From a virus, in the IMG/VR virus record IMGVR_UViG_3300048017_000141: a DNA stretch of 64,000 nucleotides, one strand, 5' to 3'. The notes below the pieces were generated by a model. That model was not told the origin of the DNA. It worked only from the letters and a program-made list of their open reading frames with translations, and searched no databases. Below, one piece after another: positions 1 to 64,000 of this stretch. The translations under genes were made by a program, and so were the position numbers. Position 1 is the stretch's first letter; each line of letters opens with the position of its first letter.

Positions 1-1
1 C

Positions 2-1780
2 GGTAAATGGATGGATCCATCCACAACTTGGGATAGTGAAACTATAATATCAGATCTGCATAATATTACAGAGGGCTCAGGAAGAAAAGCTTGGCTATCA
101 GAGTTTATTGAAAATGCAGATAGTATATTCTCTCCGGAAAATCTTAATAAGGTACAGTCAATATACGGTACAAATGTTAGAATTGCTTTAGAGGATTCTT
201 TGTATAGAATGAAAAATGGCAAAAGTAGACCGGAAGGAACAGATAATCTTACTAATAAATGGATGAACTGGATTAATGGTTCTACTGCGGCAATAATGTT
301 TTTCAATACAAGATCAGCATTGTTACAAACAATATCAGCTATCAACTACTTGAATTGGACTGATAATAATGTATGGACGTCTGCGAAAGCATTTGCCAAT
401 CAGAAACAGTACTGGAGTGACTTCGCTATGATTATCAATTCAGATAAGATGAAGGAAAGAAGATCTGGATTAAAAGCGGATGTAACGCAAGCAGAGATTG
501 CTAATGCAGCCAATAGTACAAAGAGTAAGGCACTCGGTGTTTTATCTTATTTACAAAAGATTGGATTTACACCAACACAAGCAGCAGATAGTTTCTCTAT
601 TGCAATTGGGGGAGCAGCTTTCTATAGAAATAGAGTGAAAACATATCAATCAGAGTATACTGGCTTGGATGCTGATGGAAACTTAAAAAGAAAATATACA
701 GATAAAGAGGCTGAAGATAAAGCTTGGGTAGATTTTTCTAATATAACGGACCAATCAATGCAATCGGCCGATCCTTTATATGTTTCTAAGCAGCAAACGA
801 CCTCATTAGGGCGCCTTGTTTTGGCTTTTGGTAATACTCCAATGCAATATAATAGATTGATTAAAAAAGCAGCCCTAGACATAGCTAATAAGCGCGGAAA
901 CTTTGGAACGAATATATCAAAAATAATTTATTATGGAGCTTTGCAAAACTTTATATTCTCAGCATTACAAGCGGCATTATTCTTACCATTCGAAGATGAA
1001 AAAGATGAAGAAGAATTAGCAGCGATGTCTAAAGAAGATAGAAAAGCGTATGAGAAGTTGATCAAAAAGCAGAATGATAAAACAATAGGTATTGCAAATG
1101 GTATGGTTGATACCGTATTAAGAGGTTCTGGTATTACTGGAGCGCTTATATCAACAATAAAAAATACCATAATAGAATACAATAAGCAAGAGGAAAGAGA
1201 AATGTTTGCCGATCATGCGCAGACTTTGTTAACCGCATCCGGTATATCTCCATCAATAAGCTCAAAAGCTAGAAAAGTGTACGGTATTATTCGAATGAAT
1301 AAATTTGAGAAGGACGTAATAGCCGAAAGAGGGTGGGAAGTTACAAGAGACGGAAGATTGAACCTTAGTCCTAATTACAATATCGCTGGTAATGCTGTTG
1401 TTGCTACAACCAATATACCCTTAGACAGGTTAGTTGAAAAAGTCAACAACGTTGCTGAAGCGCTAGATTCTAGAAACAATAAAATTCAGAGAATAGCTTT
1501 ATCTTTAGGATGGAAGCCGTGGGAATTAAATGTTAAGAATGAAGAAAGCGAGCAAATAAAAGCAAAAGCAAAAGAAGTAAGAAAGAAAGAAGGCGTTGAA
1601 AAATCTATACAAACCAGAGCTGATAAGAAAGAAGCTGAAGAAGCTGCTTATAAAGCAATGTCTCCACAAGAGAAAATGGTTTACCGTAGACAAAAAAGCG
1701 AAAAGCAACTGCAAAAAAGAAAAGAAAAAGCACAACGCAAATTGCAAGAAATACGCAAGAAAAGGAAAATGGGAGAATAA
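2..1780 (+). CDS. C-terminal part of a large virion-associated (polyvalent-type) protein, 5' truncated by the window edge
   Basis: The frame is open from base 2, and the ATG at 11 is only the first Met in the track. The tail is very basic and Lys/Glu-rich. It is on the same strand as the giant ORF that runs off the 3' window edge. Confidence 0.6.
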   Translation, partial: GKWMDPSTTWDSETIISDLHNITEGSGRKAWLSEFIENADSIFSPENLNKVQSIYGTNVRIALEDSLYRMKNGKSRPEGTDNLTNKWMNWINGSTAAIMFFNTRSALLQTISAINYLNWTDNNVWTSAKAFANQKQYWSDFAMIINSDKMKERRSGLKADVTQAEIANAANSTKSKALGVLSYLQKIGFTPTQAADSFSIAIGGAAFYRNRVKTYQSEYTGLDADGNLKRKYTDKEAEDKAWVDFSNITDQSMQSADPLYVSKQQTTSLGRLVLAFGNTPMQYNRLIKKAALDIANKRGNFGTNISKIIYYGALQNFIFSALQAALFLPFEDEKDEEELAAMSKEDRKAYEKLIKKQNDKTIGIANGMVDTVLRGSGITGALISTIKNTIIEYNKQEEREMFADHAQTLLTASGISPSISSKARKVYGIIRMNKFEKDVIAERGWEVTRDGRLNLSPNYNIAGNAVVATTNIPLDRLVEKVNNVAEALDSRNNKIQRIALSLGWKPWELNVKNEESEQIKAKAKEVRKKEGVEKSIQTRADKKEAEEAAYKAMSPQEKMVYRRQKSEKQLQKRKEKAQRKLQEIRKKRKMGE

Positions 1781-1833
1781 AGGGAACAAATAAAAAATAG
1801 GCACCATACCTAATAAGTTCCAATAATAAGAAT

Positions 1834-1870
1834 AGGGGACCACAATTAAGTGAATCCCCTTTCTTTATTT
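1834..1870. terminator. Bidirectional stem-loop at the convergence of the plus and minus arms
   Basis: AGGGGA (1834-1839) pairs with TCCCCT (1855-1860), with an inner CAC/GTG pair. It is followed by TTCTTTATTT on the plus strand and by an AT/T-rich run on the minus strand. It lies between the stops of 2..1780(+) and nrdA(-). Confidence 0.6.
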
Positions 1871-1885
1871 ATTCAATGAATATTA

Positions 1886-3607
1886 TTATCCGTCGCATGA
1901 AACACAATCAACCATTGCTTTAGCAGCAATATCTCCACGTAGCACTGATTCAGTTCGCATATAATATAAGGTTTTGATACCTTTTTTCCATGCTTCAAAA
2001 TGAACTTGGTTAATCCATTTTGGTGTTGCTTCGCTTGGAAACGCTAAGTTTAAACTAACTGATTGATCAATATACTGTTGTCGTATTCCAGCCTGATTTA
2101 CTAATTCCAATTGGTTTATTTCCTTAAAAGTTTTGAATACGTCTTTAACAGGTATATCTTTATATGCGCCAAAAAACTTATCGTCAAGTTCTTTTATGTC
2201 CTGTACAGAACCACCATCTTCGAGTATTTTATTCCAGATTGCATCGGTATTTAACCCAAAGCCTTCTAACACTTTTTCTAATGTTGGATTTCTACGGATA
2301 AACGTACCCTTGGCAGTTTGTTCGGTAAAAACATTGGCAGCCCAAGGTTCAATACCTGAGCTAACATTACCACTAAGTTTGCTATTACTGACAGTAGGAG
2401 CCACTGCACGTAGATGAGTATTACGCATTCCAGTACCAACACACCATAAAGGTTCTCCATAAATCTCTGCAAGATCTTTGCTGGCTCTTTCACTCTCAAT
2501 TTTAATTTGTGAAAAAATCTTCCTAGTCTCAAACTGAGATAATAGACCTTCGAAAGGAAGTCCTTTTTCTTGGAGGTAAGTGTGCCATCCGAGGACTCCC
2601 AAGCCAAGAGCTCTCCCTTTTTGCGCAGACCGAACCGAATTCTCAAATCCGCGTAACCCTTTGGCTCGTTGGATAAATTCTTCCATAACTCCATCAAGAA
2701 AGAACGTGGCGTCATATATAAGGTTAGTATCTTTCCATTCTTCATATTTAGCTAAATTTAGTGATGATAAACAGCAAACAAAACTGTGTGTTTCGTCCGT
2801 ATGTAATGTTATTTCCGAGCAGATATTAGTCATGTGAACTTTTAATCCATGTGTTCTATATGCTTGCGGATTTGCTTTATTTGTATTTCCTTTGAATAAA
2901 ACATACGGCTCGCCAGTTGCTTTTCTTTTTTGCAAAAGCTTACTCCATCTTCTTCTAGCTTCCTGATCTCCAGATTCTAACTTACGCATAAACTTATCGC
3001 CAACGACTACACATTGATGTAAGTTTAACGCTTGTCTATTCATGTCTCCCTTAGGCTCTCTTATTTCAAGCCATTGATCAAAATCCTTATGTTCTATATT
3101 TATATTAACAGAAGCAGCACCTCTTCTTACTGAACCTTGATTCGTTGCTAATATAGTCGAATCATAAATTTTACAGAATGGAACAACACCATCTGAAGTA
3201 CCGTTGCCGGTTATCTTTGAGCCAGCTGCTCTGATCTGATTTACGCCAATACCAACTCCTCCACCGTGTTTAGCTAACAACATCATCTCCAAGTTTTTTT
3301 GGCCAATGTCCTGAATCGAATCGGCCACATCAATACCAAAACAACTAATTGGTAAACCCCTATCTGTTCCTGTGTTTGATAATACGGGTGACGCTAAACA
3401 TAACCATCCTTTCCATATATAATCAAAGAATTTTTCAGCCATTTCAGGCTTGTATAATCTTCTAGCAACAGTAGTAGCTACTCTATTATAAGCGTCCCTT
3501 GGGGTTTCGCCGGGCAATAAATATCCCCCGGCAATTGTCTTTTTGTAAACATCAGTGTTACCCCAATCAGGAAAATCTACACCTGGTTTCCATTCTTCCT
3601 TCCACAT
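1886..3607 (-). CDS. nrdA: Ribonucleotide reductase class I large subunit
   Basis: 573 aa with the catalytic-site context TNICSEITL and PISCFG/GGGVG-type motifs. It sits next to the nrdB homologue. Confidence 0.9.
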   Translation of the reverse strand: MWKEEWKPGVDFPDWGNTDVYKKTIAGGYLLPGETPRDAYNRVATTVARRLYKPEMAEKFFDYIWKGWLCLASPVLSNTGTDRGLPISCFGIDVADSIQDIGQKNLEMMLLAKHGGGVGIGVNQIRAAGSKITGNGTSDGVVPFCKIYDSTILATNQGSVRRGAASVNINIEHKDFDQWLEIREPKGDMNRQALNLHQCVVVGDKFMRKLESGDQEARRRWSKLLQKRKATGEPYVLFKGNTNKANPQAYRTHGLKVHMTNICSEITLHTDETHSFVCCLSSLNLAKYEEWKDTNLIYDATFFLDGVMEEFIQRAKGLRGFENSVRSAQKGRALGLGVLGWHTYLQEKGLPFEGLLSQFETRKIFSQIKIESERASKDLAEIYGEPLWCVGTGMRNTHLRAVAPTVSNSKLSGNVSSGIEPWAANVFTEQTAKGTFIRRNPTLEKVLEGFGLNTDAIWNKILEDGGSVQDIKELDDKFFGAYKDIPVKDVFKTFKEINQLELVNQAGIRQQYIDQSVSLNLAFPSEATPKWINQVHFEAWKKGIKTLYYMRTESVLRGDIAAKAMVDCVSCDG

Positions 3608-3610
3608 ATA

Positions 3611-3850
3611 TTAGTTAAGTTCTAGTTTTGGTTCAACATTTTCTTCTGTAGTTTCATCTTCAGCAGGTTTTGTTCTTACTTGCTCTGCTAATTTGTTTAC
3701 TGCGGTTTCGTAATCCGGCATTAACCGTAGGGTTTCAAATGTTCCTGATGCTAATGTTTTTAAGTTTTGATTTTCATTTAATAGGTATTGAACTACATTA
3801 GTTAAAGCTTCTACCTTTTTTTGCATGTCTATTAACGTGCTTTCTTTCAT
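3611..3850 (-). CDS. Hypothetical coiled-coil protein
   Basis: The track ORF is 3611..3901. The internal Met at 3850 avoids overlap with the nrdB stop and has an A-rich upstream context. Confidence 0.45.
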   Translation of the reverse strand: MKESTLIDMQKKVEALTNVVQYLLNENQNLKTLASGTFETLRLMPDYETAVNKLAEQVRTKPAEDETTEENVEPKLELN

Positions 3851-3869
3851 ATTTGTTTGTTTTAAATTA

Positions 3870-4838
3870 TTACCATATATTTTCAAAGTCTTCTCCCTCA
3901 TTCGCTTTGCTATAATCAGTTGATCGCATTGCGAAGAAGTCTGTATGTGTTACACCGCCTGTCAAATGATAAAACCAATCTAAGTTCTTAGCAATATCTT
4001 CGTCATAATGAAAATAATTTGCTATTTCAGTATACCCAAGTTCAGCCAACTTTTCATTTGCTCTTTTACGCAAAAAGTGTTTTAGATCATTTGAGGATAT
4101 ACCTTCAATGTCACCCATCTCAAACATCTTATCTATATAATCGTGCTCTAATTTTACCATTAAACTAGCTGCTACTATTACATCTTCTTTCACTTGTTCT
4201 TTTAACCAAGGTATTTCGTCACACATTTGTCTAAATAACCTGCAACCCATTTTACTATGAAGCGATTCATCTCTTACGCTCCATTTCATTTGTTGCCCGA
4301 TGCCCTTTAGCATGTTTCTAAGCTGGAATGAATATAATACAGCAAAAGCTGAATATAGACTAACTCCTTCAGCAAATGCTGAAAATATGGCTAAAGATCT
4401 CGCGATGCTTTCTACATTGTCATCCTTAGGTAACATTAAGTTCTCGAAACGAGACGCCGTAGCTGGTTCATGTAAAAAAGCTTTAAAGTCATCTAATCCT
4501 AATGTTTCATTTAGATAGCTATAAGCAGCTGCATGAATTGTTTCCTGTGATCCAAAAGCCATTGCCATATGTTTTATCTCATGCTTTGGAAACCATTTTG
4601 TTACATATCCAGTCCAATAATCAGACACCGCACATTCCGTTTGAGCAAAACCTAGTAATATATTACCTACTAAGTTTTTTTCTGCAGCATTCAATTTTTC
4701 GTTCCAATCTTTAACATCACCGGACATTGGTATTTCTGTATGTAACCAAAAAGCCTGCATTTGCGGCAACCAACCCTCTAAATAATATTCAGGGTATTCA
4801 AAGGGCTTATATTCAATCCTTTCATTAAATAATCCCAT
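3870..4838 (-). CDS. nrdB: Ribonucleotide reductase class I small subunit
   Basis: 322 aa with ferritin-like di-iron motifs (QETIHAAAYSY, EGVSLYSAFA, RDESLH). Confidence 0.9.
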   Translation of the reverse strand: MGLFNERIEYKPFEYPEYYLEGWLPQMQAFWLHTEIPMSGDVKDWNEKLNAAEKNLVGNILLGFAQTECAVSDYWTGYVTKWFPKHEIKHMAMAFGSQETIHAAAYSYLNETLGLDDFKAFLHEPATASRFENLMLPKDDNVESIARSLAIFSAFAEGVSLYSAFAVLYSFQLRNMLKGIGQQMKWSVRDESLHSKMGCRLFRQMCDEIPWLKEQVKEDVIVAASLMVKLEHDYIDKMFEMGDIEGISSNDLKHFLRKRANEKLAELGYTEIANYFHYDEDIAKNLDWFYHLTGGVTHTDFFAMRSTDYSKANEGEDFENIW

Positions 4839-4839
4839 A

Positions 4840-4998
4840 TTATTTACTTAATTCTAAGGTTAATTCAATAAAAGGTATATATAATATGTGTAAGTTTGCA
4901 TCAGAATATTGATATACTCTGTACCCAATAAGAACACCTGGATAAAGACCTAAACTAATTTCCCAAAATCTGTCATTGTTATTTTTAAAGTAATTCAT
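4840..4998 (-). CDS. Small hypothetical protein (52 aa, hand-translated)
   Basis: ATG at 4998. Its stop lies 1 nt from the nrdB start. It is below the track size cut-off. Confidence 0.35.
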   Translation of the reverse strand: MNYFKNNNDRFWEISLGLYPGVLIGYRVYQYSDANLHILYIPFIELTLELSK

Positions 4999-5007
4999 AA
5001 TAATTGT

Positions 5008-5175
5008 TTAATTGTTTTTACTAAATGTTTCTATTGTTTCTAATAAGTCTTTATATCTTATAATGCCTTTTGTTTCAAATGACCATTTCACCCATTTTGC
5101 TATTTGTCTTTCGGCATATCTTTTCCTGGCTATTGCTTTCGCTTGTCCAGTATCATTTGAACTGTTATGTCGCAT
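5008..5175 (-). CDS. Small hypothetical basic protein (55 aa, hand-translated)
   Basis: ATG at 5175, overlapping the stop of the upstream gene by 11 nt. It fills an otherwise empty gap. Confidence 0.35.
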   Translation of the reverse strand: MRHNSSNDTGQAKAIARKRYAERQIAKWVKWSFETKGIIRYKDLLETIETFSKNN

Positions 5176-5416
5176 TCTTTTTTCCATTTTTTTTATTTAA
5201 AGTGCACCCATTATAATCACAGTAATGAAATAATGCTTCTGTCATTAAAGCCAGTGCTGGATGTTCATATTTTGCTATTATTTCGTACCCCTCAATTATA
5301 TTGCCGTTTCTTTGATGTTCTTTCATCCTGTCGGATATAAGCCCAGTAACGCCAACGTAATGTTCCTCCGGTAAATAATAAACGTACCAATACCCGTCTT
5401 TTTTTATGTAATGCAA
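5165..5416 (-). CDS. Stand-alone GIY-YIG-like domain protein
   Basis: YVYYL..HYVGVT..R..EH fits the GIY-(N9-10)-YIG...R...E pattern. At 83 aa it lacks any DNA-binding extension. Confidence 0.5.
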   Translation of the reverse strand: MHYIKKDGYWYVYYLPEEHYVGVTGLISDRMKEHQRNGNIIEGYEIIAKYEHPALALMTEALFHYCDYNGCTLNKKNGKKNAT

Positions 5417-5863
5417 TTATTTTTTTCTTCCGCTTAATATTAGATCTACTGTTTTAAGGCACTCAGCTTGGTTTTGAGGTTTATATAACGTTCGGGTATC
5501 TTTTGTATCCTTTAGGAATTTTTTAAATAATTTCCACCTTAATGGAAAAGATTCATTAGCTCTACCTTTTGTTTCTATAATAAAATCCTCTCCTTCAAAA
5601 TCCGGAGTGTACTTTAAATTTAAAACTTTTTTATTCCCTCTATTGATAAAATCACCCTTACTGTTTGACTGTCTTTCTATACTATCATTTTCAAAATGAA
5701 AAGCCGGTATTAATTCATATGTTTTATGTTCATAATTAAAATCTATCTTAGCTTTCTTAAGAGCCATATACATATACTTCTCTAAGCCGGAAGCAAAGGT
5801 GATGCCATCATACACCACCTTTTTTGCTACAACCGGTCCTTTTTTTCTAGACCTTTTAATCAA
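5417..5863 (-). CDS. PD-(D/E)XK nuclease, DUF1064-like (putative resolvase)
   Basis: The motifs DGITFASGLE..Y, YTPDF, IIETKG and RWKLFKKFL match my memory of the DUF1064 pattern. Confidence 0.6.
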   Translation of the reverse strand: MIKRSRKKGPVVAKKVVYDGITFASGLEKYMYMALKKAKIDFNYEHKTYELIPAFHFENDSIERQSNSKGDFINRGNKKVLNLKYTPDFEGEDFIIETKGRANESFPLRWKLFKKFLKDTKDTRTLYKPQNQAECLKTVDLILSGRKK

Positions 5864-6275
5864 CGCACAGCGATTTTAGAAATTCCTTAAAACTAGTATA
5901 TTCTGTATCATCATCTTCGTCAATTGTCCAATTACGCCCATGACCATTCTTCCGCTTCTTTTGCATCAAGGTATCTTTCGATTGTTTTTTTTTATCTTGT
6001 TCGAATACAAAAGAATCTATAACATCTATGTCGTTTAAAGACTTTAATAGCTCTTTTTCCTCACGTAAGGTTGCTATTTCTTCTTTTAAACGTTGTAGAT
6101 ATAAAGTAGCATCCATTAGCTCCTCTTGTAAGTGATTTAACCAAGTATGCACATCTGAGTTATCCTCCCTCAATGTTTTTCCATATTTAGCAAATCCAAC
6201 ATCAGATCGATCTACAAATTTATTTACAACACATTGGACAACCGGGTCTCTAAATTTAATTGTTTGTTCTGTCAT
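5856..6275 (-). CDS. Putative all-alpha NTP pyrophosphohydrolase-like protein (MazG/DUF550-like)
   Basis: The pattern FAKYGKT...W.NHLQEELMDATLYL resembles phage MazG-like or dNTP diphosphohydrolase N-terminal domains. This assignment is from memory only. Confidence 0.4.
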   Translation of the reverse strand: MTEQTIKFRDPVVQCVVNKFVDRSDVGFAKYGKTLREDNSDVHTWLNHLQEELMDATLYLQRLKEEIATLREEKELLKSLNDIDVIDSFVFEQDKKKQSKDTLMQKKRKNGHGRNWTIDEDDDTEYTSFKEFLKSLCVD

Positions 6276-6276
6276 A

Positions 6277-7137
6277 TTATAAAGTGTTTTTTACAAAAGT
6301 TCCATTAACCATACTGCCTTGTCTTGATTTAATTACATTGTACGCGGAATCTATACAATCTTCAACGGTAAAACCTTCTAAATGAGCCAAATTAGTCAAT
6401 ACAACAATCATATCACCAATCGCATCTTTTACTTCTGGTTTATCCTTTTTAAGAATAGCTTGAGCTAATTCGCCTGCTTCTTCCATTAATTTAACATATT
6501 GCGTTTTTGAATCTCCAGAATCATATATACCTTTATCTGTTGCCCAATTTCTTATATTGGTAAAAACGCTTGTTGTTTCAGGAGAATAATGGCTCCTAAG
6601 TATATTTCTAAGGAAAGTTTCCATATCCTGACTAACGGCAGGTACTAATGCTTCATCAATATGTTTCATTGGATTAACATCATTAGCTTTACTATTGTTA
6701 TAGAACTCGTGTAAGGCTTTATTATATACATAACATCTATTTGTATTGTACATAGAAGTTTGTGCGTTAGAAGCTATAAAATTAGCCAATTTTTGATCTA
6801 ATTTATAAGATCCAAATCCATTTGTAATGTTCATTCCTATATTGTCAGCAAGCTGTCCTTTTAGCTTGTTTAATGGACAAGGAAATGTGATTGTTTGTTC
6901 TGTTACGTTTAATTTCATTTTATTTGATTTAATTACTTGTTTATAACTTTGACGATCTTGCTTATAGCCGTAGATAAGTTGAAGCTCTAATTCCCGCGAT
7001 GAAATATAATTAATATCATCACTAGAATCTAGAACTTCGTATTCTCCAATCTGGTAGCCTTGTGCCACTGTAACTCTTTTGTTAAGATTACGTGTAACAC
7101 CAACCTTTTTACCGGGTATATGATAAATATAATACAT
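6277..7137 (-). CDS. Fusion of an N-terminal GIY-YIG-like domain and a C-terminal MazG-type nucleotide pyrophosphohydrolase
   Basis: The N-terminus reads YYIYHIPGKKVGVTRNLNKR. The C-terminus reads LMEEAGELAQA...AIGDMIVVLTNLAH, the EExGE...D signature of MazG. Confidence 0.7.
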   Translation of the reverse strand: MYYIYHIPGKKVGVTRNLNKRVTVAQGYQIGEYEVLDSSDDINYISSRELELQLIYGYKQDRQSYKQVIKSNKMKLNVTEQTITFPCPLNKLKGQLADNIGMNITNGFGSYKLDQKLANFIASNAQTSMYNTNRCYVYNKALHEFYNNSKANDVNPMKHIDEALVPAVSQDMETFLRNILRSHYSPETTSVFTNIRNWATDKGIYDSGDSKTQYVKLMEEAGELAQAILKKDKPEVKDAIGDMIVVLTNLAHLEGFTVEDCIDSAYNVIKSRQGSMVNGTFVKNTL

Positions 7138-7148
7138 CTTTTTTCTAT

Positions 7149-7937
7149 TTAGACAGCTACTGTCGCACGTAAAACGGGTCCGTGTTCATAGTCTGATATT
7201 GTTAATACTTTTTTATTATATTCATATTTTGGCAAATTGAATATTGGCAACTGCAAATAATTTTTTACAGCTTCTTCTTGATTGCTATACACGTGAGCAT
7301 CTATTATCTGCAGATCTAATATATTAGGTTTTAGTCCTGTTTCTTCAGCAACATAAAATAATAATGTTGTGAATAGAGCTACATCATATGGAATACCAAG
7401 AAACAAATCTCCTGATCTTTGTAATGCAAATAAATTTAATTTACCGTTTTCAACAAAAAATTGAAAGTATAAATAACAAGGCGGTAATTTCATTTGATGG
7501 ATTTGTAACGGGTTCCATAAAGATATTACATGGCGTCTACTGTCTGGATCCTTCTTAAGCTTAGTTATAACCTCTTTTAATTGATCCAAACCATTTCCAT
7601 TGTAGTTTCTAAGTTGATGCCCATAAACTGGTCCTAGATCTCCATTTTCATCTGCCCAAGCATCCCATATTTTTATACCAGCTTCTTGGAATCTTTTAAT
7701 ATTAGTTTCTCCATTAACAAACCATTCAAATTCTGTTTTAAAAGTTTTTTCAAACATCTTCCTACCCGTTATCATAGGAAATGTTTTAGAAACATTTATT
7801 CTTAAATTTTTAGAAAATATAGATTTGCATCCAACTCCGGTCCTGTCCTTTCTAGTTACGCCCTTTGCTAATGCTTCTTTTAATATTTTTCTATAATCAA
7901 CCTCGTATTGATTTTTTATTGTTTTTGTATTTGCCAT
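7149..7937 (-). CDS. Thymidylate-synthase-fold pyrimidine C5 methyl/hydroxymethyl transferase, predicted dCMP-specific
   Basis: The motifs DRTGVG, WDAWADENGDLGPVYG, SLWNP, PPC(154) and QRSGD align by eye with E. coli ThyA. The residue at Cys+31 is Asp185 (codon 7383-7385, gat) instead of the ThyA Asn. Confidence 0.85.
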   Translation of the reverse strand: MANTKTIKNQYEVDYRKILKEALAKGVTRKDRTGVGCKSIFSKNLRINVSKTFPMITGRKMFEKTFKTEFEWFVNGETNIKRFQEAGIKIWDAWADENGDLGPVYGHQLRNYNGNGLDQLKEVITKLKKDPDSRRHVISLWNPLQIHQMKLPPCYLYFQFFVENGKLNLFALQRSGDLFLGIPYDVALFTTLLFYVAEETGLKPNILDLQIIDAHVYSNQEEAVKNYLQLPIFNLPKYEYNKKVLTISDYEHGPVLRATVAV

Positions 7938-7938
7938 A

Positions 7939-8274
7939 TTAAAATAAAGATTGTTGTTTTGGTTTCTTTGTTATTTGTTCTTCTTGCTCTACTTTCTTTA
8001 TATCTTTTACAACCTCATTGATTTGGTTATGTTTATTGTAATAATATAAATAAAACTTATATAGTTGTTTCCATATATCTATTTTACCGTAAGCCAATGG
8101 ACTTCTATTAACTGATCCATTTATTATTATATCTAAATACCATTCTTTTGTATTTTTAGGAGCTGGTGATATACTTATATTATTTCTTATTCCCCATTCA
8201 AAAGCAGATTGCTCTTTTTCAGATGGTATGTAATTTCCCATATCTATCTGATTCTTTTTGAATCCGCTTCCCAT
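7939..8274 (-). CDS. Hypothetical protein
   Basis: 111-aa ORF tightly packed between neighbouring genes. Confidence 0.5.
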   Translation of the reverse strand: MGSGFKKNQIDMGNYIPSEKEQSAFEWGIRNNISISPAPKNTKEWYLDIIINGSVNRSPLAYGKIDIWKQLYKFYLYYYNKHNQINEVVKDIKKVEQEEQITKKPKQQSLF

Positions 8275-9998
8275 TATAACTCCCAGGGCATTTTATCATT
8301 GGATATATTGACGGGTTCATGAGGTAAGAAACATCCAGACTTTGGTTCCCATTTAAAGTGACATTCTGCTCCATTCTCTCCAAGATTTTGAAACTTAACC
8401 TTAAGTACTTTTACTTTAACAGTTTTGTCTTCATAGTTTCTATGAACTAATAATCCGTGATATGACGCATCGTACCATTCTCCACCGCCCTTGATATTAT
8501 ACATGGTTGGTTCCTCAATCTTACCATCTTTGTCTTTATACATCTTAGTTGGATGAGCAACAATAAATACTAAAACATCAAACTTTTTCGCAAATATTTC
8601 TATCTTAGAAAGATATTCCATTGTATACTTATTGACATCTTCTGTATTACAATCGGTATCACGTACTTTATTGAATGGATCTATAACTAAACATTTAATA
8701 CCTTTACGTTTTACAAGCTCACCCGCTTTTCTAAGCACGGACTCTAATGTATATCTTTCCATGTCAATGTGGAAAAAGTTTTGATTACAATGATCAGCAA
8801 TCTGGTTCCATTTGTCAGTACCAATATCTTCTTTTGTTGGCATACCTTCCCAAACTTTTCGCATTAATTTATGAGCATGCAGATATGTAGGCACATTTTC
8901 AGGTGAAGCAAAAGCTGTTTTCCACCCATACTTATTATTATAGCCAACAACCATTTGATCAACAAAATCAGATTTACCGGAACTTGGTACACCGGTAACA
9001 GTAATAAATTGCCCAGTATATGTTGAGAATATATCATCAAAGTTAGGTAGACCTACTTGAAAACCTGGTTTAAATCCATTATGAACAAAATCAGTAATCT
9101 CGTTTTCAATATCCTTGAATGTTGTTACATTCTCCATTGGTACAGGCTTAGCACTGCTAATACACTGTGATAACTTTTCTGTACCGTATTTTAATAAATA
9201 TTCATTAGCATCTTTACAATCATCGAAATTTGCAATGTAAACAAGTTCAGATCCTAACCTTCTAATCAATTCAGCTTGTAATGCTTGGCCAGGTTCGTCA
9301 GCATCTACAGCAATAATAATCTTTTCTTTATCATCAAAATAGTCGATACAATTATCTAAATAATCTAAATTATTGTGATGAAGAGTAGCTCCGTTTGGAA
9401 CAGACACCGCGTTAGTTATACCAGCTTCATGTAATGCCAGCACATCCATCTCGCCTTCAACAATAATACAATAATCCCAGCCAACTATGCTATTGATGTT
9501 ATAAAATACTTTTTCAGCTCCTTTGTATAATTTAAAGTTTTTACGGCCATCTCTGTATTTTATGTTTACAAGATCATTACCTATTAAGTAATTAAACTGA
9601 ATTGTATTCTCTAGTTTACCAGTTTGAGGCATAAATTCTTGACCCTCTGTTACTTGCAATTCATACAAAGTGTTACGTGAAATACCTCTTATATTAAACC
9701 ATTCTACAACTTGTTCGCTTAATTGCATTTCCTCAACGTGCTCTTTTACTGGCGGCTTCTCATAAACTTTTTCGCTTTTTCCTTTTCGTTTATAAGTATG
9801 TAATTGGAATGTCTTGCTACAATTATGGCAAGTACCTATTCCTCTTTCCCAGTCATATGACGCACATTTAGCTTTTTTATGTTCACCTTTTCTATCTTGG
9901 GAACATAATGGACATATACCTTGTGCTTTTTCCTCTAATCTATATTGATTAAAGTTATCTATTTGGAATCCATTTATTTCTGTTCTGTTTACTTGCAT
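8274..9998 (-). CDS. Bifunctional DNA primase/helicase (T7 gp4-like)
   Basis: It has a zinc ribbon (CPLCS...CHNC), a TOPRIM region (IIVEGEMDVLAL, AVDADEPG) and a DnaB-type Walker A (GVPSSGKS). The likely start is MQVNR at 9998 rather than the track start at 10043. Confidence 0.9.
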   Translation of the reverse strand: MQVNRTEINGFQIDNFNQYRLEEKAQGICPLCSQDRKGEHKKAKCASYDWERGIGTCHNCSKTFQLHTYKRKGKSEKVYEKPPVKEHVEEMQLSEQVVEWFNIRGISRNTLYELQVTEGQEFMPQTGKLENTIQFNYLIGNDLVNIKYRDGRKNFKLYKGAEKVFYNINSIVGWDYCIIVEGEMDVLALHEAGITNAVSVPNGATLHHNNLDYLDNCIDYFDDKEKIIIAVDADEPGQALQAELIRRLGSELVYIANFDDCKDANEYLLKYGTEKLSQCISSAKPVPMENVTTFKDIENEITDFVHNGFKPGFQVGLPNFDDIFSTYTGQFITVTGVPSSGKSDFVDQMVVGYNNKYGWKTAFASPENVPTYLHAHKLMRKVWEGMPTKEDIGTDKWNQIADHCNQNFFHIDMERYTLESVLRKAGELVKRKGIKCLVIDPFNKVRDTDCNTEDVNKYTMEYLSKIEIFAKKFDVLVFIVAHPTKMYKDKDGKIEEPTMYNIKGGGEWYDASYHGLLVHRNYEDKTVKVKVLKVKFQNLGENGAECHFKWEPKSGCFLPHEPVNISNDKMPWEL

Positions 9999-10143
9999 AT
10001 AAGATGATTTGATTGTTAATGAGTATAGATAGAAAAACCCCAATTGATGGGGCTTAACTAACTATTTAAGGCTATAACCTTAAAAGAAAATAAAAATTTA
10101 AGGTTATAAGCTTAAAATTTATTATTTATTTAAACTTATTAGT

Positions 10144-10461
10144 TTAAAAAGGTAAGTCGTCCGGCTGAGGCACAAACTGTTGCGTTTGTCTTTGTGGAGC
10201 AGCTTGCCCATTTTGCGGTGCGGTAGCTACATTATTACCATCTGTCCAAACTACTTTTACGTTGCCAAGATAAACTTTTGTTGCTTTCGCATCTCTCTCG
10301 TCTTTTGATTGTTCTACAATAATTGGTCCTTGATTGCCAAAATTATCTGGATCATTATTTAAAGTAATTACGATTGGTAAGTACTTTCCTTTTTTGCCGT
10401 CAATAATTTTGTCTTTAGGAATCTCGTTTAAATTGATACTTGCTTTTATAATACTTGCCAT
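10144..10461 (-). CDS. Putative single-stranded DNA-binding protein
   Basis: A Gln/Pro-rich linker ends in the acidic tip DDLPF, as in SSB C-termini. The gene lies inside the recombination/replication module. Confidence 0.5.
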   Translation of the reverse strand: MASIIKASINLNEIPKDKIIDGKKGKYLPIVITLNNDPDNFGNQGPIIVEQSKDERDAKATKVYLGNVKVVWTDGNNVATAPQNGQAAPQRQTQQFVPQPDDLPF

Positions 10462-10467
10462 ATATAA

Positions 10468-10650
10468 TTATTTTGTTGTTACTGAATCTGGTTTTGATGG
10501 GTTAATACTTGATGAATCTACTGATACGGAATCTACTTTTGTTGTATCAACTGGTTGTAATGTATCATTTGTTGATACTTCTTCTGTTTTCTTGCTTGTG
10601 CAAGACATTAATACTAAAACTAGTAATAATCCTAAAAATTGTTTTTTCAT
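10468..10650 (-). CDS. Small lipoprotein
   Basis: Signal peptide with lipobox-like LMSC, followed by a Ser/Thr/Asp-rich mature part. Confidence 0.5.
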   Translation of the reverse strand: MKKQFLGLLLVLVLMSCTSKKTEEVSTNDTLQPVDTTKVDSVSVDSSSINPSKPDSVTTK

Positions 10651-10653
10651 TAT

Positions 10654-11394
10654 TTAAAGTGTTTCTGTTATACAATAATCTTTGAAGTCAAAGTCTTCTG
10701 TTTTGAAAAATAACCTGTATGCTTCTACAGCTTTTTCTACTTTGTTTTTACCGCTTTCTAAAAATTGAGGAGAGCAATCATATATGCCTATCTTCCTTGT
10801 TCTTTTATCTACAGCAATAAAAACCATATCCATATTAAAATACGTGGAATATATATATGCCTGGCTATCATAATTATATTCTTTTGCTGAGTATCTAAAT
10901 TTATCAATATCAGACGTTGTTTTTAAATCTACAACTAACGATTGAGTATTGTTTTTAATATCAGCTTTTAATTTCCACCATTCATCAGACAAATTAATTA
11001 ATCCAGGAACCTCATACTCAACATCTATATCTTGAATCAAATCTCTTGCTACTTTATTATTCATTACAGAATCTCTAAGCAAAGCAATGTTATCAGCTTC
11101 GTGTTGTAACAAACACATTTCTCCACCGGATAATTCTTTATATATTCCTGTATTTCTTGTTGAGGCATCGATAATTTTTATATGCTCAAGTTTATCAGGT
11201 TCAAGTATTAACGTATGGAAATACTTGCCTATAATAAGATTTGGATTATCCTTGATAGGTTGATTAAATGATAGTGGGTCTTTAAGTAAAGCTCGTATGT
11301 TCGAATTTGATAGGAATTGCTTACCAAATTTTCCATAGTAATCTTCATCATTTCTTAATTTTTCAAGAACTTTTAATTTTTGTTTATCTGTCAT
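10654..11394 (-). CDS. PD-(D/E)XK recombination exonuclease (DUF3799/RecE-like)
   Basis: It has the VVDLKTTSD motif and overlaps the start-proximal ERF gene by 4 nt. Confidence 0.65.
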   Translation of the reverse strand: MTDKQKLKVLEKLRNDEDYYGKFGKQFLSNSNIRALLKDPLSFNQPIKDNPNLIIGKYFHTLILEPDKLEHIKIIDASTRNTGIYKELSGGEMCLLQHEADNIALLRDSVMNNKVARDLIQDIDVEYEVPGLINLSDEWWKLKADIKNNTQSLVVDLKTTSDIDKFRYSAKEYNYDSQAYIYSTYFNMDMVFIAVDKRTRKIGIYDCSPQFLESGKNKVEKAVEAYRLFFKTEDFDFKDYCITETL

Positions 11395-11951
11395 AAAGTT
11401 GCTAATGTATCAGCAGGAACATCGTACTTTGCTTTTATAGCATCAATTGAGCCGCCATTTTTAATAAATTCTTTTGCTTTTTCTAAAGCTTGCCCTTCTA
11501 ATTTAGGCTTTGCAGTTGCTGGCGCACTCTTGCCATGATTGTTAGTAGCATCTGCGTCTTGAGTATCATCAATCAAAAATAAATTACCAAGAGCATACTT
11601 TTTACCATAACTTGATGCTGATCCAAACTTCTGTGGCATTTGCATGCCTTTTTGATCAAGATCAATACCAACAATTGCTTGAGCTTGTATAGACTTTGTC
11701 AGATCGCTAATTGTAGCAGTAGATTCTAATATTGGAAAACCATTACTATTATCTATGAATCTTTCCGTGACGGTTACTGATACCCCAAGCCGCAACAAAA
11801 ATGGTTTGATTGCTTCAAGAATATCCTCAGCTGATCTAAAGTTGTACTTACCAAAAGAATTGTATCGCGATTTATTAGACTTAAATTCAGTCTGTATTAT
11901 TGCTAGCTTTCCAATTAATGGTAATTCAGTTTCATTTGTTTTTGTTGCCAT
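11391..11951 (-). CDS. ERF-family single-strand annealing protein
   Basis: The N-terminal pattern KSNKSRYNSFGKYNFRSAEDILEAIKP is typical of ERF. Confidence 0.7.
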   Translation of the reverse strand: MATKTNETELPLIGKLAIIQTEFKSNKSRYNSFGKYNFRSAEDILEAIKPFLLRLGVSVTVTERFIDNSNGFPILESTATISDLTKSIQAQAIVGIDLDQKGMQMPQKFGSASSYGKKYALGNLFLIDDTQDADATNNHGKSAPATAKPKLEGQALEKAKEFIKNGGSIDAIKAKYDVPADTLATL

Positions 11952-11954
11952 ATA

Positions 11955-12122
11955 TTAATTATTATTTTTGTGTTTTAATTTAGCTACTTTTTTTTCATGA
12001 CTAGAAAAGTGCGATTGCGCTTTTGCTAATAAGTTTTCAGTAGGATCATTAATAAAATAATTCCTGACAATCTTAGTTCCATTTGGCCGTGTGCCAATTA
12101 CCGAAGTGATCATTCTTTCCAT
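11955..12122 (-). CDS. Small hypothetical protein (55 aa, hand-translated)
   Basis: ATG at 12122. Its stop lies 3 nt before the ERF start. Confidence 0.4.
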   Translation of the reverse strand: MERMITSVIGTRPNGTKIVRNYFINDPTENLLAKAQSHFSSHEKKVAKLKHKNNN

Positions 12123-12245
12123 ATATTTAATTTAATTGGTTTATTTTTACAAGAGTAAATTTTAATATTAATTACCTTCGTTTTATTTTCAAGGGTAAAA
12201 ATGCTAATAAATTACTCATAATCTATATTAATATAATTACGTATT

Positions 12246-12278
12246 TTAGACATTATTTAGACATTATTTAGACATTTA
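12246..12278. repeat. Three tandem 11-bp direct repeats (TTAGACATTAT x2 plus TTAGACATTTA)
   Basis: Read directly from the sequence. They lie 12 nt downstream of the sigma-factor stop, in a 167-bp non-coding gap. Confidence 0.9.
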
Positions 12279-12289
12279 TTTTATTTAAC

Positions 12290-13057
12290 TTATAGGAAAT
12301 CAAGGACTTGTGAGTGATCAACGGAATTTATTAATTTGTTAACCGCTTGCTTTTTTAGTTCAGATATACGAACATATGAGCTAGCTCCTTCTATTCCTAA
12401 TTTATCAGCAATCTCGTTTGCTGAATACTTATCACCGTCTAAACCATAACTTAGCTTTAATACTTCTGATTCTCGTTCGTTTAGATATTTATCAATTATA
12501 GAACTTAAAAAAGTGTGCATGATTGTTATATTATATGGTTCCGATCTATCCTCAATCTCATAAAATGAAATACCAATAGTGTCTTCGTTCTCAGTTAATA
12601 CTTGGTCGTCAATGCTTAAAAATATTGAATTAAAAAACAAAGCTGACATGCTTTCATTCTGACCTCCATCTTTTCTTATCTCATTCAATTTATGTTCCGG
12701 TAATTTTATATTACCACGGTTGATGTCAATAGCTCTTCGTATTGAGCCTTTTATTCTTTTAGATAAAAATGACTTCAATGTTTTTTCTATATCATTAGAA
12801 GCGTTTAATTGAGCAAAATCTAGCTTATCAACAGCATATATTAATCCAATACTTCCCTCCTGTATCAAATCTGTTATGTCCATAACACCCGATGCTTGGT
12901 CTGATGTCGAAAATTTACGAGCAATGTTTTCTACTAATGGTAAAAATTTATTTATAAACTCTGATCTTTCATATTCAGTCCAATCTCTTGGCTTTGGCTG
13001 AGCACTTAAAACATCTTTTTTGTACCTTAAATAATTTTGTAAATTATAATTTTTCAT
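12290..13057 (-). CDS. Phage-encoded sigma-70-family RNA polymerase sigma factor
   Basis: Region 2 reads DLIQEGSIGLIYAVDKLD. The region 4 HTH reads SEVLKLSYGLDG..YSANEIADKLG...ISELKKQAVNKL. Confidence 0.85.
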   Translation of the reverse strand: MKNYNLQNYLRYKKDVLSAQPKPRDWTEYERSEFINKFLPLVENIARKFSTSDQASGVMDITDLIQEGSIGLIYAVDKLDFAQLNASNDIEKTLKSFLSKRIKGSIRRAIDINRGNIKLPEHKLNEIRKDGGQNESMSALFFNSIFLSIDDQVLTENEDTIGISFYEIEDRSEPYNITIMHTFLSSIIDKYLNERESEVLKLSYGLDGDKYSANEIADKLGIEGASSYVRISELKKQAVNKLINSVDHSQVLDFL

Positions 13058-13074
13058 ATTTATTTGTTTTTATT

Positions 13075-13371
13075 TTAATCATATAATCCTAATTGTTCAT
13101 TTATTTTAGCCTCTACAGCAGTACAAGGTCTATCAACAGTTAATTCATTGCAACTACAATACTCAGTATGATCACAAAGGCAATTGCTCATTAATTCATT
13201 ACCGGTAATTTCTTTTGCATATTTCCAACTTTTAATTAATATTGTTTGATCCGCTGTTTCATTATTATGTGCATTTAACCATGCTAAATATAATCCTAAC
13301 TTTTTAGCAAACACCTTTCTTCTAAACCAACTGGTATTATCACTAGATACCCACATCCACTTTTCTTCCAT
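13075..13371 (-). CDS. Hypothetical Cys-rich protein
   Basis: 98-aa ORF in the operon. Confidence 0.5.
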   Translation of the reverse strand: MEEKWMWVSSDNTSWFRRKVFAKKLGLYLAWLNAHNNETADQTILIKSWKYAKEITGNELMSNCLCDHTEYCSCNELTVDRPCTAVEAKINEQLGLYD

Positions 13372-13372
13372 A

Positions 13373-13522
13373 TTATTTCTTTTTTATAATTTCTTTTTTA
13401 AAATAAGAACTATCTACCTTATTAAGCGCTTCTGCTTCAGTGTCTGCTTCAATATCTAAATGATAAAAGTCTTTTTCATTACCGCAATCGTATCTGTACC
13501 ATGCCTCTACTGTATAAATCAT
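13373..13522 (-). CDS. Small hypothetical protein (49 aa, hand-translated)
   Basis: ATGA start/stop overlap with the upstream gene. Its stop lies 1 nt before the next start. Confidence 0.4.
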   Translation of the reverse strand: MIYTVEAWYRYDCGNEKDFYHLDIEADTEAEALNKVDSSYFKKEIIKKK

Positions 13523-13758
13523 AATTTATCAAATTTAATTTTCATTTTTTTTCTTCCGTATTTATCTTTAAGATATTTATCATCATATTGTTCTAATAAA
13601 TATTGTAAGTCAGTAGGGGTCCAATCATAAGCAATTGGTGTATTCTTATTAATCCAATTCCATTTTTTGTCATATATTATTAATGTTTTTTTTTCGTCTT
13701 CCAATATAAACTTCCAATCAAATCTTTTGCGTAGTTTTTTTAATAATCTTGTTTTCAT
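13519..13758 (-). CDS. Hypothetical protein
   Basis: 79-aa ORF with 4-nt overlaps on both sides. Confidence 0.5.
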   Translation of the reverse strand: MKTRLLKKLRKRFDWKFILEDEKKTLIIYDKKWNWINKNTPIAYDWTPTDLQYLLEQYDDKYLKDKYGRKKMKIKFDKL

Positions 13759-14375
13759 AATTCTTTATTTAACAATTCTTTTTCTTTTTTGAGTTCATTA
13801 CTAATATTCCTATAAATGGTCCTTGTAGCGCAATTAAAATGCTCAGCTATTTTTTTGACTGTTATTTTTTGCTTAAGATCGTGAATGTATAGCATTGCTT
13901 CATATATATCAGGCTCCGTGATTTTTTTACTTCTACCAATTATAAGACCCACTATTGAAAGCTTTTCAGACGTAGTAAGTCGAGAGTTATCTTTAAATAT
14001 AATCTTGCGTATTTTATTTGGGGGAGGAGTTTCTAAATCCTGCATTGACACTTCATATATTATATTTTCTAATAACGATGGACTCACGTTAAATATAACA
14101 AAGCCGTTAATCCTATTGCAAATAAATTCTGCTAATTGTGTAAACGAATCTTGCGTTAAATTAGTATTAAGATACCACAATACATATAGATGCCACTTAA
14201 GCGATTTATACGTATTTATTTTTGCTTTGCTTCTGAACAAGTCATAACATTCTTTTGTACCTGTTTCATAATAATCACCCCAATCATATTTTTGTGTAGG
14301 CTTATCATTAACAGGGTTACGTTTATATATTATTCTCTTCTTGTTTAAGAAATCTAATCTTCTATCATGCGACAT
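13755..14375 (-). CDS. Putative DNA-binding regulator with a C-terminal helix-turn-helix
   Basis: The C-terminus ITVKKIAEHFNCATRTIYRNI is HTH-like. It is the first gene of the sigma-containing block. Confidence 0.5.
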   Translation of the reverse strand: MSHDRRLDFLNKKRIIYKRNPVNDKPTQKYDWGDYYETGTKECYDLFRSKAKINTYKSLKWHLYVLWYLNTNLTQDSFTQLAEFICNRINGFVIFNVSPSLLENIIYEVSMQDLETPPPNKIRKIIFKDNSRLTTSEKLSIVGLIIGRSKKITEPDIYEAMLYIHDLKQKITVKKIAEHFNCATRTIYRNISNELKKEKELLNKEL

Positions 14376-14424
14376 TAGCTTGTTATTTATTTTAATTAAT
14401 TAGCTAACGTCATACTTTTAGACG

Positions 14425-14703
14425 TTACTTAAATTTTTCTAATAATTTTTTTATTTCATCTAATTTTAATTGGGCTATGCCTGCTTTTTCATAATCCTCA
14501 TTTTTAATGTATTCATCTAAAAGCATTTTTAAACCTATAAAATTTTGCGTTAGCATTTCATGACTCAACTGTGATTGATCTATGAATGGTGGTGCATTTT
14601 GATAATATACTTTATCAATATCTTGTTGCTTTAAAATTATTCTTTCTACAACAGCTTCTGCAATTCTATTTATATCTTGATCTGACAATTTTAATTTAAA
14701 CAT
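14425..14703 (-). CDS. Hypothetical protein
   Basis: 92-aa ORF in the early arm. Confidence 0.5.
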   Translation of the reverse strand: MFKLKLSDQDINRIAEAVVERIILKQQDIDKVYYQNAPPFIDQSQLSHEMLTQNFIGLKMLLDEYIKNEDYEKAGIAQLKLDEIKKLLEKFK

Positions 14704-14708
14704 ATTTA

Positions 14709-14906
14709 TTATCTTTTATTGTTCGTATTGTTTTTGTATTCTATTATAAAACCTATTGCTACAATTATATTCATTCCGAATGAGGCTATTATCTCATGTA
14801 TATCTTTGTAAACATTAACTGTCAAATGCACATGCCCAACAACCCAAAATGGTATGGATAAGTTGCTAGCGATCCATGTTATTGTGAATATTAAGAATTG
14901 TTTCAT
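14709..14906 (-). CDS. Small membrane protein (two hydrophobic segments)
   Basis: 65 aa containing FLIFTITWIASNL and IIVAIGFII. Confidence 0.5.
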   Translation of the reverse strand: MKQFLIFTITWIASNLSIPFWVVGHVHLTVNVYKDIHEIIASFGMNIIVAIGFIIEYKNNTNNKR

Positions 14907-15175
14907 AAGTTATAAAAATTATTTAAGAACTCGTCAAATCTTTTAATTGAAATAATATCTCTATGTATTTTATATCTATGGAACAACTCATCTAATATTT
15001 CATCTGTTGTAAAGTCTTCTATTTCTTTTTCCTCAATATTATAATCTTGTTGCATATCTAAATACCATTCAGCATATTCAACTATATCATCATCATCAAT
15101 GTAATCAAACAACTCCACTTTATTAAAGTCTTCTTCTGAATCATCATCAAATATTATTTTTATCGGTTTTTTCAT
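14903..15175 (-). CDS. Highly acidic small protein
   Basis: 28 of 90 residues are D or E by my count. Confidence 0.55.
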   Translation of the reverse strand: MKKPIKIIFDDDSEEDFNKVELFDYIDDDDIVEYAEWYLDMQQDYNIEEKEIEDFTTDEILDELFHRYKIHRDIISIKRFDEFLNNFYNL

Positions 15176-15265
15176 AGTTTTTCTATTTTTTGTTTAATTT
15201 ATTCTTATTAATAAATAATAGTATAATAAGAAAAAATATTGTAATTGAAAATGTTATATATTCTC

Positions 15266-15457
15266 TCATAATTTTTTTATTTCTTTTTTAACTTCTTTCC
15301 AATATTTATTTCTTTCTATTGATAAATACCCTATTGATTCTTCAATCAATTCATCAGCTGCTATTAATGCACATTGTTTAGCTCTATCAGAATGAGTTGG
15401 ATATGGCATTTCCATATAATTATTATATAACTTTATAGCTTTTTGTTTTGGTGTCAT
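15266..15457 (-). CDS. Hypothetical protein
   Basis: 63-aa ORF. Confidence 0.5.
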   Translation of the reverse strand: MTPKQKAIKLYNNYMEMPYPTHSDRAKQCALIAADELIEESIGYLSIERNKYWKEVKKEIKKL

Positions 15458-15469
15458 ATCTTATTTATT

Positions 15470-15673
15470 TTACATAGGATAATTTTGAATAGCCTTTATA
15501 TACATTTCCTTTAACTGTTCTTGTTCCATTTCTTTAGCTTTATTTACATATTGCGAAAGATCCGAGGAACCTCTAAAGGCATTCCAATATTCCATGCCGT
15601 TTATATTGCCCTCATCGTCATATTTATCTACTTCTACAAGTATTTCGTTTACTAACCATTCTACTGCTGTCAT
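15470..15673 (-). CDS. Hypothetical protein, paralogous to the C-terminal domain of 17547..18245
   Basis: It shares the AVEWL and AKEME.Q motifs with that domain. Confidence 0.5.
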   Translation of the reverse strand: MTAVEWLVNEILVEVDKYDDEGNINGMEYWNAFRGSSDLSQYVNKAKEMEQEQLKEMYIKAIQNYPM

Positions 15674-15939
15674 AATCCTTTTTCTTTTTTATCCATTAAA
15701 CAAAATTCTTGAATAGCATCTGAGGCATATGATCCATTACTACTTTTGTAATAAATTTCATAAGTGGGTTCGTCCATCAATAGCATTGGTCTTGCTATCA
15801 TAACTTTAGTTCCATCTAACTTTAGATAAACAATATCTCCTTTTTTGTATTTATAAGAAACTTTTTTTTCAGGTGCTTTTTCGCAACTTATAAATAGTAT
15901 AAGTACTAACAATGTGACTAACTCTTTAAAGTTTTTCAT
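15670..15939 (-). CDS. Small lipoprotein
   Basis: Signal peptide ending in the lipobox-like LFISC. Confidence 0.55.
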   Translation of the reverse strand: MKNFKELVTLLVLILFISCEKAPEKKVSYKYKKGDIVYLKLDGTKVMIARPMLLMDEPTYEIYYKSSNGSYASDAIQEFCLMDKKEKGL

Positions 15940-16157
15940 AATCCTTTTTCTTTTTTAAATATTTCTAATATTTTATTAGTTTTTCTTGATCCTTTTATTA
16001 ATTCAATTAGATAACCTGATTTGTTCATCCAATCTGCAAACTCAATAGCAAATTCATCTGCTATTTTTTCAATTACTTCAGCAGTTGGATTATAAATCCT
16101 TGAATAATCATCAGGTTTACCGCTTGTTGCTTGTTGTATTTTATCTATTAGTTTCAT
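15936..16157 (-). CDS. Hypothetical protein
   Basis: 73-aa ORF with 4-nt overlaps. Confidence 0.5.
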   Translation of the reverse strand: MKLIDKIQQATSGKPDDYSRIYNPTAEVIEKIADEFAIEFADWMNKSGYLIELIKGSRKTNKILEIFKKEKGL

Positions 16158-16342
16158 AATATTTCGTATTTAAAATCAGACGTCATTCCTATCTCGTCTC
16201 CAACTTCGTTACTCCATAGTCTAACGTCAGTCATACCTTCTTCGTTGTCTAATAATTCTTTGAACCAATCCATTTCTTCTTGATCATCAACATTATACCA
16301 TATATCGTCAACCTCTATTACGCATTCTATTTTTATTTTCAT
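16154..16342 (-). CDS. Acidic small protein
   Basis: 62 aa, rich in D and E. Confidence 0.5.
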   Translation of the reverse strand: MKIKIECVIEVDDIWYNVDDQEEMDWFKELLDNEEGMTDVRLWSNEVGDEIGMTSDFKYEIL

Positions 16343-16548
16343 TACTCTAATTCTTTTAATATGTTACCATCTCTGTCTAACCAACCGTCTTGTATCAATG
16401 CAAATATTGTACGTCCGTAATGTCCCTGCAATCCATATTGTAATCCTTCTTTAGTTAAGGTAGAAAACAATTGCAGTGTATCAGCATCGTTTAATAATCC
16501 TGACTCGTAGTCCATCATCTGATCTAAAAAATCTGTTGTTCTTTTCAT
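16342..16548 (-). CDS. Hypothetical protein
   Basis: 68-aa ORF preceded by the conserved junction AAACAAATAAGATATG. Confidence 0.5.
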   Translation of the reverse strand: MKRTTDFLDQMMDYESGLLNDADTLQLFSTLTKEGLQYGLQGHYGRTIFALIQDGWLDRDGNILKELE

Positions 16549-16551
16549 ATC

Positions 16552-16695
16552 TTATTTGTTTTTAAATTGTTTTTCTTGTTGATAAATTCTTTCCCAATAT
16601 TCTTCTTGAGTAATTCCTAATCCCCAAATAAATAATTTCCAACCTATTGATGAAACTTTACTTTTAAATTTGTCTAATAAATTTTCTTTTCCCAT
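16552..16695 (-). CDS. Small hypothetical protein (47 aa, hand-translated) ending in QFKNK
   Basis: It fills the 16549-16698 gap. Its C-terminus is encoded by the conserved junction motif. Confidence 0.4.
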   Translation of the reverse strand: MGKENLLDKFKSKVSSIGWKLFIWGLGITQEEYWERIYQQEKQFKNK

Positions 16696-16698
16696 ATG

Positions 16699-16971
16699 TT
16701 ATTTGTTAAATTTTTCGTTGTAGTATTGTTCCGCATCTTCATCATAAAAACCATTTGTTATAGCTTCTTGATAAGCATCAATAATCTGTTGCTTTTCCGT
16801 TTCTAAAAGTTCATCATCAATTCTTTTGATAATAGCATTCAATGTTCGTTTCACTACGTCTTGACAAGCTAAACGTATTACTTCGTTATCAATTACTCCG
16901 AGTAATTCTGCAAATGATGAAATAGTTTCTACTAAATCTTCCCTTAAATCTTGCATTGCTGTTTGTTTCAT
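16699..16971 (-). CDS. Hypothetical protein of the YYNxxFNK-tail paralogue family
   Basis: It ends in EQYYNEKFNK. Confidence 0.55.
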   Translation of the reverse strand: MKQTAMQDLREDLVETISSFAELLGVIDNEVIRLACQDVVKRTLNAIIKRIDDELLETEKQQIIDAYQEAITNGFYDEDAEQYYNEKFNK

Positions 16972-16974
16972 ATC

Positions 16975-17235
16975 TTATTTGTTAAATGTTTCGTTGTAAT
17001 ATTGCTCTGAATCTTTTTCAAATTCTACTTCTATTTGATTGGTAGGGAAAGAACTACCAATGTACTGACCTCTTTCCCAAGCATCCATAATCTGTTCCTT
17101 TTCTTTTTCAAGAAAATTATGTGTCCAGAAAAAATTAACATCAAAGTCACTTGGTGAGCATCCGTGTTCTTTTACATACCTATTGTACCATTCTAAAAAT
17201 TGTTCTCCTACTGTTTGGGTTATTGTATTCTCCAT
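16975..17235 (-). CDS. Hypothetical protein of the YYNxxFNK-tail paralogue family
   Basis: It ends in EQYYNETFNK. The start is placed at MENTIT (17235), directly after the junction motif; the track's N-terminal extension is rejected. Confidence 0.5.
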   Translation of the reverse strand: MENTITQTVGEQFLEWYNRYVKEHGCSPSDFDVNFFWTHNFLEKEKEQIMDAWERGQYIGSSFPTNQIEVEFEKDSEQYYNETFNK

Positions 17236-17236
17236 C

Positions 17237-17407
17237 TTATTTGTTTTTAGTGTTAATATTTTTCTGTAAAAATTCTGCTTGTTTGCAAAAACTGCACTGT
17301 TTCGAGCAAGGATTGTTATTATATTCCCCATCGTCTTGGTTGCAATAAAACGATTTGCTAACACTCGTTTTTCTCAATTTCTTATTTTCATTTATATCGT
17401 TTTTCAT
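17237..17407 (-). CDS. Small Cys-rich protein (56 aa, hand-translated), possible zinc ribbon
   Basis: It contains YCNQ..(12)..CSKQCSFC and is bounded by junction motifs on both sides. Confidence 0.4.
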   Translation of the reverse strand: MKNDINENKKLRKTSVSKSFYCNQDDGEYNNNPCSKQCSFCKQAEFLQKNINTKNK

Positions 17408-17410
17408 ATC

Positions 17411-17545
17411 TTATTTGTTAAATTTTTTGTTATAATAATCTTCTCCATTTTTTATTTGATATCCCGATTTTGCTTCATAAGCATCGATAATTTGTTGCTT
17501 TTCAATTTCTTTTGCTTCTTTATAGCTTAAAAATTCTTTTTCCAT
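17411..17545 (-). CDS. Small protein of the YYNxxFNK-tail family (44 aa)
   Basis: It starts at MEKEF, directly after the junction motif, and ends in EDYYNKKFNK. Confidence 0.45.
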   Translation of the reverse strand: MEKEFLSYKEAKEIEKQQIIDAYEAKSGYQIKNGEDYYNKKFNK

Positions 17546-17546
17546 C

Positions 17547-18245
17547 TTATTTGTTTTTAAATTTTTGGTTAAATATGTGAATTGCATACATTCTTGAAGC
17601 ATTATCAAAAATTAAATCACTTGCTTCTGCTCTAAATTTGTATCCATCAATAAAAGATTCCAATAAATCTTCCTTACTATAACCTTCTTGTTTATTTTCC
17701 ATTTCTTTAGCTTGTTGAATATATTCTCTCTTATCAATATCGTATAAGGCAGTTCTCGGTATCATTCTTTCTAATCTTTCGTATAACCATTCTACTGCTG
17801 ATTCTTGAGTATTTTCTTTCTTAGATTCTTTAATAACATTTCTAAAAGGTTTTTTACAATAAGGACACGTTGTTCCTAAATTAAACCCATTTGTATTTTC
17901 GCAACATTGTTGCTTATCTTCTTCTTTTGGAATGATTGTTTTGTAATAGGAAATACTGTCCCCAATTTTATTATAAACTTTTTCAGTTTGAATTTCAACC
18001 TCCTCGCAACTCGGATTCTTAACAAACCATTCTAAATAATAGTCATCAATAGCTTGCACACCATTTTTGATAAGTTCTGGATCTGTTGTTAAAATTACTT
18101 TTTTGCAATTTTTATAATCACCCTTTTCTTGTTCTCCATCCGCGGATTGTCTTACCTTGTTGTTATGGATATAGTAATCCCCCGCTTTAATCTCTTCTGA
18201 ATTAGTGATGTAGATGTTTTCTTGTAATACGTGTATGTTTTTCAT
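17547..18245 (-). CDS. Hypothetical two-domain protein with a zinc-ribbon-like CC...CPYC
   Basis: 232 aa. The C-terminal domain is paralogous to 15470..15673. It ends in FKNK. Confidence 0.6.
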   Translation of the reverse strand: MKNIHVLQENIYITNSEEIKAGDYYIHNNKVRQSADGEQEKGDYKNCKKVILTTDPELIKNGVQAIDDYYLEWFVKNPSCEEVEIQTEKVYNKIGDSISYYKTIIPKEEDKQQCCENTNGFNLGTTCPYCKKPFRNVIKESKKENTQESAVEWLYERLERMIPRTALYDIDKREYIQQAKEMENKQEGYSKEDLLESFIDGYKFRAEASDLIFDNASRMYAIHIFNQKFKNK

Positions 18246-18248
18246 ATC

Positions 18249-18344
18249 TTATTTGTTTTTAAATTGTTCAAATATATCTATAACAGCAGATACAAGCTTT
18301 ACAAAACCATATCCTATTATAAATCCTATAGCAAAGTCTTTCAT
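18249..18344 (-). CDS. Possible 31-aa hydrophobic peptide ending in QFKNK
   Basis: Hand-translated as MKDFAIGFIIGYGFVKLVSAVIDIFEQFKNK. It is bounded by adjacent gene stop and start codons. Confidence 0.3.
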   Translation of the reverse strand: MKDFAIGFIIGYGFVKLVSAVIDIFEQFKNK

Positions 18345-18345
18345 A

Positions 18346-18786
18346 TTATTTATCTTTTAAATGCGCTTTACCAATTTCATAATATTTTTTGTAACCATCA
18401 ACAGCGTCAGCCATTTTGTATTCGTCAGGCATACATTGCGGTGGATCGCAAAAATCTTCAGCGTGTATAGCATGAGGTACTTTAGACAGAATATCACGAC
18501 ACTTAGCAATTGTTAAATGGTGCTTGCTATAACGTCTTGTATATTCAGCGCCTAAAGCTAGCATATATTCATAACACCATAAATAGTTAGCTCTTGATGA
18601 TCTTACCCATACAGCCGATGGATGGTTCATATGTGTTTTCTTGTAAGGCACATCATCAGGGTTGCCGGATAAATGATGTGCTGTGCAAAGCAATTGAGCA
18701 GCCTCTAATACCATTTTTACTACGTGTTTATTGTAGTGTTGTTGTGCGGCTTTTGTTGGATTGCGATCTAAATAAAATATGTTCAT
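18346..18786 (-). CDS. Conserved hypothetical protein (MNIFYLD...HVVKM...AQLL family)
   Basis: 146 aa. I recognise the N-terminal motif as recurrent in phages and large viruses but cannot name a function. Confidence 0.6.
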   Translation of the reverse strand: MNIFYLDRNPTKAAQQHYNKHVVKMVLEAAQLLCTAHHLSGNPDDVPYKKTHMNHPSAVWVRSSRANYLWCYEYMLALGAEYTRRYSKHHLTIAKCRDILSKVPHAIHAEDFCDPPQCMPDEYKMADAVDGYKKYYEIGKAHLKDK

Positions 18787-18801
18787 AGTTAATTTGTTTT
18801 A

Positions 18802-18846
18802 GTTACATTAATATTATCATTTGTTATTCGTGTTTAGACTGTAAGG
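18802..18846 (-). promoter_or_regulatory. Early-gene conserved element, copy 1
   Basis: Gene-sense consensus is TACAG-N7-ACG-N9-TGATAATAWWAWTGTAAC. The core ends 15 nt upstream of the ATG at 18786. Confidence 0.6.
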
Positions 18847-18921
18847 CTTGACTATCTCACACTTAGCTTATATCCAGATACTACCGGGAAATGCCCAGAA
18901 GCGATAAGCACCTTTAATTTG

Positions 18922-18995
18922 TGTCCGCAGCAGGGTTTGAACCTGCGACCTATTGATTATGAGTCAATTGCTCTGACCAGCTGAGCTATGCGGAC
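18922..18995 (-). tRNA. tRNA with anticodon CAT (Met, or Ile2 if lysidine-modified)
   Basis: Hand-folded 74-nt cloverleaf. Acceptor is GTCCGCA/TGCGGAC, D arm GCTC/GAGC and anticodon arm ATTGA-CTCATAA-TCAAT. T arm is GCAGG-TTCAAAC-CCTGC and the discriminator is A. No CCA is encoded. Confidence 0.9.
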
Positions 18996-19161
18996 TAAAA
19001 TGTGTGTTTTTAAATATCCCTAGAACACACAAACTATGCCGACCAACGATTCGGGGTAGCGTCCACGCCAATGTGAATGTACCCAAAGGTATTTTTCATT
19101 TAAACCCACATCTGTAATCTCCATCTTCGATCCATACCCAGCGCTAGGCAGAGGGCTATTG

Positions 19162-19319
19162 TAGTCAGGACAGGATTCGAACCTGTATTTCACGTCTGAA
19201 TTATTACATATTACTTCTTGAGTTCCACTCTCTGTATTGCTTTTGGGTGCTTCCCACGCCTTATACACACATTTATTTTTCATAACACATAATAGCGTTT
19301 ACAATTTCGCCACCTGACT
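19162..19319 (-). tRNA. Class-II (Leu/Ser/Tyr-type) tRNA-like gene interrupted by about 77 nt at the anticodon loop
   Basis: The 7/7 acceptor stem is AGTCAGG (19319-19313) with CCTGACT (19169-19163). The D arm TGGCGAAATTGTAAACGC is Leu-like. ATTAT (19293-19289) pairs with ATAAT (19204-19200). There is a long variable arm (TTCA-GACG-TGAA) and a canonical T arm ACAGG-TTCGAAT-CCTGT. 84 nt sit where a 7-nt loop is expected. Confidence 0.45.
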
Positions 19320-19603
19320 TTATTTAGCACCCTCTTTCTTATTTAATAAGAGTAGGGTCACGTAAGATTAAGTCTTTAATATTTTAGGTGTTATTTTCTG
19401 ACCATCATTACTTGCTGAGAACTCATTTGTGTTGATGATAGACTATTTAAACTATCAAATTTACCCCATTCCTTTCTCAAGGGAACAACACATCTACCAT
19501 TACTGATAGTATCTTTATGTAAATTGTAGTTCTGACTTTCACAAGATTTTACAGACTTTCTACTATTACAATTTACAAAGGTATTCAATGTTTAACCTAT
19601 TTG

Positions 19604-19660
19604 GAACTAGAGAGGGTTCGAACCCTCTTAACCCGTCGGCCGCTTGCCCAGCGCTAGTTC
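19604..19660 (-). other. 57-nt multi-hairpin element (tRNA-minihelix-like, not a canonical tRNA)
   Basis: The outer stem GAACTAG/CTAGTTC encloses a CGCT-GGGCA-AGCG hairpin (minus sense) and the perfect 18-nt palindrome AGAGGGTTCGAACCCTCT (19611-19628). Confidence 0.25.
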
Positions 19661-19798
19661 TTAGTTAATCCTAGGGCCGGTTATTTTCTTTATCCTAGCT
19701 TCAGTTACAACCACAGCGCTACTGTTGGTATCACTTCACGTAACTCCAGCTGATTAACATTAACACGATTGAACGCTGCTCGAGCACTACATGCGGAA

Positions 19799-20173
19799 TC
19801 AAACGTGTATAGCAATACCTGTTTCACAATCATAGATTGCTAATTGTTTATTTGTTTTAGCTAATTTCAAAGCTCTTGTTTTGTTTAATTCACGTACAGA
19901 TACATCTAAGTAGATATTGTCGCCGTCAATCCATGCACCAAGATAATAAACATCTAAACATAATTTATCAATGTTTTCAATTAAAAAGTAATTCAATACA
20001 GTTTTATCAAATTTACTAAGCAATGATCTTGATTCGCAACCTTTAATTGATACCATAAAACCAGTTGTTGGATTAAAATCACCAGTAACAAAGTTATATG
20101 AACCGCCATTATTTTCTAGTATGCTTTCGTAAAATTTATTTATACTCATATTGTTAGTCTTTATTAGGTTCAA
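19799..20173 (-). CDS. Hypothetical protein
   Basis: 124-aa ORF. Confidence 0.55.
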   Translation of the reverse strand: MNLIKTNNMSINKFYESILENNGGSYNFVTGDFNPTTGFMVSIKGCESRSLLSKFDKTVLNYFLIENIDKLCLDVYYLGAWIDGDNIYLDVSVRELNKTRALKLAKTNKQLAIYDCETGIAIHV

Positions 20174-20525
20174 AATAGTTTTCTACATCTGTGACAAAGT
20201 GTCGTATAAATTCATCTTCATCGAATGTTGTATTCATTTCAAGTGAATAGCTATCGCCGTATGATCCATGTAGCTCAGGCTCACAACTTACATAGTCTAG
20301 GAAAGGAACTTCATCTAATAAATCTTTAATTGCCCTTACAATTTTATCCGCAGGATATTCTATTGTAGTTTGTTCTTCAGCAATAGCGCTTAACGATTCA
20401 GTTCTTAACGATGCTAATAGCGCTAATACGTCATCTTTAGTAAACACACTTGAATAATTATTACACACTGTGTCTACTCTTGCATCAAATAATTCGTTTA
20501 TTTTTTTCATGTTGTTTATATCCAT
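20154..20525 (-). CDS. Acidic hypothetical protein
   Basis: 123-aa ORF preceded by element copy 2. Confidence 0.55.
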   Translation of the reverse strand: MDINNMKKINELFDARVDTVCNNYSSVFTKDDVLALLASLRTESLSAIAEEQTTIEYPADKIVRAIKDLLDEVPFLDYVSCEPELHGSYGDSYSLEMNTTFDEDEFIRHFVTDVENYFEPNKD

Positions 20526-20528
20526 TTG

Positions 20529-20574
20529 GTTACATTTATATTATCATTTTGTTATCGTGTTTAGACTGTATAAG
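20529..20574 (-). promoter_or_regulatory. Early-gene conserved element, copy 2
   Basis: The core is 3 nt from the ATG at 20525. Its distal part overlaps the last codons (TYTV-stop) of the upstream gene. Confidence 0.6.
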
Positions 20575-20827
20575 TCAAACCGTATGCTTTAACACTCATT
20601 AATCTATCGATGTTTATTGTACGGTAAGCTCGATCCCCAACTGAGTATACAACAATATTGTTTACTGAAGAAGCGTCGTATAGCATACCTCGCCCACTTA
20701 ATCCGATCCTAGCGCCTAGTCTAGCAACCATTTTTCTTTTACTACCATCTTTTTTTATAAATGTTACGCTAAAGAATTTACCTTCGCTTTTAACAAATTG
20801 TTTGAAATCTTCTACTGTTTTTATCAT
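20561..20827 (-). CDS. Hypothetical protein (small beta-rich, DUF2693-like from memory)
   Basis: 88-aa ORF. Confidence 0.55.
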   Translation of the reverse strand: MIKTVEDFKQFVKSEGKFFSVTFIKKDGSKRKMVARLGARIGLSGRGMLYDASSVNNIVVYSVGDRAYRTINIDRLMSVKAYGLTYTV

Positions 20828-20837
20828 ATTATTATTT

Positions 20838-21041
20838 TTATATATCTTTTTCTATTAATTCTGCAATGTATTCCCATAACTTTAATTCACGCTTAGATGT
20901 CTTTATCATGCTCTCTAAGTGCTCGTCTTCTACTAAACTTTGTCCTAGTCTAAGATCAGTTTGTAAATCCCGTACTTCTATATTTAAGCTGTTTATTTTT
21001 GAAAATGCTTTGTCTCTTGCTCTGTTTTTAATATCTATCAT
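20838..21041 (-). CDS. Hypothetical coiled-coil protein
   Basis: 67-aa ORF. Confidence 0.5.
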   Translation of the reverse strand: MIDIKNRARDKAFSKINSLNIEVRDLQTDLRLGQSLVEDEHLESMIKTSKRELKLWEYIAELIEKDI

Positions 21042-21044
21042 CCC

Positions 21045-21212
21045 TTATGTTATCAATTTAAGTTCGTGTTTTTGTTGTAATTGTATTGCATTGTCATATA
21101 CTATTTGATAAGCGTCACTCATTTTACTAGAGTTAGCATAGTGTACATTTTTTATATTTCTTAACCAAGTGTCAAATCGATCAACTTCTTGCATTGCTTT
21201 ATCTTTACTCAT
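21045..21212 (-). CDS. Small hypothetical protein (55 aa, hand-translated)
   Basis: It fills the gap, with a stop 3 nt before the next start. Confidence 0.4.
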   Translation of the reverse strand: MSKDKAMQEVDRFDTWLRNIKNVHYANSSKMSDAYQIVYDNAIQLQQKHELKLIT

Positions 21213-21213
21213 A

Positions 21214-21429
21214 TTACTGTAATGTTATATTGTTATGATTCCATAAATTCCTAAACGCATGGGTTTTACCTTTGCGAAAAACGCTTTTTTGTTTTACCTG
21301 AACTTTGTTGTATTCAGACTGAGTGAATGGTGTACAAGAACCGTGTATAGCAATCAAGGTTGCTCGGTGGTGTTGATTACGTAACTTACGCAATTCAATT
21401 CTTTCGTTTATTATCTCTGTTGCCGTCAT
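21214..21429 (-). CDS. Hypothetical basic protein
   Basis: 71-aa ORF. Confidence 0.5.
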   Translation of the reverse strand: MTATEIINERIELRKLRNQHHRATLIAIHGSCTPFTQSEYNKVQVKQKSVFRKGKTHAFRNLWNHNNITLQ

Positions 21430-21608
21430 TATTTATTTAGTATATAAGTTAAACCTTTAAAGTTAATGAAGGATGAGATGCCATCAGTCTCGTCTTCGGT
21501 ATTGTAGATACATCCAAAGTTATTAGGTAGGAAGCTTACCATATATCCACGATATAATCTACCGTCGATCATTGCAAAATTGTTTTTTAGGAATTTAATT
21601 TTTTTCAT
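21429..21608 (-). CDS. Small hypothetical protein (59 aa, hand-translated)
   Basis: TAATG stop/start overlap with the next gene. Element copy 3 lies upstream. Confidence 0.45.
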   Translation of the reverse strand: MKKIKFLKNNFAMIDGRLYRGYMVSFLPNNFGCIYNTEDETDGISSFINFKGLTYILNK

Positions 21609-21625
21609 AGTTATATATTTAATTA

Positions 21626-21670
21626 GTTACATTATTATTATCAATTGTTAATCGTATTGTTATTGTAAAT
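21626..21670 (-). promoter_or_regulatory. Early-gene conserved element, copy 3
   Basis: The core ends 17 nt upstream of the ATG at 21608. Confidence 0.6.
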
Positions 21671-21769
21671 GATGCACCGCTTTGAATGCGTATTTAGCAT
21701 TGTATAAGAATTCTTTCTTAAGTGTTAACAGTACTTGTCTTACAAATCTTCTTTCTTTTTTCATTGTGT

Positions 21770-22123
21770 TTAGTTTTTAATTGAGTACTCTAGAATTGTT
21801 TTTCTTGATAGGTAGATCTTACCGTTTTCAGTTGCTTCGTATGGTCTGCCGTGATCATCAACCAACGTACTATCCGTTACGCCGTGGAATTTATCGGATA
21901 ATATATCAAGGTTAGTTTGTAGCGACTCAATATAGTTTTTACTAATGGCATTCCAGTAATCCCAACCTTCAGAGGAGTACCTCCAGCTAAACATACTCTC
22001 TAAGAATAGACTGTCTTTGTTGATTAAGAATGCAAGGTATGCAGAGTCATTTAATCGTAGCGTGTTATCGATCGCTTCACGTTGTTGTGTAGAAGTTAGA
22101 AATTTAAAAGGTACATATTTCAT
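21770..22123 (-). CDS. Hypothetical protein
   Basis: 117-aa ORF. Confidence 0.55.
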   Translation of the reverse strand: MKYVPFKFLTSTQQREAIDNTLRLNDSAYLAFLINKDSLFLESMFSWRYSSEGWDYWNAISKNYIESLQTNLDILSDKFHGVTDSTLVDDHGRPYEATENGKIYLSRKTILEYSIKN

Positions 22124-22137
22124 AGTTATATATTTTA

Positions 22138-22180
22138 GTTACATTATTATTATCGTTTTTTATTCGTGTTAAGATTGTAG
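22138..22180 (-). promoter_or_regulatory. Early-gene conserved element, copy 4
   Basis: The core ends 14 nt upstream of the ATG at 22123. Confidence 0.6.
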
Positions 22181-22192
22181 AACTTCTTTATT

Positions 22193-22483
22193 CTATTTCT
22201 CTTCAAGTGCCAACCAAGCTAATAACTCTTTAATATTATCAAACTCGTATGCTTTGACATGAGGTCCTTGCCCAGTAGCTCTGAAGACATAGTCTTTTAT
22301 TGTAGTGGATGACCAACAATCGAGTAAGTTTGAATAACCGCAATTGCTTAAGCTTACAAATTTATCTTTTTCTTTTTCAATAACTATAGCTTTATGGTTG
22401 CATCCCCAATCAATACCAACAAACGATTTGTTAGTTATATTTTTGAATTCTACTGTACTTACCGCGTTTACTATTTGTTTCAT
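22193..22483 (-). CDS. Hypothetical protein
   Basis: 96-aa ORF. Confidence 0.55.
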   Translation of the reverse strand: MKQIVNAVSTVEFKNITNKSFVGIDWGCNHKAIVIEKEKDKFVSLSNCGYSNLLDCWSSTTIKDYVFRATGQGPHVKAYEFDNIKELLAWLALEEK

Positions 22484-22487
22484 ATCT

Positions 22488-22688
22488 TTATTTTTGTGGT
22501 TTTTCTAAATTATACTTTATCTCCGCTTGAACATCTTCAATTGCTCTAATTATATGGGCACATTGCCGTGTCATATGGTAATCTTTCAATCTCACCGCAT
22601 CACTTAAGATGTCCACTTGCTCTTCGTATAAATGATCTAATGCCACTTGAATTACATTTGCTTCTCTTTTGTTTATTTGTATCTTCAT
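22488..22688 (-). CDS. Hypothetical protein
   Basis: 66-aa ORF. Confidence 0.5.
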   Translation of the reverse strand: MKIQINKREANVIQVALDHLYEEQVDILSDAVRLKDYHMTRQCAHIIRAIEDVQAEIKYNLEKPQK

Positions 22689-22693
22689 GATTA

Positions 22694-22813
22694 TTATTTG
22701 TTAGTTACACTATTATTATCAATTATCTCGTCATTTTCACGAACAATTAGTATGTATCGATCGTCCCCAGAACACCACACTATCCCTCTACTTTCTACTA
22801 CCGTATATTTCAT
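22694..22813 (-). CDS. Possible 39-aa protein (MKYTVVESRG...)
   Basis: Hand-translated. Its 3' third is encoded by element copy 5. Confidence 0.3.
   Translation of the reverse strand: MKYTVVESRGIVWCSGDDRYILIVRENDEIIDNNSVTNK
22704..22745 (-). promoter_or_regulatory. Early-gene conserved element, copy 5
   Basis: The core ends 15 nt upstream of the ATG at 22688. Confidence 0.55.
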
Positions 22814-22829
22814 ATATTTACTTGTTATT

Positions 22830-22872
22830 GTTACACTTATATTATCATTTCACTATCGTATTATTATTGCAT
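22830..22872 (-). promoter_or_regulatory. Early-gene conserved element, copy 6
   Basis: The core ends 16 nt upstream of the ATG at 22813. Confidence 0.55.
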
Positions 22873-22934
22873 GAAGGTCATACTTCATTTGCTCAATTTA
22901 AAGTAGTCACTGATATAACCACCTATTTCTCAAC

Positions 22935-22985
22935 GTTTTACTCAATTTTCATCATTTTACTTACGATTTGTAGTTAGACTTGTAA
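22935..22985 (-). pseudogene. Decayed copy of the early element plus a remnant MKYD... start
   Basis: The gene-sense sequence TTACAAGTCTAACTACAAATCGTAAGTAAAATGATGAAAATTGAGTAAAAC aligns with the consensus. The downstream ATGAAGTATGAC... ORF is only 11 codons, whereas MKYT... follows copy 6. Confidence 0.35.
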
Positions 22986-23007
22986 TTTCACTTATAATTT
23001 GTTATTT

Positions 23008-23056
23008 GTTACATATATATTATCAAAAGGATCTCGTGTTATTACTGTATGCTATA
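23008..23056 (-). promoter_or_regulatory. Early-gene conserved element, copy 7
   Basis: Good match to the consensus. No intact ORF follows directly downstream. Confidence 0.5.
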
Positions 23057-23114
23057 CACGAAACCAATACGGTTCGGTGAAAAACACCTTGGCGACCCCT
23101 TTTTCGTATAAAAG

Positions 23115-23158
23115 TGCGACGTTAGGGTCTTAATTATATATAGTAGGCTAATGTCACA
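23115..23158. repeat. Conserved ~45-nt box, copy A (TGCGACG-TAG...GGCTAATGTCACA)
   Basis: It aligns with copy B at 25197..25241. Shared segments are TGCGACG, TAG, an AT-rich TATA-like centre and GGCTAATGTCACA. Confidence 0.7.
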
Positions 23159-23255
23159 CTTTTTTGTAGGACGGAGTCTACTCTTCCGACGCTATTTCAA
23201 AGTCAGGCCCTCTGTCTACCGTTGCTATACACCCGTGGTAGAGTGTATAACTAGG

Positions 23256-23492
23256 TTACTTTTTAACTATTTTCTCAACTGTTACTACATATGTGGTATC
23301 ATTAGATGTTGTTGTGTATATGTTAACTGATTGATGTAATTCTTCATCTTCAATGCAGTCATCCCCGATTAATTCGTACGTTGGTTGATCATTTCTACCG
23401 ATATTGTACCCTGCGATCAGCATAACCGCTACGGCTACTGATATTAATCCTACTAAGGAGATCGCTTCTAGTGTTTCTGTTTTAATTTTCAT
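23256..23492 (-). CDS. Small membrane-anchored protein
   Basis: 78 aa with the hydrophobic segment AISLVGLISVAVAVMLIAGY. Confidence 0.5.
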   Translation of the reverse strand: MKIKTETLEAISLVGLISVAVAVMLIAGYNIGRNDQPTYELIGDDCIEDEELHQSVNIYTTTSNDTTYVVTVEKIVKK

Positions 23493-23506
23493 GGTGATTT
23501 GTTTTA

Positions 23507-23556
23507 GTTACATTTATATTATCATTAGATCGTCGTATTCACTCTGTATGTATAGC
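23507..23556 (-). promoter_or_regulatory. Early-gene conserved element, copy 8
   Basis: The core ends 14 nt upstream of the ATG at 23492. Confidence 0.6.
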
Positions 23557-23562
23557 AACGGC

Positions 23563-23919
23563 TTATTCAGCCGCTACTACTTCAAGGTTTTCGATAGTTG
23601 CTAGATGTCTAACATTAGCTGGCATATCGGTTGATTGTGACCAGTATTCACGTTTGATCCAGCAAGGCATGATTGATAGCTTAGGAAGCATTACATTCAA
23701 CACGTCGTCGTGATTGTACGTTACTTTTTGATTTTTGTTGTTGACAAATGTGATCACTTGATTACGACCCATCCACGATTTACGTACTACAAAGTTAGCT
23801 CGTTCGATTGGAGGGTAGATCAATGCTAATTCCTCCGGAGTTAATTTAGCGATAGCTTCACTTAATAATTCTTTGCTAGTTTTAACTACTTCTTCTGATG
23901 TTTGTTTTTTAGTTGCCAT
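23563..23919 (-). CDS. Hypothetical protein
   Basis: 118-aa ORF. Confidence 0.55.
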   Translation of the reverse strand: MATKKQTSEEVVKTSKELLSEAIAKLTPEELALIYPPIERANFVVRKSWMGRNQVITFVNNKNQKVTYNHDDVLNVMLPKLSIMPCWIKREYWSQSTDMPANVRHLATIENLEVVAAE

Positions 23920-23936
23920 AATATTATTATTTATTT

Positions 23937-23978
23937 GTTACATTATTATTATCAATTACTCGTCGTATTTATACCGAA
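23937..23978 (-). promoter_or_regulatory. Early-gene conserved element, copy 9
   Basis: The core ends 17 nt upstream of the ATG at 23919. Confidence 0.6.
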
Positions 23979-24094
23979 AGCATATTCGGTATATGGTCAA
24001 CGAACTGTTTTAATTCAGATAGTACTAAAGGATTTTTGGTTTTACTGTATTCCTTTATTAATTTTTTTACCTCAGATTGAATAAATTTTTCCAT
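23969..24094 (-). CDS. Possible 41-aa protein
   Basis: Hand-translated as MEKFIQSEVKK... Element copy 10 lies upstream. Confidence 0.35.
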   Translation of the reverse strand: MEKFIQSEVKKLIKEYSKTKNPLVLSELKQFVDHIPNMLSV

Positions 24095-24112
24095 AATATT
24101 TATATTTAATTA

Positions 24113-24158
24113 GTTACATTATTATTATCAATTACTTTCCGTATTTATACTGTAAGCC
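24113..24158 (-). promoter_or_regulatory. Early-gene conserved element, copy 10
   Basis: The core ends 18 nt upstream of the ATG at 24094. Confidence 0.6.
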
Positions 24159-24310
24159 TAGGGTTTTGGATCTAGGCATTGCTCAATTATTGATTGCATT
24201 GTGGTCAAAGTATCTTGATCATTTGGATTTTGTAATAGGTAATCAAATAATACTTTTTCAAGGGTATCAAAGTCTTTTTTAGTAATTTGGATTGTTTTTG
24301 TAGTAGACAT
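24158..24310 (-). CDS. Possible 50-aa protein
   Basis: Hand-translated as MSTTKTIQITKKDFD... Element copy 11 lies upstream. Confidence 0.4.
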   Translation of the reverse strand: MSTTKTIQITKKDFDTLEKVLFDYLLQNPNDQDTLTTMQSIIEQCLDPKP

Positions 24311-24342
24311 AGTATTTAATTTAATTGTTTATATTTATTTTA

Positions 24343-24388
24343 ATTACACTTATATTATCAATTGATCGTCGTATTCATTCTGTAAAGG
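24343..24388 (-). promoter_or_regulatory. Early-gene conserved element, copy 11
   Basis: ATTACAC variant of the core, 32 nt upstream of the ATG at 24310. Confidence 0.55.
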
Positions 24389-24389
24389 G

Positions 24390-24614
24390 TTATAATTTAA
24401 ACTCTTTACCAAATGCTCTATGTTCCCAATAATCCTCACCTTGTCTTGTGTGCGAGAAATTACACATTGCGTCAATTGGAACGTTATTTTGAATACATAA
24501 CTCCGTATGATCATACCCCAATTGTAACCTCGTCTCTTCAACAAGATCCAAGTAATCCTCACGACACAATTCTTTAACTCTTACTAACTTTGTTATTCTT
24601 ACATTTGATTCCAT
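24390..24614 (-). CDS. Hypothetical protein (first protein gene of the early arm)
   Basis: 74-aa ORF preceded by element copy 12. It is preferred over the overlapping 24350..24562 ORF. Confidence 0.5.
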   Translation of the reverse strand: MESNVRITKLVRVKELCREDYLDLVEETRLQLGYDHTELCIQNNVPIDAMCNFSHTRQGEDYWEHRAFGKEFKL

Positions 24615-24629
24615 AATAATTGTTGTTTT

Positions 24630-24676
24630 AATTACACTTATATTATCATAACCACCCCGTATTAATACTGTAAAGG
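24630..24676 (-). promoter_or_regulatory. Early-gene conserved element, copy 12
   Basis: The core ends 15 nt upstream of the ATG at 24614. Confidence 0.6.
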
Positions 24677-24719
24677 GTATATTATTAAATTAAATTTGCA
24701 AGTAATATAACTTATTTTA

Positions 24720-24772
24720 CTTACACTTATATTATCAGGATCACCTCGTGTCCTTACTGTATGCTATACACT
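24720..24772 (-). promoter_or_regulatory. Early-gene conserved element, copy 13 (tandem with copy 12)
   Basis: It lies 43 nt upstream of copy 12 with no ORF between them. Confidence 0.5.
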
Positions 24773-25152
24773 CCGCTTCGCTCCGTGTATGATCGCTGTA
24801 TCGCAACGTATTTGGTTAGGCTACGTTACACCAGTGTTGTACACAATCGATACAACACACACAACGTATGTGATCCGTAACAAGCAACCAACGCAACACT
24901 GCAGCCGATTCCCGAGCAAAAGCCTAGATATTCACGCAAAATCAAACCAAAAGGCAAAACTTTTTCAACAATTAGTTTAAAAGGTAGGGGGCTGGGTGAA
25001 ATCAAATGTGTTTTCCTTTTAGAAAAGTAAGTTTAAAACTAGTATATAACCCCTTATATCTATATATCTAATAACAAATTTACATTTACCTTATTATTAC
25101 AATGCAATTATGGAATAATTAACAAATTTTTGCTTTCAGCTTTTCAATTTTT

Positions 25153-25171
25153 CAAAAAAAACCCTTCGGGT
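25153..25171 (-). terminator. Possible minus-strand intrinsic terminator
   Basis: In minus sense, the ACCC-GAAG-GGT stem-loop is followed by eight T. The stem is short. Confidence 0.35.
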
Positions 25172-25196
25172 ATATACTTTATGTGTAGCCTTGGAA

Positions 25197-25241
25197 TGCG
25201 ACGATAGCTAGTTATAATATAAGTAGTGGGCTAATGTCACA
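25197..25241. repeat. Conserved ~45-nt box, copy B
   Basis: The sequence is TGCGACGATAGCTAGTTATAATATAAGTAGTGGGCTAATGTCACA. It lies about 60 nt upstream of the first plus-arm gene. Confidence 0.7.
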
Positions 25242-25305
25242 TTATTAAACAATGTAAAATCCTATGGATATACGTGAGTATAAAAGGTATAATAAATGTA
25301 TTTAT

Positions 25306-25551
25306 ATGGCACAGAAATTGAGCCCGGAAGCGGCAAAAAGGAAAGCAGCTAGAGATCTTGCTTTTGCAAAAACACCTGATAGGAGAGCTAAGAAAGCGGA
25401 TGCACAGAGAAAGAGAAGAGATGATCCTAAAGGAGCTAAAGGTAAAGATTGGGACCATAAGAATCAACGGTGGGAATCGCCGGCCCAAAATAGGGGTAAT
25501 GATGGCATCGGAACTAAAAAAGAAAGTGGTAAACATTATAAGACTAAATAG
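25306..25551 (+). CDS. Small very basic protein
   Basis: The sequence MAQKLSPEAAKRKAARD...KGKDWDHKNQRW follows a pattern common in small phage proteins. An alternative start exists at 25264. Confidence 0.5.
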   Translation: MAQKLSPEAAKRKAARDLAFAKTPDRRAKKADAQRKRRDDPKGAKGKDWDHKNQRWESPAQNRGNDGIGTKKESGKHYKTK

Positions 25552-25552
25552 T

Positions 25553-25774
25553 ATGAAAAAGAAGGTTGAACCTACGGCGAAGAAATCTGGAGTTATGAGT
25601 AATAAATCTGGGCAAACACCGCTGAAGAAAGAAATGATTAAGCGAAAAGACGGTAGCACTTCTGAGAGAGGGCTATGGGATAATGTTAGGGCTAACGCCG
25701 GTAGTGGTAAGAAACCGACAAAGGCAATGCTTAAGCAAGGCGAAAAAATAAAGAAACAAACAAATAAAAAATAA
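25553..25774 (+). CDS. Small basic protein (GLWDNVRANAGSGKKPTK motif)
   Basis: The internal Met of track ORF 25358..25774 begins 1 nt after the previous stop. Confidence 0.5.
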   Translation: MKKKVEPTAKKSGVMSNKSGQTPLKKEMIKRKDGSTSERGLWDNVRANAGSGKKPTKAMLKQGEKIKKQTNKK

Positions 25775-25777
25775 TAT

Positions 25778-26350
25778 ATGGCAATAATTCCTGGATCAGC
25801 AAAAGTGCTGAATCAATATGATAACGTGAATACAACCTACGGTGGTTCCGCTGCGATGAAAGCGCAAAGTAAGTGGTATACTATGAATGATGTTGCAGAC
25901 ACAATTAATTATGTCCCGACAGAAGATCTACCTTTAAATGAGATTGTTTTATTAAGTAGTGTTGGAGATTATCAAAAAACATATGCTATCAGATGGACCC
26001 CATCTAGCAATAATCAAGTTCCCTTTTTTATATTCCAAGCAAACGACCAACCAGTGAGTGGTGTTGGGAGCATGGGTTTAATCGAAGTGAACTGGACTAC
26101 TGAAGATCAAAGCCACACATACTCGGATACATTTTTAGTATCGCTATTATGGGAAAACTCGGTTGGTATTTGGGATTACTATTATAGCATGGGTATGTCT
26201 ACAACAACTAGCTATGGGTTAGATCCTGTTACTCAGATAGGTTTACGTAATGAATATATTGTTTTAGATCCCGGTGACACAATAAATGCGGTTATAACAA
26301 TTACAGGAGAAAAATATAGTTTTGTAGGAATGGGTTCTTTTAGCGATTAA
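25778..26350 (+). CDS. Hypothetical (probably structural) protein
   Basis: 190-aa ORF in the block with the tail fibre. Confidence 0.55.
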   Translation: MAIIPGSAKVLNQYDNVNTTYGGSAAMKAQSKWYTMNDVADTINYVPTEDLPLNEIVLLSSVGDYQKTYAIRWTPSSNNQVPFFIFQANDQPVSGVGSMGLIEVNWTTEDQSHTYSDTFLVSLLWENSVGIWDYYYSMGMSTTTSYGLDPVTQIGLRNEYIVLDPGDTINAVITITGEKYSFVGMGSFSD

Positions 26351-26363
26351 AAAAATATAAGAT

Positions 26364-26669
26364 ATGGAAAACTGGATTATAAAGCAAGTAAAATTAAGAA
26401 AAGACAGAGATAGTCTTACTAACATAATAGGTTCTATTAGTTGGGAATTAGAAAAAACTAAAGATGGGCAAACCGCTAAATATAATGGAACTATTGAACT
26501 AGGCGAACCCGATAGAAACAACTTTGTGGATTCCTCTGACATTACAGAAGATACTATAAAGAATTGGCTTGAGAAAGCATATACAGATGGAGCAAAAGCA
26601 ATCTTTAATAAAAGATTAGATTTTGATTTAGCTAAGTTAACAGACAATATATTTGTCTTAAATAAATAA
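26364..26669 (+). CDS. Hypothetical protein
   Basis: 101-aa ORF. Confidence 0.55.
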   Translation: MENWIIKQVKLRKDRDSLTNIIGSISWELEKTKDGQTAKYNGTIELGEPDRNNFVDSSDITEDTIKNWLEKAYTDGAKAIFNKRLDFDLAKLTDNIFVLNK

Positions 26670-26674
26670 ACAGT

Positions 26675-26905
26675 ATGTCAGGAACAGTAACATATCCAGT
26701 AGCAACACCAGCTACAGACGATCTTTTGTTAGGTACAAAACTTAGCGAGGATGGTAATTTAACTAAGAACTTTACAATAGACCAAGTAATACAATTAACT
26801 GGCCAAACAATATTAAACGGTGCCAGTGGGTATTTTGAATCGAGAGACTTAAAAGGTATTACAGTTGTGAACGGTTTAATAACAAGCATAGTAGAAATAG
26901 GATAA
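26675..26905 (+). CDS. Hypothetical protein
   Basis: 76-aa ORF. Confidence 0.5.
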   Translation: MSGTVTYPVATPATDDLLLGTKLSEDGNLTKNFTIDQVIQLTGQTILNGASGYFESRDLKGITVVNGLITSIVEIG

Positions 26906-26923
26906 TACAATATATAAAGAAAC

Positions 26924-29900
26924 ATGTCAGTAATATACAGCTATCCAAATAACGCAAACATACTAGCTACAGATATTATCATAGGTTCGTCGACTAAAAT
27001 CGTCAACGGAAAGAAAAAAAATGTAACTAAGAACTTCGAGGTTGGCAAGATAGCTGAGTTTTATAATGAAATAAGCGCTATTGCTATTGCTGGCCAGAAC
27101 AATTTCTTCTTCCAAAATAATATTGCTCCAGGTAGAAAGCAGGGTTCAATAACATTTGTAAGTGGTGGAGGAACAGGTACTTCATTTGGAAGTATAACAA
27201 CTTTAAGAATAAGTAAATTTGCAACATCTGGAAACAGTGTAGCCAACTATTTAACAACATTAGTAGATCAAGCTGCTATAATTGCACAATGTGACAATCT
27301 AAATAATTTTGGTATATACAAAGTCATAAGTATAACCACTGTTGTGGATAACCCTAATTTTGTAGATGTATTAATACAATCAGTTAACGCTAACGGGAGT
27401 ATACTAGCTGACAAGTTTTATACCTTTGCGGTGTACCCGGGGTTTGTAAATCCTAATATTGATCCAGTAGGCGTATACGACTTTATTTCACCATTAGTTG
27501 ATACAGATAATGTAGTAACAGTAAATCAATCAAGTACAATTACTGATGGCTATCTTAGTGCTACGGATTGGAATACTTTTAATAATAAGCAGGGTAGTAT
27601 AACTTTAACAACAACAGGGACGAGTGGTAATGCTACTTTTATAGGTAATGTACTTAACGTGCCTGATTATGGTTCTGGTTTTACAACACCTACATTAAAT
27701 AGCGTCTTAACAGAAGGGAATACGTCTTTATTGAATGCTTATATTGGAACAGAGCTTGGATTATACGATGGTGGATTAAGCGGCTATTCCACTGTAAGAG
27801 CTAACGAAGGCACTTTTTTATTTGTCGATGCTAACGGATCCTCAATATTATTTGCGGAACCACGTAATCTAACTATATTTGAATCACCATCAATAGGGGC
27901 AACATTGAGAACGTCCTTATTGTCTGCTAGCAGGTTATACCAATTACCGAATGCATCGGGAACAATTGCTTTAACATCTGATCCTGCTCCAACGTTAGAC
28001 CAAGTTTTATCTGCAGGAAATATATCCACGCTGCCCGCGAGCATTGGCACGCTTAGTATTTGGGACGATTTTGAGCACGCTTATATGTCTATGCAGTCCT
28101 CCCAAAACTATTTTTACGCAACAAGTGCACTAGGTGATAGTTTGTTTTATTTCGGAGATGGCTCTTTTTTCCTTAACAAAACAAATTTTATTGAGGCTAG
28201 AATTAGTACCGATAACCTAACAGCCAGTCAGACTTTCGATTTGCCTGACCAATCAGGAACAATAGCTTTATTATCAGACATACCAACATCATCAGGTATT
28301 CCTCATACTACAGCAAGTGGTACAGACACATATACTGCCACTGTAGCGGGTATAACTTCTTATGCTGATGGAGATGCTTATTTAGTTCGCTTTACAAATG
28401 GGAATACTACAGGATGTACTTTAAATATAAACTCTTTAGGAGCAATACCATTGTATGAAAATAATGATGGGGCGTTAATCGGTGGAGATATATGGGCAGG
28501 TGCTGAAATGCTTTGCGTTTATAATTCAGGGTCAAATGTATTTCAATGCATTGGAACATCCTCAAATAGCTTATTCTCTTATGTTACAAATGCTGATACA
28601 GTTCCTATCACAAAAGGAATGCCTGTATATGCAGCAGGAGGTACAGGAGATAGATTAACTGTTAAAAGAGCTTTTAATACATCTGATTTAACATCTGCTC
28701 AAACAGTTGGTGTTGTGTTAACTTCATCAATTGGGGTAAATCAAAAAGGTATTATAATAATTCAAGGTCTTTTAGATGGACTTAGTATTTTACCTACATC
28801 TACGTGGTCTGATGGAGACCCTATTTATTTAGGAGCTACAGCGGGAAGTATTACAAATGTTAAGCAATATGCTCCTAATCACTTAGTGTATTTAGGGTAT
28901 GTTACAACAGCAAGCAATGGGTCGGCAGGAAGATGGTATGTTAGAGTTCAGAATGGATATGAATTAGATGAGCTTCATAATGTTCAGGCTCAGAGTCCTA
29001 CTGTAAATGATATTCTATATTATTTTGGTGGTTCTCCGGGTCAGTGGAAGACTGCTTCTATACCAGCAGTGTTGGGTTACACTCCATTTCAATTACCTTC
29101 ATTAACAAGTGGTTCGGTTATATTTTCGAACGGAACAACGCTTGTTCAAGACAATTCGAATTTCTTTTGGGATGATACTAATAATAGATTGGGTATTGGT
29201 ATGGCAGCCCCAAATGAGAGATTGCATGTAAAAGGGAATGTGCAGATTGGAGAAGGAACTGGCATTTTAGAAAAAATATGGTGTAGTGGAGGAAATTTAA
29301 TTTCTTATGACCCCGGTATAGGTAATTTGTCTATTGGAAACGGAAGAATAGTAACTAATGCCGTTACTCAAATGACAACTATTGCTGACTCACTAACTGT
29401 GAACGGAGACATACAACTAGGAACAGGAACATCCGCTATCGAAAGATTAGTATGCGCAGCGGGCGGAACTATGATTTCTTTTGACCCTTCTCCGGCTACT
29501 TTTGGGATAGCTGGAAGCACAATACTCTCAAACTTGTCTACTCAAGTAGTTAGCACAAGTTTTGCCGTGGGTATTGGCACAACGGCTCCATCTACAGAAT
29601 TAGAGGTTGACGGAGTGATTACAGCCACGGGTGGTAACTCAACATCTTGGAATGCAAAACAGGATGCAATAACATTAACGACGACGGGAACAAGTGGGCC
29701 TGCTACCTTAGTTGGGGCTACTTTAAATATACCAGAATATGCTGGAGGAGCGGGCGGATTGCAGGGTGTTAACAATTTATTAGGTTATTTTCCTGGTGGA
29801 TTGGCAATTTCATCCGCTATTGTTGCGCATAATACTACCACACTAGCAACTGTAGCAAATAATTTACTTTTAAATCCTTTTACTCCAAATAAAACGATTA

Positions 29901-30283
29901 CATCAAGTTCATTAAATATAAACGTTACAGTATTAGGAACTGGGGTGATCGCCAGAATTTTAATTTATTCAAATTTAAATGGATTGCCAAATACAAAACT
30001 TTATGAAAGCTCAGATTTAAGTTTGGCTACAACTGGAATAAAAACAGCTACAGTATCTTTTACGTTTACGGCGGGCACCACTTATTGGTTAGCATTAAAC
30101 ACAAGTGGAGTGGCCACAATAAATTGTATGCCGAATACAGCTGTAACTCCAATATTTAACAGCGGAATTTCACCGGTAACTATGCATAGGAACCCCTCGG
30201 TGGCTGTTGGTTCAGCGCCTGCAACATATAGTTATACTAGTTTCCAAACTACAGCAGTACCTTTAATATGGATAATCCCATAA
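26924..30283 (+). CDS. Tail fibre / receptor-binding protein with internal repeat modules
   Basis: 1119 aa, rich in Gly, Ser, Thr and Asn. ITLTTTGTSG.AT..G..LN.P.YG occurs twice and LP..SGTIAL.SD occurs twice. Confidence 0.7.
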   Translation: MSVIYSYPNNANILATDIIIGSSTKIVNGKKKNVTKNFEVGKIAEFYNEISAIAIAGQNNFFFQNNIAPGRKQGSITFVSGGGTGTSFGSITTLRISKFATSGNSVANYLTTLVDQAAIIAQCDNLNNFGIYKVISITTVVDNPNFVDVLIQSVNANGSILADKFYTFAVYPGFVNPNIDPVGVYDFISPLVDTDNVVTVNQSSTITDGYLSATDWNTFNNKQGSITLTTTGTSGNATFIGNVLNVPDYGSGFTTPTLNSVLTEGNTSLLNAYIGTELGLYDGGLSGYSTVRANEGTFLFVDANGSSILFAEPRNLTIFESPSIGATLRTSLLSASRLYQLPNASGTIALTSDPAPTLDQVLSAGNISTLPASIGTLSIWDDFEHAYMSMQSSQNYFYATSALGDSLFYFGDGSFFLNKTNFIEARISTDNLTASQTFDLPDQSGTIALLSDIPTSSGIPHTTASGTDTYTATVAGITSYADGDAYLVRFTNGNTTGCTLNINSLGAIPLYENNDGALIGGDIWAGAEMLCVYNSGSNVFQCIGTSSNSLFSYVTNADTVPITKGMPVYAAGGTGDRLTVKRAFNTSDLTSAQTVGVVLTSSIGVNQKGIIIIQGLLDGLSILPTSTWSDGDPIYLGATAGSITNVKQYAPNHLVYLGYVTTASNGSAGRWYVRVQNGYELDELHNVQAQSPTVNDILYYFGGSPGQWKTASIPAVLGYTPFQLPSLTSGSVIFSNGTTLVQDNSNFFWDDTNNRLGIGMAAPNERLHVKGNVQIGEGTGILEKIWCSGGNLISYDPGIGNLSIGNGRIVTNAVTQMTTIADSLTVNGDIQLGTGTSAIERLVCAAGGTMISFDPSPATFGIAGSTILSNLSTQVVSTSFAVGIGTTAPSTELEVDGVITATGGNSTSWNAKQDAITLTTTGTSGPATLVGATLNIPEYAGGAGGLQGVNNLLGYFPGGLAISSAIVAHNTTTLATVANNLLLNPFTPNKTITSSSLNINVTVLGTGVIARILIYSNLNGLPNTKLYESSDLSLATTGIKTATVSFTFTAGTTYWLALNTSGVATINCMPNTAVTPIFNSGISPVTMHRNPSVAVGSAPATYSYTSFQTTAVPLIWIIP

Positions 30284-30295
30284 AAATATAATATT

Positions 30296-30454
30296 ATGGC
30301 AAAAATTAGACAAGAAATTTACGATGACAATGGACTCATAAAAGTTGAATATATAGAGGTAGAAGATATACCTACCGAAGACTTAGTTGCTCAGAAAGAA
30401 GCTGAATTATTAGCAATATATGCAGAACTTCAAAAGTTAAAAAATGAGCAATAG
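30296..30454 (+). CDS. Small acidic protein (52 aa, hand-translated)
   Basis: ATG at 30296. Its end overlaps the start of the holin candidate. Confidence 0.4.
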   Translation: MAKIRQEIYDDNGLIKVEYIEVEDIPTEDLVAQKEAELLAIYAELQKLKNEQ

Positions 30455-30659
30455 AGAAAAAGTAGATTTGTTTTTAAACAAATGGGTAAGTAGAAAATTA
30501 ACAGTATTTGTTGTTGCTTCGGGAGGATTATTTTCCGGAGCAATAACATCTAGTGATTGGGTAATTATAGCAACATCCTATATTACTATAGAAGGTGTTA
30601 CAAATATTGTAGAACGATTAATGAAAACTAAATATGGAAACTCGGGAAATAATATCTAA
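30444..30659 (+). CDS. Holin candidate
   Basis: 71 aa with hydrophobic segments ([27 protein letters not shown]). It overlaps the endolysin start. Confidence 0.45.
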
Positions 30660-31098
30660 GTACGGAAAACCAAATGTAACAGGTGATGGTTATCTTGTAA
30701 CAATACAGCTACCATACCCTATGCGTTTAGCTTGGGATACCGATACATCAATACATAAAATACGTTGCCATAAATTAGTTGCAGATAATTTCCTTAAAGT
30801 TTTCAATGAGATACATCGGGTATATGGCTATATGAAAATAAAAGAACTTGGTATAGACTTATTTGGAGGATGCTTTAATTTCAGAAAGATGAGAGGGGGA
30901 GATAGCTGGAGTACGCATTCTTGGGGGATAGCTATTGATTTAGATCCCGCTAGAAATCAATTAAAGGAGACATCTAAAACAGCAAGATTTGCAAGAGCAG
31001 AATATAAACCAATGATAGATATATTCTATAAGCATGGATTTGAAAGTTTAGGTAGAGAAAAGAATTATGATTGGATGCACTTCCAAATAAAACAATAA
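30634..31098 (+). CDS. Endolysin, peptidase M15 (VanY / L-Ala-D-Glu peptidase-like)
   Basis: Zinc-ligand pattern [10 protein letters not shown] ... DWMHFQ. Confidence 0.85.
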
Positions 31099-31099
31099 T

Positions 31100-31570
31100 A
31101 TGAAAAAATATATATATTTATTTATATCTTTAATGGTTATTTCATGCGGAGCACGAAAAGTTAATAAAGATGAAAAAGTAGAAACAGAAACCACTATAGA
31201 AACAGTAGTAAGTAAGGACACAGTAAAAGAAGATATTATTGAGACAATAAAATACGATGTTACCACCGAAGAGATTGAAGCTTGCCCTATCGACACTACA
31301 AAAGAAATGATAGTTAATGGTCAAAAGTTCTTTAACACGCGTATATTGATCAAAAAAAAGAAAGATAATACTTTATATGTCAAAGACAAAAAAGCTTCTA
31401 AAACAAGCTCTAAACAAGCTAAAAAGATAACTAACAAGCAAGTTGTTTCAAAAACAAAGACTGTAGACAAAGAAGAGGTATCATTTTGGCGTACATACCT
31501 AATATTTTACTTATTACTTATACTAACTTTGTACTTGTTGTATAGAAGATTTAAAAGTAAACTGTTTTAA
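31100..31570 (+). CDS. Unimolecular-spanin-like protein
   Basis: N-terminal lipoprotein signal (LMVISC) plus a C-terminal transmembrane segment (YLIFYLLLILTLYLLY). It lies immediately after the endolysin. Confidence 0.5.
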   Translation: MKKYIYLFISLMVISCGARKVNKDEKVETETTIETVVSKDTVKEDIIETIKYDVTTEEIEACPIDTTKEMIVNGQKFFNTRILIKKKKDNTLYVKDKKASKTSSKQAKKITNKQVVSKTKTVDKEEVSFWRTYLIFYLLLILTLYLLYRRFKSKLF

Positions 31571-31632
31571 CCTAAAAAAAACAAATTGTACGTAATAATA
31601 CAGTTAATAACTTAATTTAATTAAATAAAATC

Positions 31633-33195
31633 ATGGCAGATGCAATTGTAAAAAACCTTAGCTTTGGAGAAGACGCTCGAAAGAAGGTATTTGAAGGCAT
31701 TACTAAATTAACAAAAGCAGTAAGTTCTACACTTGGTGCTAGTGGTAAATGCGTAATATTAGAAGACGGAGCAGGTAGACCTGTAATAACAAAAGACGGA
31801 GTAACAGTAGCTGATAGTATCATACTGTTGGATCCTATTGAAAATATGGGTGCTACTCTTTTAAAAGAAGCCGCTCGCAAAACAGTTAAAGAAGCTGGAG
31901 ACGGAACTACAACCGCTACAGTATTATCTCACTCGATCTTAACAGAAGCTTACAATAATACAGAAGGTGAGAGTAGTAGAAATATAAAAGAAATGATTGA
32001 TCAAGCAACTCAAGAGGTTGTAGAATACTTAGAAAGTATTGCAATCCCTGTTTCGGGTGATATTATTGATCATGTTGCTACAATTTCTGCCAACAATGAT
32101 AAAGAGCTTGGTAAAATAATTGCTGATGCTTTTAGAGCTGCTGGAGACAATGGCGTTGTGATGATGGAATCTTCCGCATCAAACACCACTGAAATAGAAT
32201 TGATTGATGGTATTCAATATGACAAAGGATTAGTTAATTCTAACTTTGTAACTAATCCAGCTAAAAAAGCTGCTGAGTTAGAAAATGCATATGTATTGAT
32301 TATAGAATCACCAGTTGAGAACGTAAGACAAATACAAAGCATACTTGAATTCGTAATGAAGGAAAGAAAAGCTTTGCTAATTATAGCAGACATGGAACAA
32401 CCTGTTTTAGCTGTATTAGCAATGAATAAAATAAAAGGTAATATAAAAGTGAACGTTATTAACGCGCCTACTTATGGTATCAATAAAAAAGATACTTTAA
32501 TGGATTTAGCATTATTAACAGGATCTACTATAATAAATGAAGATCTTGGTGATGATATGGATTTAATCGATCCATCAAATCTTGGTTTCTGTACAAAAGC
32601 AATAACGACAGACGCTGAGACCATCATTCAAGTAAATGATCCAAGCGAAGAAGCTTTAGCTTTAATTGATCAAGTAAAAAAAGATATTAGCGATACAAAG
32701 AACCCCGGTGAACTTATTCGTTTAGAAAGAAGGTTAGCTAGATTATCTGGAAAAGTGGCTGTTGTAAAAGTAGGTGCAAATTCAGAAGTTGAATTAAAAG
32801 AAAAAGCAGATAGAGTAGAAGACGCAATATGCGCAACTAAAGCAGCTATTAAAGAAGGTATTGTTCCTGGCGGAGGAATTGCATTATTAGATGCCTCAGA
32901 AAAATTATTCGCGGCTTCTGCGGGATATAGAATAATGAAGGAAGCAATTAAAGCTCCTTTTAAAACAATATTATCTAATGCCGGAATTATGGATACATCC
33001 ATGCCAAAAAGAAGTGTTGGAGAAGGTTTAAATATTGTTACGAATAAAAGGGTCAATATGATAGAGGAAGGTATCGTAGATCCTTTGTCTGTTACTAAGA
33101 GCGCTTTGAAGAATGCAGTATCAGTGGCTACTACTATATTATCAACCGATTGTGTAATCAATAATCTACGTGTAGGGAATGAAAGCAATAGGTAA
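31633..33195 (+). CDS. groEL: Chaperonin GroEL (Cpn60) homologue
   Basis: FGEDAR, ITKDGVTVA and AGDGTTTATVL are collinear with E. coli GroEL. The 520-aa protein has no C-terminal GGM tail. Confidence 0.95.
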   Translation: MADAIVKNLSFGEDARKKVFEGITKLTKAVSSTLGASGKCVILEDGAGRPVITKDGVTVADSIILLDPIENMGATLLKEAARKTVKEAGDGTTTATVLSHSILTEAYNNTEGESSRNIKEMIDQATQEVVEYLESIAIPVSGDIIDHVATISANNDKELGKIIADAFRAAGDNGVVMMESSASNTTEIELIDGIQYDKGLVNSNFVTNPAKKAAELENAYVLIIESPVENVRQIQSILEFVMKERKALLIIADMEQPVLAVLAMNKIKGNIKVNVINAPTYGINKKDTLMDLALLTGSTIINEDLGDDMDLIDPSNLGFCTKAITTDAETIIQVNDPSEEALALIDQVKKDISDTKNPGELIRLERRLARLSGKVAVVKVGANSEVELKEKADRVEDAICATKAAIKEGIVPGGGIALLDASEKLFAASAGYRIMKEAIKAPFKTILSNAGIMDTSMPKRSVGEGLNIVTNKRVNMIEEGIVDPLSVTKSALKNAVSVATTILSTDCVINNLRVGNESNR

Positions 33196-33433
33196 ATACA
33201 TAATAATAGATCCAGATAAGATAAAGCACGAAACAACTAGTTCTGGCTTTATTCTTAACGAAAAAAATAAAGAAAGCATAAGGTATAAAGATGCGACCAT
33301 CATTTCTGTTGGTGAATTGATTGGGGACAAATTGGTCAGTGGTGATAGAGTTAAGTATGACAGACACGCTGGTCACAGTTTGGATGATAAGTATTTAGTT
33401 ATTAAGTTAGAAGACATTGCTGTCAAACTATGA
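33179..33433 (+). CDS. groES: Co-chaperonin GroES (Cpn10)-like protein
   Basis: 84 aa. IIIDPDKIKHETTSSGFIL, ATIISVG, VSGDRVKYDRHAG and YLVIKLEDI align with GroES blocks. It overlaps the GroEL end by 17 nt. Confidence 0.8.
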   Translation: MKAIGKYIIIDPDKIKHETTSSGFILNEKNKESIRYKDATIISVGELIGDKLVSGDRVKYDRHAGHSLDDKYLVIKLEDIAVKL

Positions 33434-33876
33434 AAAGATTAGAGGGTAAAGATTTACGGGAAAATCGTATATTGAAACATTATCGTATAATCAGAAGATG
33501 GGCATGTAGAAATAACAACCTAACGGATGCTGATTTAGAATTACTTATATACTTTGATTGTTTAGACTTTTTTACCAAACAAGATTATAAAACCGGTACT
33601 TACACATATAGTTGGGATAAAACGCGCTGGGACAGATTATTAAAAGAAGGGTGGATTGTAGTATGGAGAGAAAGAAACCATACGACCCAAAAGTATAATA
33701 TATATAAAGTCTCATTCAGGTGCAAACAACTAATTAGTAAGATATACCGAATAATGCTTGGTGAAGAAGATATACCAACAACGGAAAGGAACAATGTTAT
33801 AATGAAAGGCAAAACCTATCAGGATACAGTTCTTATATCAGCAATACATAATGTTAACAAAGATAAAATAAGATGA
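33430..33876 (+). CDS. Hypothetical protein
   Basis: 148-aa ORF with a 4-nt overlap. Confidence 0.55.
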   Translation: MKRLEGKDLRENRILKHYRIIRRWACRNNNLTDADLELLIYFDCLDFFTKQDYKTGTYTYSWDKTRWDRLLKEGWIVVWRERNHTTQKYNIYKVSFRCKQLISKIYRIMLGEEDIPTTERNNVIMKGKTYQDTVLISAIHNVNKDKIR

Positions 33877-34127
33877 AAAACTATTTAAACGATATACAGC
33901 CAAAGATGGTTCCCGATAGTTATACACAGCCTAAGCAAGTTGCTATGAATGACAATTTAATACCAACAACACCAAGATCAATGTATCAGGACCCAAATAT
34001 TAAGGACACGGGAGCGCCCGTTGCATTCTCACCTAAAAGTATACCAACTATTAATGGTGTATTTGGAACCGCTATTGATCAAAGCTTTGATAGAGCTATA
34101 AACACTACCCAAGGACAAGCAATGTAA
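33873..34127 (+). CDS. Hypothetical protein
   Basis: 84-aa ORF. Confidence 0.5.
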   Translation: MKNYLNDIQPKMVPDSYTQPKQVAMNDNLIPTTPRSMYQDPNIKDTGAPVAFSPKSIPTINGVFGTAIDQSFDRAINTTQGQAM

Positions 34128-34145
34128 CTATAAAATAAAGATATT

Positions 34146-34364
34146 ATGAATTTAAAGCACACAGCTGAAGACCCTCACTTATTGAAAGTAGAGCGCCCAA
34201 GAGTTTCAGGATTAAACCATTTATGGGATGGCCCATTAGATACTTCTGGGTTTCCTAAAGGGCTTGGCTCAAGTAGCGGCAAGAACGGAATCAAATTAAA
34301 AAATGATTGCCCTTGCGATACTTACACATCAGAACCAATTACGCAAAAAGTAAAAAGAAAATAA
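34146..34364 (+). CDS. Hypothetical protein
   Basis: 72-aa ORF. Confidence 0.45.
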   Translation: MNLKHTAEDPHLLKVERPRVSGLNHLWDGPLDTSGFPKGLGSSSGKNGIKLKNDCPCDTYTSEPITQKVKRK

Positions 34365-34525
34365 TGACCGTTTCCGATTTGAAATTATATGCTCTGAATT
34401 TTCTATCATTCTTAGTTAGTATGACAGCAATAGAACCATTCCTAAAAATAGTTTTGCTTATTGTTTCAATAGGATATACTATAAATAAATGGATACAAAT
34501 AAAATCACATAAAGATGGCGAATAA
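34364..34525 (+). CDS. Small membrane protein (53 aa)
   Basis: Internal Met of track ORF 34307..34525 with a TAATG overlap. It has two hydrophobic stretches. Confidence 0.45.
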   Translation: MTVSDLKLYALNFLSFLVSMTAIEPFLKIVLLIVSIGYTINKWIQIKSHKDGE

Positions 34526-34790
34526 AACAGCAGCGTGGACACGAAAAGAGGGTAAGGACCCTAAAGGAGGTTTAAATGCTAAAGGTGTTGCCTCTTATAG
34601 AAAAGAAAATCCGGGATCAAAATTACAAACAGCAGTTACAAAAAAACCGTCTGAATTGAAACCAGGAAGTAAAGACGCTAAAAGAAGAAAGTCCTTTTGC
34701 GCAAGAATGGGTGGTATGCCGGGACCAATGAAAAAACCAAATGGAGAACCTACCCGCAAGAAGTTAGCTTTGGATAAGTGGAATTGCTAA
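34515..34790 (+). CDS. Small basic conserved phage protein (KRRKSFCARMGG motif)
   Basis: 91-aa ORF. Confidence 0.5.
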   Translation: MANKTAAWTRKEGKDPKGGLNAKGVASYRKENPGSKLQTAVTKKPSELKPGSKDAKRRKSFCARMGGMPGPMKKPNGEPTRKKLALDKWNC

Positions 34791-34800
34791 AAAACTGATT

Positions 34801-35112
34801 ATGGCTTTTAAACTAAAAAGTTCATACAGCATTGACAATACGCCAATATATGAAAGAGATATGGAGGGTAATGTATTAGGTATGGCTATGAATACAGGTA
34901 GTATTGTTATTAATAAAGAAGCTTCCGCTTTAGAGTTAAAAAAGAACAAAACTATATCACACGAGAAGGTACATTTGGACCAAATGCGTAGAGGAGACTT
35001 AAATTATACAGATGATTATGTATTTTGGAAAGGTAAAAAATATGCTAGATCCACTATGGATGAGGGCAACAAAAAATTACCTTGGGAAATAGAGGCATAT
35101 AAAAAGCAATAA
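34801..35112 (+). CDS. Small protein with an HExxH motif (HEKVH)
   Basis: 103 aa. A minimal zincin-like metallopeptidase is possible. Confidence 0.45.
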   Translation: MAFKLKSSYSIDNTPIYERDMEGNVLGMAMNTGSIVINKEASALELKKNKTISHEKVHLDQMRRGDLNYTDDYVFWKGKKYARSTMDEGNKKLPWEIEAYKKQ

Positions 35113-35153
35113 TATTATGTAATATTATAAATATAACTCTAATCTAATATATT

Positions 35154-35525
35154 ATGAAAAAATTATTTTTAACAACTGTATTATTACTTGTAAGTTTATT
35201 TTCTAGCGCTCAGCAAATGAGCAAAGAATATTTAAAAGGCCAGTGGACATCTAATGGTGAAGCTACTGAATTATGGATCAATATAGATTCAGCAGGAGAA
35301 ATGCTGATTACGGATATATCCTCATACACGGGGGATCCATTAAAAGTTACCGGTGTAGAATTATATAAAAACGAATTCTATATAAAAAGTGTTTTTGAAC
35401 AAAATGATTTTACAGCAGTAACAAAATTTATAGTTATTGATCAAGATACAATGCTTGCCGATATAGCGAGCGCAGTACCCGGAACCGTAACATACAAAAG
35501 AGTATTAAAACCAACCAATAATTAA
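35154..35525 (+). CDS. Secreted protein
   Basis: Signal peptide MKKLFLTTVLLLVSLFSSAQQ. Confidence 0.55.
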   Translation: MKKLFLTTVLLLVSLFSSAQQMSKEYLKGQWTSNGEATELWINIDSAGEMLITDISSYTGDPLKVTGVELYKNEFYIKSVFEQNDFTAVTKFIVIDQDTMLADIASAVPGTVTYKRVLKPTNN

Positions 35526-35535
35526 ACTTTAAGAA

Positions 35536-36072
35536 ATGAATTTTAAAATGAATCCAGGCAGAGGAAACATGCCTAAAACCGGAAGAGGATTGTCTCCAGC
35601 ATTAATGTGTGGATCACCAATGAAACAAGAAGACCCTAAGAAAAAAGAGGGCCCTAAAACCGAAGCCGTAAAAGCATCTATCGCAAAAAAAGATGTTGAA
35701 GGTTACAATGCAGCAGAAGTTTCAAGCGCTGAGAAATTGGCTAATAAAACTCCTGGAACTGGATTTATCCCCGGAACAAATATCAATAAAGCAACAGGTC
35801 AAGTGGAAGCCAAAAAGTTTGAAAAAACTTTTGTAGAAGCTAGCAAAGACAATGCATTTACGGCTAGCATCCGTGATTCAAAAGGTAATGTTGTTAAATC
35901 CGTAAAAGCTGAGAGCGTTGCTGGTAAGTATAATCCTACAGGTGGAAAGACGGTACAAAAACTTAGAGATGAGTTTGGTAAAACGAAGTCTGATACAGAA
36001 GATTCTAGAATGGCAAATTCAGTATATCAAACAAACAAGGTTAATAAATTAGCCGGAGGTTATAAAAAGTAA
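35536..36072 (+). CDS. Hypothetical Lys-rich protein
   Basis: 178-aa ORF. Confidence 0.55.
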   Translation: MNFKMNPGRGNMPKTGRGLSPALMCGSPMKQEDPKKKEGPKTEAVKASIAKKDVEGYNAAEVSSAEKLANKTPGTGFIPGTNINKATGQVEAKKFEKTFVEASKDNAFTASIRDSKGNVVKSVKAESVAGKYNPTGGKTVQKLRDEFGKTKSDTEDSRMANSVYQTNKVNKLAGGYKK

Positions 36073-36076
36073 TAAT

Positions 36077-36439
36077 ATGACTACAGAAGATATTGCGGGA
36101 AAGCTAGCGTATTTTCATGAGCAAGTACATATGATTCATTGGGAAACCAGAAGCTTTGCTGAACACAAGGCTACTGGTGCCCTTTATGAATTTATACAAG
36201 ATTTCAAGGACGACGTTGTTGAGAAGCTTATGGGTTATACCGGTAAAAGAATAAAAGGAATGAAAATTGAACAAGTAAAATCAGGAGCGGACTGTATGGG
36301 CGTTGTTGATGATATTATGAAGTTTTCTGAAGAACTAATGAAATTTGCAGAAACAAGTAAATATTGGGATATTGCTAATATTGCTCAGACATTGTCGGGG
36401 GAAGCTGCTAAAACAAAATACTTATTAACATTATCATAA
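36077..36439 (+). CDS. Dps/ferritin-like four-helix-bundle protein (tentative)
   Basis: The pattern LAYFHEQVHMIHWETRSFAEHKATGALYEF resembles the Dps ferroxidase-site helices. Confidence 0.4.
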   Translation: MTTEDIAGKLAYFHEQVHMIHWETRSFAEHKATGALYEFIQDFKDDVVEKLMGYTGKRIKGMKIEQVKSGADCMGVVDDIMKFSEELMKFAETSKYWDIANIAQTLSGEAAKTKYLLTLS

Positions 36440-36459
36440 TAAAAATTAAATCTAATTAA

Positions 36460-36729
36460 ATGAAAACAATTAAGAAAGAACAACTAGATAAGATAGTAGG
36501 ACAACAAAAAGATCTTGGGTCCTTATTAACAAATGTAGGAGTTTTGGAAACACAAAAACACGCTACTCTACACAAGATTGGAGAATTAAACAAGGAGATT
36601 GAAGATTTTAAAGCTATTTTAGAATCTGAATATGGAGCTGTTAATATCAACCTTGAAGATGGAACCTATAAAGAAATAGAAAAAGAGTTTACAAACTACG
36701 AAGAAGTAAGTGATGTCGCAAGCTTATAA
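36460..36729 (+). CDS. Hypothetical coiled-coil protein
   Basis: 89-aa ORF. Confidence 0.5.
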   Translation: MKTIKKEQLDKIVGQQKDLGSLLTNVGVLETQKHATLHKIGELNKEIEDFKAILESEYGAVNINLEDGTYKEIEKEFTNYEEVSDVASL

Positions 36730-36946
36730 CATTCGAAAAATAAGTATTGGGTCAGATTATAAAAATGACGCAATGCACTATTCTATACATCAAGAAGTAT
36801 ATGGGGGTCATAAGATTTCCCATATACTATTTGAAGAAGAAGACGGGTCATATAATATATTTATAAAAAAAGGAGATGAGGTAATGCCGTGGAAGAAATT
36901 CAATAACACAATGGCAATAGCTATCGAATATGATTTAGAATATTAA
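36710..36946 (+). CDS. Hypothetical protein
   Basis: 78-aa ORF. Confidence 0.5.
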   Translation: MMSQAYNIRKISIGSDYKNDAMHYSIHQEVYGGHKISHILFEEEDGSYNIFIKKGDEVMPWKKFNNTMAIAIEYDLEY

Positions 36947-37557
36947 TGGATATGCAAAGTATGTATGACTTCATTGTTAAACCTGTTGGGAATAGGTACA
37001 ATAATAAAGTTAAAGTAGGAGATAGAGAGCTTATAACTAATACATCTGTGGAAACATTTAAAGCTATAAACAATATGGCTGAGGTTGTATCCGTACCATT
37101 ACTATATGAAACAGATATAAAAGTTGGTGACAAAGTGATAATACATCACAATGTTTTTCGAAGATTCTATGACATTAGAGGCAAACAAAAAAACAGTAGA
37201 TCCTATTTTACTGAAGACTTATATTTTGTCGCTCCGGATCAAATATATTTGTATGGAGATAGCCATAAATGGCAGAGTTTTGGAGATCGTTGCTTTGTTA
37301 AGCCGATAAAAAATAATGACCAATTTAGCTTAGAAAAAGAAAGAAAGCTTATAGGAATACTAAAAATTGGAAATAGCTCTTTAAATGAGCTTAAAATCAA
37401 TCCTGGAGACCTTGTTGGATATAAACCATACGGGGAATTTGAATTTATAATAGATGAGGAGCGATTGTATTGTATGAAATCAAATGATATTGTAATAAAA
37501 TATGAATATAGCGGAGACGAAGTTGAGTATAATCCAAGCTGGGCAAAAAGCAGTTGA
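36946..37557 (+). CDS. Hypothetical protein
   Basis: 203-aa ORF. Confidence 0.55.
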   Translation: MDMQSMYDFIVKPVGNRYNNKVKVGDRELITNTSVETFKAINNMAEVVSVPLLYETDIKVGDKVIIHHNVFRRFYDIRGKQKNSRSYFTEDLYFVAPDQIYLYGDSHKWQSFGDRCFVKPIKNNDQFSLEKERKLIGILKIGNSSLNELKINPGDLVGYKPYGEFEFIIDEERLYCMKSNDIVIKYEYSGDEVEYNPSWAKSS

Positions 37558-37777
37558 GGAACTTATAAAGGTTGCTGAAGAAAAAATAGTTGATAGTGGA
37601 GATGATATTTCTGCTGATAGGCTAAAGAATGCTGCTGCAACAAAGAAGCTAGCAATATTTGATGCGTTTGAAATTCTTAATAGAATAGAGGATGAAAGAA
37701 GAATGCTAGGTAATGATTCCGACGCGATGACAGCAAGTAAGTCTTTCAAGGGATTTGCGGAAGGGAGGTCTAAATGA
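37502..37777 (+). CDS. Possible small terminase subunit (by position only)
   Basis: 91 aa. It overlaps the upstream gene by 56 nt and TerL by 4 nt. Confidence 0.3.
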   Translation: MNIAETKLSIIQAGQKAVEELIKVAEEKIVDSGDDISADRLKNAAATKKLAIFDAFEILNRIEDERRMLGNDSDAMTASKSFKGFAEGRSK

Positions 37778-39999
37778 TTTACGAGTCAACATTAAGTCAT
37801 ATTGTTACGGATCATATAAAAGATTCTACAATAAACAAAATGAACCGAGCTAACAAATGGCAATACGGTTATAATAAAGAACATGATGTTGTTGTTATAA
37901 GCAAGACAGGCAAGATAGGCGATATTATTGAAATACAAAACCTTAAGATTGCTTTACCGCTTATTGACAACGCATATAAAAGATCTAATAAGAAAGAGGA
38001 ACAATATTGGGAGCAATCCGTGTATCCTAAAGAGTTAGACAAAATAAAGAATAGATTTGATTGGGAAAAATACCCAGACACATTTAAAGAGAAATGGTAC
38101 GACTATATTGACAGTGAATTCAGACGAAGAGAGGAGGGATTTGCTTTTTACAATAATGGCGTGCCAACATATATAACAGGATCTCACTATATGTATCTTC
38201 AATGGTCAAAGATTGACGTTGGAGCCGCTGATTTTAGAGAGTCAAACAGACTGTTTTTTATATTTTGGGAAGCTTGTAAAGCGGATGACAGATGTTATGG
38301 TATGTGTTATTTAAAGAATAGACGTTCAGGATTTTCTTTTATGTCTTCTGCTGAATTAGTTAACCAAGCAACAATAAGCTCAGACGCTAGGTTTGGTATA
38401 TTATCAAAATCTGGTCCTGATGCAAAGAAGATGTTTACAGATAAGGTGGTGCCTATTTCTATTAATTATCCATTTTTCTTTAAACCAATACAGGATGGTA
38501 TGGACCGTCCAAAAACAGAGTTAGCCTACAGGGTTCCAGCTTCTAAATTAACAAGAAAAAAATTAGATTCTCAAGAGCAGTTAGAAGAACTTGAAGGGTT
38601 AGATACTACGATTGACTGGAAAAATACTGGTGACAATAGTTATGACGGAGAAAAGTTAAAATTACTCGTGCATGATGAAAGTGGTAAATGGGAGAAACCT
38701 GAAAACATTTTAAATAACTGGAGGGTTACAAAAACGTGTGTTAGACTTGGTAGTCGTATTGTTGGTAAATGCATGATGGGATCTACTTCTAATGCTTTAG
38801 ACAAAGGAGGAGAAAACTTCAAAAGTTTGTATTATGATTCTGATGTTCTAAAAAGAAATAGAAATGGCCAAACAGCATCTGGTTTATATTCTTTGTTTAT
38901 ACCAATGGAATGGAATTACGAAGGATTTATTGATAAACACGGTATGCCTGTATTTGATACTCCTGATAAACCTATATTAGGAGCGGATGATAAATGGATT
39001 GGCTATGGTGTTATTGAGCATTGGCAAAATGAGGTTGATGGTTTAAAGAATAATCAAGATGCTCTGAATGAGTACTATAGACAATTTCCAAGAACTGAGC
39101 AGCATGCTTTTAGGGATGAAGCTAAGCAATCGTTATTCAATTTAACAAAGATATACGAACAAATAGATTATAATGAAGACCTAAGAAATACCAATGTTTT
39201 AACAAAAGGTAATTTTCAATGGGAGAATGGTGTAGCTGATACAAGCGTAATATTTGTACCAAATAAAGATGGTAGATTTATTATTTCTTGGGTACCACCT
39301 AAATATCTCCAAAACCGAGTGATTATAAAAAATGGAATCAAATATCCAGGCAATGAACATTGTGGAGCATTTGGTTGTGATAGTTATGATATATCCGGAA
39401 CGGTTGATGCAAGTAGAGGATCTAAAGGCGCATTACACGGCTTGACTAAGTTTTCAATGGAAGATGTACCACCAAATAGATTTTTCTTAGAATATATAGC
39501 TAGACCACAAACTGCAGAAATATTTTTTGAAGATGTATTAATGGCGTTAGTATTTTACGGTATGCCTATACTAGCTGAAAATAATAAGCCAAGATTACTT
39601 TACTATTTAAAAAGAAGAGGCTATAGAGGTTACTCAATGAATCGCCCTGATAGAGTTTGGAATAAACTTAGCCCAGCGGAGAAAGAAATTGGAGGAATAC
39701 CTTCTGCTTCTCAAGATATATTACAAGCTCACGCTGCTGCAATAGAAAGTTATATTGATCAAAATGTTGGGCTACTAGATAATGGGTATGGAGATATGTA
39801 TTTCCAAAGAACATTAAATGATTGGTCTAGGTTTAATATAAATAACAGAACAAAACACGATGCTACAATCAGTAGTGGATTAGCTATAATGGCATGCAAC
39901 AAAAGCGCATATAATCCAGTGTTTTCTGCACCAAAAGAAATTGTACCATTGGGCTTTAAAAAATATAATAACGACGGATTTAGTTCAAAAATAATATAA
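37774..39999 (+). CDS. terL: Terminase large subunit
   Basis: 741 aa with a Walker-B-like KLLVHDESGKW and a nuclease-like GAFGCDSYD. It lies directly upstream of the portal-sized gene. Confidence 0.75.
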   Translation: MIYESTLSHIVTDHIKDSTINKMNRANKWQYGYNKEHDVVVISKTGKIGDIIEIQNLKIALPLIDNAYKRSNKKEEQYWEQSVYPKELDKIKNRFDWEKYPDTFKEKWYDYIDSEFRRREEGFAFYNNGVPTYITGSHYMYLQWSKIDVGAADFRESNRLFFIFWEACKADDRCYGMCYLKNRRSGFSFMSSAELVNQATISSDARFGILSKSGPDAKKMFTDKVVPISINYPFFFKPIQDGMDRPKTELAYRVPASKLTRKKLDSQEQLEELEGLDTTIDWKNTGDNSYDGEKLKLLVHDESGKWEKPENILNNWRVTKTCVRLGSRIVGKCMMGSTSNALDKGGENFKSLYYDSDVLKRNRNGQTASGLYSLFIPMEWNYEGFIDKHGMPVFDTPDKPILGADDKWIGYGVIEHWQNEVDGLKNNQDALNEYYRQFPRTEQHAFRDEAKQSLFNLTKIYEQIDYNEDLRNTNVLTKGNFQWENGVADTSVIFVPNKDGRFIISWVPPKYLQNRVIIKNGIKYPGNEHCGAFGCDSYDISGTVDASRGSKGALHGLTKFSMEDVPPNRFFLEYIARPQTAEIFFEDVLMALVFYGMPILAENNKPRLLYYLKRRGYRGYSMNRPDRVWNKLSPAEKEIGGIPSASQDILQAHAAAIESYIDQNVGLLDNGYGDMYFQRTLNDWSRFNINNRTKHDATISSGLAIMACNKSAYNPVFSAPKEIVPLGFKKYNNDGFSSKII

Positions 40000-40004
40000 C
40001 ATAG

Positions 40005-42443
40005 ATGATTTATAGCAATAATAATAGTTCTTTTCCTAGCCAGGTAGTACCGGACTCAGAGAAACAAAGCTACGAATACGGAGCAATGGTTGGTAGAGCT
40101 ATTGAAAATGAATGGTTTAGAGGCGATAGAGTTACAGGTGGCGCTGATGGCGTTGGAGGAACCGCTGATAGATGGGGTTCAAATTGGCGTAATTTTCACA
40201 GATTAAGATTATATGCGAGAGGGGAACAATCTATTCAAAAATATAAAGATGAATTATCTATAAACGGCGATTTATCTTATTTGAATTTAGACTGGAAACC
40301 CGTGCCTGTTGTACCTAAGTTTGTTGATATTGTAGTTAATGGTATATCAAGTAAAAATTACGATATAAAAGCATATGCACAAGATCCTGATTCTATAAAG
40401 AAGAAAACAAACTATGCTTCTTCAATATTGGAGGATATGATGGCTAAAGATTTATTGAATGAGATTCAAAACAATCTAGGTGCAAATTTGTATAATACTC
40501 TTGATCCAGCTAATTTACCAGAAGACAAGGAAGAATTAGAAATTAGATTACAGTTAAGCTATAAACAAGAAGTTGAAATTGCTGAGGAAGAAGTTATTAC
40601 TCAAATATTAGACAGGAATAAATATCCATTAATAAACAGAAGATTAAATTACGATCTAGTTACATTGGGTATTGCTGCGACAAAATCAAGTTGGAATAAA
40701 GCTGAAGGTGTAAGGGTTGAATATGTGGACCCTGCTAACTTAGTTTATTCGTATACAGAAGATCCAAACTTTGAAGACATATATTATGTTGGTGAGGTTA
40801 AATCTATTACATTAGAAGAGCTTAAAAAACAATTCCCAAGGTTAAGTAATGAGGAATTAAAAAAGATTGAAAAATTTCCTGGTGATACAAATTACACTAG
40901 AAATTATTATGGGCAAGATTATGATACGCAAAATGTTCAAGTATTATACTTTGAGTACAAAACGTATTCAAATCAAGTCTTTAAAATAAAACAAACGGAT
41001 TTAGGATTAGAGAAGGCATTGGAAAAGAATGATGAATTTAATCCACCGGAAAATGATAACTTTAGCAGAGTATCACGAAGCATAGAGGTTATATATACGG
41101 GAGCAAAAGTTCTAGGGCATGAAGAAATGCTAGAATGGAAATTAGCTGAGAATATGACGCGCCCATACGCTGATACAACTAAAGTTCAAATGAATTATGC
41201 TATTTGTGCGCCAAGAATGTACAAAGGTAGAATTGAATCGCTAGTTAGTAGAATAACAGGATTTGCAGATATGATTCAATTAACACACCTAAAAATACAA
41301 CAAGTATTAGCTAGGCTAGTTCCTGACGGGGTGTTTGTTGACGTTGATGGTTTATCCGAAGTTGATCTTGGTAATGGAACCAATTATAATCCTGCCGAAG
41401 CATTAAATATGTATTTTCAAACAGGTAGTATTGTTGGTAGATCGTTGACACAAGATGGTGATATGAATAGAGCAAAAATACCTATTCAGGAATTACAAAC
41501 TTCATCTGGAGGCGCTAAAATACAATCATTAATACAAACTTATCAGTATTATTTACAAATGATAAGAGATGTAACAGGATTGAATGAAGCAAGAGACGCG
41601 AGTACACCAGATAGAGACGCTTTAGTTGGTTTACAGAAAATGGCTGCAGCTAATTCTAATACAGCTACACGTCATATATTGCAGTCTAGTTTATACTTGA
41701 CATTACGTATATGTGAAAACATATCAAGAAGAGTTGCAGATTCATTGAACTTCCCATTAACAGCTAATTCGTTAATGCAAAGTATTTCTGTTTCATCAGT
41801 TGAAACATTGAGAGAGTTGCAAAATTTAAACTTGCATGATTTTGGCATCTACTTGGAGTTAGAACCAGATGATGAAGAAAGAGCTCAGTTGGAAAACAAC
41901 ATACAAATAGCTCTTCAATCAGGAGGAATAGATTTAGAGGATGCTATTGATCTAAGACAGATAAAGAATATAAAACTTGCTAATCAATCTTTAAAATATA
42001 AGAGAAAGAAGAAACAAGAAAGAGATCAAGCTAATCAACAAGCAAATATACAAGCTCAAGCGCAAGCTAATTCACAATTAGCAAATGAAACAGCTATGGC
42101 AGAAGTTCAAAAACAACAAGCTATTACTGAACAAAAAATACAACTTGAGCAAGCTAAGTTACAATTAGAGTTACAGAAAATGCAACAAGAAGCTTTATTG
42201 AAAAAGCAACTTATGGCAGAAGAATTCAGTTACAATATGCAACTAGCTCAAATCCAATCTCAACAGTTTAAAACAAAAATAGATTCGTTAGAGGATAGGA
42301 AAGATCAGAGAGTAAAAATGCAAGCTACACAACAGTCTGAATTAATTGACCAAAGACAAAATAAAACATTGCCTAAAGATTTTGAATCAGCTGGGTTTGA
42401 CAATCTCAGTGGGTTTGGGTTAGAACAATTCGAGCCAAAATAA
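40005..42443 (+). CDS. Portal protein
   Basis: 812 aa between TerL and the scaffold, with a Gln-rich coiled C-terminus. Confidence 0.7.
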   Translation: MIYSNNNSSFPSQVVPDSEKQSYEYGAMVGRAIENEWFRGDRVTGGADGVGGTADRWGSNWRNFHRLRLYARGEQSIQKYKDELSINGDLSYLNLDWKPVPVVPKFVDIVVNGISSKNYDIKAYAQDPDSIKKKTNYASSILEDMMAKDLLNEIQNNLGANLYNTLDPANLPEDKEELEIRLQLSYKQEVEIAEEEVITQILDRNKYPLINRRLNYDLVTLGIAATKSSWNKAEGVRVEYVDPANLVYSYTEDPNFEDIYYVGEVKSITLEELKKQFPRLSNEELKKIEKFPGDTNYTRNYYGQDYDTQNVQVLYFEYKTYSNQVFKIKQTDLGLEKALEKNDEFNPPENDNFSRVSRSIEVIYTGAKVLGHEEMLEWKLAENMTRPYADTTKVQMNYAICAPRMYKGRIESLVSRITGFADMIQLTHLKIQQVLARLVPDGVFVDVDGLSEVDLGNGTNYNPAEALNMYFQTGSIVGRSLTQDGDMNRAKIPIQELQTSSGGAKIQSLIQTYQYYLQMIRDVTGLNEARDASTPDRDALVGLQKMAAANSNTATRHILQSSLYLTLRICENISRRVADSLNFPLTANSLMQSISVSSVETLRELQNLNLHDFGIYLELEPDDEERAQLENNIQIALQSGGIDLEDAIDLRQIKNIKLANQSLKYKRKKKQERDQANQQANIQAQAQANSQLANETAMAEVQKQQAITEQKIQLEQAKLQLELQKMQQEALLKKQLMAEEFSYNMQLAQIQSQQFKTKIDSLEDRKDQRVKMQATQQSELIDQRQNKTLPKDFESAGFDNLSGFGLEQFEPK

Positions 42444-42474
42444 TAGCATACAATCAATTATATAATATTTTATC

Positions 42475-43641
42475 ATGGAACAAGTAGTAAAACAAGAAGG
42501 AGACTTTAAACTTAAAAAAGTTAAAGTGCCTACAATAAAAAAACCTTTGTCAAATGAAGTAGCGAAGGTTGATTTCTCAACTAAGAAAGAAGAAGAAAAT
42601 GCCATTCAAGAGTCAGAAACAAATGAGAGCGTGTTACAGCCAGAACAATCCAAATTGGGATTGCAAGAAGTGGAGCAAGGGAACACCAAACAAGAAGTCA
42701 TTACCTCTGGTATTGAAGAAAACCAAGAAGTAACTGTAATAACTATCAAGCAGGATCCTGAAGAGATCGTAGAGCAAAAAGAGATAGTAGAGCAAATACA
42801 GAATGAGGTCATTCAAAAGCAAATTGATTTGCCAGAGAATGTAGAAAAATTGGTCTCATTTATGCAAGAAACTGGAGGGTCGGTTGAGGATTATGTAAGA
42901 CTAAACACGGATTACTCATCAGTTGCACCAGAAGCATTGTTAAAAGAATACTACAAGAAGACAAAACCGCATCTTGACCAAGATGAGATTGATTTCTTTA
43001 TGGATGAAACATTTGCGTATGATGAGGATGAGGATGATGAAAGAGAAATAAAAAGAAAAAGAATAGCGTTTAAAGAAGAAGTTGGCAAAGCTAAAGGATT
43101 CCTAGAAGACCTTAAGGGTAAATACTATGAAGAAATAAAAGCTAGACCCGTTGTCAATGCGGATCAACAAAAAGCCAGCGATTTTTTTAATCGATACAAT
43201 AAAGATCAACAAGCAGTAGAGCAAAAGCACAATGCGTTTAGAGACTCCACCAAAAGATTTTTTACCCAAGAATTCGAAGGTTTCGATTTCAAAGCTGGGG
43301 ATAAAAGTTTCAAATTAAGTCTACCAAATGCAGAAAGTGTTGCCGATAAGCAATCTAATATTACAAACCTACTTAAGAAGTTCTTAAATGATGATGGTGA
43401 TGTAGTTGATATGAAGGGTTATCATAAAGCTATGTATGCTGCTGAAAACGCTGATACTTTAGCAAGCCATTTTTACGAGCAAGGCAAAGCCGATGCTATA
43501 AAGGATATGCTAGCAAAATCTAATAATATTTCAACCGAGCCTAGAAAAACTACGAGCGGAGAAATATTTGTTAATGGATTTAAAGTAAAAGCAATAAATG
43601 GTGTTGATTCCACCAAATTAAGAATAAAAAGTAAATTTTAA
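42475..43641 (+). CDS. Scaffolding protein
   Basis: Acidic, Glu/Gln-rich and low-complexity. It lies between the portal and capsid genes. Confidence 0.55.
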   Translation: MEQVVKQEGDFKLKKVKVPTIKKPLSNEVAKVDFSTKKEEENAIQESETNESVLQPEQSKLGLQEVEQGNTKQEVITSGIEENQEVTVITIKQDPEEIVEQKEIVEQIQNEVIQKQIDLPENVEKLVSFMQETGGSVEDYVRLNTDYSSVAPEALLKEYYKKTKPHLDQDEIDFFMDETFAYDEDEDDEREIKRKRIAFKEEVGKAKGFLEDLKGKYYEEIKARPVVNADQQKASDFFNRYNKDQQAVEQKHNAFRDSTKRFFTQEFEGFDFKAGDKSFKLSLPNAESVADKQSNITNLLKKFLNDDGDVVDMKGYHKAMYAAENADTLASHFYEQGKADAIKDMLAKSNNISTEPRKTTSGEIFVNGFKVKAINGVDSTKLRIKSKF

Positions 43642-43662
43642 CAAAAAAACAAAAAACAAATT

Positions 43663-45141
43663 ATGAGTACAGTTGCTCCTACTTTTGGTTCTATTAAGCC
43701 GTCTCAGAAACAGCAAGCTTTAGAAACAAATTATTTAAACTTTACGGATCCAAACAACGCGGATTTCGTATCATTTGCACAACAATATTTACCTGAAATC
43801 TACGAAAATGAAGTAGAGCGTTACGGAAACAGAACATTATCTGGATTCTTGCGTATGGTTGGTGCAGAAATGCCAATGAACTCTGATCAGGTTATTTGGT
43901 CAGAACAAAATAGATTACACGTTGCTTACACGGGTGTTAACGTTGTTAGTGCTGCAGGTAACACATTATTGATCGAAGCTGATTTAACTCCAGCTGTTCC
44001 TACTGATTATGTAGCAAACGTTATTTCTAAAAACCAAACGATTGTTATTATGAATCCTGCTACAGGACTAGAGGTTAAAGCTATTGTTACTCTTTCTGGA
44101 GCTAATGATACATCTTCTGATGCTGCAAACGGTGCTTTAACAGTTGCTCCTTATACCGCTGCAACATTAGCTGCTGCTGGATTTACTGATGGAATGGACG
44201 ACTTAAAAATCTTCGTTTATGGTTCAGAATATCCAAAAGGATCTACTTTAACAGGAGATGACTACACAAGTATTCAACCTTCATTTACTCAATTTTCTAA
44301 CTCTCCAGTTATTATCCGTAATAAATATGCGGTTAATGGATCTGATACAGCTCAAATTGGATGGGTTAATATTGCTACAGAAGATGGAGCAGATGGTTTC
44401 TACTGGTATTTAAAAGCAGAATCTGAAACAAGATTACGTTTTGAAGACTATTTAGAAATGACTGTTGTTGAGGGTGAATTAGCTACCACTGGATCTGCTG
44501 CTGCAGCTGCTGGTAAAAAAGGTACTCAAGGTTTCTTCTCTGCTGTAGAAGATAGAGGTAATGTATTAAATAACTTTACTGCTGCTACAGGATTAGCTGA
44601 CTTTGATACTATCTTGAAAAACTTAGATACTCAAGGAGCTATTGAAGAAAATATGTTGTTTGTTAACCGTCAATTATCTTTGGATTTTGATGATATGCTA
44701 GCTTCTTTATCTTCTGGTGCTGCTGGTGGTGTTGCTTACGGTTTATTTGAAAACTCAGCTGAAATGGCATTGAACTTAGGATTCTCTGGATTCAGAAGAG
44801 GTTCTTATGACTTCTACAAAACTGACTGGAAATACTTGAATGACGCATCTACTCGTGGAGCTATGACAGGTGTTGGAAGTTCAATTGAAGGAGTTTTAGT
44901 ACCAGCTGGTACATCTACAGTTTACGATCAAATCTTAGGAACTAACATCCGTAGACCATTCTTACACGTACGTTATAGAGCTGCACAAGCTGATGACCGT
45001 AGAATGAAATCTTGGGTAACTGGTTCTGTTGGAGGTGCTTACACATCTGATTTGGATGCAATGGAGGTACACTTCTTATCTGAAAGATGTTTATGTGTAC
45101 AAGGAGCTAATAACTTTGTGTTATTTACTGCTTCAGCATAA
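43663..45141 (+). CDS. Major capsid protein
   Basis: 492 aa, placed after the scaffold gene. A strong intrinsic terminator follows directly downstream. Confidence 0.7.
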   Translation: MSTVAPTFGSIKPSQKQQALETNYLNFTDPNNADFVSFAQQYLPEIYENEVERYGNRTLSGFLRMVGAEMPMNSDQVIWSEQNRLHVAYTGVNVVSAAGNTLLIEADLTPAVPTDYVANVISKNQTIVIMNPATGLEVKAIVTLSGANDTSSDAANGALTVAPYTAATLAAAGFTDGMDDLKIFVYGSEYPKGSTLTGDDYTSIQPSFTQFSNSPVIIRNKYAVNGSDTAQIGWVNIATEDGADGFYWYLKAESETRLRFEDYLEMTVVEGELATTGSAAAAAGKKGTQGFFSAVEDRGNVLNNFTAATGLADFDTILKNLDTQGAIEENMLFVNRQLSLDFDDMLASLSSGAAGGVAYGLFENSAEMALNLGFSGFRRGSYDFYKTDWKYLNDASTRGAMTGVGSSIEGVLVPAGTSTVYDQILGTNIRRPFLHVRYRAAQADDRRMKSWVTGSVGGAYTSDLDAMEVHFLSERCLCVQGANNFVLFTASA

Positions 45142-45161
45142 GACTAAACTAAATGTAAATT

Positions 45162-45193
45162 TTACCCTCGTTGTACTGACGGGGGTAATTTTT
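45162..45193 (+). terminator. Intrinsic terminator after the capsid gene
   Basis: TTACCCTCG pairs with CGGGGGTAA (9 bp including one G-U) around a 9-nt loop, followed by TTTTT. Confidence 0.7.
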
Positions 45194-45235
45194 ACTCTTT
45201 TACATTATTAAAAAATTATTAAATTATATTATATT

Positions 45236-46144
45236 ATGGCAATATCAAAAGCGCAAACAAGTGCAAAAGCACCTGTTAGAAAAGAAGTAACTACAAAAGC
45301 AGAAGCTCCAGTTAAAACAATCGATGATTGGATTGTTGAAAACGAGTATGAAGAAAAAGTAGTTGAACAACCAAGAATTGAAACAAAAAAACAAGCAGAA
45401 GTTAAGCTTGATTGGGAAGTAAAAGATAGAACTTATTTATTAATCGGCCCACATTCACCATTAACATATACTTTACCCTCAAGACATACTAGTAGATTTC
45501 CTCTATTATGGTTTGATAAAGAGACAGGTGACCAAAAAGAACTTAGATATGCAACTAACCAGAATTCTGTATTTGTTGATGAACAAAAAGGAGAAGCTAC
45601 GTTAGGACATATTATTATAAAAAATGGTAGTTTGTTTGTACCAAAAGAAAAACAAAATTTGCAAAAGTTGCTTTCTTTATACCATCCAGCATTGAATAAA
45701 AAATATAAAGAGTTTGATCCTGTTTCTACAGCTACTGACGATTTAGACGACATGGATGTACAATTGGATGCAATGAATGCAGCAAGAGAAATGGATATTG
45801 ATCAAGCAGAAGCTATATTAAGAGTTGAAATTGGCTCTAAGGTTTCAAAAATGACATCAAAAGAAATTAAGCGTGACTTAATGTTGTTTGCGAGAAAGAA
45901 TCCATACCTATTTATAGAATTAGCTAATGACGATAACGTACAATTAAGAAACGTAGCAATCAGAGCTGTTGAGATGGGAATAATTAGTTTATCACAGGAC
46001 CAGAGAACATTCTTCTGGGCATCGAACAATAGAAAGTTGATGACAGTACCTTTTGATGAAAATCCGTATTCAGCTATGGCCGCGTTCTTTAAAACAGACG
46101 AAGGTATCGAAATCTTCAGATCTATAGAGAAAAAATTAGATTAA
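45236..46144 (+). CDS. Hypothetical virion protein
   Basis: 302-aa ORF. Confidence 0.6.
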   Translation: MAISKAQTSAKAPVRKEVTTKAEAPVKTIDDWIVENEYEEKVVEQPRIETKKQAEVKLDWEVKDRTYLLIGPHSPLTYTLPSRHTSRFPLLWFDKETGDQKELRYATNQNSVFVDEQKGEATLGHIIIKNGSLFVPKEKQNLQKLLSLYHPALNKKYKEFDPVSTATDDLDDMDVQLDAMNAAREMDIDQAEAILRVEIGSKVSKMTSKEIKRDLMLFARKNPYLFIELANDDNVQLRNVAIRAVEMGIISLSQDQRTFFWASNNRKLMTVPFDENPYSAMAAFFKTDEGIEIFRSIEKKLD

Positions 46145-46168
46145 TACGTAATAATAGTAATATAAAAG

Positions 46169-46192
46169 CGGCAGTATTACGTAATACTGCCG
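46169..46192 (+). terminator. Perfect 24-nt palindrome (CGGCAGTATTAC/GTAATACTGCCG)
   Basis: Read directly from the sequence. It is followed by an AT-rich tract without a clean T run. Confidence 0.5.
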
Positions 46193-46219
46193 ATTATATA
46201 TTATAACAAAATAAACAAA

Positions 46220-47143
46220 ATGGCAATAAACGTAGATACAGTTTACAAAACCGTTTTATTAATACTTAATAAAGAACAAAGGGGGTATATGACTCCTGAT
46301 GAATTTAATAAAACAGCTACACAAGTACAACTTGAAATTTTTGGATCTTATTTTGATGATCTTAATCAACAACTTAGGATTCCAGATAATGACAGCGAAT
46401 ATGCTGATAGAATTAAAAATCTAGATGAGCAACTCGCAGTGTTCAAAACTGTAGGTGATTGTGAATATGTACAAAACGGATTATGGGATTTGCCTACTTC
46501 CTCAGGTTCAACTGTTTATTCAGAGCCTGCTATAACTGCCGTTATTGGCACACAAAACTACAATCTTTCTGTATTAACACAAGCTCAAATCCAAAATGGA
46601 TTAGTAAAAGTATACTTTGACGGTGTTCTACAATCTCCTACCCAATACTCTATTAATGGGACTACCTTAATATTAACAGCTATTCCAACAACCACGTTTA
46701 CGATAACAGTTTTTGTCGTAGCAAATGATTTCTTTAGATTAGGCACGGTAATATACGACAATGAAATTGAAGTACAAAGAATACAAAGAAACAACTTATT
46801 ATATGTAAATAAGTCTCCATTAACAAAACCAACAACCAAATATCCTTTGTATGTATATGAGGAGGAAAAACTATATGTATACCCAACAACTATAACAACA
46901 GGGGTTTCTGTATCGTATGTTAGAAAGCCTAAGGATGTTATATGGAATTTTACAGCAACTGCCCCTTATTATACTTATGTGTATAACCCAAACACATCAC
47001 AGCAATTTGAATTAATGCCATCTGAGCAAATAAATGTAATAACTAAAATATTACTTTACTCAGGCGTGATAATAAAAGATCCACAGGTAATCCAAGTTGC
47101 AGCATCGCAAATTCAAGCAGAACAAGCAAATTCAAAAAATTAA
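46220..47143 (+). CDS. Virion structural protein (putative)
   Basis: 307-aa ORF in the structural block. Confidence 0.6.
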   Translation: MAINVDTVYKTVLLILNKEQRGYMTPDEFNKTATQVQLEIFGSYFDDLNQQLRIPDNDSEYADRIKNLDEQLAVFKTVGDCEYVQNGLWDLPTSSGSTVYSEPAITAVIGTQNYNLSVLTQAQIQNGLVKVYFDGVLQSPTQYSINGTTLILTAIPTTTFTITVFVVANDFFRLGTVIYDNEIEVQRIQRNNLLYVNKSPLTKPTTKYPLYVYEEEKLYVYPTTITTGVSVSYVRKPKDVIWNFTATAPYYTYVYNPNTSQQFELMPSEQINVITKILLYSGVIIKDPQVIQVAASQIQAEQANSKN

Positions 47144-47149
47144 TAGCAA

Positions 47150-48373
47150 ATGGCATTTCCAAATGGCGGTTTGATAACCGAAACTAATAGACAATATTAC
47201 GCTGGATCCCAAGGATTTCAAGTTGAAAATATAGATGGCCAATCGGCTTTTACATTCACTTTTAATACCGAGTTGTATTTAGGTAGTGAGTTTGCCTGGA
47301 ACCCAGATGATGCGGGTTATGCTCTAAATAACTTTAAATTATATACTAGCCCTAATGGGGTAGACTTTACAGAATACCTATTCCCTTATACTCTAAGCAA
47401 TAATGTAATCACTTTAGAGAGTCCGTTAGATTTTGGTGAATGTATTGTCGTTCAGTTAAAAACACTAGAAGGTGGTAACTACGGAGACTATGATGCTTAT
47501 GGAACTACTGTAGAGAATAATTATGGCGGTTATGAATATGTATCATTAGACGATGTTATCAACAACTTTATAGTAGCTTATGTTGGATCCGGTAAATTAA
47601 TATCTGACGTCAAAAGAACAGATGTATTATTTCACGCTAAAAGAGGATTGCAAGAGTTTAGCTATGATACATTGAAAAGTGTAAAGTCGCAAGAATTAAC
47701 AATTCCACCAAGTCTGAGTATCATATTACCACAAGATTATGTTAACTATGTAAAAGTATGCTGGATAGATAAACAAGGAATTAAACATCCTATTTACCCT
47801 ACATCATTGACGGTTAATCCATCTGAAGTTCCTTTGCAAGATAATATTGGACAACCAATGCAGAGTAGTTATGACGATAACTTAGAGGGGACATCAATTA
47901 CGGAAACTAGATTTAATAGTAAGCAGAATGGCGAATTACTAAATCTATTAAATGGAACATATACACCAGATGGCTCTGGTAACTGGGGATATAATAATGG
48001 TTACTATGGTAGACAATATGGTTTAGATCCACAATATGCAAACTTTAATGGTACATTTACTATTAATAGCGCTCAAGGAAAAATGTCGTTCTCAAGTGAC
48101 CTAGTTGGTATGTTAATTGTATTAGAATATATATCTGATGGATTAGCTTACGAACTAGACAGCAAAGTACCTAAAATGGCGGAAGAGGCTATGTATGCGC
48201 ATATATTGCATGCTATAATCTCTACTAGAGCTAATCAGCCAGAATATTTAGTACAAAGATTGAAAAAAGAACGAAGTGCAAAATTAAGAAATGCCAAAAT
48301 AAGATTATCTAATATTAAGCTTGAGGAATTCACGCAGGTTATGAGAGGTAAATCAAAATGGATTAAACACTAA
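47150..48373 (+). CDS. Virion structural protein (putative)
   Basis: 407-aa ORF. Confidence 0.6.
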   Translation: MAFPNGGLITETNRQYYAGSQGFQVENIDGQSAFTFTFNTELYLGSEFAWNPDDAGYALNNFKLYTSPNGVDFTEYLFPYTLSNNVITLESPLDFGECIVVQLKTLEGGNYGDYDAYGTTVENNYGGYEYVSLDDVINNFIVAYVGSGKLISDVKRTDVLFHAKRGLQEFSYDTLKSVKSQELTIPPSLSIILPQDYVNYVKVCWIDKQGIKHPIYPTSLTVNPSEVPLQDNIGQPMQSSYDDNLEGTSITETRFNSKQNGELLNLLNGTYTPDGSGNWGYNNGYYGRQYGLDPQYANFNGTFTINSAQGKMSFSSDLVGMLIVLEYISDGLAYELDSKVPKMAEEAMYAHILHAIISTRANQPEYLVQRLKKERSAKLRNAKIRLSNIKLEEFTQVMRGKSKWIKH

Positions 48374-48379
48374 AATTAA

Positions 48380-51300
48380 ATGGCAGAAGTTAAAAATAGT
48401 TTTCTAAAGTCTAGAATGAATCAAGACTTAGATGATCGACTTATCCCAAATGGAGAGTATAGATACGCTAGTAACATTTCCGTAGGTAAATCCGAGGCGG
48501 ATGATATTGGCGCATTGGAAAATGTTTTAGGTAATGAAAAATTACCTTTAACTGTTTATAGTAGTGAGAGTGGTATAGAATGTATTGGTAGTTTTATGGA
48601 CAATCAAAACAATAGGATATATCAATTTCTAACTGATTATGAAGATACAGGTGATTCAGAACCTACTGATGCTAATTTTATGCAAATAACCGTATACGAT
48701 TTAGGTTCTACTTTATCTTATAGCGTATTAGTAAGCGGTGTATTTTTAAATTTTGCAAAAAACAAGGAATTCAAAATAACAGGAGTAAATCTTATAGAAG
48801 GATTATTGTTCTGGACTGATAATAGAAACCAGCCGCGAAAAATCAATATTCAAAGAGCATTAGATAATCCAAATTATTATACAAACGAAACTCAAATATC
48901 TGTAGCTAAGTATTCGCCAGTTGACCCTATATCCTTATACAGAAAAATAGAAGGGACAGTTGATACAGTTACTTCTACTACTGAAATAGTTTTAGCTGAC
49001 GCAACCGGAATTACAGCGGGTATGACAGTTGTCTCAAATACAATAGCTGGATCAGAATACATACTAGTTATAAGTGTTGATGTAAACACGGTTTACTTAT
49101 ACAGCGCTCCTTCAACCGCAATTATAGCTGGTGATGTTTTAACATTCTTAGGTTCAACCATGAGTGATAAGTCAAATGACATTAACTGGCCGGGTGATCC
49201 AAACTTTCTAGAAGACAAGTATGTAAGATTTAGCTATCGATTTAGATACGACGATAACGAGTACTCATTAATGGCGCCGTTTACACAGATCGCATATATA
49301 CCTAAGCAAAAAGGTTTTTTTATTGATGGCAATGAAACGGATGCTTATAGAAGTACAATCATTAATTGGTTTGAGAATAACATTAATAACATCGAGTTAT
49401 TAGTGCCTTTACCAGATAGTGCAAATAATATAGCTAATTCTTACAAAATAACAGAATTAGACGTATTGTATAAAGAATCAGATTCTACAGCTGTAAAGGT
49501 GTTAGAAACGATCCCAGTGCAATCTATAGCAGCTAAGTCTGGTGTATCAAATGTATTTATACAACCATACCAATCTCAAAAGCCATATAAGACTCTTTCA
49601 GAAGATCAAACTGTACGAGTATATGATAGAGTTCCAGTTAGAGCAAAAGCTCAAGAGACAGCTGGTAATAGAATAATTTACGGTAACTACTTTGATAAGT
49701 ATACTCCACCGTCAACAATAAATTATAATACAACAATACAACCAAAGTCTGATATAAATACAAATTTTATTGAGTATCCAAATCATACGCTAAAACAAAA
49801 TAGAAATTACCAAGTAGGTTTTGTATTGTCCGATAAATTTGGAAGACAATCTCCTGTTATATTATCTACTGTTGATGATTTAACTGTAACTTCCGGAGAC
49901 ACAAGCTTCGGTGGTTCAACTGTATATTCAAAATACGATATATATGAAGAGACCGTTAGAAGTTGGTTTGGTAATGCCTTAATACTAATAGTGAACAGCC
50001 CAATCACTTCCGAGAAAGATTTATCAGCTGGTACACCGGGATTATATGCAACCCCCACTAATAGTTTAGGTTTTGTAATATCGGAAGGATATATAAGCGG
50101 GAACGAATACACATTCACAATTGATGAGGATTATATAGGCACTGACTTTAAACCAGAAGTTGGTGATTGGATGAGAGGATCGCTGACAGACTATGTTGAA
50201 GTAACTGATGTACAACCTGGAGGATTCTTAGGACAATGGATTGTTACCACTACAGGTCCAGTGAATTTTATATATGAATATCAAGACTTAGGCGTTGGTG
50301 TTCCTGATACAAAATTTGCTTATACAATAAATCCGATTGGATGGTATTCTTACAAAGTGGTTGTTAGACAACAACAACAAGATTATTATAATGTATACCT
50401 ACCAGGTATGCTTAACGGATACCCTGTTGCGCAAACTTACGGGTCACAAGTTTCCTATTCAGGCGGGGTCGCTTCGTTGGAAAACGGAATAAATACCACT
50501 AGTTTTCCAGTAGGAGAAACAAATAAAACGGCTCACGTTGTTTTAATAAACGACAATATAAATAAAGTACCTAGAGATTTATCTGAAGTAGGCCCTGATC
50601 AAAAGCAATATAGAAGTAGCGTGCAATTGTACGGCCGAGTAGAGAATGTAGCTGATACAAGCATTACTATAACCGGGCATACACCTAGTTTTAGTTCTAT
50701 AACCAACACAATAACTTATGATGCTGGCGACCCTGACTATGCCCTTGTAAAACCCGGAGACGGAATCCAATGCGCGCAAGCCACTACCACTCTATGGTAT
50801 GCAAATACAGTTGTTGTATCAAATGAAGTTGTTGGAACAGTTGGAACAATAACCTTTGAGCCGGCTAATCCAGTATTAGGATCAACACCTGGTCCTGCTT
50901 ATGTGACATTCCCAATAACTAGAGCGGAAAATAAACAATATTATCCGACTAGAAAAGCTGACACAGTTACATCGATAGCATCGGCTAATGAGTTTAATTT
51001 TTTAAGCAATACAGTTGACAATATAAGAGGAACATCTGGGCTTAATTTTTATCAATTGCAGAATAAACCTTTAATAGGTAGAATATCGACAGTAGATAGA
51101 ATAGGTACGGTAGCAGAAGATATGATACCTTTCTTAAGTATATACGAAACAGCTGCGGATGAATCTTTATTAGATTTATTTTGGGAGACTTCAACTACTG
51201 GCCTTATATCTGATTTGAATGCGGATGTTAGTACAGGATATGATGGTCCTATTGGGTTTACAACAATAAATTACGATCATAGTGAATCATTGCCTGGTGT

Positions 51301-53290
51301 TTCTTTTATAACAGATGAATTTCAACCAAAGAATTCTTCTGGTATACCTCTTGGTAGTACAATCATGAATATAGCCTCTATTATAGATGGCACAGGGGCA
51401 AATAGAACAGCTGATTTTGAATTATTCAAGACAGGAGGGGGGACAGTTGCGGCAAGCTATAGAATAAAAACAGCAAATACATTTGTTTTTAATCATAACG
51501 CGCCCCTTAAAGAAAGTTATACATTCACCTTCAATGTTACATTGGTGGATTATGTGGATCCTTCTAACAATATAAGCACCCAATTATCATTTACTGGTAG
51601 ACTAAAAAACGATACACCAATTATTGATGACTCGGTTACTAGCTTTAATATAACTCAAACAGCTACTACAATAAATGCTTTCATTGGAGCAAACGGAAGC
51701 TATAGTTCAGCTACTACGGGATTACAATGGCTTATTACTAGTGGTGATACCGATTATTTTGGTATTGATACATTCACAGGTGTATTAAGTTTATTAACCA
51801 ACACGGTGCCTATAGGATCTTACGATCTACAAATAAAGTTAACTGATGCTGTCGACTCAACCACTAATCCTCCGTATGGTAGTTTATTAGTAAATGCAGA
51901 TCCTAATTACGCTAGTAAATACACTACGCTTAATATAACAGTTAACGTTGGTAGCGAACCTGTTCCATATTTTTTAAGACAAAACCTTGCTGAGTTAAAC
52001 ATATTTAATTCGGATGGTACATCAAATATAGAATCACCAACTCCTTATCCATATAAATATGGAATTGCTTATGTTGGTAATAAGGATATAACCCTTGATT
52101 CAAATGGACAGAATACTAATTTGCCAACAGCCCCTGATTCACTAGGTAAATACCAATCAGCAGTAAATATGGAAATTGCAAATGGATTACAATTAGATCC
52201 ACCTATATCTGTAATACCTGTAGGGCTTACTCAAGGAACGTTACGATGGAATGTCAGTGTTCGTGTTAACAAACCTGATAATGCACCTCCTCCGAATTAT
52301 ACATCAAGAGCAGATTGTGGAATTATAGTTTATTATAGAGATCAAACTACCCCAGGCGGAGCTTGGACAATTGTAGAGGATGATAACAATGCTGGTTTTA
52401 CAACAACCTGGGATGAGGATATTACTGGGGTAAGAGCCACTAATTCAACAGAACCTACTCAAATAAGAACTACTACGTTTACTACCACTAATCCAGATAT
52501 AGATATTTCTGGGGAGTGGGCAATAGCTGTTCGTTTGTACGATTATGGAAGCCCAAGTGTTTATCCAATAAATACAGCAACCGTTACATGTGAGGACGCT
52601 AATTTTTCATATAATCCATTAGATTATACAACGCCGATTACTACTCCATACACTTATTATACCGGATTAGAATATTACAATTCTATATCAGGCATAACAT
52701 ATCCTACTGGAGTACCTTATGAAACACAAGACGCGGAAAGGGGCATGAGTTATAATCCACCTGCTAATATAGTTTCTACGGCAACATTAATTAGTGGCAC
52801 TACTTGGAATGTTGTGTTACAAACAGCTAATCAGCAATTAGCTAGCGGAATGTTAATTAGTGTTCCATTAGGCGGTGGAGAGTTGCAGCAAGTAATAAGT
52901 TCTACTGAAATAATAGTAGACTTAAATATTGGAGCATCAATATCAGCTGGAGACACTATTAATATATCGGATGGGGGTAATACTGAGCATGGTGTTGTTT
53001 ACTCAATATCATCCGAGGGTACCGGAGTAAGACAATTTTATGTGGACTCTGCTCTAACCGAAGTATGGATACCACCTGTAGCAAATAGATTTTATAATTT
53101 CTGGGCTGGTCTTAGTAAAGACTACAACGACGGAGATAGTGTTACAAATCATCCTTTCTTCTGCGCTAAGTTTGATGAGAATGGAAGTGTTGTTGAACAA
53201 ATTACACCTGCTTTTGATGTACAAACGTATGCAAATGGAGCAAACTCTGGAAGAAACTTGTATGGATACGTCGGAGCAGCACCAGTATAA
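48380..53290 (+). CDS. Large tail/baseplate-type structural protein
   Basis: 1636 aa with a Thr/Ser/Asn/Gly-rich, beta-type composition. Confidence 0.65.
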   Translation: MAEVKNSFLKSRMNQDLDDRLIPNGEYRYASNISVGKSEADDIGALENVLGNEKLPLTVYSSESGIECIGSFMDNQNNRIYQFLTDYEDTGDSEPTDANFMQITVYDLGSTLSYSVLVSGVFLNFAKNKEFKITGVNLIEGLLFWTDNRNQPRKINIQRALDNPNYYTNETQISVAKYSPVDPISLYRKIEGTVDTVTSTTEIVLADATGITAGMTVVSNTIAGSEYILVISVDVNTVYLYSAPSTAIIAGDVLTFLGSTMSDKSNDINWPGDPNFLEDKYVRFSYRFRYDDNEYSLMAPFTQIAYIPKQKGFFIDGNETDAYRSTIINWFENNINNIELLVPLPDSANNIANSYKITELDVLYKESDSTAVKVLETIPVQSIAAKSGVSNVFIQPYQSQKPYKTLSEDQTVRVYDRVPVRAKAQETAGNRIIYGNYFDKYTPPSTINYNTTIQPKSDINTNFIEYPNHTLKQNRNYQVGFVLSDKFGRQSPVILSTVDDLTVTSGDTSFGGSTVYSKYDIYEETVRSWFGNALILIVNSPITSEKDLSAGTPGLYATPTNSLGFVISEGYISGNEYTFTIDEDYIGTDFKPEVGDWMRGSLTDYVEVTDVQPGGFLGQWIVTTTGPVNFIYEYQDLGVGVPDTKFAYTINPIGWYSYKVVVRQQQQDYYNVYLPGMLNGYPVAQTYGSQVSYSGGVASLENGINTTSFPVGETNKTAHVVLINDNINKVPRDLSEVGPDQKQYRSSVQLYGRVENVADTSITITGHTPSFSSITNTITYDAGDPDYALVKPGDGIQCAQATTTLWYANTVVVSNEVVGTVGTITFEPANPVLGSTPGPAYVTFPITRAENKQYYPTRKADTVTSIASANEFNFLSNTVDNIRGTSGLNFYQLQNKPLIGRISTVDRIGTVAEDMIPFLSIYETAADESLLDLFWETSTTGLISDLNADVSTGYDGPIGFTTINYDHSESLPGVSFITDEFQPKNSSGIPLGSTIMNIASIIDGTGANRTADFELFKTGGGTVAASYRIKTANTFVFNHNAPLKESYTFTFNVTLVDYVDPSNNISTQLSFTGRLKNDTPIIDDSVTSFNITQTATTINAFIGANGSYSSATTGLQWLITSGDTDYFGIDTFTGVLSLLTNTVPIGSYDLQIKLTDAVDSTTNPPYGSLLVNADPNYASKYTTLNITVNVGSEPVPYFLRQNLAELNIFNSDGTSNIESPTPYPYKYGIAYVGNKDITLDSNGQNTNLPTAPDSLGKYQSAVNMEIANGLQLDPPISVIPVGLTQGTLRWNVSVRVNKPDNAPPPNYTSRADCGIIVYYRDQTTPGGAWTIVEDDNNAGFTTTWDEDITGVRATNSTEPTQIRTTTFTTTNPDIDISGEWAIAVRLYDYGSPSVYPINTATVTCEDANFSYNPLDYTTPITTPYTYYTGLEYYNSISGITYPTGVPYETQDAERGMSYNPPANIVSTATLISGTTWNVVLQTANQQLASGMLISVPLGGGELQQVISSTEIIVDLNIGASISAGDTINISDGGNTEHGVVYSISSEGTGVRQFYVDSALTEVWIPPVANRFYNFWAGLSKDYNDGDSVTNHPFFCAKFDENGSVVEQITPAFDVQTYANGANSGRNLYGYVGAAPV

Positions 53291-53341
53291 AATTAGACCA
53301 CTAATACATAAAAATAATAAAAAACAAGTGATTATAGAAGT

Positions 53342-54865
53342 ATGGCAGCAATATTAGAAGTAAAATATTTTAACTCTTTCTGGTTAAAGAAGATGGATAC
53401 AATTGTTGAGGTAGAAAACACAACAGGCATCTTAGATGGAGCTGTCAGTACTGCAACAATAAATTTAACTGAAAATAACTTAAATATAGGAGTAGGGCAA
53501 ACGGTTTCTTGGATAGGAGCCGTTGAGCCTTATCCGGTAGTTTATAAGAAAATAAGTGATTTATCATTTGAATTAAGTGAAGCGGTTTCAATACCAGATG
53601 CAACAGAATTAACATTTGGACCAATAACGGATTTCACTTATATACCTTCCGCTTATGAAGAATCAGCATCGGATTGGTATGTTGAAGAAACAAGAATAAG
53701 AGGTGGTTATAATAATACTAATGTAGACTTAGGCGTTAAAGCTTATATAGTTGAAGATGATATTAATCAACAACATTTACAAAGTGGGCTTATATACTCA
53801 GGTATATTTAATTCAAGAACTGGTATTAACAAAACAAATGAGTTTTCAACTGGTGAAGAAATAACTAGAAGTGTTGATCCTTACAATGGATCTATACAGA
53901 AGCTGTTTTCAGAAGATACAAATTTAACTATATTCCAGGAATTTAAAGTCAGTCGAGCATTGATAGATAAAGACGCTATATATTCTGCAGACGGACAGCC
54001 AATGACAACCTCAGGAGCGCAAGTAATAGGCCAGATTCAATCGTACGCTGGTAACTATGGTATTGCTACTAATCCTGAAAGTTTTGCTGTGTATGGCTAT
54101 CGAAAATACTTTGTGGATAGAAATAGAAATGTTGTATTAAGGCTTTCTCAAGACGGAATAAGTGAAATATCTGAATACGGAATGGGCGATTTCTTTAGAG
54201 ACAGTTTATCCGAAGCAGGGAATGATGGTCTTATACTTGGTATGTGGGACATGCATAATAAGGAATATGTTGTTTCTATACAGCAAACTAATGGCACATA
54301 TAATACTTTAGCGTTTGACGAAGATGTATCTGGATGGACAAGTTTCTTCTCTTTTAAACCTAATTGGGGTGATAGTCTTAGAAATAATTTTTACACATTT
54401 AAAGACGGTAATATATACGTTCACTATTCAACTAATGTTAATTACTCAAACTTCTATGGTGTAGATAATCCTTCAGAGGTGAAGGTTGTATTCAATCCAG
54501 AAGTATCAACAATAAAAACATTCAAAACACTTAATTACGAGGGTAGGCTAGGATGGGAAGCGGTTTCGTTTTATACTGACACAGACTTGTCATCGCCTAT
54601 AGCTCCTTCGGTTAATTTATATACATTAGCGGATGTAGAGCAGCAATTGTTCACAAATACATTCAAGAAAAAGGAAAATAAATTCTTTGCTAATTTAATA
54701 AATATAACTCCGTCATCTAGTGGTGAAGTAGTTTGGGGTAATTCAATGACTGGTGTTAAAGGAGCCTATGCTACGGTAATTATGAGCTATTCGAATACAG
54801 TTAGTCCTGGGCGAAAAGCTGAGTTATTTGCAGTATCATCTGAATACATGGATTCATCATATTAA
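53342..54865 (+). CDS. Virion structural protein (putative)
   Basis: 507-aa ORF. Confidence 0.6.
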   Translation: MAAILEVKYFNSFWLKKMDTIVEVENTTGILDGAVSTATINLTENNLNIGVGQTVSWIGAVEPYPVVYKKISDLSFELSEAVSIPDATELTFGPITDFTYIPSAYEESASDWYVEETRIRGGYNNTNVDLGVKAYIVEDDINQQHLQSGLIYSGIFNSRTGINKTNEFSTGEEITRSVDPYNGSIQKLFSEDTNLTIFQEFKVSRALIDKDAIYSADGQPMTTSGAQVIGQIQSYAGNYGIATNPESFAVYGYRKYFVDRNRNVVLRLSQDGISEISEYGMGDFFRDSLSEAGNDGLILGMWDMHNKEYVVSIQQTNGTYNTLAFDEDVSGWTSFFSFKPNWGDSLRNNFYTFKDGNIYVHYSTNVNYSNFYGVDNPSEVKVVFNPEVSTIKTFKTLNYEGRLGWEAVSFYTDTDLSSPIAPSVNLYTLADVEQQLFTNTFKKKENKFFANLINITPSSSGEVVWGNSMTGVKGAYATVIMSYSNTVSPGRKAELFAVSSEYMDSSY

Positions 54866-54876
54866 AATACAATTAA

Positions 54877-55347
54877 ATGAAAAACAAAGTTAGTACTATT
54901 AGCGAAAGAAGTTTAGCGGTACAAGACTATATTGCTAAGGTTGAAAACTTAGAACAGTCTATGCTGAATTTAGAAGGTGAGAATATTGCAAAAGGCAATA
55001 CAGATTTATTTCCTCTAAAACATTCATTCTCTCATGGCGTTTACATAAGAGAAATGTTTATGCAAGCAGATAGTGTTGTTATTGGAAAACTGCACAAATT
55101 CTCGCATACATGGTTTTTGCTACAAGGAAAACTATTCATATCCACAGAAGAAGGGGTTAACCATTATGTTGCCCCTTGTTATGTGAATGCTCCGGCTGGA
55201 ACAAAAAGAATTATATATGCGGCTGAAGATTCTATATTTGTGAATGTACATCCTAATCCCGACAATATAACGGACATAGATGAATTAGAGGATAGACTAG
55301 CGTGTGTATCTTATAAACAATACGAGCAATTTAAACAATTAAAATAA
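54877..55347 (+). CDS. Cupin-like small beta-barrel protein (tentative)
   Basis: The segment HKFSHTWFLLQGKL...APAGTKRIIYA resembles cupin motifs. Confidence 0.35.
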   Translation: MKNKVSTISERSLAVQDYIAKVENLEQSMLNLEGENIAKGNTDLFPLKHSFSHGVYIREMFMQADSVVIGKLHKFSHTWFLLQGKLFISTEEGVNHYVAPCYVNAPAGTKRIIYAAEDSIFVNVHPNPDNITDIDELEDRLACVSYKQYEQFKQLK

Positions 55348-55353
55348 TAATAT

Positions 55354-56082
55354 ATGAGTATGGTAGTTGTCGGTGCTATTGGAGCTGGAAGTTCCCTTAT
55401 CACCGGATTAATAGGAATGGGTAGCGCCAAAAAAAGACAAAGAGCCGCTGCTGAAGAAAAAGCCAGACTTAACGCTGAGTTAAATAGATTAGAGAATAGC
55501 CGACAAGCTATTATAAATCCATACGCAGACGTTAAAGATATGAGTGGTCTTATAAAAGATACATCTGGTAATTTGTCAAATGCTTATGCTAATTTAGGGG
55601 TAGCTACAAACGCAGCTAAATTCGAAGCGGAACAAATAGATGTATCATTAGCTAACACATTGGATACTCTTAGAGAAACTGGAGCTGGAGCAGGAGGAGC
55701 AACGGCATTAGCTCAAGCAGCATTAAAAGCTAAGCAAGGAATCTCATCAAATATTGAACAACAAGAAGCTCAAAATGAAAAGTTAAAAGCTCAAGGAGAA
55801 ATTCAATTGCAAGAAGCAAAAATGGCTGAGCAACAAAGAATTCAGACTGCTCAATTATCCGAGGCGCAACGTGTACAAACAGCAGAAGCTCAAGGAAAGT
55901 CATTTATGTTTAATGCACGAGAAGATCGCGAAACAGCTAAGTTAGATAGAACAGCAGGTTTAGCAACAAATGCAGCGGCTTCAGAAGCTCAAGCGGCGTC
56001 AGACTTCACTGGAGCATTAACAGGAGCAATCGGAGGTATAACATCAAGCATAGCTAGTATCGCTAGCGCAAAAAAAGATTAA
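55354..56082 (+). CDS. Internal virion protein candidate
   Basis: N-terminal hydrophobic Gly-rich segment followed by an Ala/Gln-rich coiled region. Confidence 0.5.
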   Translation: MSMVVVGAIGAGSSLITGLIGMGSAKKRQRAAAEEKARLNAELNRLENSRQAIINPYADVKDMSGLIKDTSGNLSNAYANLGVATNAAKFEAEQIDVSLANTLDTLRETGAGAGGATALAQAALKAKQGISSNIEQQEAQNEKLKAQGEIQLQEAKMAEQQRIQTAQLSEAQRVQTAEAQGKSFMFNAREDRETAKLDRTAGLATNAAASEAQAASDFTGALTGAIGGITSSIASIASAKKD

Positions 56083-56085
56083 TAA

Positions 56086-57483
56086 ATGGGAGCATATTCA
56101 AATCCACAAGCGGTTATAGACAACCAATCAGGACAATATATAAGAGAATTACAAAAGAATATAGTTGGTACTGTAGAAAGCCTAGGTGCTTCTTATACGG
56201 CTAAGGTAGAAAAACGTAATGCTGAATTCAAAGCCACTCAAATGAAAGTAGGTGAAGAAGAAAGCGCAATGTACCGCAATTTAGCATCTGTACAACAAAC
56301 TAATCCAACAGTTAACTTTGAGGAGTTGTATAGACCTATGATAAAAGAGTATGCTACTCTTAGAACAAGTATATTAAATGGTACCAGTCAAGATCCATCT
56401 GCAGACAGAATGAAAGCTGATAAGATATTTGCTAGCGTTAGCACTATAAAGAATTCATTAGTTGATTTGAGTGCGGAAGGATTTGTTGAAAAATACGATA
56501 AAGCCGGAGGAGCTAATGGATATGCAATAGGGGAGAATGATCAAAAAGTAATGGATAGTATGTTAATCTTCCATGGTAAGTTGCCCGGTGTTAAAAAAGG
56601 CAGATTTGTTGATAACGATCCAACCAATTTTGTTTGGGATGTGTATGATAAGGGTGGTCAATTAATTCAAACATTGTCGGCTGAGCAGTTAAAGAATACC
56701 TCACAAGGTAAAGGTTTGCTAAAAGTTATACCTGATGGCGAAAAAGCAATCACTAATATAAAGGATACAGCTACAAACATATTTGAGACTAAAGATGGTA
56801 TTGCAACCGGTAAAATAAAACCTGAGTTTTTAGATCCTACCCCATTCGATAAAGAATTGCCAGGTAAAAAGACAATAGTACAAGGAGGCGTTGAATACGA
56901 ACAAAAATCATATATGCCAAGTGCTAAGGTGGACATTGAAAAAATGAAAGCGGATTTAAACCTAAATACTCTATTAGACGCTAAGTCGGAAGGATTTATT
57001 AAGGCGAGCGCAAGTGGTATTGATGCAGTATTATTTAACAATACGTACTTTAAGAACATGCCCGGTTTTCAACTCTTAGATGCGGATGAGCCATTATCTC
57101 CTGAAGCAGCTGCTAAATTTAAAGAAAACTTTAAAACATTTTATTTTGATAGTTTGCCAAAGGATCAACCATTAGAAGGAGCGGAAAAATCGCAGATAAT
57201 TGAGAAACCTGCGCCTAAGCAAGCAACTAAAAAGCCTAAATTAACAACAAAACCTAAAAAAGAGCCCAGCACTGTTGAAAAGTCTGATGAAAGAATAGAT
57301 AGAGTTTTAGGTAACAATGTTACAGGAGAAGCAATCGGCCCATCAGGGAACAGGTTTAAGAAAAGCAAAAACGGAAGTTGGTATAAGGTAGATGAGGATG
57401 AAAATCAGATAAGTGAACCTTTGACTAGAGAACAAGTTGCCTCTAAGTTAGGCTACAAACCTCTATTAAAAAACAAACAATAA
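56086..57483 (+). CDS. Hypothetical virion protein
   Basis: 465-aa ORF. Confidence 0.55.
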   Translation: MGAYSNPQAVIDNQSGQYIRELQKNIVGTVESLGASYTAKVEKRNAEFKATQMKVGEEESAMYRNLASVQQTNPTVNFEELYRPMIKEYATLRTSILNGTSQDPSADRMKADKIFASVSTIKNSLVDLSAEGFVEKYDKAGGANGYAIGENDQKVMDSMLIFHGKLPGVKKGRFVDNDPTNFVWDVYDKGGQLIQTLSAEQLKNTSQGKGLLKVIPDGEKAITNIKDTATNIFETKDGIATGKIKPEFLDPTPFDKELPGKKTIVQGGVEYEQKSYMPSAKVDIEKMKADLNLNTLLDAKSEGFIKASASGIDAVLFNNTYFKNMPGFQLLDADEPLSPEAAAKFKENFKTFYFDSLPKDQPLEGAEKSQIIEKPAPKQATKKPKLTTKPKKEPSTVEKSDERIDRVLGNNVTGEAIGPSGNRFKKSKNGSWYKVDEDENQISEPLTREQVASKLGYKPLLKNKQ

Positions 57484-57501
57484 AGAAAAAATATTATACT
57501 C

Positions 57502-60500
57502 ATGGCTAATTATTTGAATAAAGAAGGAATATTATATACTCAAGAAGAAATAGAATCAGCAGCGCAGGAGAACGGCGTTGATATTGATACTATTATAGCA
57601 GACAATGAATTGACTCTTGGGGAAGATGAAAATAACACAGAATTGCCGGGAAAGAAAAAGCGTGTAACTGCAAAGAAGCCAACTGTTACACAATCAAAGC
57701 TGAAAACAAAATCGGCTTCACCTACAAAAACTACTTCTTCGGACTCAAATGGCAAAGTATACCCTTGGCAGTCTAAAGATGTAGCTGTAAATCCATCTTC
57801 TACAGATAAGTTTAAAAAACAAGCAGCAAAAGAAAAAGGTCAAGGCGTTCCTACTGTAAAGAATATAAATAAAAGTAATAAAACTACTGAAAACTTTATA
57901 GCAAATAATCCTTTTGATTTACAAAACGGATCTTTAATGACTGGTGAAGCTGGTACGAGAGATTTTTTAAATTTATTACCAGAAGAAGAGGAGAAAAAGT
58001 TTAAAGAAGCACAAGCCGCTGCTGACAGAAATGCTTTAAATAGAAGCGAGAAAGAAGCTATATCTTTTATAAATTCTAAAGTAAACGTTAAAGAAGCTCA
58101 AGATCAGCTTGATAGCGAGATAAACGACTCTGAATTTTCAGATTACTTAAGAGAAGGAGCAAAGTCTTGGTATAATGAAGCAATTGGTGGACCGATTAGT
58201 ATGGTTGGCCAATCTTTAGGGGCTAATATAGATTTGACTATATCCCCTAAAAAACCATTAGCTGAAGAGAAGAAGCAAGCTATTTCAGAATTATCTAAAA
58301 ATAGAAAAGCAGGCACAAAGATAACTAATCAGGAAATTGACAACCGAGCTAAGGAAATATTCTTAGAGAATAAAATAGTAGATCAAAAAGGAAAAGCAGC
58401 CGAGGAATATTTTGATAATCTGGATGATCCTAAGCTTCAAGAGAAGTTAAAAATAAAAGCTATAGGTGATAAACTAAACTCTTCGTCTGTAGCAAAACAA
58501 AGAACATTACTTGCTAAAACATTAAACACTCAACTTGATGATTTCTCAACTTATGCTTCATCTTTCAAATCAAGATATGATTTAGGAGAAGTAACTAATG
58601 AAGAAATAGCAGAATACAAGAGTAAAGCAGCTGATGCTACGGATGCTTATAAGCAGTTAAACTACATATATAATGATTTCCCTTCTGTGCTTGATAAGCT
58701 AGATTCTGATACAGCTAAATTAGATTACTTTAAATATAACTACGACGATGTTGAAGGCAACCTAATGAGACTTTATGGCACAACTGAAAAAATAGTTGGT
58801 GGTACAGCTAAATTCGCTGGTGAACTAGTAAGCTATTTCGAGGAGGGAGCTACCGATACCAAATTAGGTGAATTAATAAGCGCTACTGGGGGAGATATTT
58901 TATCTGATTCAGAGAAAAGAGCGAAAGAATATAAGAATATATCATTTGACAGTGTTAATAGTTTCTCAGACTTCGGTAAATATGCGGGAATATTATTTTC
59001 TGAGCAAGTGCCTATTTATGCTTCTATGTTTTTTGGTGGCGAAGCTGGCGCGTATGGTGTAGCTGCAAGTTCTGGTGGACAGAAGATACAAGAAATGGAG
59101 GATGAAATTGGTGCTAACTATGATAGAGGTACAAAATTATTAACGGCTTTTGCTTTTGCTGCTGCTGAATTTATACCTGAAAAAATTGGTACACTTAGAA
59201 TGTTTGAGAACATGAAGGGCACTATGATGGCTGTAAACCAGGAGTCTCGCCAATTATTTAAGCAGAATTTTATAGATGCATCGTTAAAATATGTGGGCAA
59301 AACCGGAGCAGAATCATTTATTGAAGGTAGTACTGAGACATTAACCGAGTTTCTTGATTTTACTATTGACGAACAATTTCTTGGTAAAAAAATATCATCT
59401 GAAGAAAAGGTCAAGAGAACCAAGAACGCTTTTATAGGTGGTGCTATAATGGCAGGTGGAATGCAGGGGCTTGGAGGTGCCTCAACATTAGTGGCAAAAG
59501 AATTAAAAAACTATGCTACCAATAATGAATTAGCTACTAGTAAAAAAATAATGGACCGTATAGACTTTTTGCAAAATGAAATTCAAAGCAATATGGGTCT
59601 TACGTCAAAAGAAACATCACAAATAAAGTCAGAGATAGACAAATTAACCGATGATTCCATAAGTATAATAGAAAACTCAAAAGATCGTGTTTACGATATG
59701 ACCAGTAAGGATATGGTTGCTGTACTAGATATAAATAGAAAACAGCAAGACATTAAACAGTCTTATGCAGAATTGATTGAATCTAACTTTTCTGACGTAA
59801 TAAAACAAGAAAAGGCCAGCGAACTTAAGGATGAGTTTAACAAACTTGAGCGTGATCGTAACTTTTTATTAACAGGTAAATATGCAGCGGCTAATAGAAT
59901 AATAGGCAACGGAATTGCTATTGATAGCAGTATCGAAAACATTAGAAAATTAGCTAATAGTCTAGGTGAGAAAGAAGTTGCTAATAAAATTGGAGGACAA
60001 AGCGGCGTGGCTGTATTTGAAGATCAATCTGAATTAAAGCAAGCTTACAAGCAATGGTTAGTAACTGAGAACAAATCTGTCGCTGATGAGGCAAACAAAT
60101 TAACATCAGAAGAAATTGACAATAAAGTTGAGGAAGCTGGTAATTCTGATGGATTTATATTACCAAATGGTCAACTTGTTATAAATAAAACTATAGCGGC
60201 TCAAACAGGAGCCATAAACGTAGCAAATCATGAGTTCCTACATAAAGTGCTTAGAAGCGCATTTTCTAATCCCGTAGAGCTTAAAAAGACTGTTGATTCA
60301 TTCATATCTACTTTAAGTGAAAAAGAAAAATCAATAGTGCAAAAAAGAATAGATGATAACTATAGATATACCATTGATGAGAGTGGCAATAAAGTAGAGA
60401 ATAATTTCAACGACTATGCAGAAGAATACTTTACGGCTTTTATTGATGCTATTGCTAAAGGAGATATTAAATGGGATAGCAACCTTAAAGAAAGTTTAAT

Positions 60501-63500
60501 AAGAATTGCTAATCCTATAGTAAAACTATTACAAAGATTAGGTTTTACAAATATTAAGTTTAATGAAGGTAGAGACTTCTACAATTTCTTAAAAGATTAT
60601 CAAACAAATATTAGCAAGGGTAGAATAACAACCAGAGCAAATAGTTTGTTAAAAGGAGAGCCCGTAAATAAAGTAACTGCATTCTCAAAGTCTATTGAAG
60701 AAAAAATGGATATTCTTGACGAGCAACTTAGTTCGGGTGAAATAGACATTGATCAATATGAGGCAAAAATGACTGCTCTAGAAAAAGAGGAAAGTCAATT
60801 GAAAAGAGCTGAATATGAGCAAAAGAAAGAAGAATCTAAAGCTGAGGTTAAAACCGAAGCGGTTCGTACTAAAAAAGAAAAGACAGAACTAAGTGATATA
60901 GCAGCTAAAGCTAAAGCTAAGTTGGATGCAATAGGTAATGATACAAAAGGGTTTAATTCTAGCAATCCAGCTATCTATGCTGAACTTGACAAGATGGTTA
61001 AAGCTAAGTCAAGAAACTGGAGAACCTCTAATGGAACTGTAATTGATTTTACTAATAAAGATAAAGGCGGACTTGATGGTTTTGACCTAGACGAAATGGC
61101 AAGTTACGTTAGAACTTCGATGATACCTTATATAGCTAAATTTGATCCAGCTAAGAACAATAGTTTATATGGATATATAAATGCTCAATATGCAAATAGA
61201 ATGCGCGCTGCGTTAAAAAGTGGTGAGGTAGCTAATGTTGTTTTCACGGAAGACGTTTCTGAAATGAAGGGATTGTCAAATGAGGAAGTTGAAACCACAA
61301 AACCATCACTACCTGAAAGAAAACGTTTTCAAAATATATTAGAATCTGGTGTATTTAGCCCTGACGTTATTGATAATATTTCCGCTAAGGTTTTGCCGAT
61401 TGTAAGAACATTGAAATCAAAAATTAATGAAAAAATATCTATAAATAAAACTACAGCTCCTATTATCGCAGAGATAAAAGATGAGATGGGTAAACAAGCA
61501 GATATTGACATTAAAAAAGCAATGGGTGGTAAGGAAAACCAGGAGTTGCAAAACTGGTTAATTACCAACAAGAAAACTATCCTAGAGAATATGACCACTA
61601 CTTGGTTAATGGGTAAGGATGGAAAAGGTGGAATGCCATTTGCTATTCAAAAAAGAATTGGCGGAAGATGGGTTAACTTTCCGGAATGGGTTGGGAAAAA
61701 AATTGATAGAGAATCAGTTTCGACAGACCTAGCTGGAAGAACGGCGGGGCACGAGATGGTAAGAAGATTACCGGATGTAGATAAGAATGTATCTACAATG
61801 GAATTTCTATCTTCAATAATTGATTTAAAAGACAGCAGTCCAATAAGAGGTAGAAAAGAAGCGTTAGCTAAGGCTCTCGCTGAAGAAATATCTTTTGATT
61901 TAATTTCAGATGATATTTCAAATGATGGACCAATAGCTAGTGCTTTACAGAAAAATCAAGAATTATTAGGTGCGGTAACAGAAAGAATACTTGCTGAGGA
62001 ATTTAATAGATTGTCAGAAAGAGGTAATGTTAAATTCTCAATATCTCAAAAACAAATTGATGACGCTATCAATTACTTAGTGAATGAAGCGGGAGGCAGT
62101 ATATATATCGCTAGAAGAAGCGGAGCAAATGCTTTTAATGATCTATATGAGATTGTTAAAGCGGGAGGAGAAGAAACTGCATTGAATGATATATTAGATA
62201 GATACCAAGATGTTTTAGAGAAAATAGCATATAATAAGCACGAAACTAACATGACTATTTTGCTTAAGACCATTTTAGGTAATGAGTTTAGCGGTAAGAA
62301 ATTAGGTGGTAATAACAACAATGTGGCTGACTTTATCATAACAAAAGGTAAGGTTGCTGACAAAAATAATCCAGCAGTAGCTAATGTTGAATTAAAGAAA
62401 AACGCTTTTGCTAGAATTACATCTGGAACTATTAATTCAATTTCCGGCAAAGATCTTACAGCAACTTCTAAAGATTCTTTTGACAAAATATCAAAAGCTT
62501 ATAATGATTTCTTAAAAGGAGAAACATTTTCCGCTATTAGAAAACTTACAGAAGGTCAAACAAAAACAGGAAACTTTAGAGTTCCCGCGGAAAACAAAAT
62601 AGCTATTACTAATATTTTAAAAGGAAAAAGAGTTGTTTTTGCAGAACCTATTCCTTTAAATATAATAAATGATATAAATTTATCTAAAAAATATTCAAAT
62701 GACTTGTTAGTACTTGGCACAACTGTAAGCGATTATTTTGGTGCTGGGTTTAAAGATAAATACGGAATAGAGGAGGATAATATAGTGGTTCCTCAAATAG
62801 AAATGAAACTTGTTAAAAATGGTGAAAATTATATTTTATACCCAAGAGTTTACTTCTATTTAGATAAAGCTACGGCCGTTAAAATGACAAAGACCATAAT
62901 AGAAGGTAACAACTTGTCTGAAATATCAAAAATGGCAGGAATTGTAATAGATAACAAAGCGGTTTTAGCTAATGCAAAATCTCAATTTAACAACTTAAAT
63001 TCTTTTAGTAAGCCGGTAGAAAATATAGATATAATATCTGATTATATTAGCAAAAATAATGCAAAAAGAATTGATGCTGAAACGTCATTTGATATATTAA
63101 ATGACACTCTTAAGGATATTGAGAACTATTGGGGTATATTACCTAACGAAGTGATTGCTTCTATGGAACGAACTGTTGATTACGCATTTGACGTGATTGA
63201 AGATCGTGAGAATGATGGTGGTCCGCTAATGGCGGCTGTAAACGATGCCCTTAATGTCGAAACTCTTAAGAATACGGAAAAGCAACTTAATACTTTTATA
63301 GATAAGAACTATAAGAACCCAGAAGGAACTGATACTGCTAAATTTAGTAAGTCATCTGGTAATTATACAACCGTTTATGCGGGTGCACCAAAGGGGAAAG
63401 ATTTAAAAGTTATTGGTCGAAAGGGTGTAAACTTTTTTGCAACTGATTTAAGAGAGGCTAAGGAATATGCTCGAATGAATGATGGGGATGTTCAGGATTT

Positions 63501-64000
63501 TGTCATAAGTAACAATGATATAGTTGACGAAGAAATAGCTATTGCGAAAATGAAAGAATTAGGATTTAATCCAGCAGACAGTGACTTTACTATAGATGAA
63601 TCATCATTTTACGAACTAATAGACCCAAGGTTTGAAAATTCTTTGGATACTAAAGATATAACCAAGCTATTTGACAATCTTAGGGAAAACGGTATTAAAG
63701 CTATAAGATATAGTGATGGGGCGCAAGTATCAGGTAATACAACAAATAGTATTGCCGTGATTGACCCGTCTGTTTTATTAAACAAGAAAAACACTAAATT
63801 TAGCAAGTCGTTAAGCTATGATTTTAATGATATGCTAGAGCGTAATACAGGAGTAGCTTCTTATGAGAAAGTGTCGGACATCGTGGCTAAAAGAACCGGT
63901 GTAAAAGCAAATAAACTTTCGTTCTTTATACCGCCATCTGCGGAAGACTTTAGAGGGTTAACAACATATATGTTCTCGGGTAAAGGTAAAGAAGGAGAAG
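57502..64000 (+). CDS. Giant multidomain (polyvalent-type) virion protein, 3' truncated by the window edge
   Basis: ATG at 57502. I saw no in-frame stop through base 64000, which gives more than 2166 codons. No other plus-strand ORF is listed in this interval and only short antisense ORFs are. HEFLH lies at 60229-60243 and an ART-like segment at about 63360-63800. Confidence 0.8.
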   Translation, partial: MANYLNKEGILYTQEEIESAAQENGVDIDTIIADNELTLGEDENNTELPGKKKRVTAKKPTVTQSKLKTKSASPTKTTSSDSNGKVYPWQSKDVAVNPSSTDKFKKQAAKEKGQGVPTVKNINKSNKTTENFIANNPFDLQNGSLMTGEAGTRDFLNLLPEEEEKKFKEAQAAADRNALNRSEKEAISFINSKVNVKEAQDQLDSEINDSEFSDYLREGAKSWYNEAIGGPISMVGQSLGANIDLTISPKKPLAEEKKQAISELSKNRKAGTKITNQEIDNRAKEIFLENKIVDQKGKAAEEYFDNLDDPKLQEKLKIKAIGDKLNSSSVAKQRTLLAKTLNTQLDDFSTYASSFKSRYDLGEVTNEEIAEYKSKAADATDAYKQLNYIYNDFPSVLDKLDSDTAKLDYFKYNYDDVEGNLMRLYGTTEKIVGGTAKFAGELVSYFEEGATDTKLGELISATGGDILSDSEKRAKEYKNISFDSVNSFSDFGKYAGILFSEQVPIYASMFFGGEAGAYGVAASSGGQKIQEMEDEIGANYDRGTKLLTAFAFAAAEFIPEKIGTLRMFENMKGTMMAVNQESRQLFKQNFIDASLKYVGKTGAESFIEGSTETLTEFLDFTIDEQFLGKKISSEEKVKRTKNAFIGGAIMAGGMQGLGGASTLVAKELKNYATNNELATSKKIMDRIDFLQNEIQSNMGLTSKETSQIKSEIDKLTDDSISIIENSKDRVYDMTSKDMVAVLDINRKQQDIKQSYAELIESNFSDVIKQEKASELKDEFNKLERDRNFLLTGKYAAANRIIGNGIAIDSSIENIRKLANSLGEKEVANKIGGQSGVAVFEDQSELKQAYKQWLVTENKSVADEANKLTSEEIDNKVEEAGNSDGFILPNGQLVINKTIAAQTGAINVANHEFLHKVLRSAFSNPVELKKTVDSFISTLSEKEKSIVQKRIDDNYRYTIDESGNKVENNFNDYAEEYFTAFIDAIAKGDIKWDSNLKESLIRIANPIVKLLQRLGFTNIKFNEGRDFYNFLKDYQTNISKGRITTRANSLLKGEPVNKVTAFSKSIEEKMDILDEQLSSGEIDIDQYEAKMTALEKEESQLKRAEYEQKKEESKAEVKTEAVRTKKEKTELSDIAAKAKAKLDAIGNDTKGFNSSNPAIYAELDKMVKAKSRNWRTSNGTVIDFTNKDKGGLDGFDLDEMASYVRTSMIPYIAKFDPAKNNSLYGYINAQYANRMRAALKSGEVANVVFTEDVSEMKGLSNEEVETTKPSLPERKRFQNILESGVFSPDVIDNISAKVLPIVRTLKSKINEKISINKTTAPIIAEIKDEMGKQADIDIKKAMGGKENQELQNWLITNKKTILENMTTTWLMGKDGKGGMPFAIQKRIGGRWVNFPEWVGKKIDRESVSTDLAGRTAGHEMVRRLPDVDKNVSTMEFLSSIIDLKDSSPIRGRKEALAKALAEEISFDLISDDISNDGPIASALQKNQELLGAVTERILAEEFNRLSERGNVKFSISQKQIDDAINYLVNEAGGSIYIARRSGANAFNDLYEIVKAGGEETALNDILDRYQDVLEKIAYNKHETNMTILLKTILGNEFSGKKLGGNNNNVADFIITKGKVADKNNPAVANVELKKNAFARITSGTINSISGKDLTATSKDSFDKISKAYNDFLKGETFSAIRKLTEGQTKTGNFRVPAENKIAITNILKGKRVVFAEPIPLNIINDINLSKKYSNDLLVLGTTVSDYFGAGFKDKYGIEEDNIVVPQIEMKLVKNGENYILYPRVYFYLDKATAVKMTKTIIEGNNLSEISKMAGIVIDNKAVLANAKSQFNNLNSFSKPVENIDIISDYISKNNAKRIDAETSFDILNDTLKDIENYWGILPNEVIASMERTVDYAFDVIEDRENDGGPLMAAVNDALNVETLKNTEKQLNTFIDKNYKNPEGTDTAKFSKSSGNYTTVYAGAPKGKDLKVIGRKGVNFFATDLREAKEYARMNDGDVQDFVISNNDIVDEEIAIAKMKELGFNPADSDFTIDESSFYELIDPRFENSLDTKDITKLFDNLRENGIKAIRYSDGAQVSGNTTNSIAVIDPSVLLNKKNTKFSKSLSYDFNDMLERNTGVASYEKVSDIVAKRTGVKANKLSFFIPPSAEDFRGLTTYMFSGKGKEGE

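Follow-up and report, generated by a model that had tools for sequence, protein, structure and literature searches.

In thymidylate synthase (TS, ThyA), Asn177 (Asn229 in L. casei) forms a hydrogen bond with O4/N3 of uracil. Use of dCMP in place of dUMP is accepted to be determined by an Asp at this position (PMC8670742, PMC13326640, PMC6400193), and two engineered enzymes, E. coli ThyA N177D and L. casei TS N229D, are dCMP methylases according to the work of Hardy & Nalivaika (1992) and Liu & Santi (1992), both cited in PMC8670742. A published residue code links N177D to dCMP as substrate, L143D/E to a hydroxymethyl product and D169N to a 5-hydroxy product (PMC13326640), and the hydroxymethylase signature comprises an acidic residue three positions before the catalytic Cys (Cys-3), Ser94, Val85 and the absence of the C-terminal tail (PMC6400193). 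The code is not absolute, since the Xp12 methylase carries Asn, not Leu, at 143. In MetaGPA, 177 and 147 were the top two positions parting TS homologues of C-modified metavirome contigs from those of unmodified contigs, with 147 the second most discriminating (PMC8670742). When seven Asp177 homologues were tested in E. coli, five of them, as well as the Xp12 enzyme, made 5-methyldeoxycytidine (5mdC) and two did not, in an in vivo assay that required T4 gp1 kinase (bioRxiv 10.1101/2024.12.05.627091). The same study found PRA-PH among the top five domains within 3 kb of the analysed dCMP deaminases, and in modified contigs most of these deaminases also lay near a TS homologue; Xp12 and the MetaGPA phages convert some of their 5mdCTP to dTTP by deamination, and the deaminase in those systems is phage-encoded and specialised (bioRxiv 10.1101/2024.12.05.627091). 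Reasoning from Asp177 is therefore already in print (eLife 2021; bioRxiv 2024) and has been used at metavirome scale, with a residue logic that dates from 1992.

Here we describe a ThyA-like gene on the minus strand of a 64,000-nucleotide stretch of phage DNA (the whole stretch analysed, hereafter the window). It is a further example of a kind of enzyme known from other phages and metaviromes. Judging from its active-site residues, we consider it rather likely that the product is a deoxycytidylate C5-methyltransferase, its active site switched from dUMP to dCMP, and that the phage DNA carries 5-methylcytosine (5mC) for some or all of its C. The gene and its neighbors are:

1886-3607, minus strand: ribonucleotide reductase (RNR) large subunit, class I (PF02867, 4.5e-93; phrog_84, 2e-150)
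3870-4838, minus strand: ribonucleotide reductase small subunit, class I (PF00268, 9.6e-56; phrog_86)
5856-6275, minus strand: 139-aa conserved protein, function not assigned
6277-7137, minus strand: three-part 286-aa protein with a possible GIY-YIG-like N-terminal part (aa 1-56), a middle part (aa 74-141) and a C-terminal MazG/PRA-PH domain (aa 190-285, about nt 6283-6570)
7149-7937, minus strand: ThyA-fold enzyme of 262 aa, predicted dCMP C5-methyltransferase (ATG start; PF00303)
7939-8274, minus strand: 111-aa protein with no family match in Pfam, PHROG or NCBIfam
8274-10043, minus strand: primase-helicase (Toprim and DnaB-like), the sole replisome enzyme found

By both its profile match and its catalytic residues, the product of ORF 7149-7937 is a member of the thymidylate synthase superfamily with the ThyA fold. 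Pfam PF00303 (Thymidylat_synt) matched residues 14-251 at E = 9.4e-76 (254.9 bits, with the cut-off at 24.3 bits; profile positions 2-245 of 266), and 127 PDB TS chains matched at E <= 0.001, the best of these solved structures at 4e-63. Alignment to the solved structures, at 40-49% identity, is unambiguous. The collinearity with E. coli ThyA asserted in the earlier note held, with the blocks DRTGVG, WDAWADENGDLGPVYG, SLWNP, LPPC, QRSGDLFLG and HVYSN all present in the translation. Identity with E. coli ThyA, whose reference sequence here matches PDB 1aob at 264 of 264 residues, was 38%, against 28% with the Xp12 enzyme and 22% with T4 gp42. Canonical ThyA enzymes (38-49%) are thus nearer to this protein than is Xp12, the characterized, biochemically proven dCMP methylase with which close kinship was compared. 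The protein also passed the NCBIfam TIGR03284 'thymidylate synthase' equivalog cut-off (225 vs 108 bits), and the JGI name for the gene is plain thymidylate synthase.

The active site departs from canonical ThyA, which has Asn177 and His147, at both of these positions. In the HMMER alignment to 6auj, 'flgipYDvalf' of the query faced 'flgvpFNiasy', and 'lppCYlyfqf' faced 'lapCHamfqf'; MAFFT alignment with E. coli ThyA likewise equated C154 with C146, Y155 with H147 and D185 with N177. The observations of the earlier note on this point were all borne out: Asp in place of Asn177, Tyr in place of the His after the catalytic Cys, a Cys-Asp spacing of 31 residues as in E. coli, and the positions of the two codons. 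The codons that matter to the argument are:

7383-7385, minus strand: GAT, Asp185, equivalent to E. coli Asn177 (pyrimidine specificity; HMMER and MAFFT alignments)
7407-7409, minus strand: GAT, Asp177, equivalent to E. coli D169; counts against the 5-hydroxy-dCMP synthase signature D169N
7473-7478, minus strand: TGT-TAT, catalytic Cys154 (equivalent to C146; TGT at 7476-7478) and Tyr155 (equivalent to H147)
7485-7487, minus strand: TTA, Leu151, equivalent to E. coli L143; hydrophobic, the signature of a methyl and not a hydroxymethyl product; T4 gp42 carries Asp145 here

Further equivalences were L151 with L143, D177 with D169, W94 with W83 and P103 with P92, and the C-terminal tail was kept. 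In query numbering, the retained catalytic set comprises C154, the phosphate-binding arginines R32, R134, R135 and R174, E69, Y105 and D177; in E. coli numbering, the conserved residues are R21, E58, W80, W83, Y94, R126, R127, Q165, R166, S167, D169, H207 and Y209. The catalytic residues are canonical save at positions 177, 147 and 168. Within a 6-Å shell around C5, the protein differs from E. coli ThyA at 142, 147, 168 and 177, and 147, 168 and 177 are fixed family-wide. Like the E. coli N177D and L. casei N229D mutants, it combines an Asp with a ThyA scaffold in which the hydride-transfer residues and C-terminal tail are intact; unlike those engineered single mutants, it is natural, fixed in a large clade, and adds H147Y, C168G and S180L.

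We found Asp at 177 together with Tyr at 147 in all 120 of the closest metagenomic homologues (61-100% identity), and Leu151, Asp177, Trp94, Pro103 and the C-terminal tail were likewise fixed (120/120). Asp at 177 occurred in just 31 of the nearest 150 cluster representatives at 50% identity. The fixation of the Asp/Tyr pair in every close homologue, set against its Asp being so infrequent among the representatives, indicates that the pair is no chance substitution. Asn occupied position 177 in 115 sequences (149 representatives aligned over enough residues, and the query; 146 typed as Asp or Asn), and 113 of these 115 also had His147. Between the Asp177 and Asn177 groups (150 nearest representatives plus the query), the largest differences fell at 180 and 147, and 147 was the third most discriminating position. 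A neighbor-joining tree of 149 TS sequences scattered the Asp177 sequences over 22 separate groups, but this tree is too crude to separate repeated Asn-to-Asp switches from poor resolution.

Among described systems, the dCMP methyltransferase of Xanthomonas phage Xp12 (MT664984, QNN97214) shares the predicted reaction, Asp177, the loss of His147 and an RNR in the genome. It differs from our protein in having Asn at 143, Phe at 83, Pro at 147, another C-terminus and a 20-residue insertion, and its gene lies beside those for a dCMP deaminase and a DHFR, both absent from the present window. The MetaGPA Asp177 homologues resemble our protein in Asp177, a non-His residue at 147, a PRA-PH/MazG-type neighbor and an environmental phage origin; that set was chosen for an adjoining dCMP deaminase, and DNA polymerase A often co-localized, whereas neither was found in the present phage. 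The closest GenBank phage homologue among the matches listed (45.7%), from the uncultured Mediterranean phage MedDCM-OCT-S28-C10 (AP013540, BAQ94086), also has Asp177 and Tyr147. That enzyme has Tyr at 83 and its C-terminal tail shows no conservation, whereas Trp and tail are kept here, and its gene sits in a cassette with an NTP pyrophosphohydrolase, dTMP kinase and dCMP deaminase, beside DNA polymerase I, unlike the present locus. T4 gp42 shares the TS fold, the catalytic Cys and an Asp for cytosine (Asp179), but it has Asp145, Ser94 and Val85 and is missing the C-terminal tail, features of which our protein has none. The logic of T4 gp42 and gp56, in which a pyrophosphatase supplies the enzyme with dCMP, may be shared by the present locus; unlike T4, no glucosyltransferase or dNMP kinase was found in this phage.

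The earlier note placed two MazG-type pyrophosphatases, regarded as candidate dCTPases, and the RNR directly beside the ThyA-like gene. One MazG domain could be substantiated, at the C-terminus of ORF 6277-7137 (PF03819, 7.9e-08, 32.9 bits vs a 22-bit cut-off; PF01503, 8.8e-06; PDB 1vmg, 3e-05). The AF2 model of this protein was of moderate confidence in its N- and C-terminal domains, and with it Foldseek matched 1vmg (TMt 0.77) as well as the S-2L MazG-like protein 7ody; profile and four-helix fold, the latter from this moderate-confidence model, thus agree on a MazG/all-alpha NTP pyrophosphohydrolase. The middle domain (aa 74-141) is conserved, and in each of the relatives examined the fusion comes immediately downstream of the ThyA-like gene, giving that gene a neighbor with the PRA-PH domain of the published deaminase-associated set. 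The label of candidate dCTPase holds by analogy only, because MazG domains of this type are widespread in phages (1555 phage records matched, including Streptococcus and Staphylococcus phages) and T4 dCTPase gp56 has no detectable similarity to the fusion (hhalign probability 0.9%).

The supposed second pyrophosphatase, ORF 5856-6275, had no MazG match, with negative or low-confidence results from Pfam, PHROGs, NCBIfam, PDB phmmer, hhalign, AF2 and Foldseek. Its PHROG matches were to function-unknown families only, its hhalign comparison with the MazG-fusion family gave 11% probability and fell on the middle domain of the fusion, and its AF2 model was a helical hairpin (pLDDT 62) without a Foldseek match. 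This ORF has homologues in an Elemovirus and in MW202828 as well, and the parts fetched of either contained no ThyA. Its 'GFAKYGKT' fits the Walker-A pattern, but nothing else points to a kinase. The RNR genes belong to the same strand cluster but lie 2.3 kb off, not directly adjacent. In relatives, the 111-aa ORF 7939-8274 is always found between the primase-helicase and ThyA-like genes, a position conserved in loci L004-L008.

We then asked which companion genes are present, using motif scans and Pfam/PHROG scans of essentially all ORFs of at least 90 aa in the window. These scans revealed no dCMP deaminase motif, dNMP kinase (Walker-A) or DHFR, and no glycosyltransferase, TET/JBP-type enzyme or DNA methyltransferase, consistent with the earlier note, whose author had seen neither a dNMP kinase nor a glycosyltransferase. 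No second TS or ThyX was found in the window, and Pfam/PHROG scans of its other large ORFs found no DNA polymerase. With these companions absent, the phosphorylation of 5mdCMP, the supply of thymidylate and the exclusion of dCTP would therefore rest on the host or on the MazG fusion. Demand for dTTP is high, as the genome is 67% A+T. The gene context thus backs the dCMP-modification reading less than was earlier claimed.

This context bears on whether the enzyme could still, or also, be a thymidylate synthase, converting dUMP to dTMP alone or beside dCMP in a phage whose DNA is canonical or lightly modified, which we regard as unlikely. Asn177 is near-universal in dUMP-using TS, as in the 115 of 146 typed representatives above, and Asn-to-Asp mutants shift their preference to dCMP in the reports cited in PMC8670742. 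Apart from 177, 147 and 168, however, the residues are those of canonical ThyA with an intact C-terminal tail, and the equivalog cut-off for thymidylate synthase is passed. The phage has neither another thymidylate source nor a deaminase to turn 5mdCTP into dTTP, yet its genome is A+T-rich; the Pfam/PHROG scans turned up neither a kinase nor a polymerase suited to a modified nucleotide, and two of the seven published Asp177 enzymes were without 5mdC. Set against this, Asp is fixed in 120 diverged homologues in which His147 has been lost, which is the pattern of C-modified contigs.

It is very improbable, in our estimation, that 5-methyl-dCMP is made chiefly as a bypass to thymidylate, with a host dCMP/dCTP deaminase yielding dTMP/dTTP and little 5mC entering the DNA. 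Xp12 and the MetaGPA phages do deaminate part of their 5mdCTP pool to dTTP, and in the present phage there is no other TS, A+T content is high, and any exclusion of dCTP by the phage is hypothetical. The deaminase, however, is phage-encoded and specialised in the published systems and absent from this window, and such a detour would offer no evident gain over an Asn177 enzyme using dUMP directly.

The residues around the substrate also point to the product of the favored dCMP C5-methyltransferase. The T4-type hydroxymethylase signature is missing, with Leu151 at Cys-3, Pro103 where those enzymes have Ser or Thr two residues ahead of the conserved Tyr, Trp94 keeping the Trp83 that they replace, and the tail LRATVAV present, and so is the D169N of the RB69 gp48-type 5-hydroxy-dCMP synthase, Asp177 standing at that position; a non-acidic residue at 143 and a retained Asp169 are the pattern of a methyl product. 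With both other signatures missing, the product is therefore predicted to be 5-methyl-dCMP. Of the earlier proposal of a 5-methyl- or 5-hydroxymethyl-dCMP-forming enzyme, dCMP modification is supported by the Asp177/147 signature and by the five of seven published homologues that make 5mdC, and the hydroxymethyl option is made improbable by the lack of its signature. Action on dCMP with another outcome, namely 5-hydroxymethyl-dCMP (T4 gp42), 5-hydroxy-dCMP (RB69 gp48) or an undescribed product, could draw on an Asp177 common to all those enzymes, on the Asn at 143 of the Xp12 methylase and on a Tyr147/Gly168 combination for which we know of no biochemical characterization, but is scarcely probable given Leu and not Asp/Glu at Cys-3, Pro and not Ser at 92, the retention of Trp83, Asp169 and the C-terminal tail, and the finding of no glycosyltransferase, carbamoyltransferase or other tailoring enzyme in Pfam/PHROG scans of the examined ORFs.

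For the methyltransferase, we propose that Cys154 would attack C6 of dCMP, while Asp185, replacing the uracil-reading Asn, would bind and protonate cytosine N3/N4. The methylene of 5,10-CH2-THF would be transferred to C5 of dCMP and, because the ThyA hydride-transfer parts are intact (Leu151, Trp94, Asp177 and the closing tail ...ATVAV), the intermediate would be reduced to a methyl, giving 5-methyl-dCMP and dihydrofolate. Host kinases could convert 5-methyl-dCMP to 5-methyl-dCTP, which might be inserted by a replicase of the host that the phage primase-helicase has recruited, 5mC replacing some or all C. By analogy only, the MazG-domain fusion might hydrolyse dCTP to dCMP, both feeding the enzyme and depleting the competitor. 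As read from its genes, the phage thus probably puts 5-methylcytosine into its own DNA, and such DNA could blunt restriction.

The source phage falls within an abundant uncultured podophage group related to Flavobacterium and Cellulophaga phages. Its terminase placed it near the Flavobacterium Elemovirus and Cellulophaga podophages, and near MW202828 at 63%. Megablast of 7 kb around the ThyA-like gene against 50,697 phage records gave no match, and a tblastn search for a cultured relative gave no TS above 60% identity. No isolate with the ThyA-MazG cassette was identified: ThyA was missing from the Elemovirus and MW202828 stretches fetched, and a related cultured Elemovirus has a PRA-PH gene and, within the 32 kb examined from its start, no ThyA. 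All relatives examined shared the synteny of the ThyA(Asp)-MazG pair. The proteins of the clade fall into hundreds of clusters at 90% identity, and the contigs that carry them, of ~60-67 kb, preserve the gene order.

The finding opens no new principle. If the prediction is true, 5mC DNA would occur in many environmental phages, across those hundreds of protein clusters, which bears on predicting restriction evasion and type IV restriction susceptibility and on reading methylation-sensitive or nanopore metavirome data. Natural dCMP methylases have uses as reagents, so the family would also be of interest to enzyme mining. The stripped-down context, with no deaminase, kinase or polymerase, could show how far host enzymes carry a modified-nucleotide pathway. 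A bolder possibility, which we hold to be decidedly doubtful, is that the clade represents a minimal two-gene route to C replacement, ThyA(Asp177/Tyr147) plus the possible GIY-YIG-like/MazG fusion, with host enzymes doing the rest and maybe one active site making both 5-methyl-dCMP and dTMP. Were that so, abundant uncultured aquatic Bacteroidota podophages would have heavily 5mC-substituted DNA, masked by the name 'thymidylate synthase'.

The ThyA-like gene (7149..7937, minus strand; ATG start) encodes 262 residues, of which 14-251 match the Pfam domain PF00303 (Thymidylat_synt, E = 9.4e-76), and a PDB search returned 127 matching solved thymidylate synthase (TS) chains (top 6auj, 4e-63). The 6auj alignment has high posterior probability and pairs FLGIPYDVALF and LPPCYLYFQF in the query with FLGVPFNIASY and LAPCHAMFQF, respectively. 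Using MAFFT and an E. coli ThyA reference whose identity with PDB 1aob was confirmed, we found that Cys154 (codon TGT, 7476-7478, minus strand) corresponds to Cys146, Tyr155 to His147 and Asp185 (codon GAT, 7383-7385, minus strand) to Asn177, both codons being read from the ORF. Every other residue required for TS chemistry is retained. The ORF, its collinearity with ThyA, these three assignments and the codon positions had all been proposed in the earlier note, and the HMM, PDB and MAFFT alignments bore out each detail; aligned with ThyA, T4 gp42 and the Xp12 enzyme, Asp185 falls on the Asn177 position.

The reasoning from Asp177 to dCMP modification is an established paradigm, already published. 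Among Pfam domains, PF00303 shows the strongest association with cytosine-modified contigs of phage metaviromes from sewage and coastal sites, and the top two differential TS positions are 177 and 147, modified contigs carrying Asp177 (Yang et al., eLife 2021, PMC8670742). A 2024 preprint picked Asp177 homologues adjoining dCMP deaminases and obtained 5mdC in E. coli from five of seven, and from the Xp12 enzyme, with T4 dNMP kinase co-expressed; top co-localised domains include PRA-PH pyrophosphohydrolase and DNA polymerase A (10.1101/2024.12.05.627091). Hydroxymethylases are marked by an acidic residue at Cys-3 (T4 Asp145 versus E. coli Leu143), Ser94, Val85 replacing Trp83, and absence of the C-terminal tail (Park et al., IUCrJ 2019, PMC6400193). 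A 2026 NAR paper summarises the code as N177D for dCMP and L143D/E for hydroxymethyl, and adds D169N for 5-hydroxy-dCMP synthase (PMC13326640).

Code features of the ThyA-like protein, with E. coli ThyA positions and their reading
Asp185 (177): substrate dCMP
Leu151 (143): not hydroxymethylase
Pro103 (92): not hydroxymethylase
Trp94 (83): not hydroxymethylase
Asp177 (169): not 5-hydroxylase
C-terminus ...RATVAV versus E. coli ...KAPVAI: closing tail kept

The family of the ThyA-like protein is uniform at all six features in the alignment. The protein lacks all published hydroxymethylase and 5-hydroxylase signatures, which makes these identities very unlikely. Since it also keeps intact the hydride-transfer apparatus found in true ThyA, the best prediction for the reaction is dCMP + CH2-THF -> 5-methyl-dCMP + DHF. 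The earlier choice of "methyl or hydroxymethyl" thereby narrows to methyl, with hydroxymethyl disfavoured. In the proven Xp12 methylase, position 143 is Asn and position 83 is Phe; the residue code is therefore a correlation, not a law. The core prediction rests soundly on published structure-function rules and sharpens to a putative dCMP methylase.

Identity of the ThyA-like protein is 38% with E. coli ThyA, 28% with the Xp12 enzyme and 22% with T4 gp42. Judged by sequence, it is not orthologous to either classical phage enzyme, and looks like a canonical ThyA altered by N177D, H147Y, C168G and S180L. Among the matches listed, the nearest GenBank phage homologue by identity (45.7%) comes from the uncultured Mediterranean phage MedDCM-OCT-S28-C10. 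This homologue shares Asp177/Tyr147, and its gene belongs to a cassette, next to a DNA polymerase I, that also encodes an NTP pyrophosphohydrolase, a dTMP kinase and a dCMP deaminase.

We examined conservation in the best 120 homologues from a collection of 5.8 billion proteins (61-100% identity), which are metagenomic throughout and, wherever named, called "thymidylate synthase". Each of the 120 combines Asp177 with Tyr147. When 1.84 billion cluster representatives were searched exhaustively, the 150 nearest TS clusters could be typed: 113 have the canonical His147/Asn177 pair and 31 have Asp177, with residue 147 being Tyr (11), His (10), Pro (9) or Val (1) in the latter. The five or six clusters nearest the query are uniformly Tyr147/Asp177. 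Across the 150 representatives (P0121-P0270) and the query, the positions that best separate Asp177 from Asn177 proteins, after 177 itself, are 180 and then 147; position 180 is Ser in 98 of 115 Asn177 proteins, and in the Asp177 group it is usually Leu, Val or Met. The query has Leu188 here (codon 7374-7376, minus strand, computed from the ORF start), and the cited literature on TS homologue residues makes no mention of position 180. The Asp177 substitution is therefore no isolated event: it is fixed across a clade and co-varies with other positions.

Pfam and PHROG annotation places the gene within an early or replication cluster, all on the minus strand.

Gene order, from the highest coordinate (all minus strand)
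12290-13057: sigma-70-like factor, region 2 and region 4 matches
ERF recombinase
PDDEXK nuclease
105-aa protein
8274-10043: primase-helicase
111-aa protein, function unassigned
7149..7937: ThyA-like gene
6277-7137: MazG fusion
5856-6275: 139-aa protein, function unassigned
DUF1064
two small ORFs
RNR small subunit, then large subunit

In five contigs from relatives whose ThyA homologues are 63-66% identical, a core order recurs: ERF, primase-helicase, ~112-aa ORF, ThyA(Asp), PRA-PH/MazG, ~123-aa ORF, DUF1064, RNR. The "C-replacement module" that the earlier note built from this neighbourhood, with two MazG candidate dCTPases, is real only in part. The MazG fusion is conserved over its full length in many contigs (57-66% identity), and its C-terminal domain has a MazG fold with Foldseek matches to 1vmg (TMt 0.77) and the cyanophage S-2L MazG-like enzyme. 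The 139-aa ORF as a second MazG was unsupported by any profile, PDB or fold search. In T4, the dCTPase gp56 feeds gp42, and the S-2L enzyme belongs to that phage's base-modification pathway; a dCTPase role for the fusion would be a reasonable analogy. It is an analogy only, because MazG domains of this type are found in 1555 phage records that span many hosts, the fusion has no detectable similarity to gp56, and a related Elemovirus encodes PRA-PH with no ThyA within the first 32 kb examined.

The fusion's middle domain is poorly modelled by AF2. Its N-terminal domain is modelled as beta-beta-alpha-beta-alpha (pLDDT about 84), and the first 56 residues (6970-7137, minus strand) bear a YIY...IGVT...R motif; topology and motif suggest that it is possibly GIY-YIG-like, and profile and fold searches gave no match to this family. 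A separate 83-aa ORF (5165-5416, minus strand) has a comparable YVYY..YVGVT..R..H motif. At its N-terminus (MTEQTIKF..P..NKF.D..G...YG), the 139-aa protein resembles fusion residues 76-112, with an hhalign probability of just 11%; the likeness could reflect a small domain common to both, or chance.

Motif scans, together with searches of nearly all window ORFs of at least 90 aa against Pfam or PHROG, found no dCMP deaminase, dNMP or dTMP kinase, DHFR, second TS or ThyX, or glycosyltransferase or other tailoring enzyme. Nor did they find a DNA polymerase, despite the primase-helicase, ERF recombinase, nuclease and RNR, and the phage presumably relies on the host replicase. The genome is 67% A+T. 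If the pathway runs, it would fall to host enzymes to phosphorylate 5-methyl-dCMP, to recycle DHF, to provide the dTMP that this genome needs and to polymerise the modified nucleotide, and such dependence is the main weakness of the module reading. Because these steps fall to the host, we keep sizeable weight on two alternatives, both favoured by the missing genes and the dTMP that an A+T-rich genome needs. A dual or retained dTMP synthase seems unlikely as the enzyme's identity, and a thymidylate-bypass role clearly more doubtful still.

Terminase and portal put the phage with podophages akin to Flavobacterium Elemovirus and Cellulophaga phages (TerL 45% identity) and to the uncultured spring phage MW202828 (63%). 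A 64,449-bp contig in the protein collection carries an identical ThyA protein; no near-identical DNA was found among GenBank phages. Other genes were also observed.

Further features of the window
31633-33195, plus strand: GroEL-like chaperonin (PF00118, 1.7e-61)
36946-37557, plus strand: GroES-like co-chaperonin (phrog_13932)
57484-64000, plus strand: giant ORF of at least 2172 aa, still open where the window ends
2-1780, plus strand: 592-aa frame open at the window start
53342-54865, plus strand: 507-aa protein with crAss-virus muzzle protein C-terminal domain (PF25729, 2.9e-11)
18346-18786, minus strand: T4 endonuclease V-like pyrimidine-dimer DNA glycosylase (phrog_624 at 1e-49; PF03013 slightly under cut-off)
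18921-18995, minus strand: single tRNA-Met (CAT anticodon) in the early region

GroEL/GroES genes are annotated in the related Elemovirus and MW202828, and the Elemovirus likewise carries tRNA-Met. The giant ORF and the 592-aa frame probably form a single gene, about 2900 aa long, that spans the contig ends; relatives' genes at this position encode 2326 to >2860 aa. The giant ORF has no Pfam match, and its residues 205-800 are just 26% identical to an Elemovirus "structural protein". The muzzle domain suggests a possible structural connection with crAss-like podophages.

The added value of the predicted dCMP methylase, whose activity and DNA modification are both predictions, is modest: the clade is abundant and uncultured and goes by "thymidylate synthase" in source databases, the protein comes close to being a natural copy of the classic N177D mutant, and its genomic surroundings are unusually bare.

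What the first reader, a model, noticed from the sequence alone, without database searches (positions are those of the whole stretch)
18802..24772. Thirteen copies of a ~45-bp element with fixed internal spacing precede early genes
**Seen.** The plus-strand cores GTTACAYTWWWATTATCA start at 18802, 20529, 21626, 22138, 22704, 22830, 23008, 23507, 23937, 24113, 24343, 24630 and 24720.
- In gene (minus) sense the consensus is TACAG-N7-ACG-N9-TGATAATAWWAWTGTAAC.
- The core ends 3-32 nt (mostly 14-18 nt) before an ATG.
- The distal TACAG part often overlaps the last codons of the previous gene.
- No copy was noticed outside 18.8-24.8 kb.

**Established knowledge.** The Bacteroidota housekeeping promoter is TTG/TTTG near -33 with TAnnTTTG near -7. 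This element does not match that. Its GATAAT/TAATAT part looks like a proteobacterial-type -10.

**Inference.** These are phage-specific early promoters giving very short leaders. They could be read by a modified host RNAP, by the phage sigma factor (12290..13057), or, speculatively, by a virion-delivered polymerase activity. Operator or RNA-processing sites are alternatives.
Basis: partly seen in the sequence, partly recalled or inferred. Interest (0 to 1): 0.7.

Follow-up and report, generated by a model that had tools for sequence, protein, structure and literature searches.

The report
Phage-specific early promoters, possible injected sigma
A 42-bp sequence repeated 13 times in front of the first genes of an uncultured Bacteroidota-type phage is most likely a private promoter that the host's normal machinery would not recognise, and the phage carries two sigma-factor-like candidates to read it, one of them inside a giant protein encoded in the virion gene block.

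Summary
There are 12 full copies and one half copy of TACAG-N7-ACG-N9-TGATAATAWWAWTGTAAC. All are in gene sense, at 18802-24761, just upstream of small ORFs, and score 46-58 bits against about 12 for shuffles. A weak 14th copy lies at 14697-14738.

The element defines a clade of uncultured 45-68 kb phages. In 28 related loci a relaxed pattern occurs 122 times on the gene strand and never on the other. No bacterial chromosome carries it.

ORF start codons sit either at element positions 36-40, which is 5-9 nt after the invariant GATAAT, or at positions 56-62. So GATAAT behaves as a -10 element. Transcripts should be leaderless or have leaders of about 20 nt.

The element does not fit the Bacteroidota TTTG/TAnnTTTG consensus. 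I found no phage RNA polymerase.

I found two sigma-type candidates:
- the free 255-aa sigma;
- a sigma region-2-like domain inside the 2,866-aa giant protein that ends the virion module.

The domain is supported by profile hits to solved sigma factors (E = 1e-3) and by a predicted fold for which 49 of the top 50 PDB matches are sigma2 domains.

I conclude that these are phage-specific promoters read by host core polymerase with a phage sigma-family factor. Which factor reads them is unresolved, and transcription start sites are unmapped.

The parts
24720..24761 (-). Element copy 1, the most upstream (TACAGTAAGGACACGAGGTGATCCTGATAATATAAGTGTAAG). It lies in tandem 89 nt upstream of copy 2, with no ORF between them.
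   Evidence: (50.8 bits)
24631..24672 (-). Element copy 2. The ATG of ORF 24390-24614 lies 16 nt after the core.
   Evidence: (51.4 bits)
24343..24384 (-). Element copy 3. The ATG of ORF 24158-24310 lies 32 nt after the core.
   Evidence: (54.9 bits)
24113..24154 (-). Element copy 4. The ATG of ORF 23969-24094 lies 18 nt after the core.
   Evidence: (54.4 bits)
23937..23978 (-). Element copy 5. The distal block is TTCGG instead of TACAG. It precedes ORF 23563-23919 and overlaps the previous ORF by 10 nt.
   Evidence: (52.8 bits)
23507..23548 (-). Element copy 6, preceding ORF 23256-23492. A strong hairpin lies just upstream (z = -5.0).
   Evidence: (55.0 bits)
23008..23049 (-). Element copy 7. 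It is followed by about 125 nt with no ORF of 30 aa or more, so it may drive a small RNA or a micro-ORF.
   Evidence: (50.0 bits)
22830..22871 (-). Element copy 8. The distal block is TGCAA. It precedes ORF 22694-22813.
   Evidence: (46.5 bits)
22704..22745 (-). Half copy. Only the downstream core TGATAATAATAGTGTAAC (22704-22721) is kept, and the upstream part lies inside the previous ORF. It precedes ORF 22488-22688.
   Evidence: (20.9 bits; leave-one-out -2.7)
22138..22179 (-). Element copy 10 (CGATAAT variant), preceding ORF 21770-22123.
   Evidence: (47.7 bits)
21626..21667 (-). Element copy 11, preceding ORF 21429-21608.
   Evidence: (48.5 bits)
20529..20570 (-). Element copy 12, preceding ORF 20154-20510/20525.
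   Evidence: (51.7 bits)
18802..18843 (-). Element copy 13. It lies downstream of tRNA-Met (18921-18995) and precedes ORF 18346-18786, which has a weak match to pyrimidine-dimer glycosylase.
   Evidence: (58.5 bits)
14697..14738 (-). Weak copy of the leaderless type (TACAAAAACAATACGAACAATAAAAGATAATAAATATG). Its ATG at 14703 starts ORF 14425-14703, the first gene of the block that ends with the free sigma gene.
   Evidence: (16.7 bits)
21033..21082 (-). Doubtful degenerate copy. It scores 11.8 bits, about the maximum seen in shuffles.
12290..13057 (-). Free-standing phage sigma-70-family factor (255 aa, regions 2 and 4). It is candidate reader A of the element, or alternatively the factor for later genes.
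57502..64000 (+). N-terminal 2,166 aa of the giant protein, which is 2,866 aa in the 99%-identical contig L152. It is the last gene of the virion-module arm. The ORF runs off the window end and resumes at window position 1.
1..1780 (+). C-terminal ~593 aa of the same giant protein. The window is a circular permutation with about 322 nt missing between position 64000 and position 1.
60937..61245 (+). Sigma region-2-like (sigma2) domain inside the giant protein. It is candidate reader B.
60229..60243 (+). HEFLH, an HExxH motif that is invariant in four diverged homologues. It suggests a zincin-like peptidase, the kind proposed to process polyvalent proteins.
   Evidence: PMC5512222

Best explanation
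**What the element is.** The 42-bp elements are phage-specific promoters for the first genes of the leftward arm. They have a sigma-70-type layout.
- The invariant GATAAT (element positions 26-31, counting from the T of TACAG) acts as the -10 element. It has the A and T expected at -11 and -7.
- TACAr (positions 1-5) lies 20 bp upstream, roughly where Bacteroidota polymerase reads its -33 element.
- An extra block, AAyACGA (positions 10-16), lies between them.

**Where transcription starts.** It starts about 5-9 nt after GATAAT, at or inside the conserved RTGTAAC.
- The 12 full copies in the window would give A-rich leaders of about 20 nt.
- The weak copy at 14697-14738, and many copies in relatives, would give leaderless mRNAs.

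**Who reads it.** The enzyme is host core RNA polymerase carrying a phage-encoded sigma-family specificity factor, not the host housekeeping sigma. There are two candidates.
- The sigma2-like domain in the 2,866-aa giant protein of the virion module. If that protein is packaged and ejected, the domain would be present at time zero.
- The free 255-aa sigma.

**Shown.** The repeat family, its orientation, its clade distribution, the start-codon geometry, the lack of a host-consensus match, and the existence of both sigma-like proteins.

**Inferred.** Promoter activity, the start-site position, early timing, packaging of the giant protein, and which factor binds.
For: **The repeat is real and directional.**
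- 13 copies, all in gene sense, at 46-58 bits against 11.7 or less in shuffles.
- They sit in intergenic gaps of 35-79 nt, each just upstream of an ORF.

**It marks a phage clade.**
- More than 25 IMG/VR contigs carry up to 11 co-oriented copies in the stretch fetched.
- In 28 loci found through the free sigma (441 kb), AYACG-N9-nGATART occurs 122 times on the sigma strand and 0 times on the other, almost always 1-10 kb upstream of sigma.
- Weight-matrix scores tend to be lower in loci whose sigma is more diverged.
- GenBank relatives without the sigma lack the element. One of them has a different repeated early motif.
- The full 41-nt pattern occurs in only 4 short MAG contigs among 185,579 species genomes.

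**Start-codon geometry.**
- ORF start codons are bimodal: positions 36-40 (42 copies, peak at 38, which is 7 nt after the T of GATAAT) and positions 56-62.
- 36 of the 42 have an in-frame stop inside the element, and the N-termini are conserved between phages.
- TACAA..AAyACGA..GATAATA is shared by both classes, whereas TGTAAC occurs only in the leadered class.

**It is not the host consensus.**
- TAnnTTTG is not enriched in the window: 109 found against 97.6 expected.

**Sigma candidates.**
- The free sigma has regions 2 and 4.
- A profile of the giant-protein segment hits solved sigma factors: 8b3z_A at E = 1.1e-3, then SigE, WhiG, T4 gp55, SigK, SigH, FliA, SigA and RpoS.
- Among 822 six-frame ORFs, that profile's best non-self hit is region 2 of the phage's own sigma, at E = 1.5e-3.
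- An AF2 model of the 123-aa segment (pLDDT 81, pTM 0.70) gives 49 sigma2 domains among its top 50 PDB matches, with rmsd 2.4-4 A for most of the best-ranked ones and probability up to 0.90.
Against: - No transcript 5' ends are available, so promoter activity and start site are inferred.
- Individual Foldseek E-values are 0.5-3. Pfam did not call Sigma70_r2 on the segment, and a four-sequence hhalign gave E = 0.1. The sigma2 assignment rests on convergent moderate signals.
- No sigma4-like domain was detected in the giant protein, yet the element has conserved upstream blocks.
- Packaging of the giant protein is not shown for this phage. It is inferred from gene position and from the 'structural protein' annotation of the elemo gene in the same position, gp18. 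That protein has no detectable similarity to this one.
- A sigma-like domain can be a decoy rather than a sigma. PhyR is a known example (listing).
- The free sigma's operon, and in L081 the sigma gene itself, sit behind copies of the element. This argues against the free sigma as sole reader but fits autoregulation.
- The sigma-element co-occurrence is confounded by shared ancestry.
Confidence: 0.55

Rival explanations
1. These are ordinary early promoters read by the unmodified host holoenzyme, using the housekeeping sigma or a host alternative sigma. The phage sigma and the sigma-like domain would serve later stages or host shut-off.
For: - Most lytic phages without their own polymerase start with host-sigma promoters (general knowledge).
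- The spacing of TACAr and GATAAT (20 bp) resembles the Bacteroidota -33/-7 spacing (general knowledge).
- TAWWAWTG at positions 31-38 matches TAnnTTTG at 4-5 of its 6 specified positions.
Against: - There is no TTG/TTTG where a -33 element should be. A conserved A replaces a consensus T in the best -7 alignment.
- That alignment would put the start site after position 42, downstream of the start codons of 42 leaderless-type copies.
- The element has about 40-50 bits of information, none of it host-like.
- It is absent from bacterial chromosomes.
- Its weight-matrix score tends to fall as the phage lineage diverges.
- A relative of similar type uses an entirely different repeated early motif.
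Confidence: 0.15
2. The elements are promoters for a phage-encoded RNA polymerase, either virion-delivered as in N4 or crAss-like phages, or T7-like. The polymerase would be too diverged to recognise by sequence.
For: - A giant protein ends the virion module, as in N4 and crAss-like phages.
- Long conserved promoters are typical of single-subunit polymerases.
- AATACGAC resembles part of the T7 promoter, and a DLAGR motif (a DxxGR-type string) is conserved in the giant protein. These last two rest on my recall of T7 and N4 motifs.
- A relative has hairpin-capable early motifs.
Against: - No DFDxD-type motif occurs in any of the six frames.
- No T7-type motif A- or B-like pattern (motif C was checked only in the 1,119-aa protein) was found in the giant or the 1,119-aa protein.
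- The giant protein has no Pfam, PHROG or PDB-profile hit.
- The one recognisable transcription module is a sigma2 domain, which implies use of the host core enzyme.
- The element has no conserved hairpin.
- The genome is essentially complete in the window, and no other polymerase candidate was found among the ORFs screened.
Confidence: 0.07
3. The elements are not promoters. They would be protein-binding operators, RNA-level signals (processing sites, or ribosome-loading leaders using the ATG-TAA start-stop), or recombination and module-boundary repeats.
For: - The distance to the ATG is constant at 14-18 nt.
- 81 of 121 leadered copies carry a start codon followed directly by TAA at positions 36-41.
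- Some copies overlap the end of the previous ORF.
Against: - Conservation extends about 35 nt upstream of any plausible RNA feature, into blocks shared with leaderless copies.
- There is no conserved secondary structure and no Rfam hit.
- The element has no dyad symmetry of the kind expected for a dimeric repressor.
- 16 of 121 copies lose the start codon but keep TAA.
- In 42 copies the ORF begins inside the element, and with 13 near-identical copies and no other repeated promoter-like motif found in this arm, something here has to start transcription.
Confidence: 0.08

Closest known systems
Phage sigma cascades on host core polymerase (SPO1 gp28 and gp33/34; T4 gp55 with the late promoter TATAAATA)
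   Same: A phage-encoded sigma-family protein redirects host core polymerase to promoters that the host sigma does not read. T4 gp55 is a sigma2-only factor that reads an extended -10-like element, and it is among the profile and fold hits of the giant-protein domain.
   Different: In those systems (from general knowledge) the phage sigma is made after infection and serves middle or late genes, while the earliest genes use host-sigma promoters. Here the private promoter sits on the first genes. One candidate factor is embedded in a 2,866-aa protein of the virion module. The element has two further conserved upstream blocks.
N4-like virion RNA polymerase with hairpin early promoters
   Same: A podovirus-type genome with a giant protein at the end of the virion module and a few kilobases of small early genes, each preceded by a phage-specific motif.
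   Different: The giant protein has no polymerase homology or motifs, and the element has no hairpin. It carries a sigma2-like domain instead, which implies that the host enzyme does the catalysis.
crAss-like phage phi14:2: virion RNAP gp66 for early genes and host-sigma-type middle promoters
   Same: A phage whose relatives infect Flavobacteriia, with a large protein encoded in the virion-gene block that is proposed here to be needed for early transcription.
   Different: phi14:2 early transcripts had no detectable common upstream motif, and gp66 carries DFDID (10.1101/2020.03.07.982082). Here there is a strong common motif and no DFDxD.
Bacteroidota housekeeping promoter (-33 TTTG, -7 TAnnTTTG)
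   Same: Overall two-block geometry with about 20 bp between the upstream block and the -10/-7 block. Genes lack Shine-Dalgarno sequences and have A-rich leaders.
   Different: The sequences of both blocks differ, there is an additional AAyACGA block, and the start-site position implied by leaderless copies is incompatible with reading TAWWAWTG as the -7 box.
Polyvalent proteins of phages and conjugative elements (Iyer et al. 2017, PMC5512222)
   Same: A very large multidomain protein at the end of the virion module, with an invariant HExxH zincin-type motif. That paper proposes that such proteins are injected with the DNA, are processed by zincin-like peptidases, and can 'jump-start transcription'.
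   Different: The word 'sigma' does not occur in that paper, so a sigma2 module would be a new cargo type. Injection is untested here.
Sigma-like mimic domains (PhyR of the alphaproteobacterial general stress response)
   Same: A sigma-like fold embedded in a protein that is not itself a sigma factor (papers listed).
   Different: PhyR titrates an anti-sigma factor and does not bind promoters (general knowledge). If the giant protein's domain worked as a decoy for the host core enzyme, it would shut off host transcription rather than read the element.

Membership tests
Sigma-70-family-dependent promoter | A -10-like hexamer with A at -11 and T at -7, placed about 5-9 nt upstream of the transcription start. 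| tested here: inconclusive
   GATAAT is invariant in the window copies. In 42 related copies the ORF start codon lies 5-9 nt after it, and 36 of these have an in-frame stop inside the element. This bounds the start site but does not map it.
Sigma-70-family-dependent promoter | An upstream (-35/-33) element at a fixed spacing. | tested here: inconclusive
   TACAr lies 20 bp upstream of GATAAT and is conserved across the clade (T 0.80, A 0.87, C 0.86, A 0.97). There is also an extra AAyACGA block. No binding data exist.
Sigma-70-family-dependent promoter | A cognate sigma factor is available. | tested here: met
   The free sigma has regions 2 and 4. The giant protein has a sigma2-like domain. 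Which one binds the element, if either, cannot be tested with these tools.
Bacteroidota housekeeping (sigma-A) promoter | TTG/TTTG near -33 and TAnnTTTG near -7. | tested here: not met
   No TTG lies at the required distance. The best -7 alignment has a conserved A where the consensus has T, and it would place the start downstream of leaderless start codons. The motif is not enriched in the window.
N4-type virion-RNAP promoter | A conserved DNA hairpin (5-7 bp stem, 3-nt loop) in the promoter. | tested here: not met
   The alignment shows no conserved inverted repeat within the element. Upstream hairpins occur at only 2 of 13 copies.
N4-type / T7-type single-subunit RNAP system | A phage gene with T7-like polymerase motifs (T/DxxGR, A, B, C). 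| tested here: not met
   There are no motif A- or B-like patterns (C was searched only in the 1,119-aa protein) and no Pfam, PHROG or PDB homology in the giant or the 1,119-aa protein. Only a lone DLAGR string was found.
crAss-like virion RNAP system | A large virion protein with a DFDxD catalytic motif. | tested here: not met
   A six-frame scan for D[FY]D[GIVA]D found nothing.
Sigma-70 family, domain sigma2 (giant-protein segment) | Sequence similarity to sigma region 2. | tested here: met
   A 21-sequence profile searched against PDB sequences gives 8b3z_A sigma at E = 1.1e-3, and about 20 of the 34 hits are sigma factors. The top two hits are designed repeat proteins and are artefacts. 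The phage's own sigma region 2 is hit at E = 1.5e-3. Pfam did not call the domain.
Sigma-70 family, domain sigma2 (giant-protein segment) | The sigma2 helical fold. | tested here: met
   The AF2 model has pLDDT 81 and pTM 0.70. In the PDB search 49 of the top 50 matches are sigma2 domains, with rmsd 2.4-4 A for most of the best-ranked ones and TM up to 0.69 on the isolated SigE domain. Individual E-values are only 0.5-3.
Sigma-70 family (giant-protein segment) | Binding to the core polymerase clamp helices and recognition of the -10 element. | not testable with these tools
   This needs biochemistry or modelling of the complex with the host beta-prime subunit.
Polyvalent (injected multidomain) proteins | A giant multidomain protein with a zincin-like HExxH peptidase motif, encoded in the virion module. 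| tested here: met
   The ORF is 2,866 aa and is the last gene of the structural arm. HEFLH is invariant in four homologues that are 25-60% identical.
Polyvalent (injected multidomain) proteins | Packaged in the virion and delivered with the DNA. | not testable with these tools
   The only support is positional analogy and the 'structural protein' annotation of elemo gp18, which shares no detectable sequence similarity.
Structured RNA element or processing site | A conserved secondary structure or a known RNA family. | tested here: not met
   Rfam finds only the tRNA. No conserved pairing is visible in the alignment.

The most novel reading that the evidence does not exclude
The 2,866-aa giant protein is a polyvalent virion protein that is ejected with the DNA. 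Its sigma2-like module, perhaps released by the protein's own HExxH peptidase, loads onto host core RNA polymerase and directs it to the TACAr-AAyACGA-GATAAT promoters at time zero. This would be a virion-delivered sigma factor, a third route to immediate-early transcription beside host-sigma promoters and injected polymerases. The free 255-aa sigma, itself expressed from a copy of the element, would then take over or serve later genes.
Probability: 0.3. Interest if true: 0.85.

Novelty: new variant of a known kind. Interest (0 to 1): 0.66.

Why it matters
**What is known.** Phages are known to start infection in two ways. They use promoters that the host sigma already reads, or they inject their own RNA polymerase, as N4, phiKZ and crAss-like phages do.

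**What differs here.** The first genes carry a long private promoter that the host consensus does not explain, and no polymerase gene is present. The genome holds a free sigma, and a sigma2-like domain sits inside a giant protein encoded in the virion gene block.

**If the giant protein delivers the specificity factor.**
- It would be a new infection strategy.
- It would be a new cargo class for polyvalent proteins.

**Value of the element regardless of mechanism.**
- It gives a ready marker (AYACG-N9-nGATAAT, strictly strand-specific) for annotating early regions and gene starts.
- It flags apparently leaderless genes in a widespread group of uncultured aquatic Bacteroidota-type phages.
- It gives a defined promoter and factor pair that could be tested in vitro.

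Tried and rejected
**DNA similarity to GenBank phages.** Only the tRNA-Met matched.

**Cultured or GenBank relatives as test beds.** The element is absent from MW202828.1 (first 50 kb scanned) and elemo (first 50 kb scanned). Only the late half of Maribacter phage Panino was fetched, and it was not scanned.

**Hidden polymerase.**
- Motif scans found nothing useful.
- Pfam, PHROG and PDB searches of the giant protein and of its four-member profile found nothing.
- The profile of the conserved domain downstream of the sigma2-like part found nothing.
- The 1,119-aa protein has a Gly/Ser/Thr/Asn-rich, repetitive composition that I read as fibre-like; it is not a polymerase.

**First structure attempt.** The 461-aa multidomain model gave no significant PDB or viral match. 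Sigma factors only floated near the top of the list.

**First statistical test of sigma-likeness.** hhalign of a four-sequence alignment against the phage sigma gave E = 0.1, and Pfam found nothing. Only the 21-sequence profile and the single-domain fold gave clear answers.

**E. coli-type promoter and terminator scan.** It was uninformative for the elements.

**Hairpins upstream of the elements as general terminators.** Only 2 of 13 are notable.

**ATG-TAA 'start-stop' as the reason for the TGTAAC conservation.** This is suggestive (81 of 121), but 16 copies keep TAA without a start codon. I left it as a curiosity.

**A TACGTAATA late motif.** It is not enriched.

**Context of a 525-aa homologue (P0022).** The contig is frameshift-ridden and uninformative.

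**Literature.** I found nothing on this phage group's promoters or on a packaged sigma.

Full report
**1. The observation**

The exact core GTTACAYTWWWATTATCA occurs 8 times, always on the + strand, against 0.00 expected in shuffles. Allowing one mismatch recovers all 13 listed sites and nothing else within 18.8-24.8 kb. One coordinate is 24631 rather than 24630.

Read in gene (minus) sense, 12 copies share cTTACAGTAT.AAtACGA-N8-TGATAATAtaAaTGTAACtAAaA. Copy 22704 keeps only the downstream 18 bp.

A 50-nt weight matrix scores the full copies at 46-58 bits (leave-one-out 39-54). The best score in 20 shuffled windows was 11.7. The same scan found two further sites:
- a weak same-strand copy at 14697-14738 (16.7 bits);
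- a borderline site at 21033-21082.

Each copy sits in a short intergenic gap. The core ends 14-18 nt before an ATG in 10 cases and 32 nt before it in one. Two copies (24720 and 23008) have no ORF of 30 aa or more behind them. Overlap with the previous ORF occurs in 4 of 10 testable cases.

**2. The genome around it**

The window is a phage.
- The leftward arm (24.8 to 1.9 kb) runs from small ORFs, through a tRNA-Met, to a sigma factor, Erf, an exonuclease, primase-helicase, ThyA, MazG and ribonucleotide reductase.
- The rightward arm carries a fibre-like 1,119-aa protein, GroEL, terminase, portal, virion proteins and a giant ORF.

The terminase and portal are 63/51% identical to MW202828.1 (an uncultured podovirus from Manatee Spring). 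They are 45/41% identical to Flavobacterium elemo phages. The portal is 44% identical to that of Maribacter phage Panino and 26-34% to those of Cellulophaga and Tenacibaculum podophages. Genes lack Shine-Dalgarno sequences. A Bacteroidota, probably flavobacterial, host is therefore likely but not shown.

The giant ORF starts at 57502, runs off the window end and resumes at window 1-1780. In a 99%-identical contig it is 2,866 aa and is followed by the same reductase gene. The window is therefore a circular permutation lacking about 322 nt, and the genome is essentially complete.

**3. The element defines a phage clade**

A scan of IMG/VR with the core found many contigs of 45-68 kb with multiple co-oriented full-length copies, up to 11 in the stretch fetched.

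Loci retrieved through the free sigma (28 loci, 53-71% identity, 441 kb) contain the relaxed pattern AYACG-N9-nGATART as follows:
- 122 times on the sigma strand and 0 times on the other strand;
- almost all 1-10 kb upstream of sigma.

Weight-matrix scores tend to be lower in loci whose sigma is more diverged. The most diverged members keep ACG-N9-(C/A/G)GATAAT with altered flanks.

Neither MW202828.1 (first 50 kb scanned) nor elemo (first 50 kb scanned) has the element, and neither has a detectable sigma. MW202828.1 instead carries 11 copies of a different motif, TAATCGGTGTCGTTAACGACACAA. It contains a perfect 16-bp palindrome and sits at the same place relative to its early ATGs.

The full 41-nt pattern occurs in only four short MAG contigs among 185,579 species genomes. 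Five of its seven matches are on one contig of a Sphingobacteriales MAG. The element is thus phage property, not a host promoter type.

**4. Geometry: GATAAT behaves as a -10 element**

I collected 270 non-redundant ACG-N9-nGATAAT elements and located the first ATG that opens an ORF of 30 aa or more. Positions are counted from the T of TACAG, and they are bimodal (recount).
- 41-42 elements have the start codon at positions 36-40: 9 at position 36, 20 at 38 and 10 at 40.
- 121-128 elements have it at about positions 50-66, with the peak at 56-62.

In the first class, 36 of 42 have an in-frame stop inside the element and 29 have no alternative start. The N-termini are conserved between phages, for example MTKKEIQMLADLIFD, MTEDEIQRLADLIFD and MKENEIEKLAQLLFD. 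These are real gene starts.

A start codon cannot precede the transcription start, so the start must lie at or before positions 36-40. Position 38 is 7 nt after the last T of GATAAT (positions 26-31). From established knowledge of sigma-70-type promoters, that is the canonical distance from the -7 T to +1. GATAAT also has the two critical bases, A at -11 and T at -7.

The upstream blocks (TACAA, AAyACGA, GATAATA) are shared by both classes, whereas TGTAAC is confined to the leadered class. That fits TGTAAC being initially transcribed sequence.

The window's weak copy at 14697-14738 is of the leaderless type. Its ATG at 14703 opens the first gene of the block that ends with the free sigma. In L081 the sigma gene itself begins at such an ATG.

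**5. It is not the host consensus**

The Bacteroidota housekeeping consensus is TTG/TTTG near -33 and TAnnTTTG near -7.
- The element has no TTG at the required distance.
- The best -7-like alignment (TAWWAWTG, positions 31-38) has a conserved A where the consensus has T. It would also place the start after position 42, downstream of the leaderless start codons.
- TAnnTTTG is not enriched in the window: 109 found against 97.6 expected.

**6. Who could read it**

*No polymerase was found.*
- There is no DFDxD-type motif in six frames and no T7-like motif A or B pattern (motif C was searched only in the 1,119-aa protein).
- The giant protein gives no Pfam, PHROG or PDB hit, either alone or as a four-member profile.
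- The element has no conserved hairpin.

*Two sigma-type candidates exist.*

(a) The free 255-aa protein has sigma-70 regions 2 and 4 and matches SigA, SigB, RpoS and FliA-type factors.

(b) The giant protein carries a sigma2-like domain at aa ~1146-1248 counted from the ATG at 57502, which is window 60937-61245.
- I noticed a stretch resembling sigma region 2 (…IPYIAKFDPAKNNSLYGYINAQYANRMRAALK…). In homologues it reads …KFDGRGTLYGYINGRISFRIKDMLK…. Early tests were negative or weak.
- A homologue search gave 35 relatives. A 21-sequence profile of the segment, searched against all PDB sequences, returned sigma factors almost exclusively after two designed-repeat artefacts. The hits were 8b3z_A (E = 1.1e-3, aligned to its region 2), SigE, WhiG, T4 gp55, SigK, SigH, FliA, SigA and RpoS.
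- Against 822 six-frame ORFs of this phage and its relatives, the best non-self hit of the profile was region 2 of the phage's own sigma, at E = 1.5e-3.
- An AlphaFold2 model of the 123-aa segment (pLDDT 81, pTM 0.70) gave 49 sigma2 domains among its top 50 PDB matches. Most of the best-ranked matches have rmsd of 2.4-4 A over 85-100 columns, TM reached 0.69 on the isolated SigE domain, and probability reached 0.90. Individual E-values were only 0.5-3.

I regard the sigma2-like domain as established at moderate confidence by convergent evidence. Its function is not established.

The giant protein also has an invariant HExxH (HEFLH, 60229-60243). Polyvalent proteins are giant multidomain proteins thought to be injected with phage DNA. 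They are proposed to be processed by zincin-like peptidases and to 'jump-start transcription'. The survey describing them never mentions sigma (PMC5512222).

The giant proteins of MW202828.1 and elemo show no similarity to this one and no hit to the sigma2 profile.

**7. Weighing the readers**

For a phage-encoded factor in general:
- the element is long, private and drifts with the phage lineage;
- it fails the host consensus;
- it co-occurs with both sigma-type genes.

For the free sigma:
- it is a complete sigma with region 4, which suits a promoter with a conserved upstream block.

Against the free sigma as sole reader:
- the elements begin at the very head of the arm;
- the sigma gene lies about 6-12 kb downstream of them, behind a copy of the same element;
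- it would therefore need a separate bootstrap promoter.

For the giant-protein module:
- if the protein is packaged, as the last gene of the virion module and as polyvalent proteins are thought to be, the factor is present at time zero.

Against the giant-protein module:
- packaging is untested;
- no sigma4-like part was detected;
- a sigma-like domain could equally be a decoy that blocks the host core enzyme.

My estimates:

| Claim | Probability |
|---|---|
| The elements are promoters | ~0.85 |
| They are read through a phage sigma-family factor | ~0.55-0.6 |
| Reader is the giant-protein module | ~0.3 |
| Reader is the free sigma | ~0.3 |
| Reader is the host sigma alone | ~0.15 |
| Reader is an unrecognised phage polymerase | ~0.07 |
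| Not a promoter (operator, RNA signal or recombination repeat) | ~0.08 |

**8. Comparison and novelty**

Repeated private promoters in phage early regions are a known kind of feature. Examples are T7-like, N4-like, phiKZ, and the SPO1 and T4 sigma cascades. This case differs in four ways:
- a sigma-type architecture with three conserved upstream and core blocks;
- placement on the first genes of a phage that has no polymerase;
- apparent leaderless starts;
- a sigma2-like module inside a giant protein of the virion module.

In the searchable literature I found no description of this phage group's promoters or of a packaged sigma. In crAss-like phi14:2, by contrast, early transcripts had no common upstream motif. 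I class the finding as a new variant of a known kind. The injected-sigma reading, if true, would be close to a new category.

**9. Limits**

- No transcript data exist, so timing ('early') is inferred from gene content and position.
- The host is inferred from relatives.
- The sigma-element co-occurrence is confounded by common descent.
- Collection scans were capped, so the counts are lower bounds.

Noticed in passing
window 25191-25300 (+): Two unique plus-strand sites TATAATAWWWGT lie at 25213 and 25288, at the head of the rightward arm. Each has an E. coli-like -35: TTGGAA-16-TATAAT and TGGATA-17-TATAAT. Their -10 and downstream part resembles the early element's core. The 25213 site sits inside an inverted repeat GYGAC..TATAAT..GTCRC, which is also present in relatives L131 and L139 on the strand opposite the early elements.
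   Followed up: partly
window 24765-25260: The roughly 500-nt stretch between the two divergent arms is largely free of confident genes (only short ORFs of about 60 aa overlap it) and appears richer in G+C, with CA-rich runs. MW202828.1 has odd ACGCGAC-type direct repeats at the equivalent place (L121 42978-43191). This could be a genome end, a packaging site or a replication origin.
   Followed up: partly
L121 (MW202828.1) 43733-49891: The closest GenBank relative has 11 copies of a different early-gene motif, TAATCGGTGTCGTTAACGACACAA, which contains a perfect 16-bp palindrome. The copies lie 15-20 nt upstream of ATGs. This phage has a 3,859-aa giant protein unrelated in sequence to the window's giant protein, and no detectable sigma.
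   Followed up: partly
window 22875-23003 and 23053-23255 (-): Element copy 23008 is followed by about 125 nt, and preceded by about 200 nt, without any ORF of 30 aa or more. The upstream stretch is richer in G+C. These could be small RNAs or micro-ORFs. Rfam finds nothing there.
   Followed up: partly
window 57502-64000 plus 1-1780 (+): The window is a circular permutation. The giant ORF crosses the window ends with about 322 nt missing, as judged from the 99%-identical contig IMGVR_UViG_3300012667_000434. The C-terminal ~500 aa are the most conserved part of the protein and have no recognisable family.
   Followed up: partly
element positions 36-41 in window copies and related loci: In 81 of 121 leadered copies the conserved RTGTAA reads as a start codon (ATG, GTG or TTG) followed directly by TAA. 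This start-stop would lie at or near the predicted 5' end, 15-18 nt before the real ATG. Another 16 copies keep TAA without a start codon, so its significance is unclear.
   Followed up: partly
L081, and L124/L125/L126 about 1-1.2 kb upstream of sigma: In L081 the free sigma gene begins at the ATG of a leaderless-type element (MKKYNIQNYVRYK...). In several other relatives, and in the window, a weak copy heads the operon that contains sigma.
   Followed up: yes
window 18921-18995 (-): A tRNA-Met (CAT anticodon) sits between early-element copies. It is 89.7% identical to the tRNA-Met of Flavobacterium elemo phages, and it is the only DNA-level match to any GenBank phage.
   Followed up: yes
L159/L160 (JAGVEE010000375.1): A 20-kb contig binned into a Sphingobacteriales MAG carries five full-length copies of the element. 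It is probably a mis-binned or co-binned phage contig, and it gives a weak hint about the host.
   Followed up: no
window 23548-23590 (-): A strong hairpin (GTAGTAGCGGCTGAATAAGCCGTTGCTAT, -18.9 kcal/mol, z = -5.0) lies immediately upstream of element copy 23507. A weaker one lies upstream of copy 24113. Most copies have none.
   Followed up: yes

What the first reader, a model, noticed from the sequence alone, without database searches (positions are those of the whole stretch)
19162..19319. Class-II tRNA gene apparently split by a ~77-nt insertion at the anticodon loop
**Seen on the minus strand.**
- A perfect 7-bp acceptor stem joins 19319-19313 to 19169-19163.
- The D arm is Leu-type (TGGCGAAATTGTAAACGC).
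- ATTAT pairs with ATAAT as the anticodon stem.
- There is a long variable arm and a textbook T arm (ACAGG-TTCGAAT-CCTGT).
- The two anticodon-stem strands are separated by 84 nt instead of 7.

**Reading of the exons.**
- The 5' exon continues G-T-GTT-A, giving U33, a GUU triplet and A37.
- The 3' exon is preceded by A.
- A position-37/38 intron would therefore give the loop GUGUUAA.
- A GUU (Asn) anticodon does not fit a class-II body, so the identity is unresolved.

**Established knowledge.** Bacterial and phage tRNA introns are group I introns, normally longer than 200 nt. Short introns cut by a protein endonuclease are an archaeal and eukaryal feature.

**Inference.** The possibilities are an unusually small self-splicing or otherwise processed intervening sequence, a tRNA-like RNA with an expanded anticodon arm, or a disrupted pseudogene.

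**Context.** The insert contains two small hairpins (UGGG-AAGCA-CCCA and GAGU-GGA-ACUC). It also contains the ATG of a dubious 87-aa ORF that reads through the 3' tRNA half.
Basis: partly seen in the sequence, partly recalled or inferred. Interest (0 to 1): 0.65.

Follow-up and report, generated by a model that had tools for sequence, protein, structure and literature searches.

The report
Phage tRNA-like RNA, not split tRNA
What looks like a tRNA gene cut in two by a short intron is one member of a large, apparently undescribed family of phage RNAs that keep the upper half of a leucine tRNA and replace the anticodon end with an insert that differs in almost every copy.

Summary
On the minus strand, 19162-19319 folds into a 7-bp acceptor stem, a Leu-type D arm, a canonical T arm and A73, with about 105 nt in place of the anticodon and variable arms. 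The intron reading does not hold.

- **Family.** The same acceptor, D arm and T arm occur in at least 124 viral loci, up to 6 copies each. Lengths run continuously from 54 to 191 nt, and the middle part is unrelated between copies: 173 elements fall into 150 insert clusters.
- **No anticodon.** Canonical anticodon stem-loops occur in the inserts no more often than in shuffled sequence.
- **Not acceptor-dependent.** A scan that left the acceptor free found many other acceptor sequences, 91.5% paired, with all 7 pairs covarying.
- **Made like tRNAs.** The elements sit in phage tRNA clusters and share the C-A/T-A trailer of genuine tRNAs.
- **Leucine core.** The conserved part matches the minimal E. 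coli LeuRS substrate.
- **Structured inserts.** Sub-families show compensatory changes, and one shows a probable pseudoknot.
- **Testable.** One cultured phage, Bacteroides phage BS-TP2, carries an unannotated member.

Best reading: a non-decoding tRNA-like RNA, with a tRNA-Leu core as handle and a variable insert as effector. The function is inferred, not shown. The adjacent 165-nt spacer is a second conserved structured RNA.

The parts
19162..19319 (-). Whole tRNA-like element, 158 nt: a tRNA-Leu-type core with a lineage-specific insert
   Evidence: Sequence. Cloverleaf minimum-free-energy fold, z -2.64. ARAGORN finds it only with introns allowed. It shares its 5' and 3' parts with at least 124 viral loci.
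19313..19319 (-). Acceptor stem, 5' strand AGUCAGG
   Evidence: Pairs 7/7 with 19163-19169. It is the commonest acceptor in the family.
19295..19310 (-). D arm, Leu type: GCG / AAAUUGUAAA / CGC, preceded by U8 and G9
   Evidence: The family consensus is UGGCGGAAU(U)GGUAGACGC. This copy has a single G where the family has G18G19.
19188..19294 (-). Variable insert, standing where the anticodon and variable arms would be. It comprises a 13-bp A-U/G-U helix (19282-19294 with 19202-19214), an inner domain with hairpins UGGG/CCCA and GAGU/ACUC, and a 4-bp hairpin at 19189-19200.
   Evidence: Fold. No similar insert in any other family member: it is a singleton among 150 clusters. No significant complementarity to the rest of the window.
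19187..19187 (-). U48, partner of A15 in the Levitt pair
   Evidence: U at this position in 84% of AGUCAGG-type elements and in 69 of 70 elements from the acceptor-free scan.
19170..19186 (-). T arm ACAGG-UUCGAAU-CCUGU
   Evidence: Pair 49-65 covaries in the family: A-U 115, G-U 25, G-C 3. T-stem covariation also.
19162..19169 (-). Acceptor stem 3' strand CCUGACU plus discriminator A73 (19162)
   Evidence: In the acceptor-free scan, A73 is present in 55 of 70 elements.
19159..19161 (-). 3' trailer CAA (C74, then not C, then A; CCA is not encoded)
   Evidence: Same trailer pattern as genuine tRNAs in the same loci: CAA 45% against 48%, CTA 21% against 16%. The neighbouring tRNA-Met also ends ...A-CAA.
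18996..19158 (-). Adjacent conserved structured RNA of about 165 nt, lying between the element and tRNA-Met. It is a separate feature, noticed in passing.
   Evidence: 77% identical copy in L168. Found in 16 viral contigs, always starting 3-5 nt after a tRNA or tRNA-like 3' end. 9 of 25 predicted pairs carry compensatory changes. No Rfam match.
18921..18995 (-). Genuine tRNA-Met(CAU), same strand, 166 nt downstream
   Evidence: ARAGORN. Rfam tRNA model, 75.5 bits.

Best explanation
The locus encodes a non-decoding tRNA-like RNA, not an interrupted tRNA.

The RNA has two parts.

- **Constant core.** It consists of a 7-bp acceptor stem, U8, a Leu-type D arm, U48, the T arm and A73. This would form the acceptor/T-arm helix and the D/T-loop elbow of a class-II tRNA.
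- **Variable insert.** It replaces the anticodon and variable arms. It is structured, specific to each lineage, and here about 105 nt long.

**Proposed mechanism.**
1. The RNA is transcribed with the neighbouring tRNA genes.
2. The core makes host tRNA enzymes treat it as a tRNA: RNase P cuts the 5' end, the C-N-A trailer is trimmed and CCA is added. The compact L-shaped core also protects the RNA from nucleases.
3. The core may in addition be charged by leucyl-tRNA synthetase, since what is conserved is exactly what that enzyme needs.
4. The insert is the working part and evolves fast. It could be an aptamer, a decoy or a regulator aimed at a host or phage target.

**Shown:** the architecture, the family, the covariation, the tRNA-cluster context and the absence of an anticodon arm.

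**Inferred:** processing, charging and any effector role.
For: **The family exists and the core is constrained.**
- The same core with unrelated inserts occurs in relatives chosen only through a neighbouring protein.
- It also occurs in at least 124 viral loci, as 145 distinct elements of 54-191 nt, 86 of them longer than 95 nt.
Acceptors were diverse: 91.5% of cells paired, all 7 pairs with double changes, against 36-48% paired in slid controls.

**It does not decode.**
- Canonical anticodon stem-loops are at chance level.
- ARAGORN calls only 25 of 146 elements as tRNAs, with scattered anticodons.

**It is handled like a tRNA.**
- The elements lie inside tRNA clusters, in the same orientation as the tRNAs.
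- They have the same 3' trailer as genuine tRNAs.
- Many reach the Rfam tRNA threshold, at 30-45 bits, despite the insert.

**The insert is selected and folded.**
- There are compensatory changes within sub-families.
- Inserts are more stable than shuffled sequence: mean z -0.5, p = 2e-10.
- GNRA-capped hairpins are enriched: 49, against 27 +/- 4.6 in shuffles.

**Each genome holds a repertoire, not duplicates.**
- Of 50 within-locus pairs, none shares a 10-mer in the insert.
- 173 elements give 150 insert clusters.

**The core matches leucine identity.**
- A73, A15-U48, G18G19, A20a and the D/T-loop tertiary pairs are the E. coli LeuRS determinants. tRNA-Leu lacking the anticodon and variable arms stays active (PMC9976931, read).
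Against: - No expression, processing or charging data exist for any member.
- This copy lacks one of the two D-loop guanines that E. coli LeuRS needs, and it scores only 17.6 bits on the tRNA model. It may be a weak or decaying member.
- Its insert has no relatives, so the insert's fold rests on energy prediction alone.
- The excess structure of inserts is modest overall, and many show no clear common architecture.
- No target, partner protein or conserved neighbouring gene was found.
- One acceptor sequence dominates. This is not explained by a pure scaffold role.
Confidence: 0.6

Rival explanations
1. The function lies in the charged core. LeuRS ignores the anticodon and variable arms, so it leucylates the RNA. 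The RNA then acts as a sponge for LeuRS or EF-Tu, or as a leucine donor for a non-ribosomal transferase. The insert is largely neutral filler that only has to fold out of the way.
For: - The conserved positions coincide with the minimal LeuRS substrate: U48 in 69 of 70 and A73 in 55 of 70, and a Leu-type D loop.
- Insert length and sequence are almost unconstrained across the family.
- The dominance of one acceptor sequence suggests a partner that reads the acceptor stem.
Against: - Inserts within sub-families keep their helices through compensatory changes, including a pseudoknot-like helix.
- GNRA hairpins are enriched in inserts.
- One genome can hold up to 6 different inserts on the same core. 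That is hard to explain if the insert is irrelevant.
- The window's copy lacks G18 or G19.
- The identity rules come from E. coli, not from Bacteroidota.
Confidence: 0.2
2. It is a punctuation or stability signal. The tRNA-like core serves only as an RNase P and 3'-processing site that cuts or protects polycistronic phage transcripts, and the middle is unconstrained.
For: - The tRNA-like ends and the tRNA-type trailer.
- Positions between genes, for example a solitary copy between two ORFs in Bacteroides phage BS-TP2.
- The hypervariable middle.
Against: - RNase P needs little more than the acceptor/T-arm helix, yet the D arm and U48 are nearly invariant.
- Inserts covary.
- Several copies often sit side by side within tRNA clusters, where real tRNAs already supply processing sites.
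Confidence: 0.1
3. One reading: a class-II tRNA gene interrupted by a small intron of about 67-77 nt, which is removed to give a decoding tRNA with anticodon GUU.
For: - With introns allowed, ARAGORN reports tRNA-Asn(gtt) with a 67-nt intron after position 37.
- An AUUAU stem and the loop GUGUUAA can be drawn.
Against: - No anticodon-stem 'exons' are conserved in any relative.
- Isotypes and intron positions differ from relative to relative.
- Anticodon stem-loops are at chance level.
- No intron or ribozyme model matches at E <= 10.
- There is no bulge-helix-bulge motif.
- A GUU anticodon on a Leu-type body makes no sense.
- Some members carry hairpin insertions inside the D loop as well.
Confidence: 0.03
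4. This particular copy is a decaying, non-functional relic of a family member or of a tRNA-Leu gene.
For: - Single G in the D loop.
- Low tRNA-model score.
- An A-U/G-U-rich 13-bp helix, and an insert with no relatives.
- The closest relatives (93-95% identity in the neighbouring protein) lack the whole block.
Against: - The acceptor stem, T arm, U8, U48, A73 and the CAA trailer are all intact.
- The fold is more stable than shuffled sequence.
- It sits between two other conserved RNA genes.
Confidence: 0.07

Closest known systems
Bacteriophage T4 species 1 RNA (rnaC), a small stable RNA in the T4 tRNA cluster
   Same: - It is phage-encoded and lies in the tRNA cluster on the same strand as the tRNAs.
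- It is about 139 nt, with a canonical T arm (CCGGG-UUCGAAU-CCCGG) and 5' and 3' ends that pair like an acceptor stem, around a large structured middle.
- Its function is still unknown. That it is matured by the tRNA pathway is from my own knowledge.
   Different: - No sequence similarity and no Leu-type D arm.
- The acceptor stem is imperfect (5 of 7 pairs, by eye).
- It has not been described as one member of a family with interchangeable inserts.
Bacterial class-II tRNA-Leu
   Same: The acceptor/T-arm helix, the 3-bp D stem with loop GAAUUGGUAGA, A15-U48, A73 and the T loop UUCGAAU are all present. This is the full set of E. coli leucine identity elements.
   Different: - No 5-bp/7-nt anticodon stem-loop.
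- Lengths reach 191 nt.
- It cannot read a codon.
tRNA-like domain of tmRNA
   Same: A tRNA acceptor/T-arm module is kept for recognition by tRNA enzymes, and the anticodon arm is replaced by a large non-tRNA domain. The synthetase involved ignores the anticodon.
   Different: - No G3-U70 alanine identity, and a real D stem is present.
- There is no tag reading frame, and the RNA is far smaller.
- ARAGORN's tmRNA search is negative, and Rfam gives no tmRNA match.
Engineered 'tRNA scaffold' for producing recombinant RNA in E. coli (from my own knowledge)
   Same: The design is the same: the acceptor, D and T arms are kept, and an arbitrary structured RNA is placed where the anticodon arm was. 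The cell then processes and stabilises it as a tRNA.
   Different: The scaffold is man-made. No natural counterpart in phages turned up in the literature I could search.
Murine gammaherpesvirus 68 tRNA-miRNA-encoded RNAs (from my own knowledge; a paper on them was listed)
   Same: A virus uses a non-decoding tRNA-like module to drive expression and processing of attached small RNAs.
   Different: - That is a eukaryotic virus.
- The cargo hairpins follow the tRNA-like part and are cut off by tRNase Z. Here the cargo is embedded inside the cloverleaf.

Membership tests
Canonical decoding tRNA | 7-bp acceptor stem, T arm with a UUCRANY loop, and a discriminator base | tested here: met
   AGUCAGG/CCUGACU, ACAGG-UUCGAAU-CCUGU and A73.
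Canonical decoding tRNA | 5-bp anticodon stem with a 7-nt loop (U33, R37), at a fixed distance from the elbow | tested here: not met
   The uninterrupted RNA has none. Across the family the count is 12 of 250, against 9.8 +/- 3.1 in shuffles.
Canonical decoding tRNA | Length of about 70-95 nt and detection by standard tools | tested here: not met
   The element is 158 nt. ARAGORN misses it by default, and Rfam's tRNA model gives 17.6 bits against a threshold of 29.
tRNA gene with a group I or group II intron | The intron has a recognisable catalytic core, normally of more than 200 nt | tested here: not met
   No intron family matches at E <= 10 in 18800-19700. The insert is about 67-105 nt, depending on the register.
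tRNA gene with a group I or group II intron | Exon parts, including both anticodon-stem strands, are conserved among homologues with and without the intron | tested here: not met
   Only the acceptor, D and T parts are shared. Everything between them differs. ARAGORN's intron calls are inconsistent between relatives.
Archaeal or eukaryal protein-spliced tRNA intron | Bulge-helix-bulge motif at the exon-intron junctions | tested here: not met
   The fold gives a continuous 13-bp helix with no paired 3-nt bulges. The genome is a crAss-like bacteriophage, and related contigs were binned with Bacteroidota.
tmRNA | tRNA-Ala-like domain together with a tag-peptide reading frame | tested here: not met
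   ARAGORN's tmRNA mode finds nothing. Rfam gives no tmRNA match.
Phage tRNA-Leu-core RNAs with a variable insert (the family defined here) | Acceptor stem paired across the insert, Leu-type D arm, U48, T arm UUCGAAU and A73 | tested here: met
   All are present. The 5' 12 nt and the 3' 25 nt are identical to the commonest family type. One deviation: a single G in the D loop.
Phage tRNA-Leu-core RNAs with a variable insert (the family defined here) | Location in a phage tRNA gene cluster, co-oriented, with a C-A/T-A trailer | tested here: met
   tRNA-Met lies 166 nt downstream on the same strand. The trailer is CAA.
Phage tRNA-Leu-core RNAs with a variable insert (the family defined here) | Expressed and matured as a stable RNA; possibly aminoacylated | not testable with these tools
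   No transcript data were available.
T4 rnaC-type stable RNA | Sequence or covariance-model homology to T4 rnaC | tested here: inconclusive
   Only the T loop is alike by eye, and rnaC has no Leu-type D arm. No formal model comparison was run. I treat it as an analogue, not a member.

The most novel reading that the evidence does not exclude
Phages of Bacteroidota, and probably others, run a modular RNA platform. A leucine-tRNA core is matured by the host tRNA machinery and perhaps charged by LeuRS. It displays hundreds of unrelated, fast-evolving folded RNA domains, several per genome, which act as effectors against host or rival targets, for example as aptamer-like decoys or inhibitors of defence systems. 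That would be a natural counterpart of the engineered tRNA scaffold and a new class of phage non-coding RNA.
Probability: 0.3. Interest if true: 0.9.

Novelty: new variant of a known kind. Interest (0 to 1): 0.72.

Why it matters
- **Annotation.** Standard tRNA finders miss these genes, or call them intron-containing or odd-anticodon tRNAs. Phage tRNA inventories and codon-usage or recoding inferences built on them will contain errors.
- **Biology.** The family is common. Yet I found no description of it. A conserved tRNA-Leu core carrying unrelated inserts suggests a general way for phages to make, stabilise and perhaps charge diverse small RNAs.
- **An old question.** It may also bear on what the tRNA-like stable RNAs of T4 do, which has been open for about 50 years.
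- **Testability.** A cultured phage and host pair, Bacteroides phage BS-TP2 and B. salyersiae BG8, carries a member, so the ideas can be tested directly.

Tried and rejected
- **Rfam.** Searches at gathering thresholds (whole window) and at E <= 10 (18800-19700) gave no intron, ribozyme, tmRNA or other family for the element or for the adjacent spacer.
- **tmRNA.** ARAGORN's tmRNA mode found nothing.
- **Cultured phages.**
  - The region has no close relative among them; only the tRNA-Met matched.
  - A typical AGUCAGG-type element found no full-length match in them.
- **Exact 5'-half pattern.** A search of viral contigs with this copy's 5' half found nothing.
- **Shared insert motif.** No universal k-mer was found.
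- **Partner protein.** No protein cluster occurs in more than 14 of 120 loci, and the top clusters look like ordinary phage genes by eye; they were not scanned against any family library.
- **Antisense target.** Matches of the insert within the window were at chance level only.
- **Variation in this copy.** Contigs encoding the identical neighbouring protein gave two 100% identical copies, so no variation to analyse.
- **My alignment error.** I aligned two unrelated sub-families together, which was uninformative.
- **Metagenome scan.** The gut sub-family pattern was partly wasted: 69 extraction failures, almost all unrelated protein-coding sequence; only about 50 hits were elements.
- **Promoters and terminators.** The sigma-70 and terminator scan was uninformative, and it is not suited to Bacteroidota or crAss-like promoters.
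- **Spacer as a ribozyme.** I considered whether the adjacent 165-nt RNA is an HDV-like 'theta' ribozyme. I found no P1 complement by eye, and the paper gave no sequence to compare. This is unresolved.
- **Literature.** Six searches found no description of the family. The library lacks most subscription journals.

Full report
**1. What is in the window**

On the minus strand, 19319-19162 reads AGUCAGG-UG-GCG-AAAUUGUAAA-CGC, then about 105 nt, then U-ACAGG-UUCGAAU-CCUGU-CCUGACU-A, followed by CAA.

- The minimum-free-energy fold is a cloverleaf (coordinates). It has:
  - a 7-bp acceptor stem, a 3-bp D stem and a 5-bp T stem;
  - a 13-bp A-U/G-U helix at the anticodon position, 19294-19282 with 19214-19202;
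  - a 4-bp hairpin at the variable-arm position.
- The fold is more stable than shuffled sequence, z = -2.64.
- ARAGORN misses the element by default. With introns allowed it reports tRNA-Asn(gtt) with a 67-nt intron.
- Rfam finds only the neighbouring tRNA-Met at gathering score. At E <= 10 its tRNA model gives 17.6 bits for the 3' part, and no intron, ribozyme or tmRNA family matches.
- The window is a crAss-like phage: a Crassvirus muzzle-protein domain, ribonucleotide reductase, a primase-helicase, and about 33% G+C.
- The element lies in a stretch of about 1 kb with no convincing ORF, among small minus-strand genes.
- Two independent assemblies carry a 100% identical copy of the region.

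**2. Relatives overturn the intron reading**

I fetched 35 loci through the neighbouring DNA-binding protein gene.

- The closest relatives (93-95% protein identity) have no element at all.
- Several more distant ones have, at the same place, elements with the same acceptor stem, D arm and T arm but completely different middles: 73, 99, 103, 124 and 132 nt. One further element has a compensating different acceptor, GAUCGAG/CUCGAUC.
- On these loci ARAGORN's intron mode gives a different isotype and intron position each time.

- At least 124 loci carry it. Thirty have 2-6 copies.
- There are 145 distinct elements, with lengths spread continuously from 54 to 191 nt (median 103), and 86 are longer than 95 nt.
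- Genuine tRNAs in the same loci keep normal lengths and have varied acceptors.
- The inserts are extraordinarily diverse: 173 elements fall into 150 clusters, 134 of them singletons, including the window's.
- Copies within one genome never share even a 10-mer in the insert, across 50 pairs. They are not duplicates of a mobile element.

**3. The result does not depend on the acceptor-anchored search**

A second scan fixed only the Leu-type D arm and the T loop, with 60-90 nt between them. That spacing is too long for any tRNA.

- AGUCAGG makes up about a third of the acceptors. The rest are many different sequences.
- On the 69 distinct cores, 95.2% of all cells are paired (91.5% in the acceptor stem), against 36-48% when the partners are slid.
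- All 7 acceptor pairs and 3 T-stem pairs show changes on both sides. No shuffle reached the observed covariation score.
- U48 is present in 69 of 70, A73 in 55 of 70, and the trailer is again CAA or CTA.

These are real RNAs whose ends pair across more than 100 nt.

**4. They are made like tRNAs but cannot decode**

- The elements sit inside phage tRNA clusters, in the same orientation as the tRNAs.
- The three bases after the discriminator follow the same C-A/T-A pattern as in genuine tRNAs of the same loci: CAA 45% against 48%, CTA 21% against 16%.
- Many elements pass the Rfam tRNA threshold, at 30-45 bits, despite the insert.
- Yet only 12 of 250 inserts contain a 5-bp/7-nt stem-loop with U33 and R37 anywhere. 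Shuffled inserts give 9.8 +/- 3.1.
- ARAGORN of 146 as tRNAs, with scattered anticodons at odd positions.
- Some members also have a hairpin inserted in the D loop.

**5. The insert is a folded, selected domain**

- **Freshwater sub-family of four.** It keeps an 8-bp stem at the anticodon position, an inner hairpin, and the D and T stems, all through compensatory changes.
- **Gut sub-family.** It has a stem GAGUA/UACUC. It also has a helix between a hairpin loop and the 3' tail that changes from GAGCUUU/AAAGCUC, via GAGCUUU/AAAGUUC, to GAACUUU/AAAGUUC. In a more distant member this helix is UUGUAAU/AUUACAG. This looks like a pseudoknot.
- **Family-wide.** Inserts are somewhat more stable than shuffled sequence: mean z -0.5, p = 2e-10. 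GNRA-capped hairpins are enriched: 49 against 27 +/- 4.6.
- **No common thread.** I found no universal motif, no common architecture, no conserved neighbouring protein, and no antisense target within the window.

**6. What the conserved part means**

The conserved positions are A73, A15-U48, G18G19, A20a and the T-loop bases that pair with the D loop. [quoted passage not shown]

So the family keeps exactly what LeuRS, RNase P and the CCA enzyme need, and varies exactly what they ignore. This supports two readings:

- the core is a maturation and stability handle for a variable effector domain (my preferred reading, about 0.45);
- the charged core itself is the point (about 0.2).

Both are inference. 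The window's own copy has one G instead of GG in the D loop, which is rare in the family. It may therefore be a weaker or decaying member.

**7. Distribution**

- The AGUCAGG type is absent from cultured phages.
- Among 185,579 species genomes it occurs only on 20 metagenome-assembled contigs, all from metagenome-assembled genomes. About 12 of these were assigned to Bacteroidota.
- A composite query of other types found one cultured carrier, Bacteroides phage BS-TP2. There a solitary 108-nt element lies between gp31 and gp32. It is unannotated and invisible to ARAGORN.

**8. Comparison with what is known**

- The nearest analogue is T4 species 1 RNA (rnaC). It is a 139-nt stable RNA in the T4 tRNA cluster with a T arm and acceptor-like ends, and its function is unknown. 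It shows no homology and no Leu-type D arm.
- tmRNA, herpesvirus tRNA-miRNA RNAs and the engineered tRNA scaffold share the principle but not the family.
- Six literature searches found no description. The library is incomplete.

**9. Verdict**

- The intron interpretation is rejected.
- I rate it a new variant of a known kind (phage tRNA-like stable RNAs), with interest 0.72.

**10. Also found**

The 165-nt spacer between the element and tRNA-Met is a second conserved structured RNA, found in 16 viral contigs. It always starts 3-5 nt after a tRNA or tRNA-like 3' end, and 9 of its 25 predicted pairs are compensatory. This also disposes of the 87-aa ORF.

Noticed in passing
window 18996-19158 (-): The 'spacer' between the tRNA-like element and tRNA-Met is itself a conserved structured RNA of about 145-165 nt. 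It has an invariant 35-nt 5' block, AGCCCUCUGCCUAGCGCUGGGUAUGGAUCGAAGAU. It occurs in 16 viral contigs and one binned contig, always starting 3-5 nt after a tRNA or tRNA-like 3' end and ending just before the next one. 9 of 25 predicted pairs are compensatory. There is no Rfam match, and whether it is a ribozyme or a processing element is unresolved.
   Followed up: partly
It has no PHROG match. In related copies the frame ATG GAT CGA AGA TAG is stopped at once, so it is not a gene.
   Followed up: yes
window 18787-18845 (-), just upstream of gene 18346-18786: A sequence of about 50-60 nt here recurs several times per locus in the related crAss-like contigs at 82-100% identity. It is probably a repeated promoter or regulatory element of this phage group.
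   Followed up: no
L001, L002, L005 against window 18921-19319: The closest relatives (93-95% identity in the neighbouring protein) lack the whole block of element, 165-nt RNA and tRNA-Met. Others carry one or two different elements, or a tRNA, at the same site. This intergenic site turns over quickly.
   Followed up: partly
L307 2501-2608 (Bacteroides phage BS-TP2, PQ571275.1 19550-19657): An unannotated 108-nt family member in a cultured phage, between gp31 (DUF2303) and gp32 (NinG/Rap). It is preceded by a G+C-rich hairpin, and ARAGORN finds no tRNA in the 5.1-kb stretch examined. The same sub-family is common in human gut metagenome contigs.
   Followed up: partly
L006 3809-3940, L008 3598-3758, L094, L096, L110, L151, L060: Some family members carry an extra hairpin of about 19-55 nt inserted inside the D loop, between GGCGGAA and GGUAGACGC, in addition to the main insert.
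   Followed up: no
L051 4124-4186: A near-threshold match to the Rfam 'freshwater-1' RNA (70.1 bits, gathering score 72) lies inside a phage tRNA cluster that also holds four of the tRNA-like elements.
   Followed up: no
window 19329-19358 (-): A strong hairpin, CCCUACUCUUAU...AUAAGAAAGAGGG, sits 10 nt upstream of the element. It has no U-run, so it is not a classical terminator. It may be a processing or leader structure.
   Followed up: no
window 31633-33195 (+): This crAss-like phage encodes a full-length Cpn60/GroEL-type chaperonin (PF00118, E = 1.7e-61), as well as a class I-type ribonucleotide reductase large subunit at 1886-3607.
   Followed up: no
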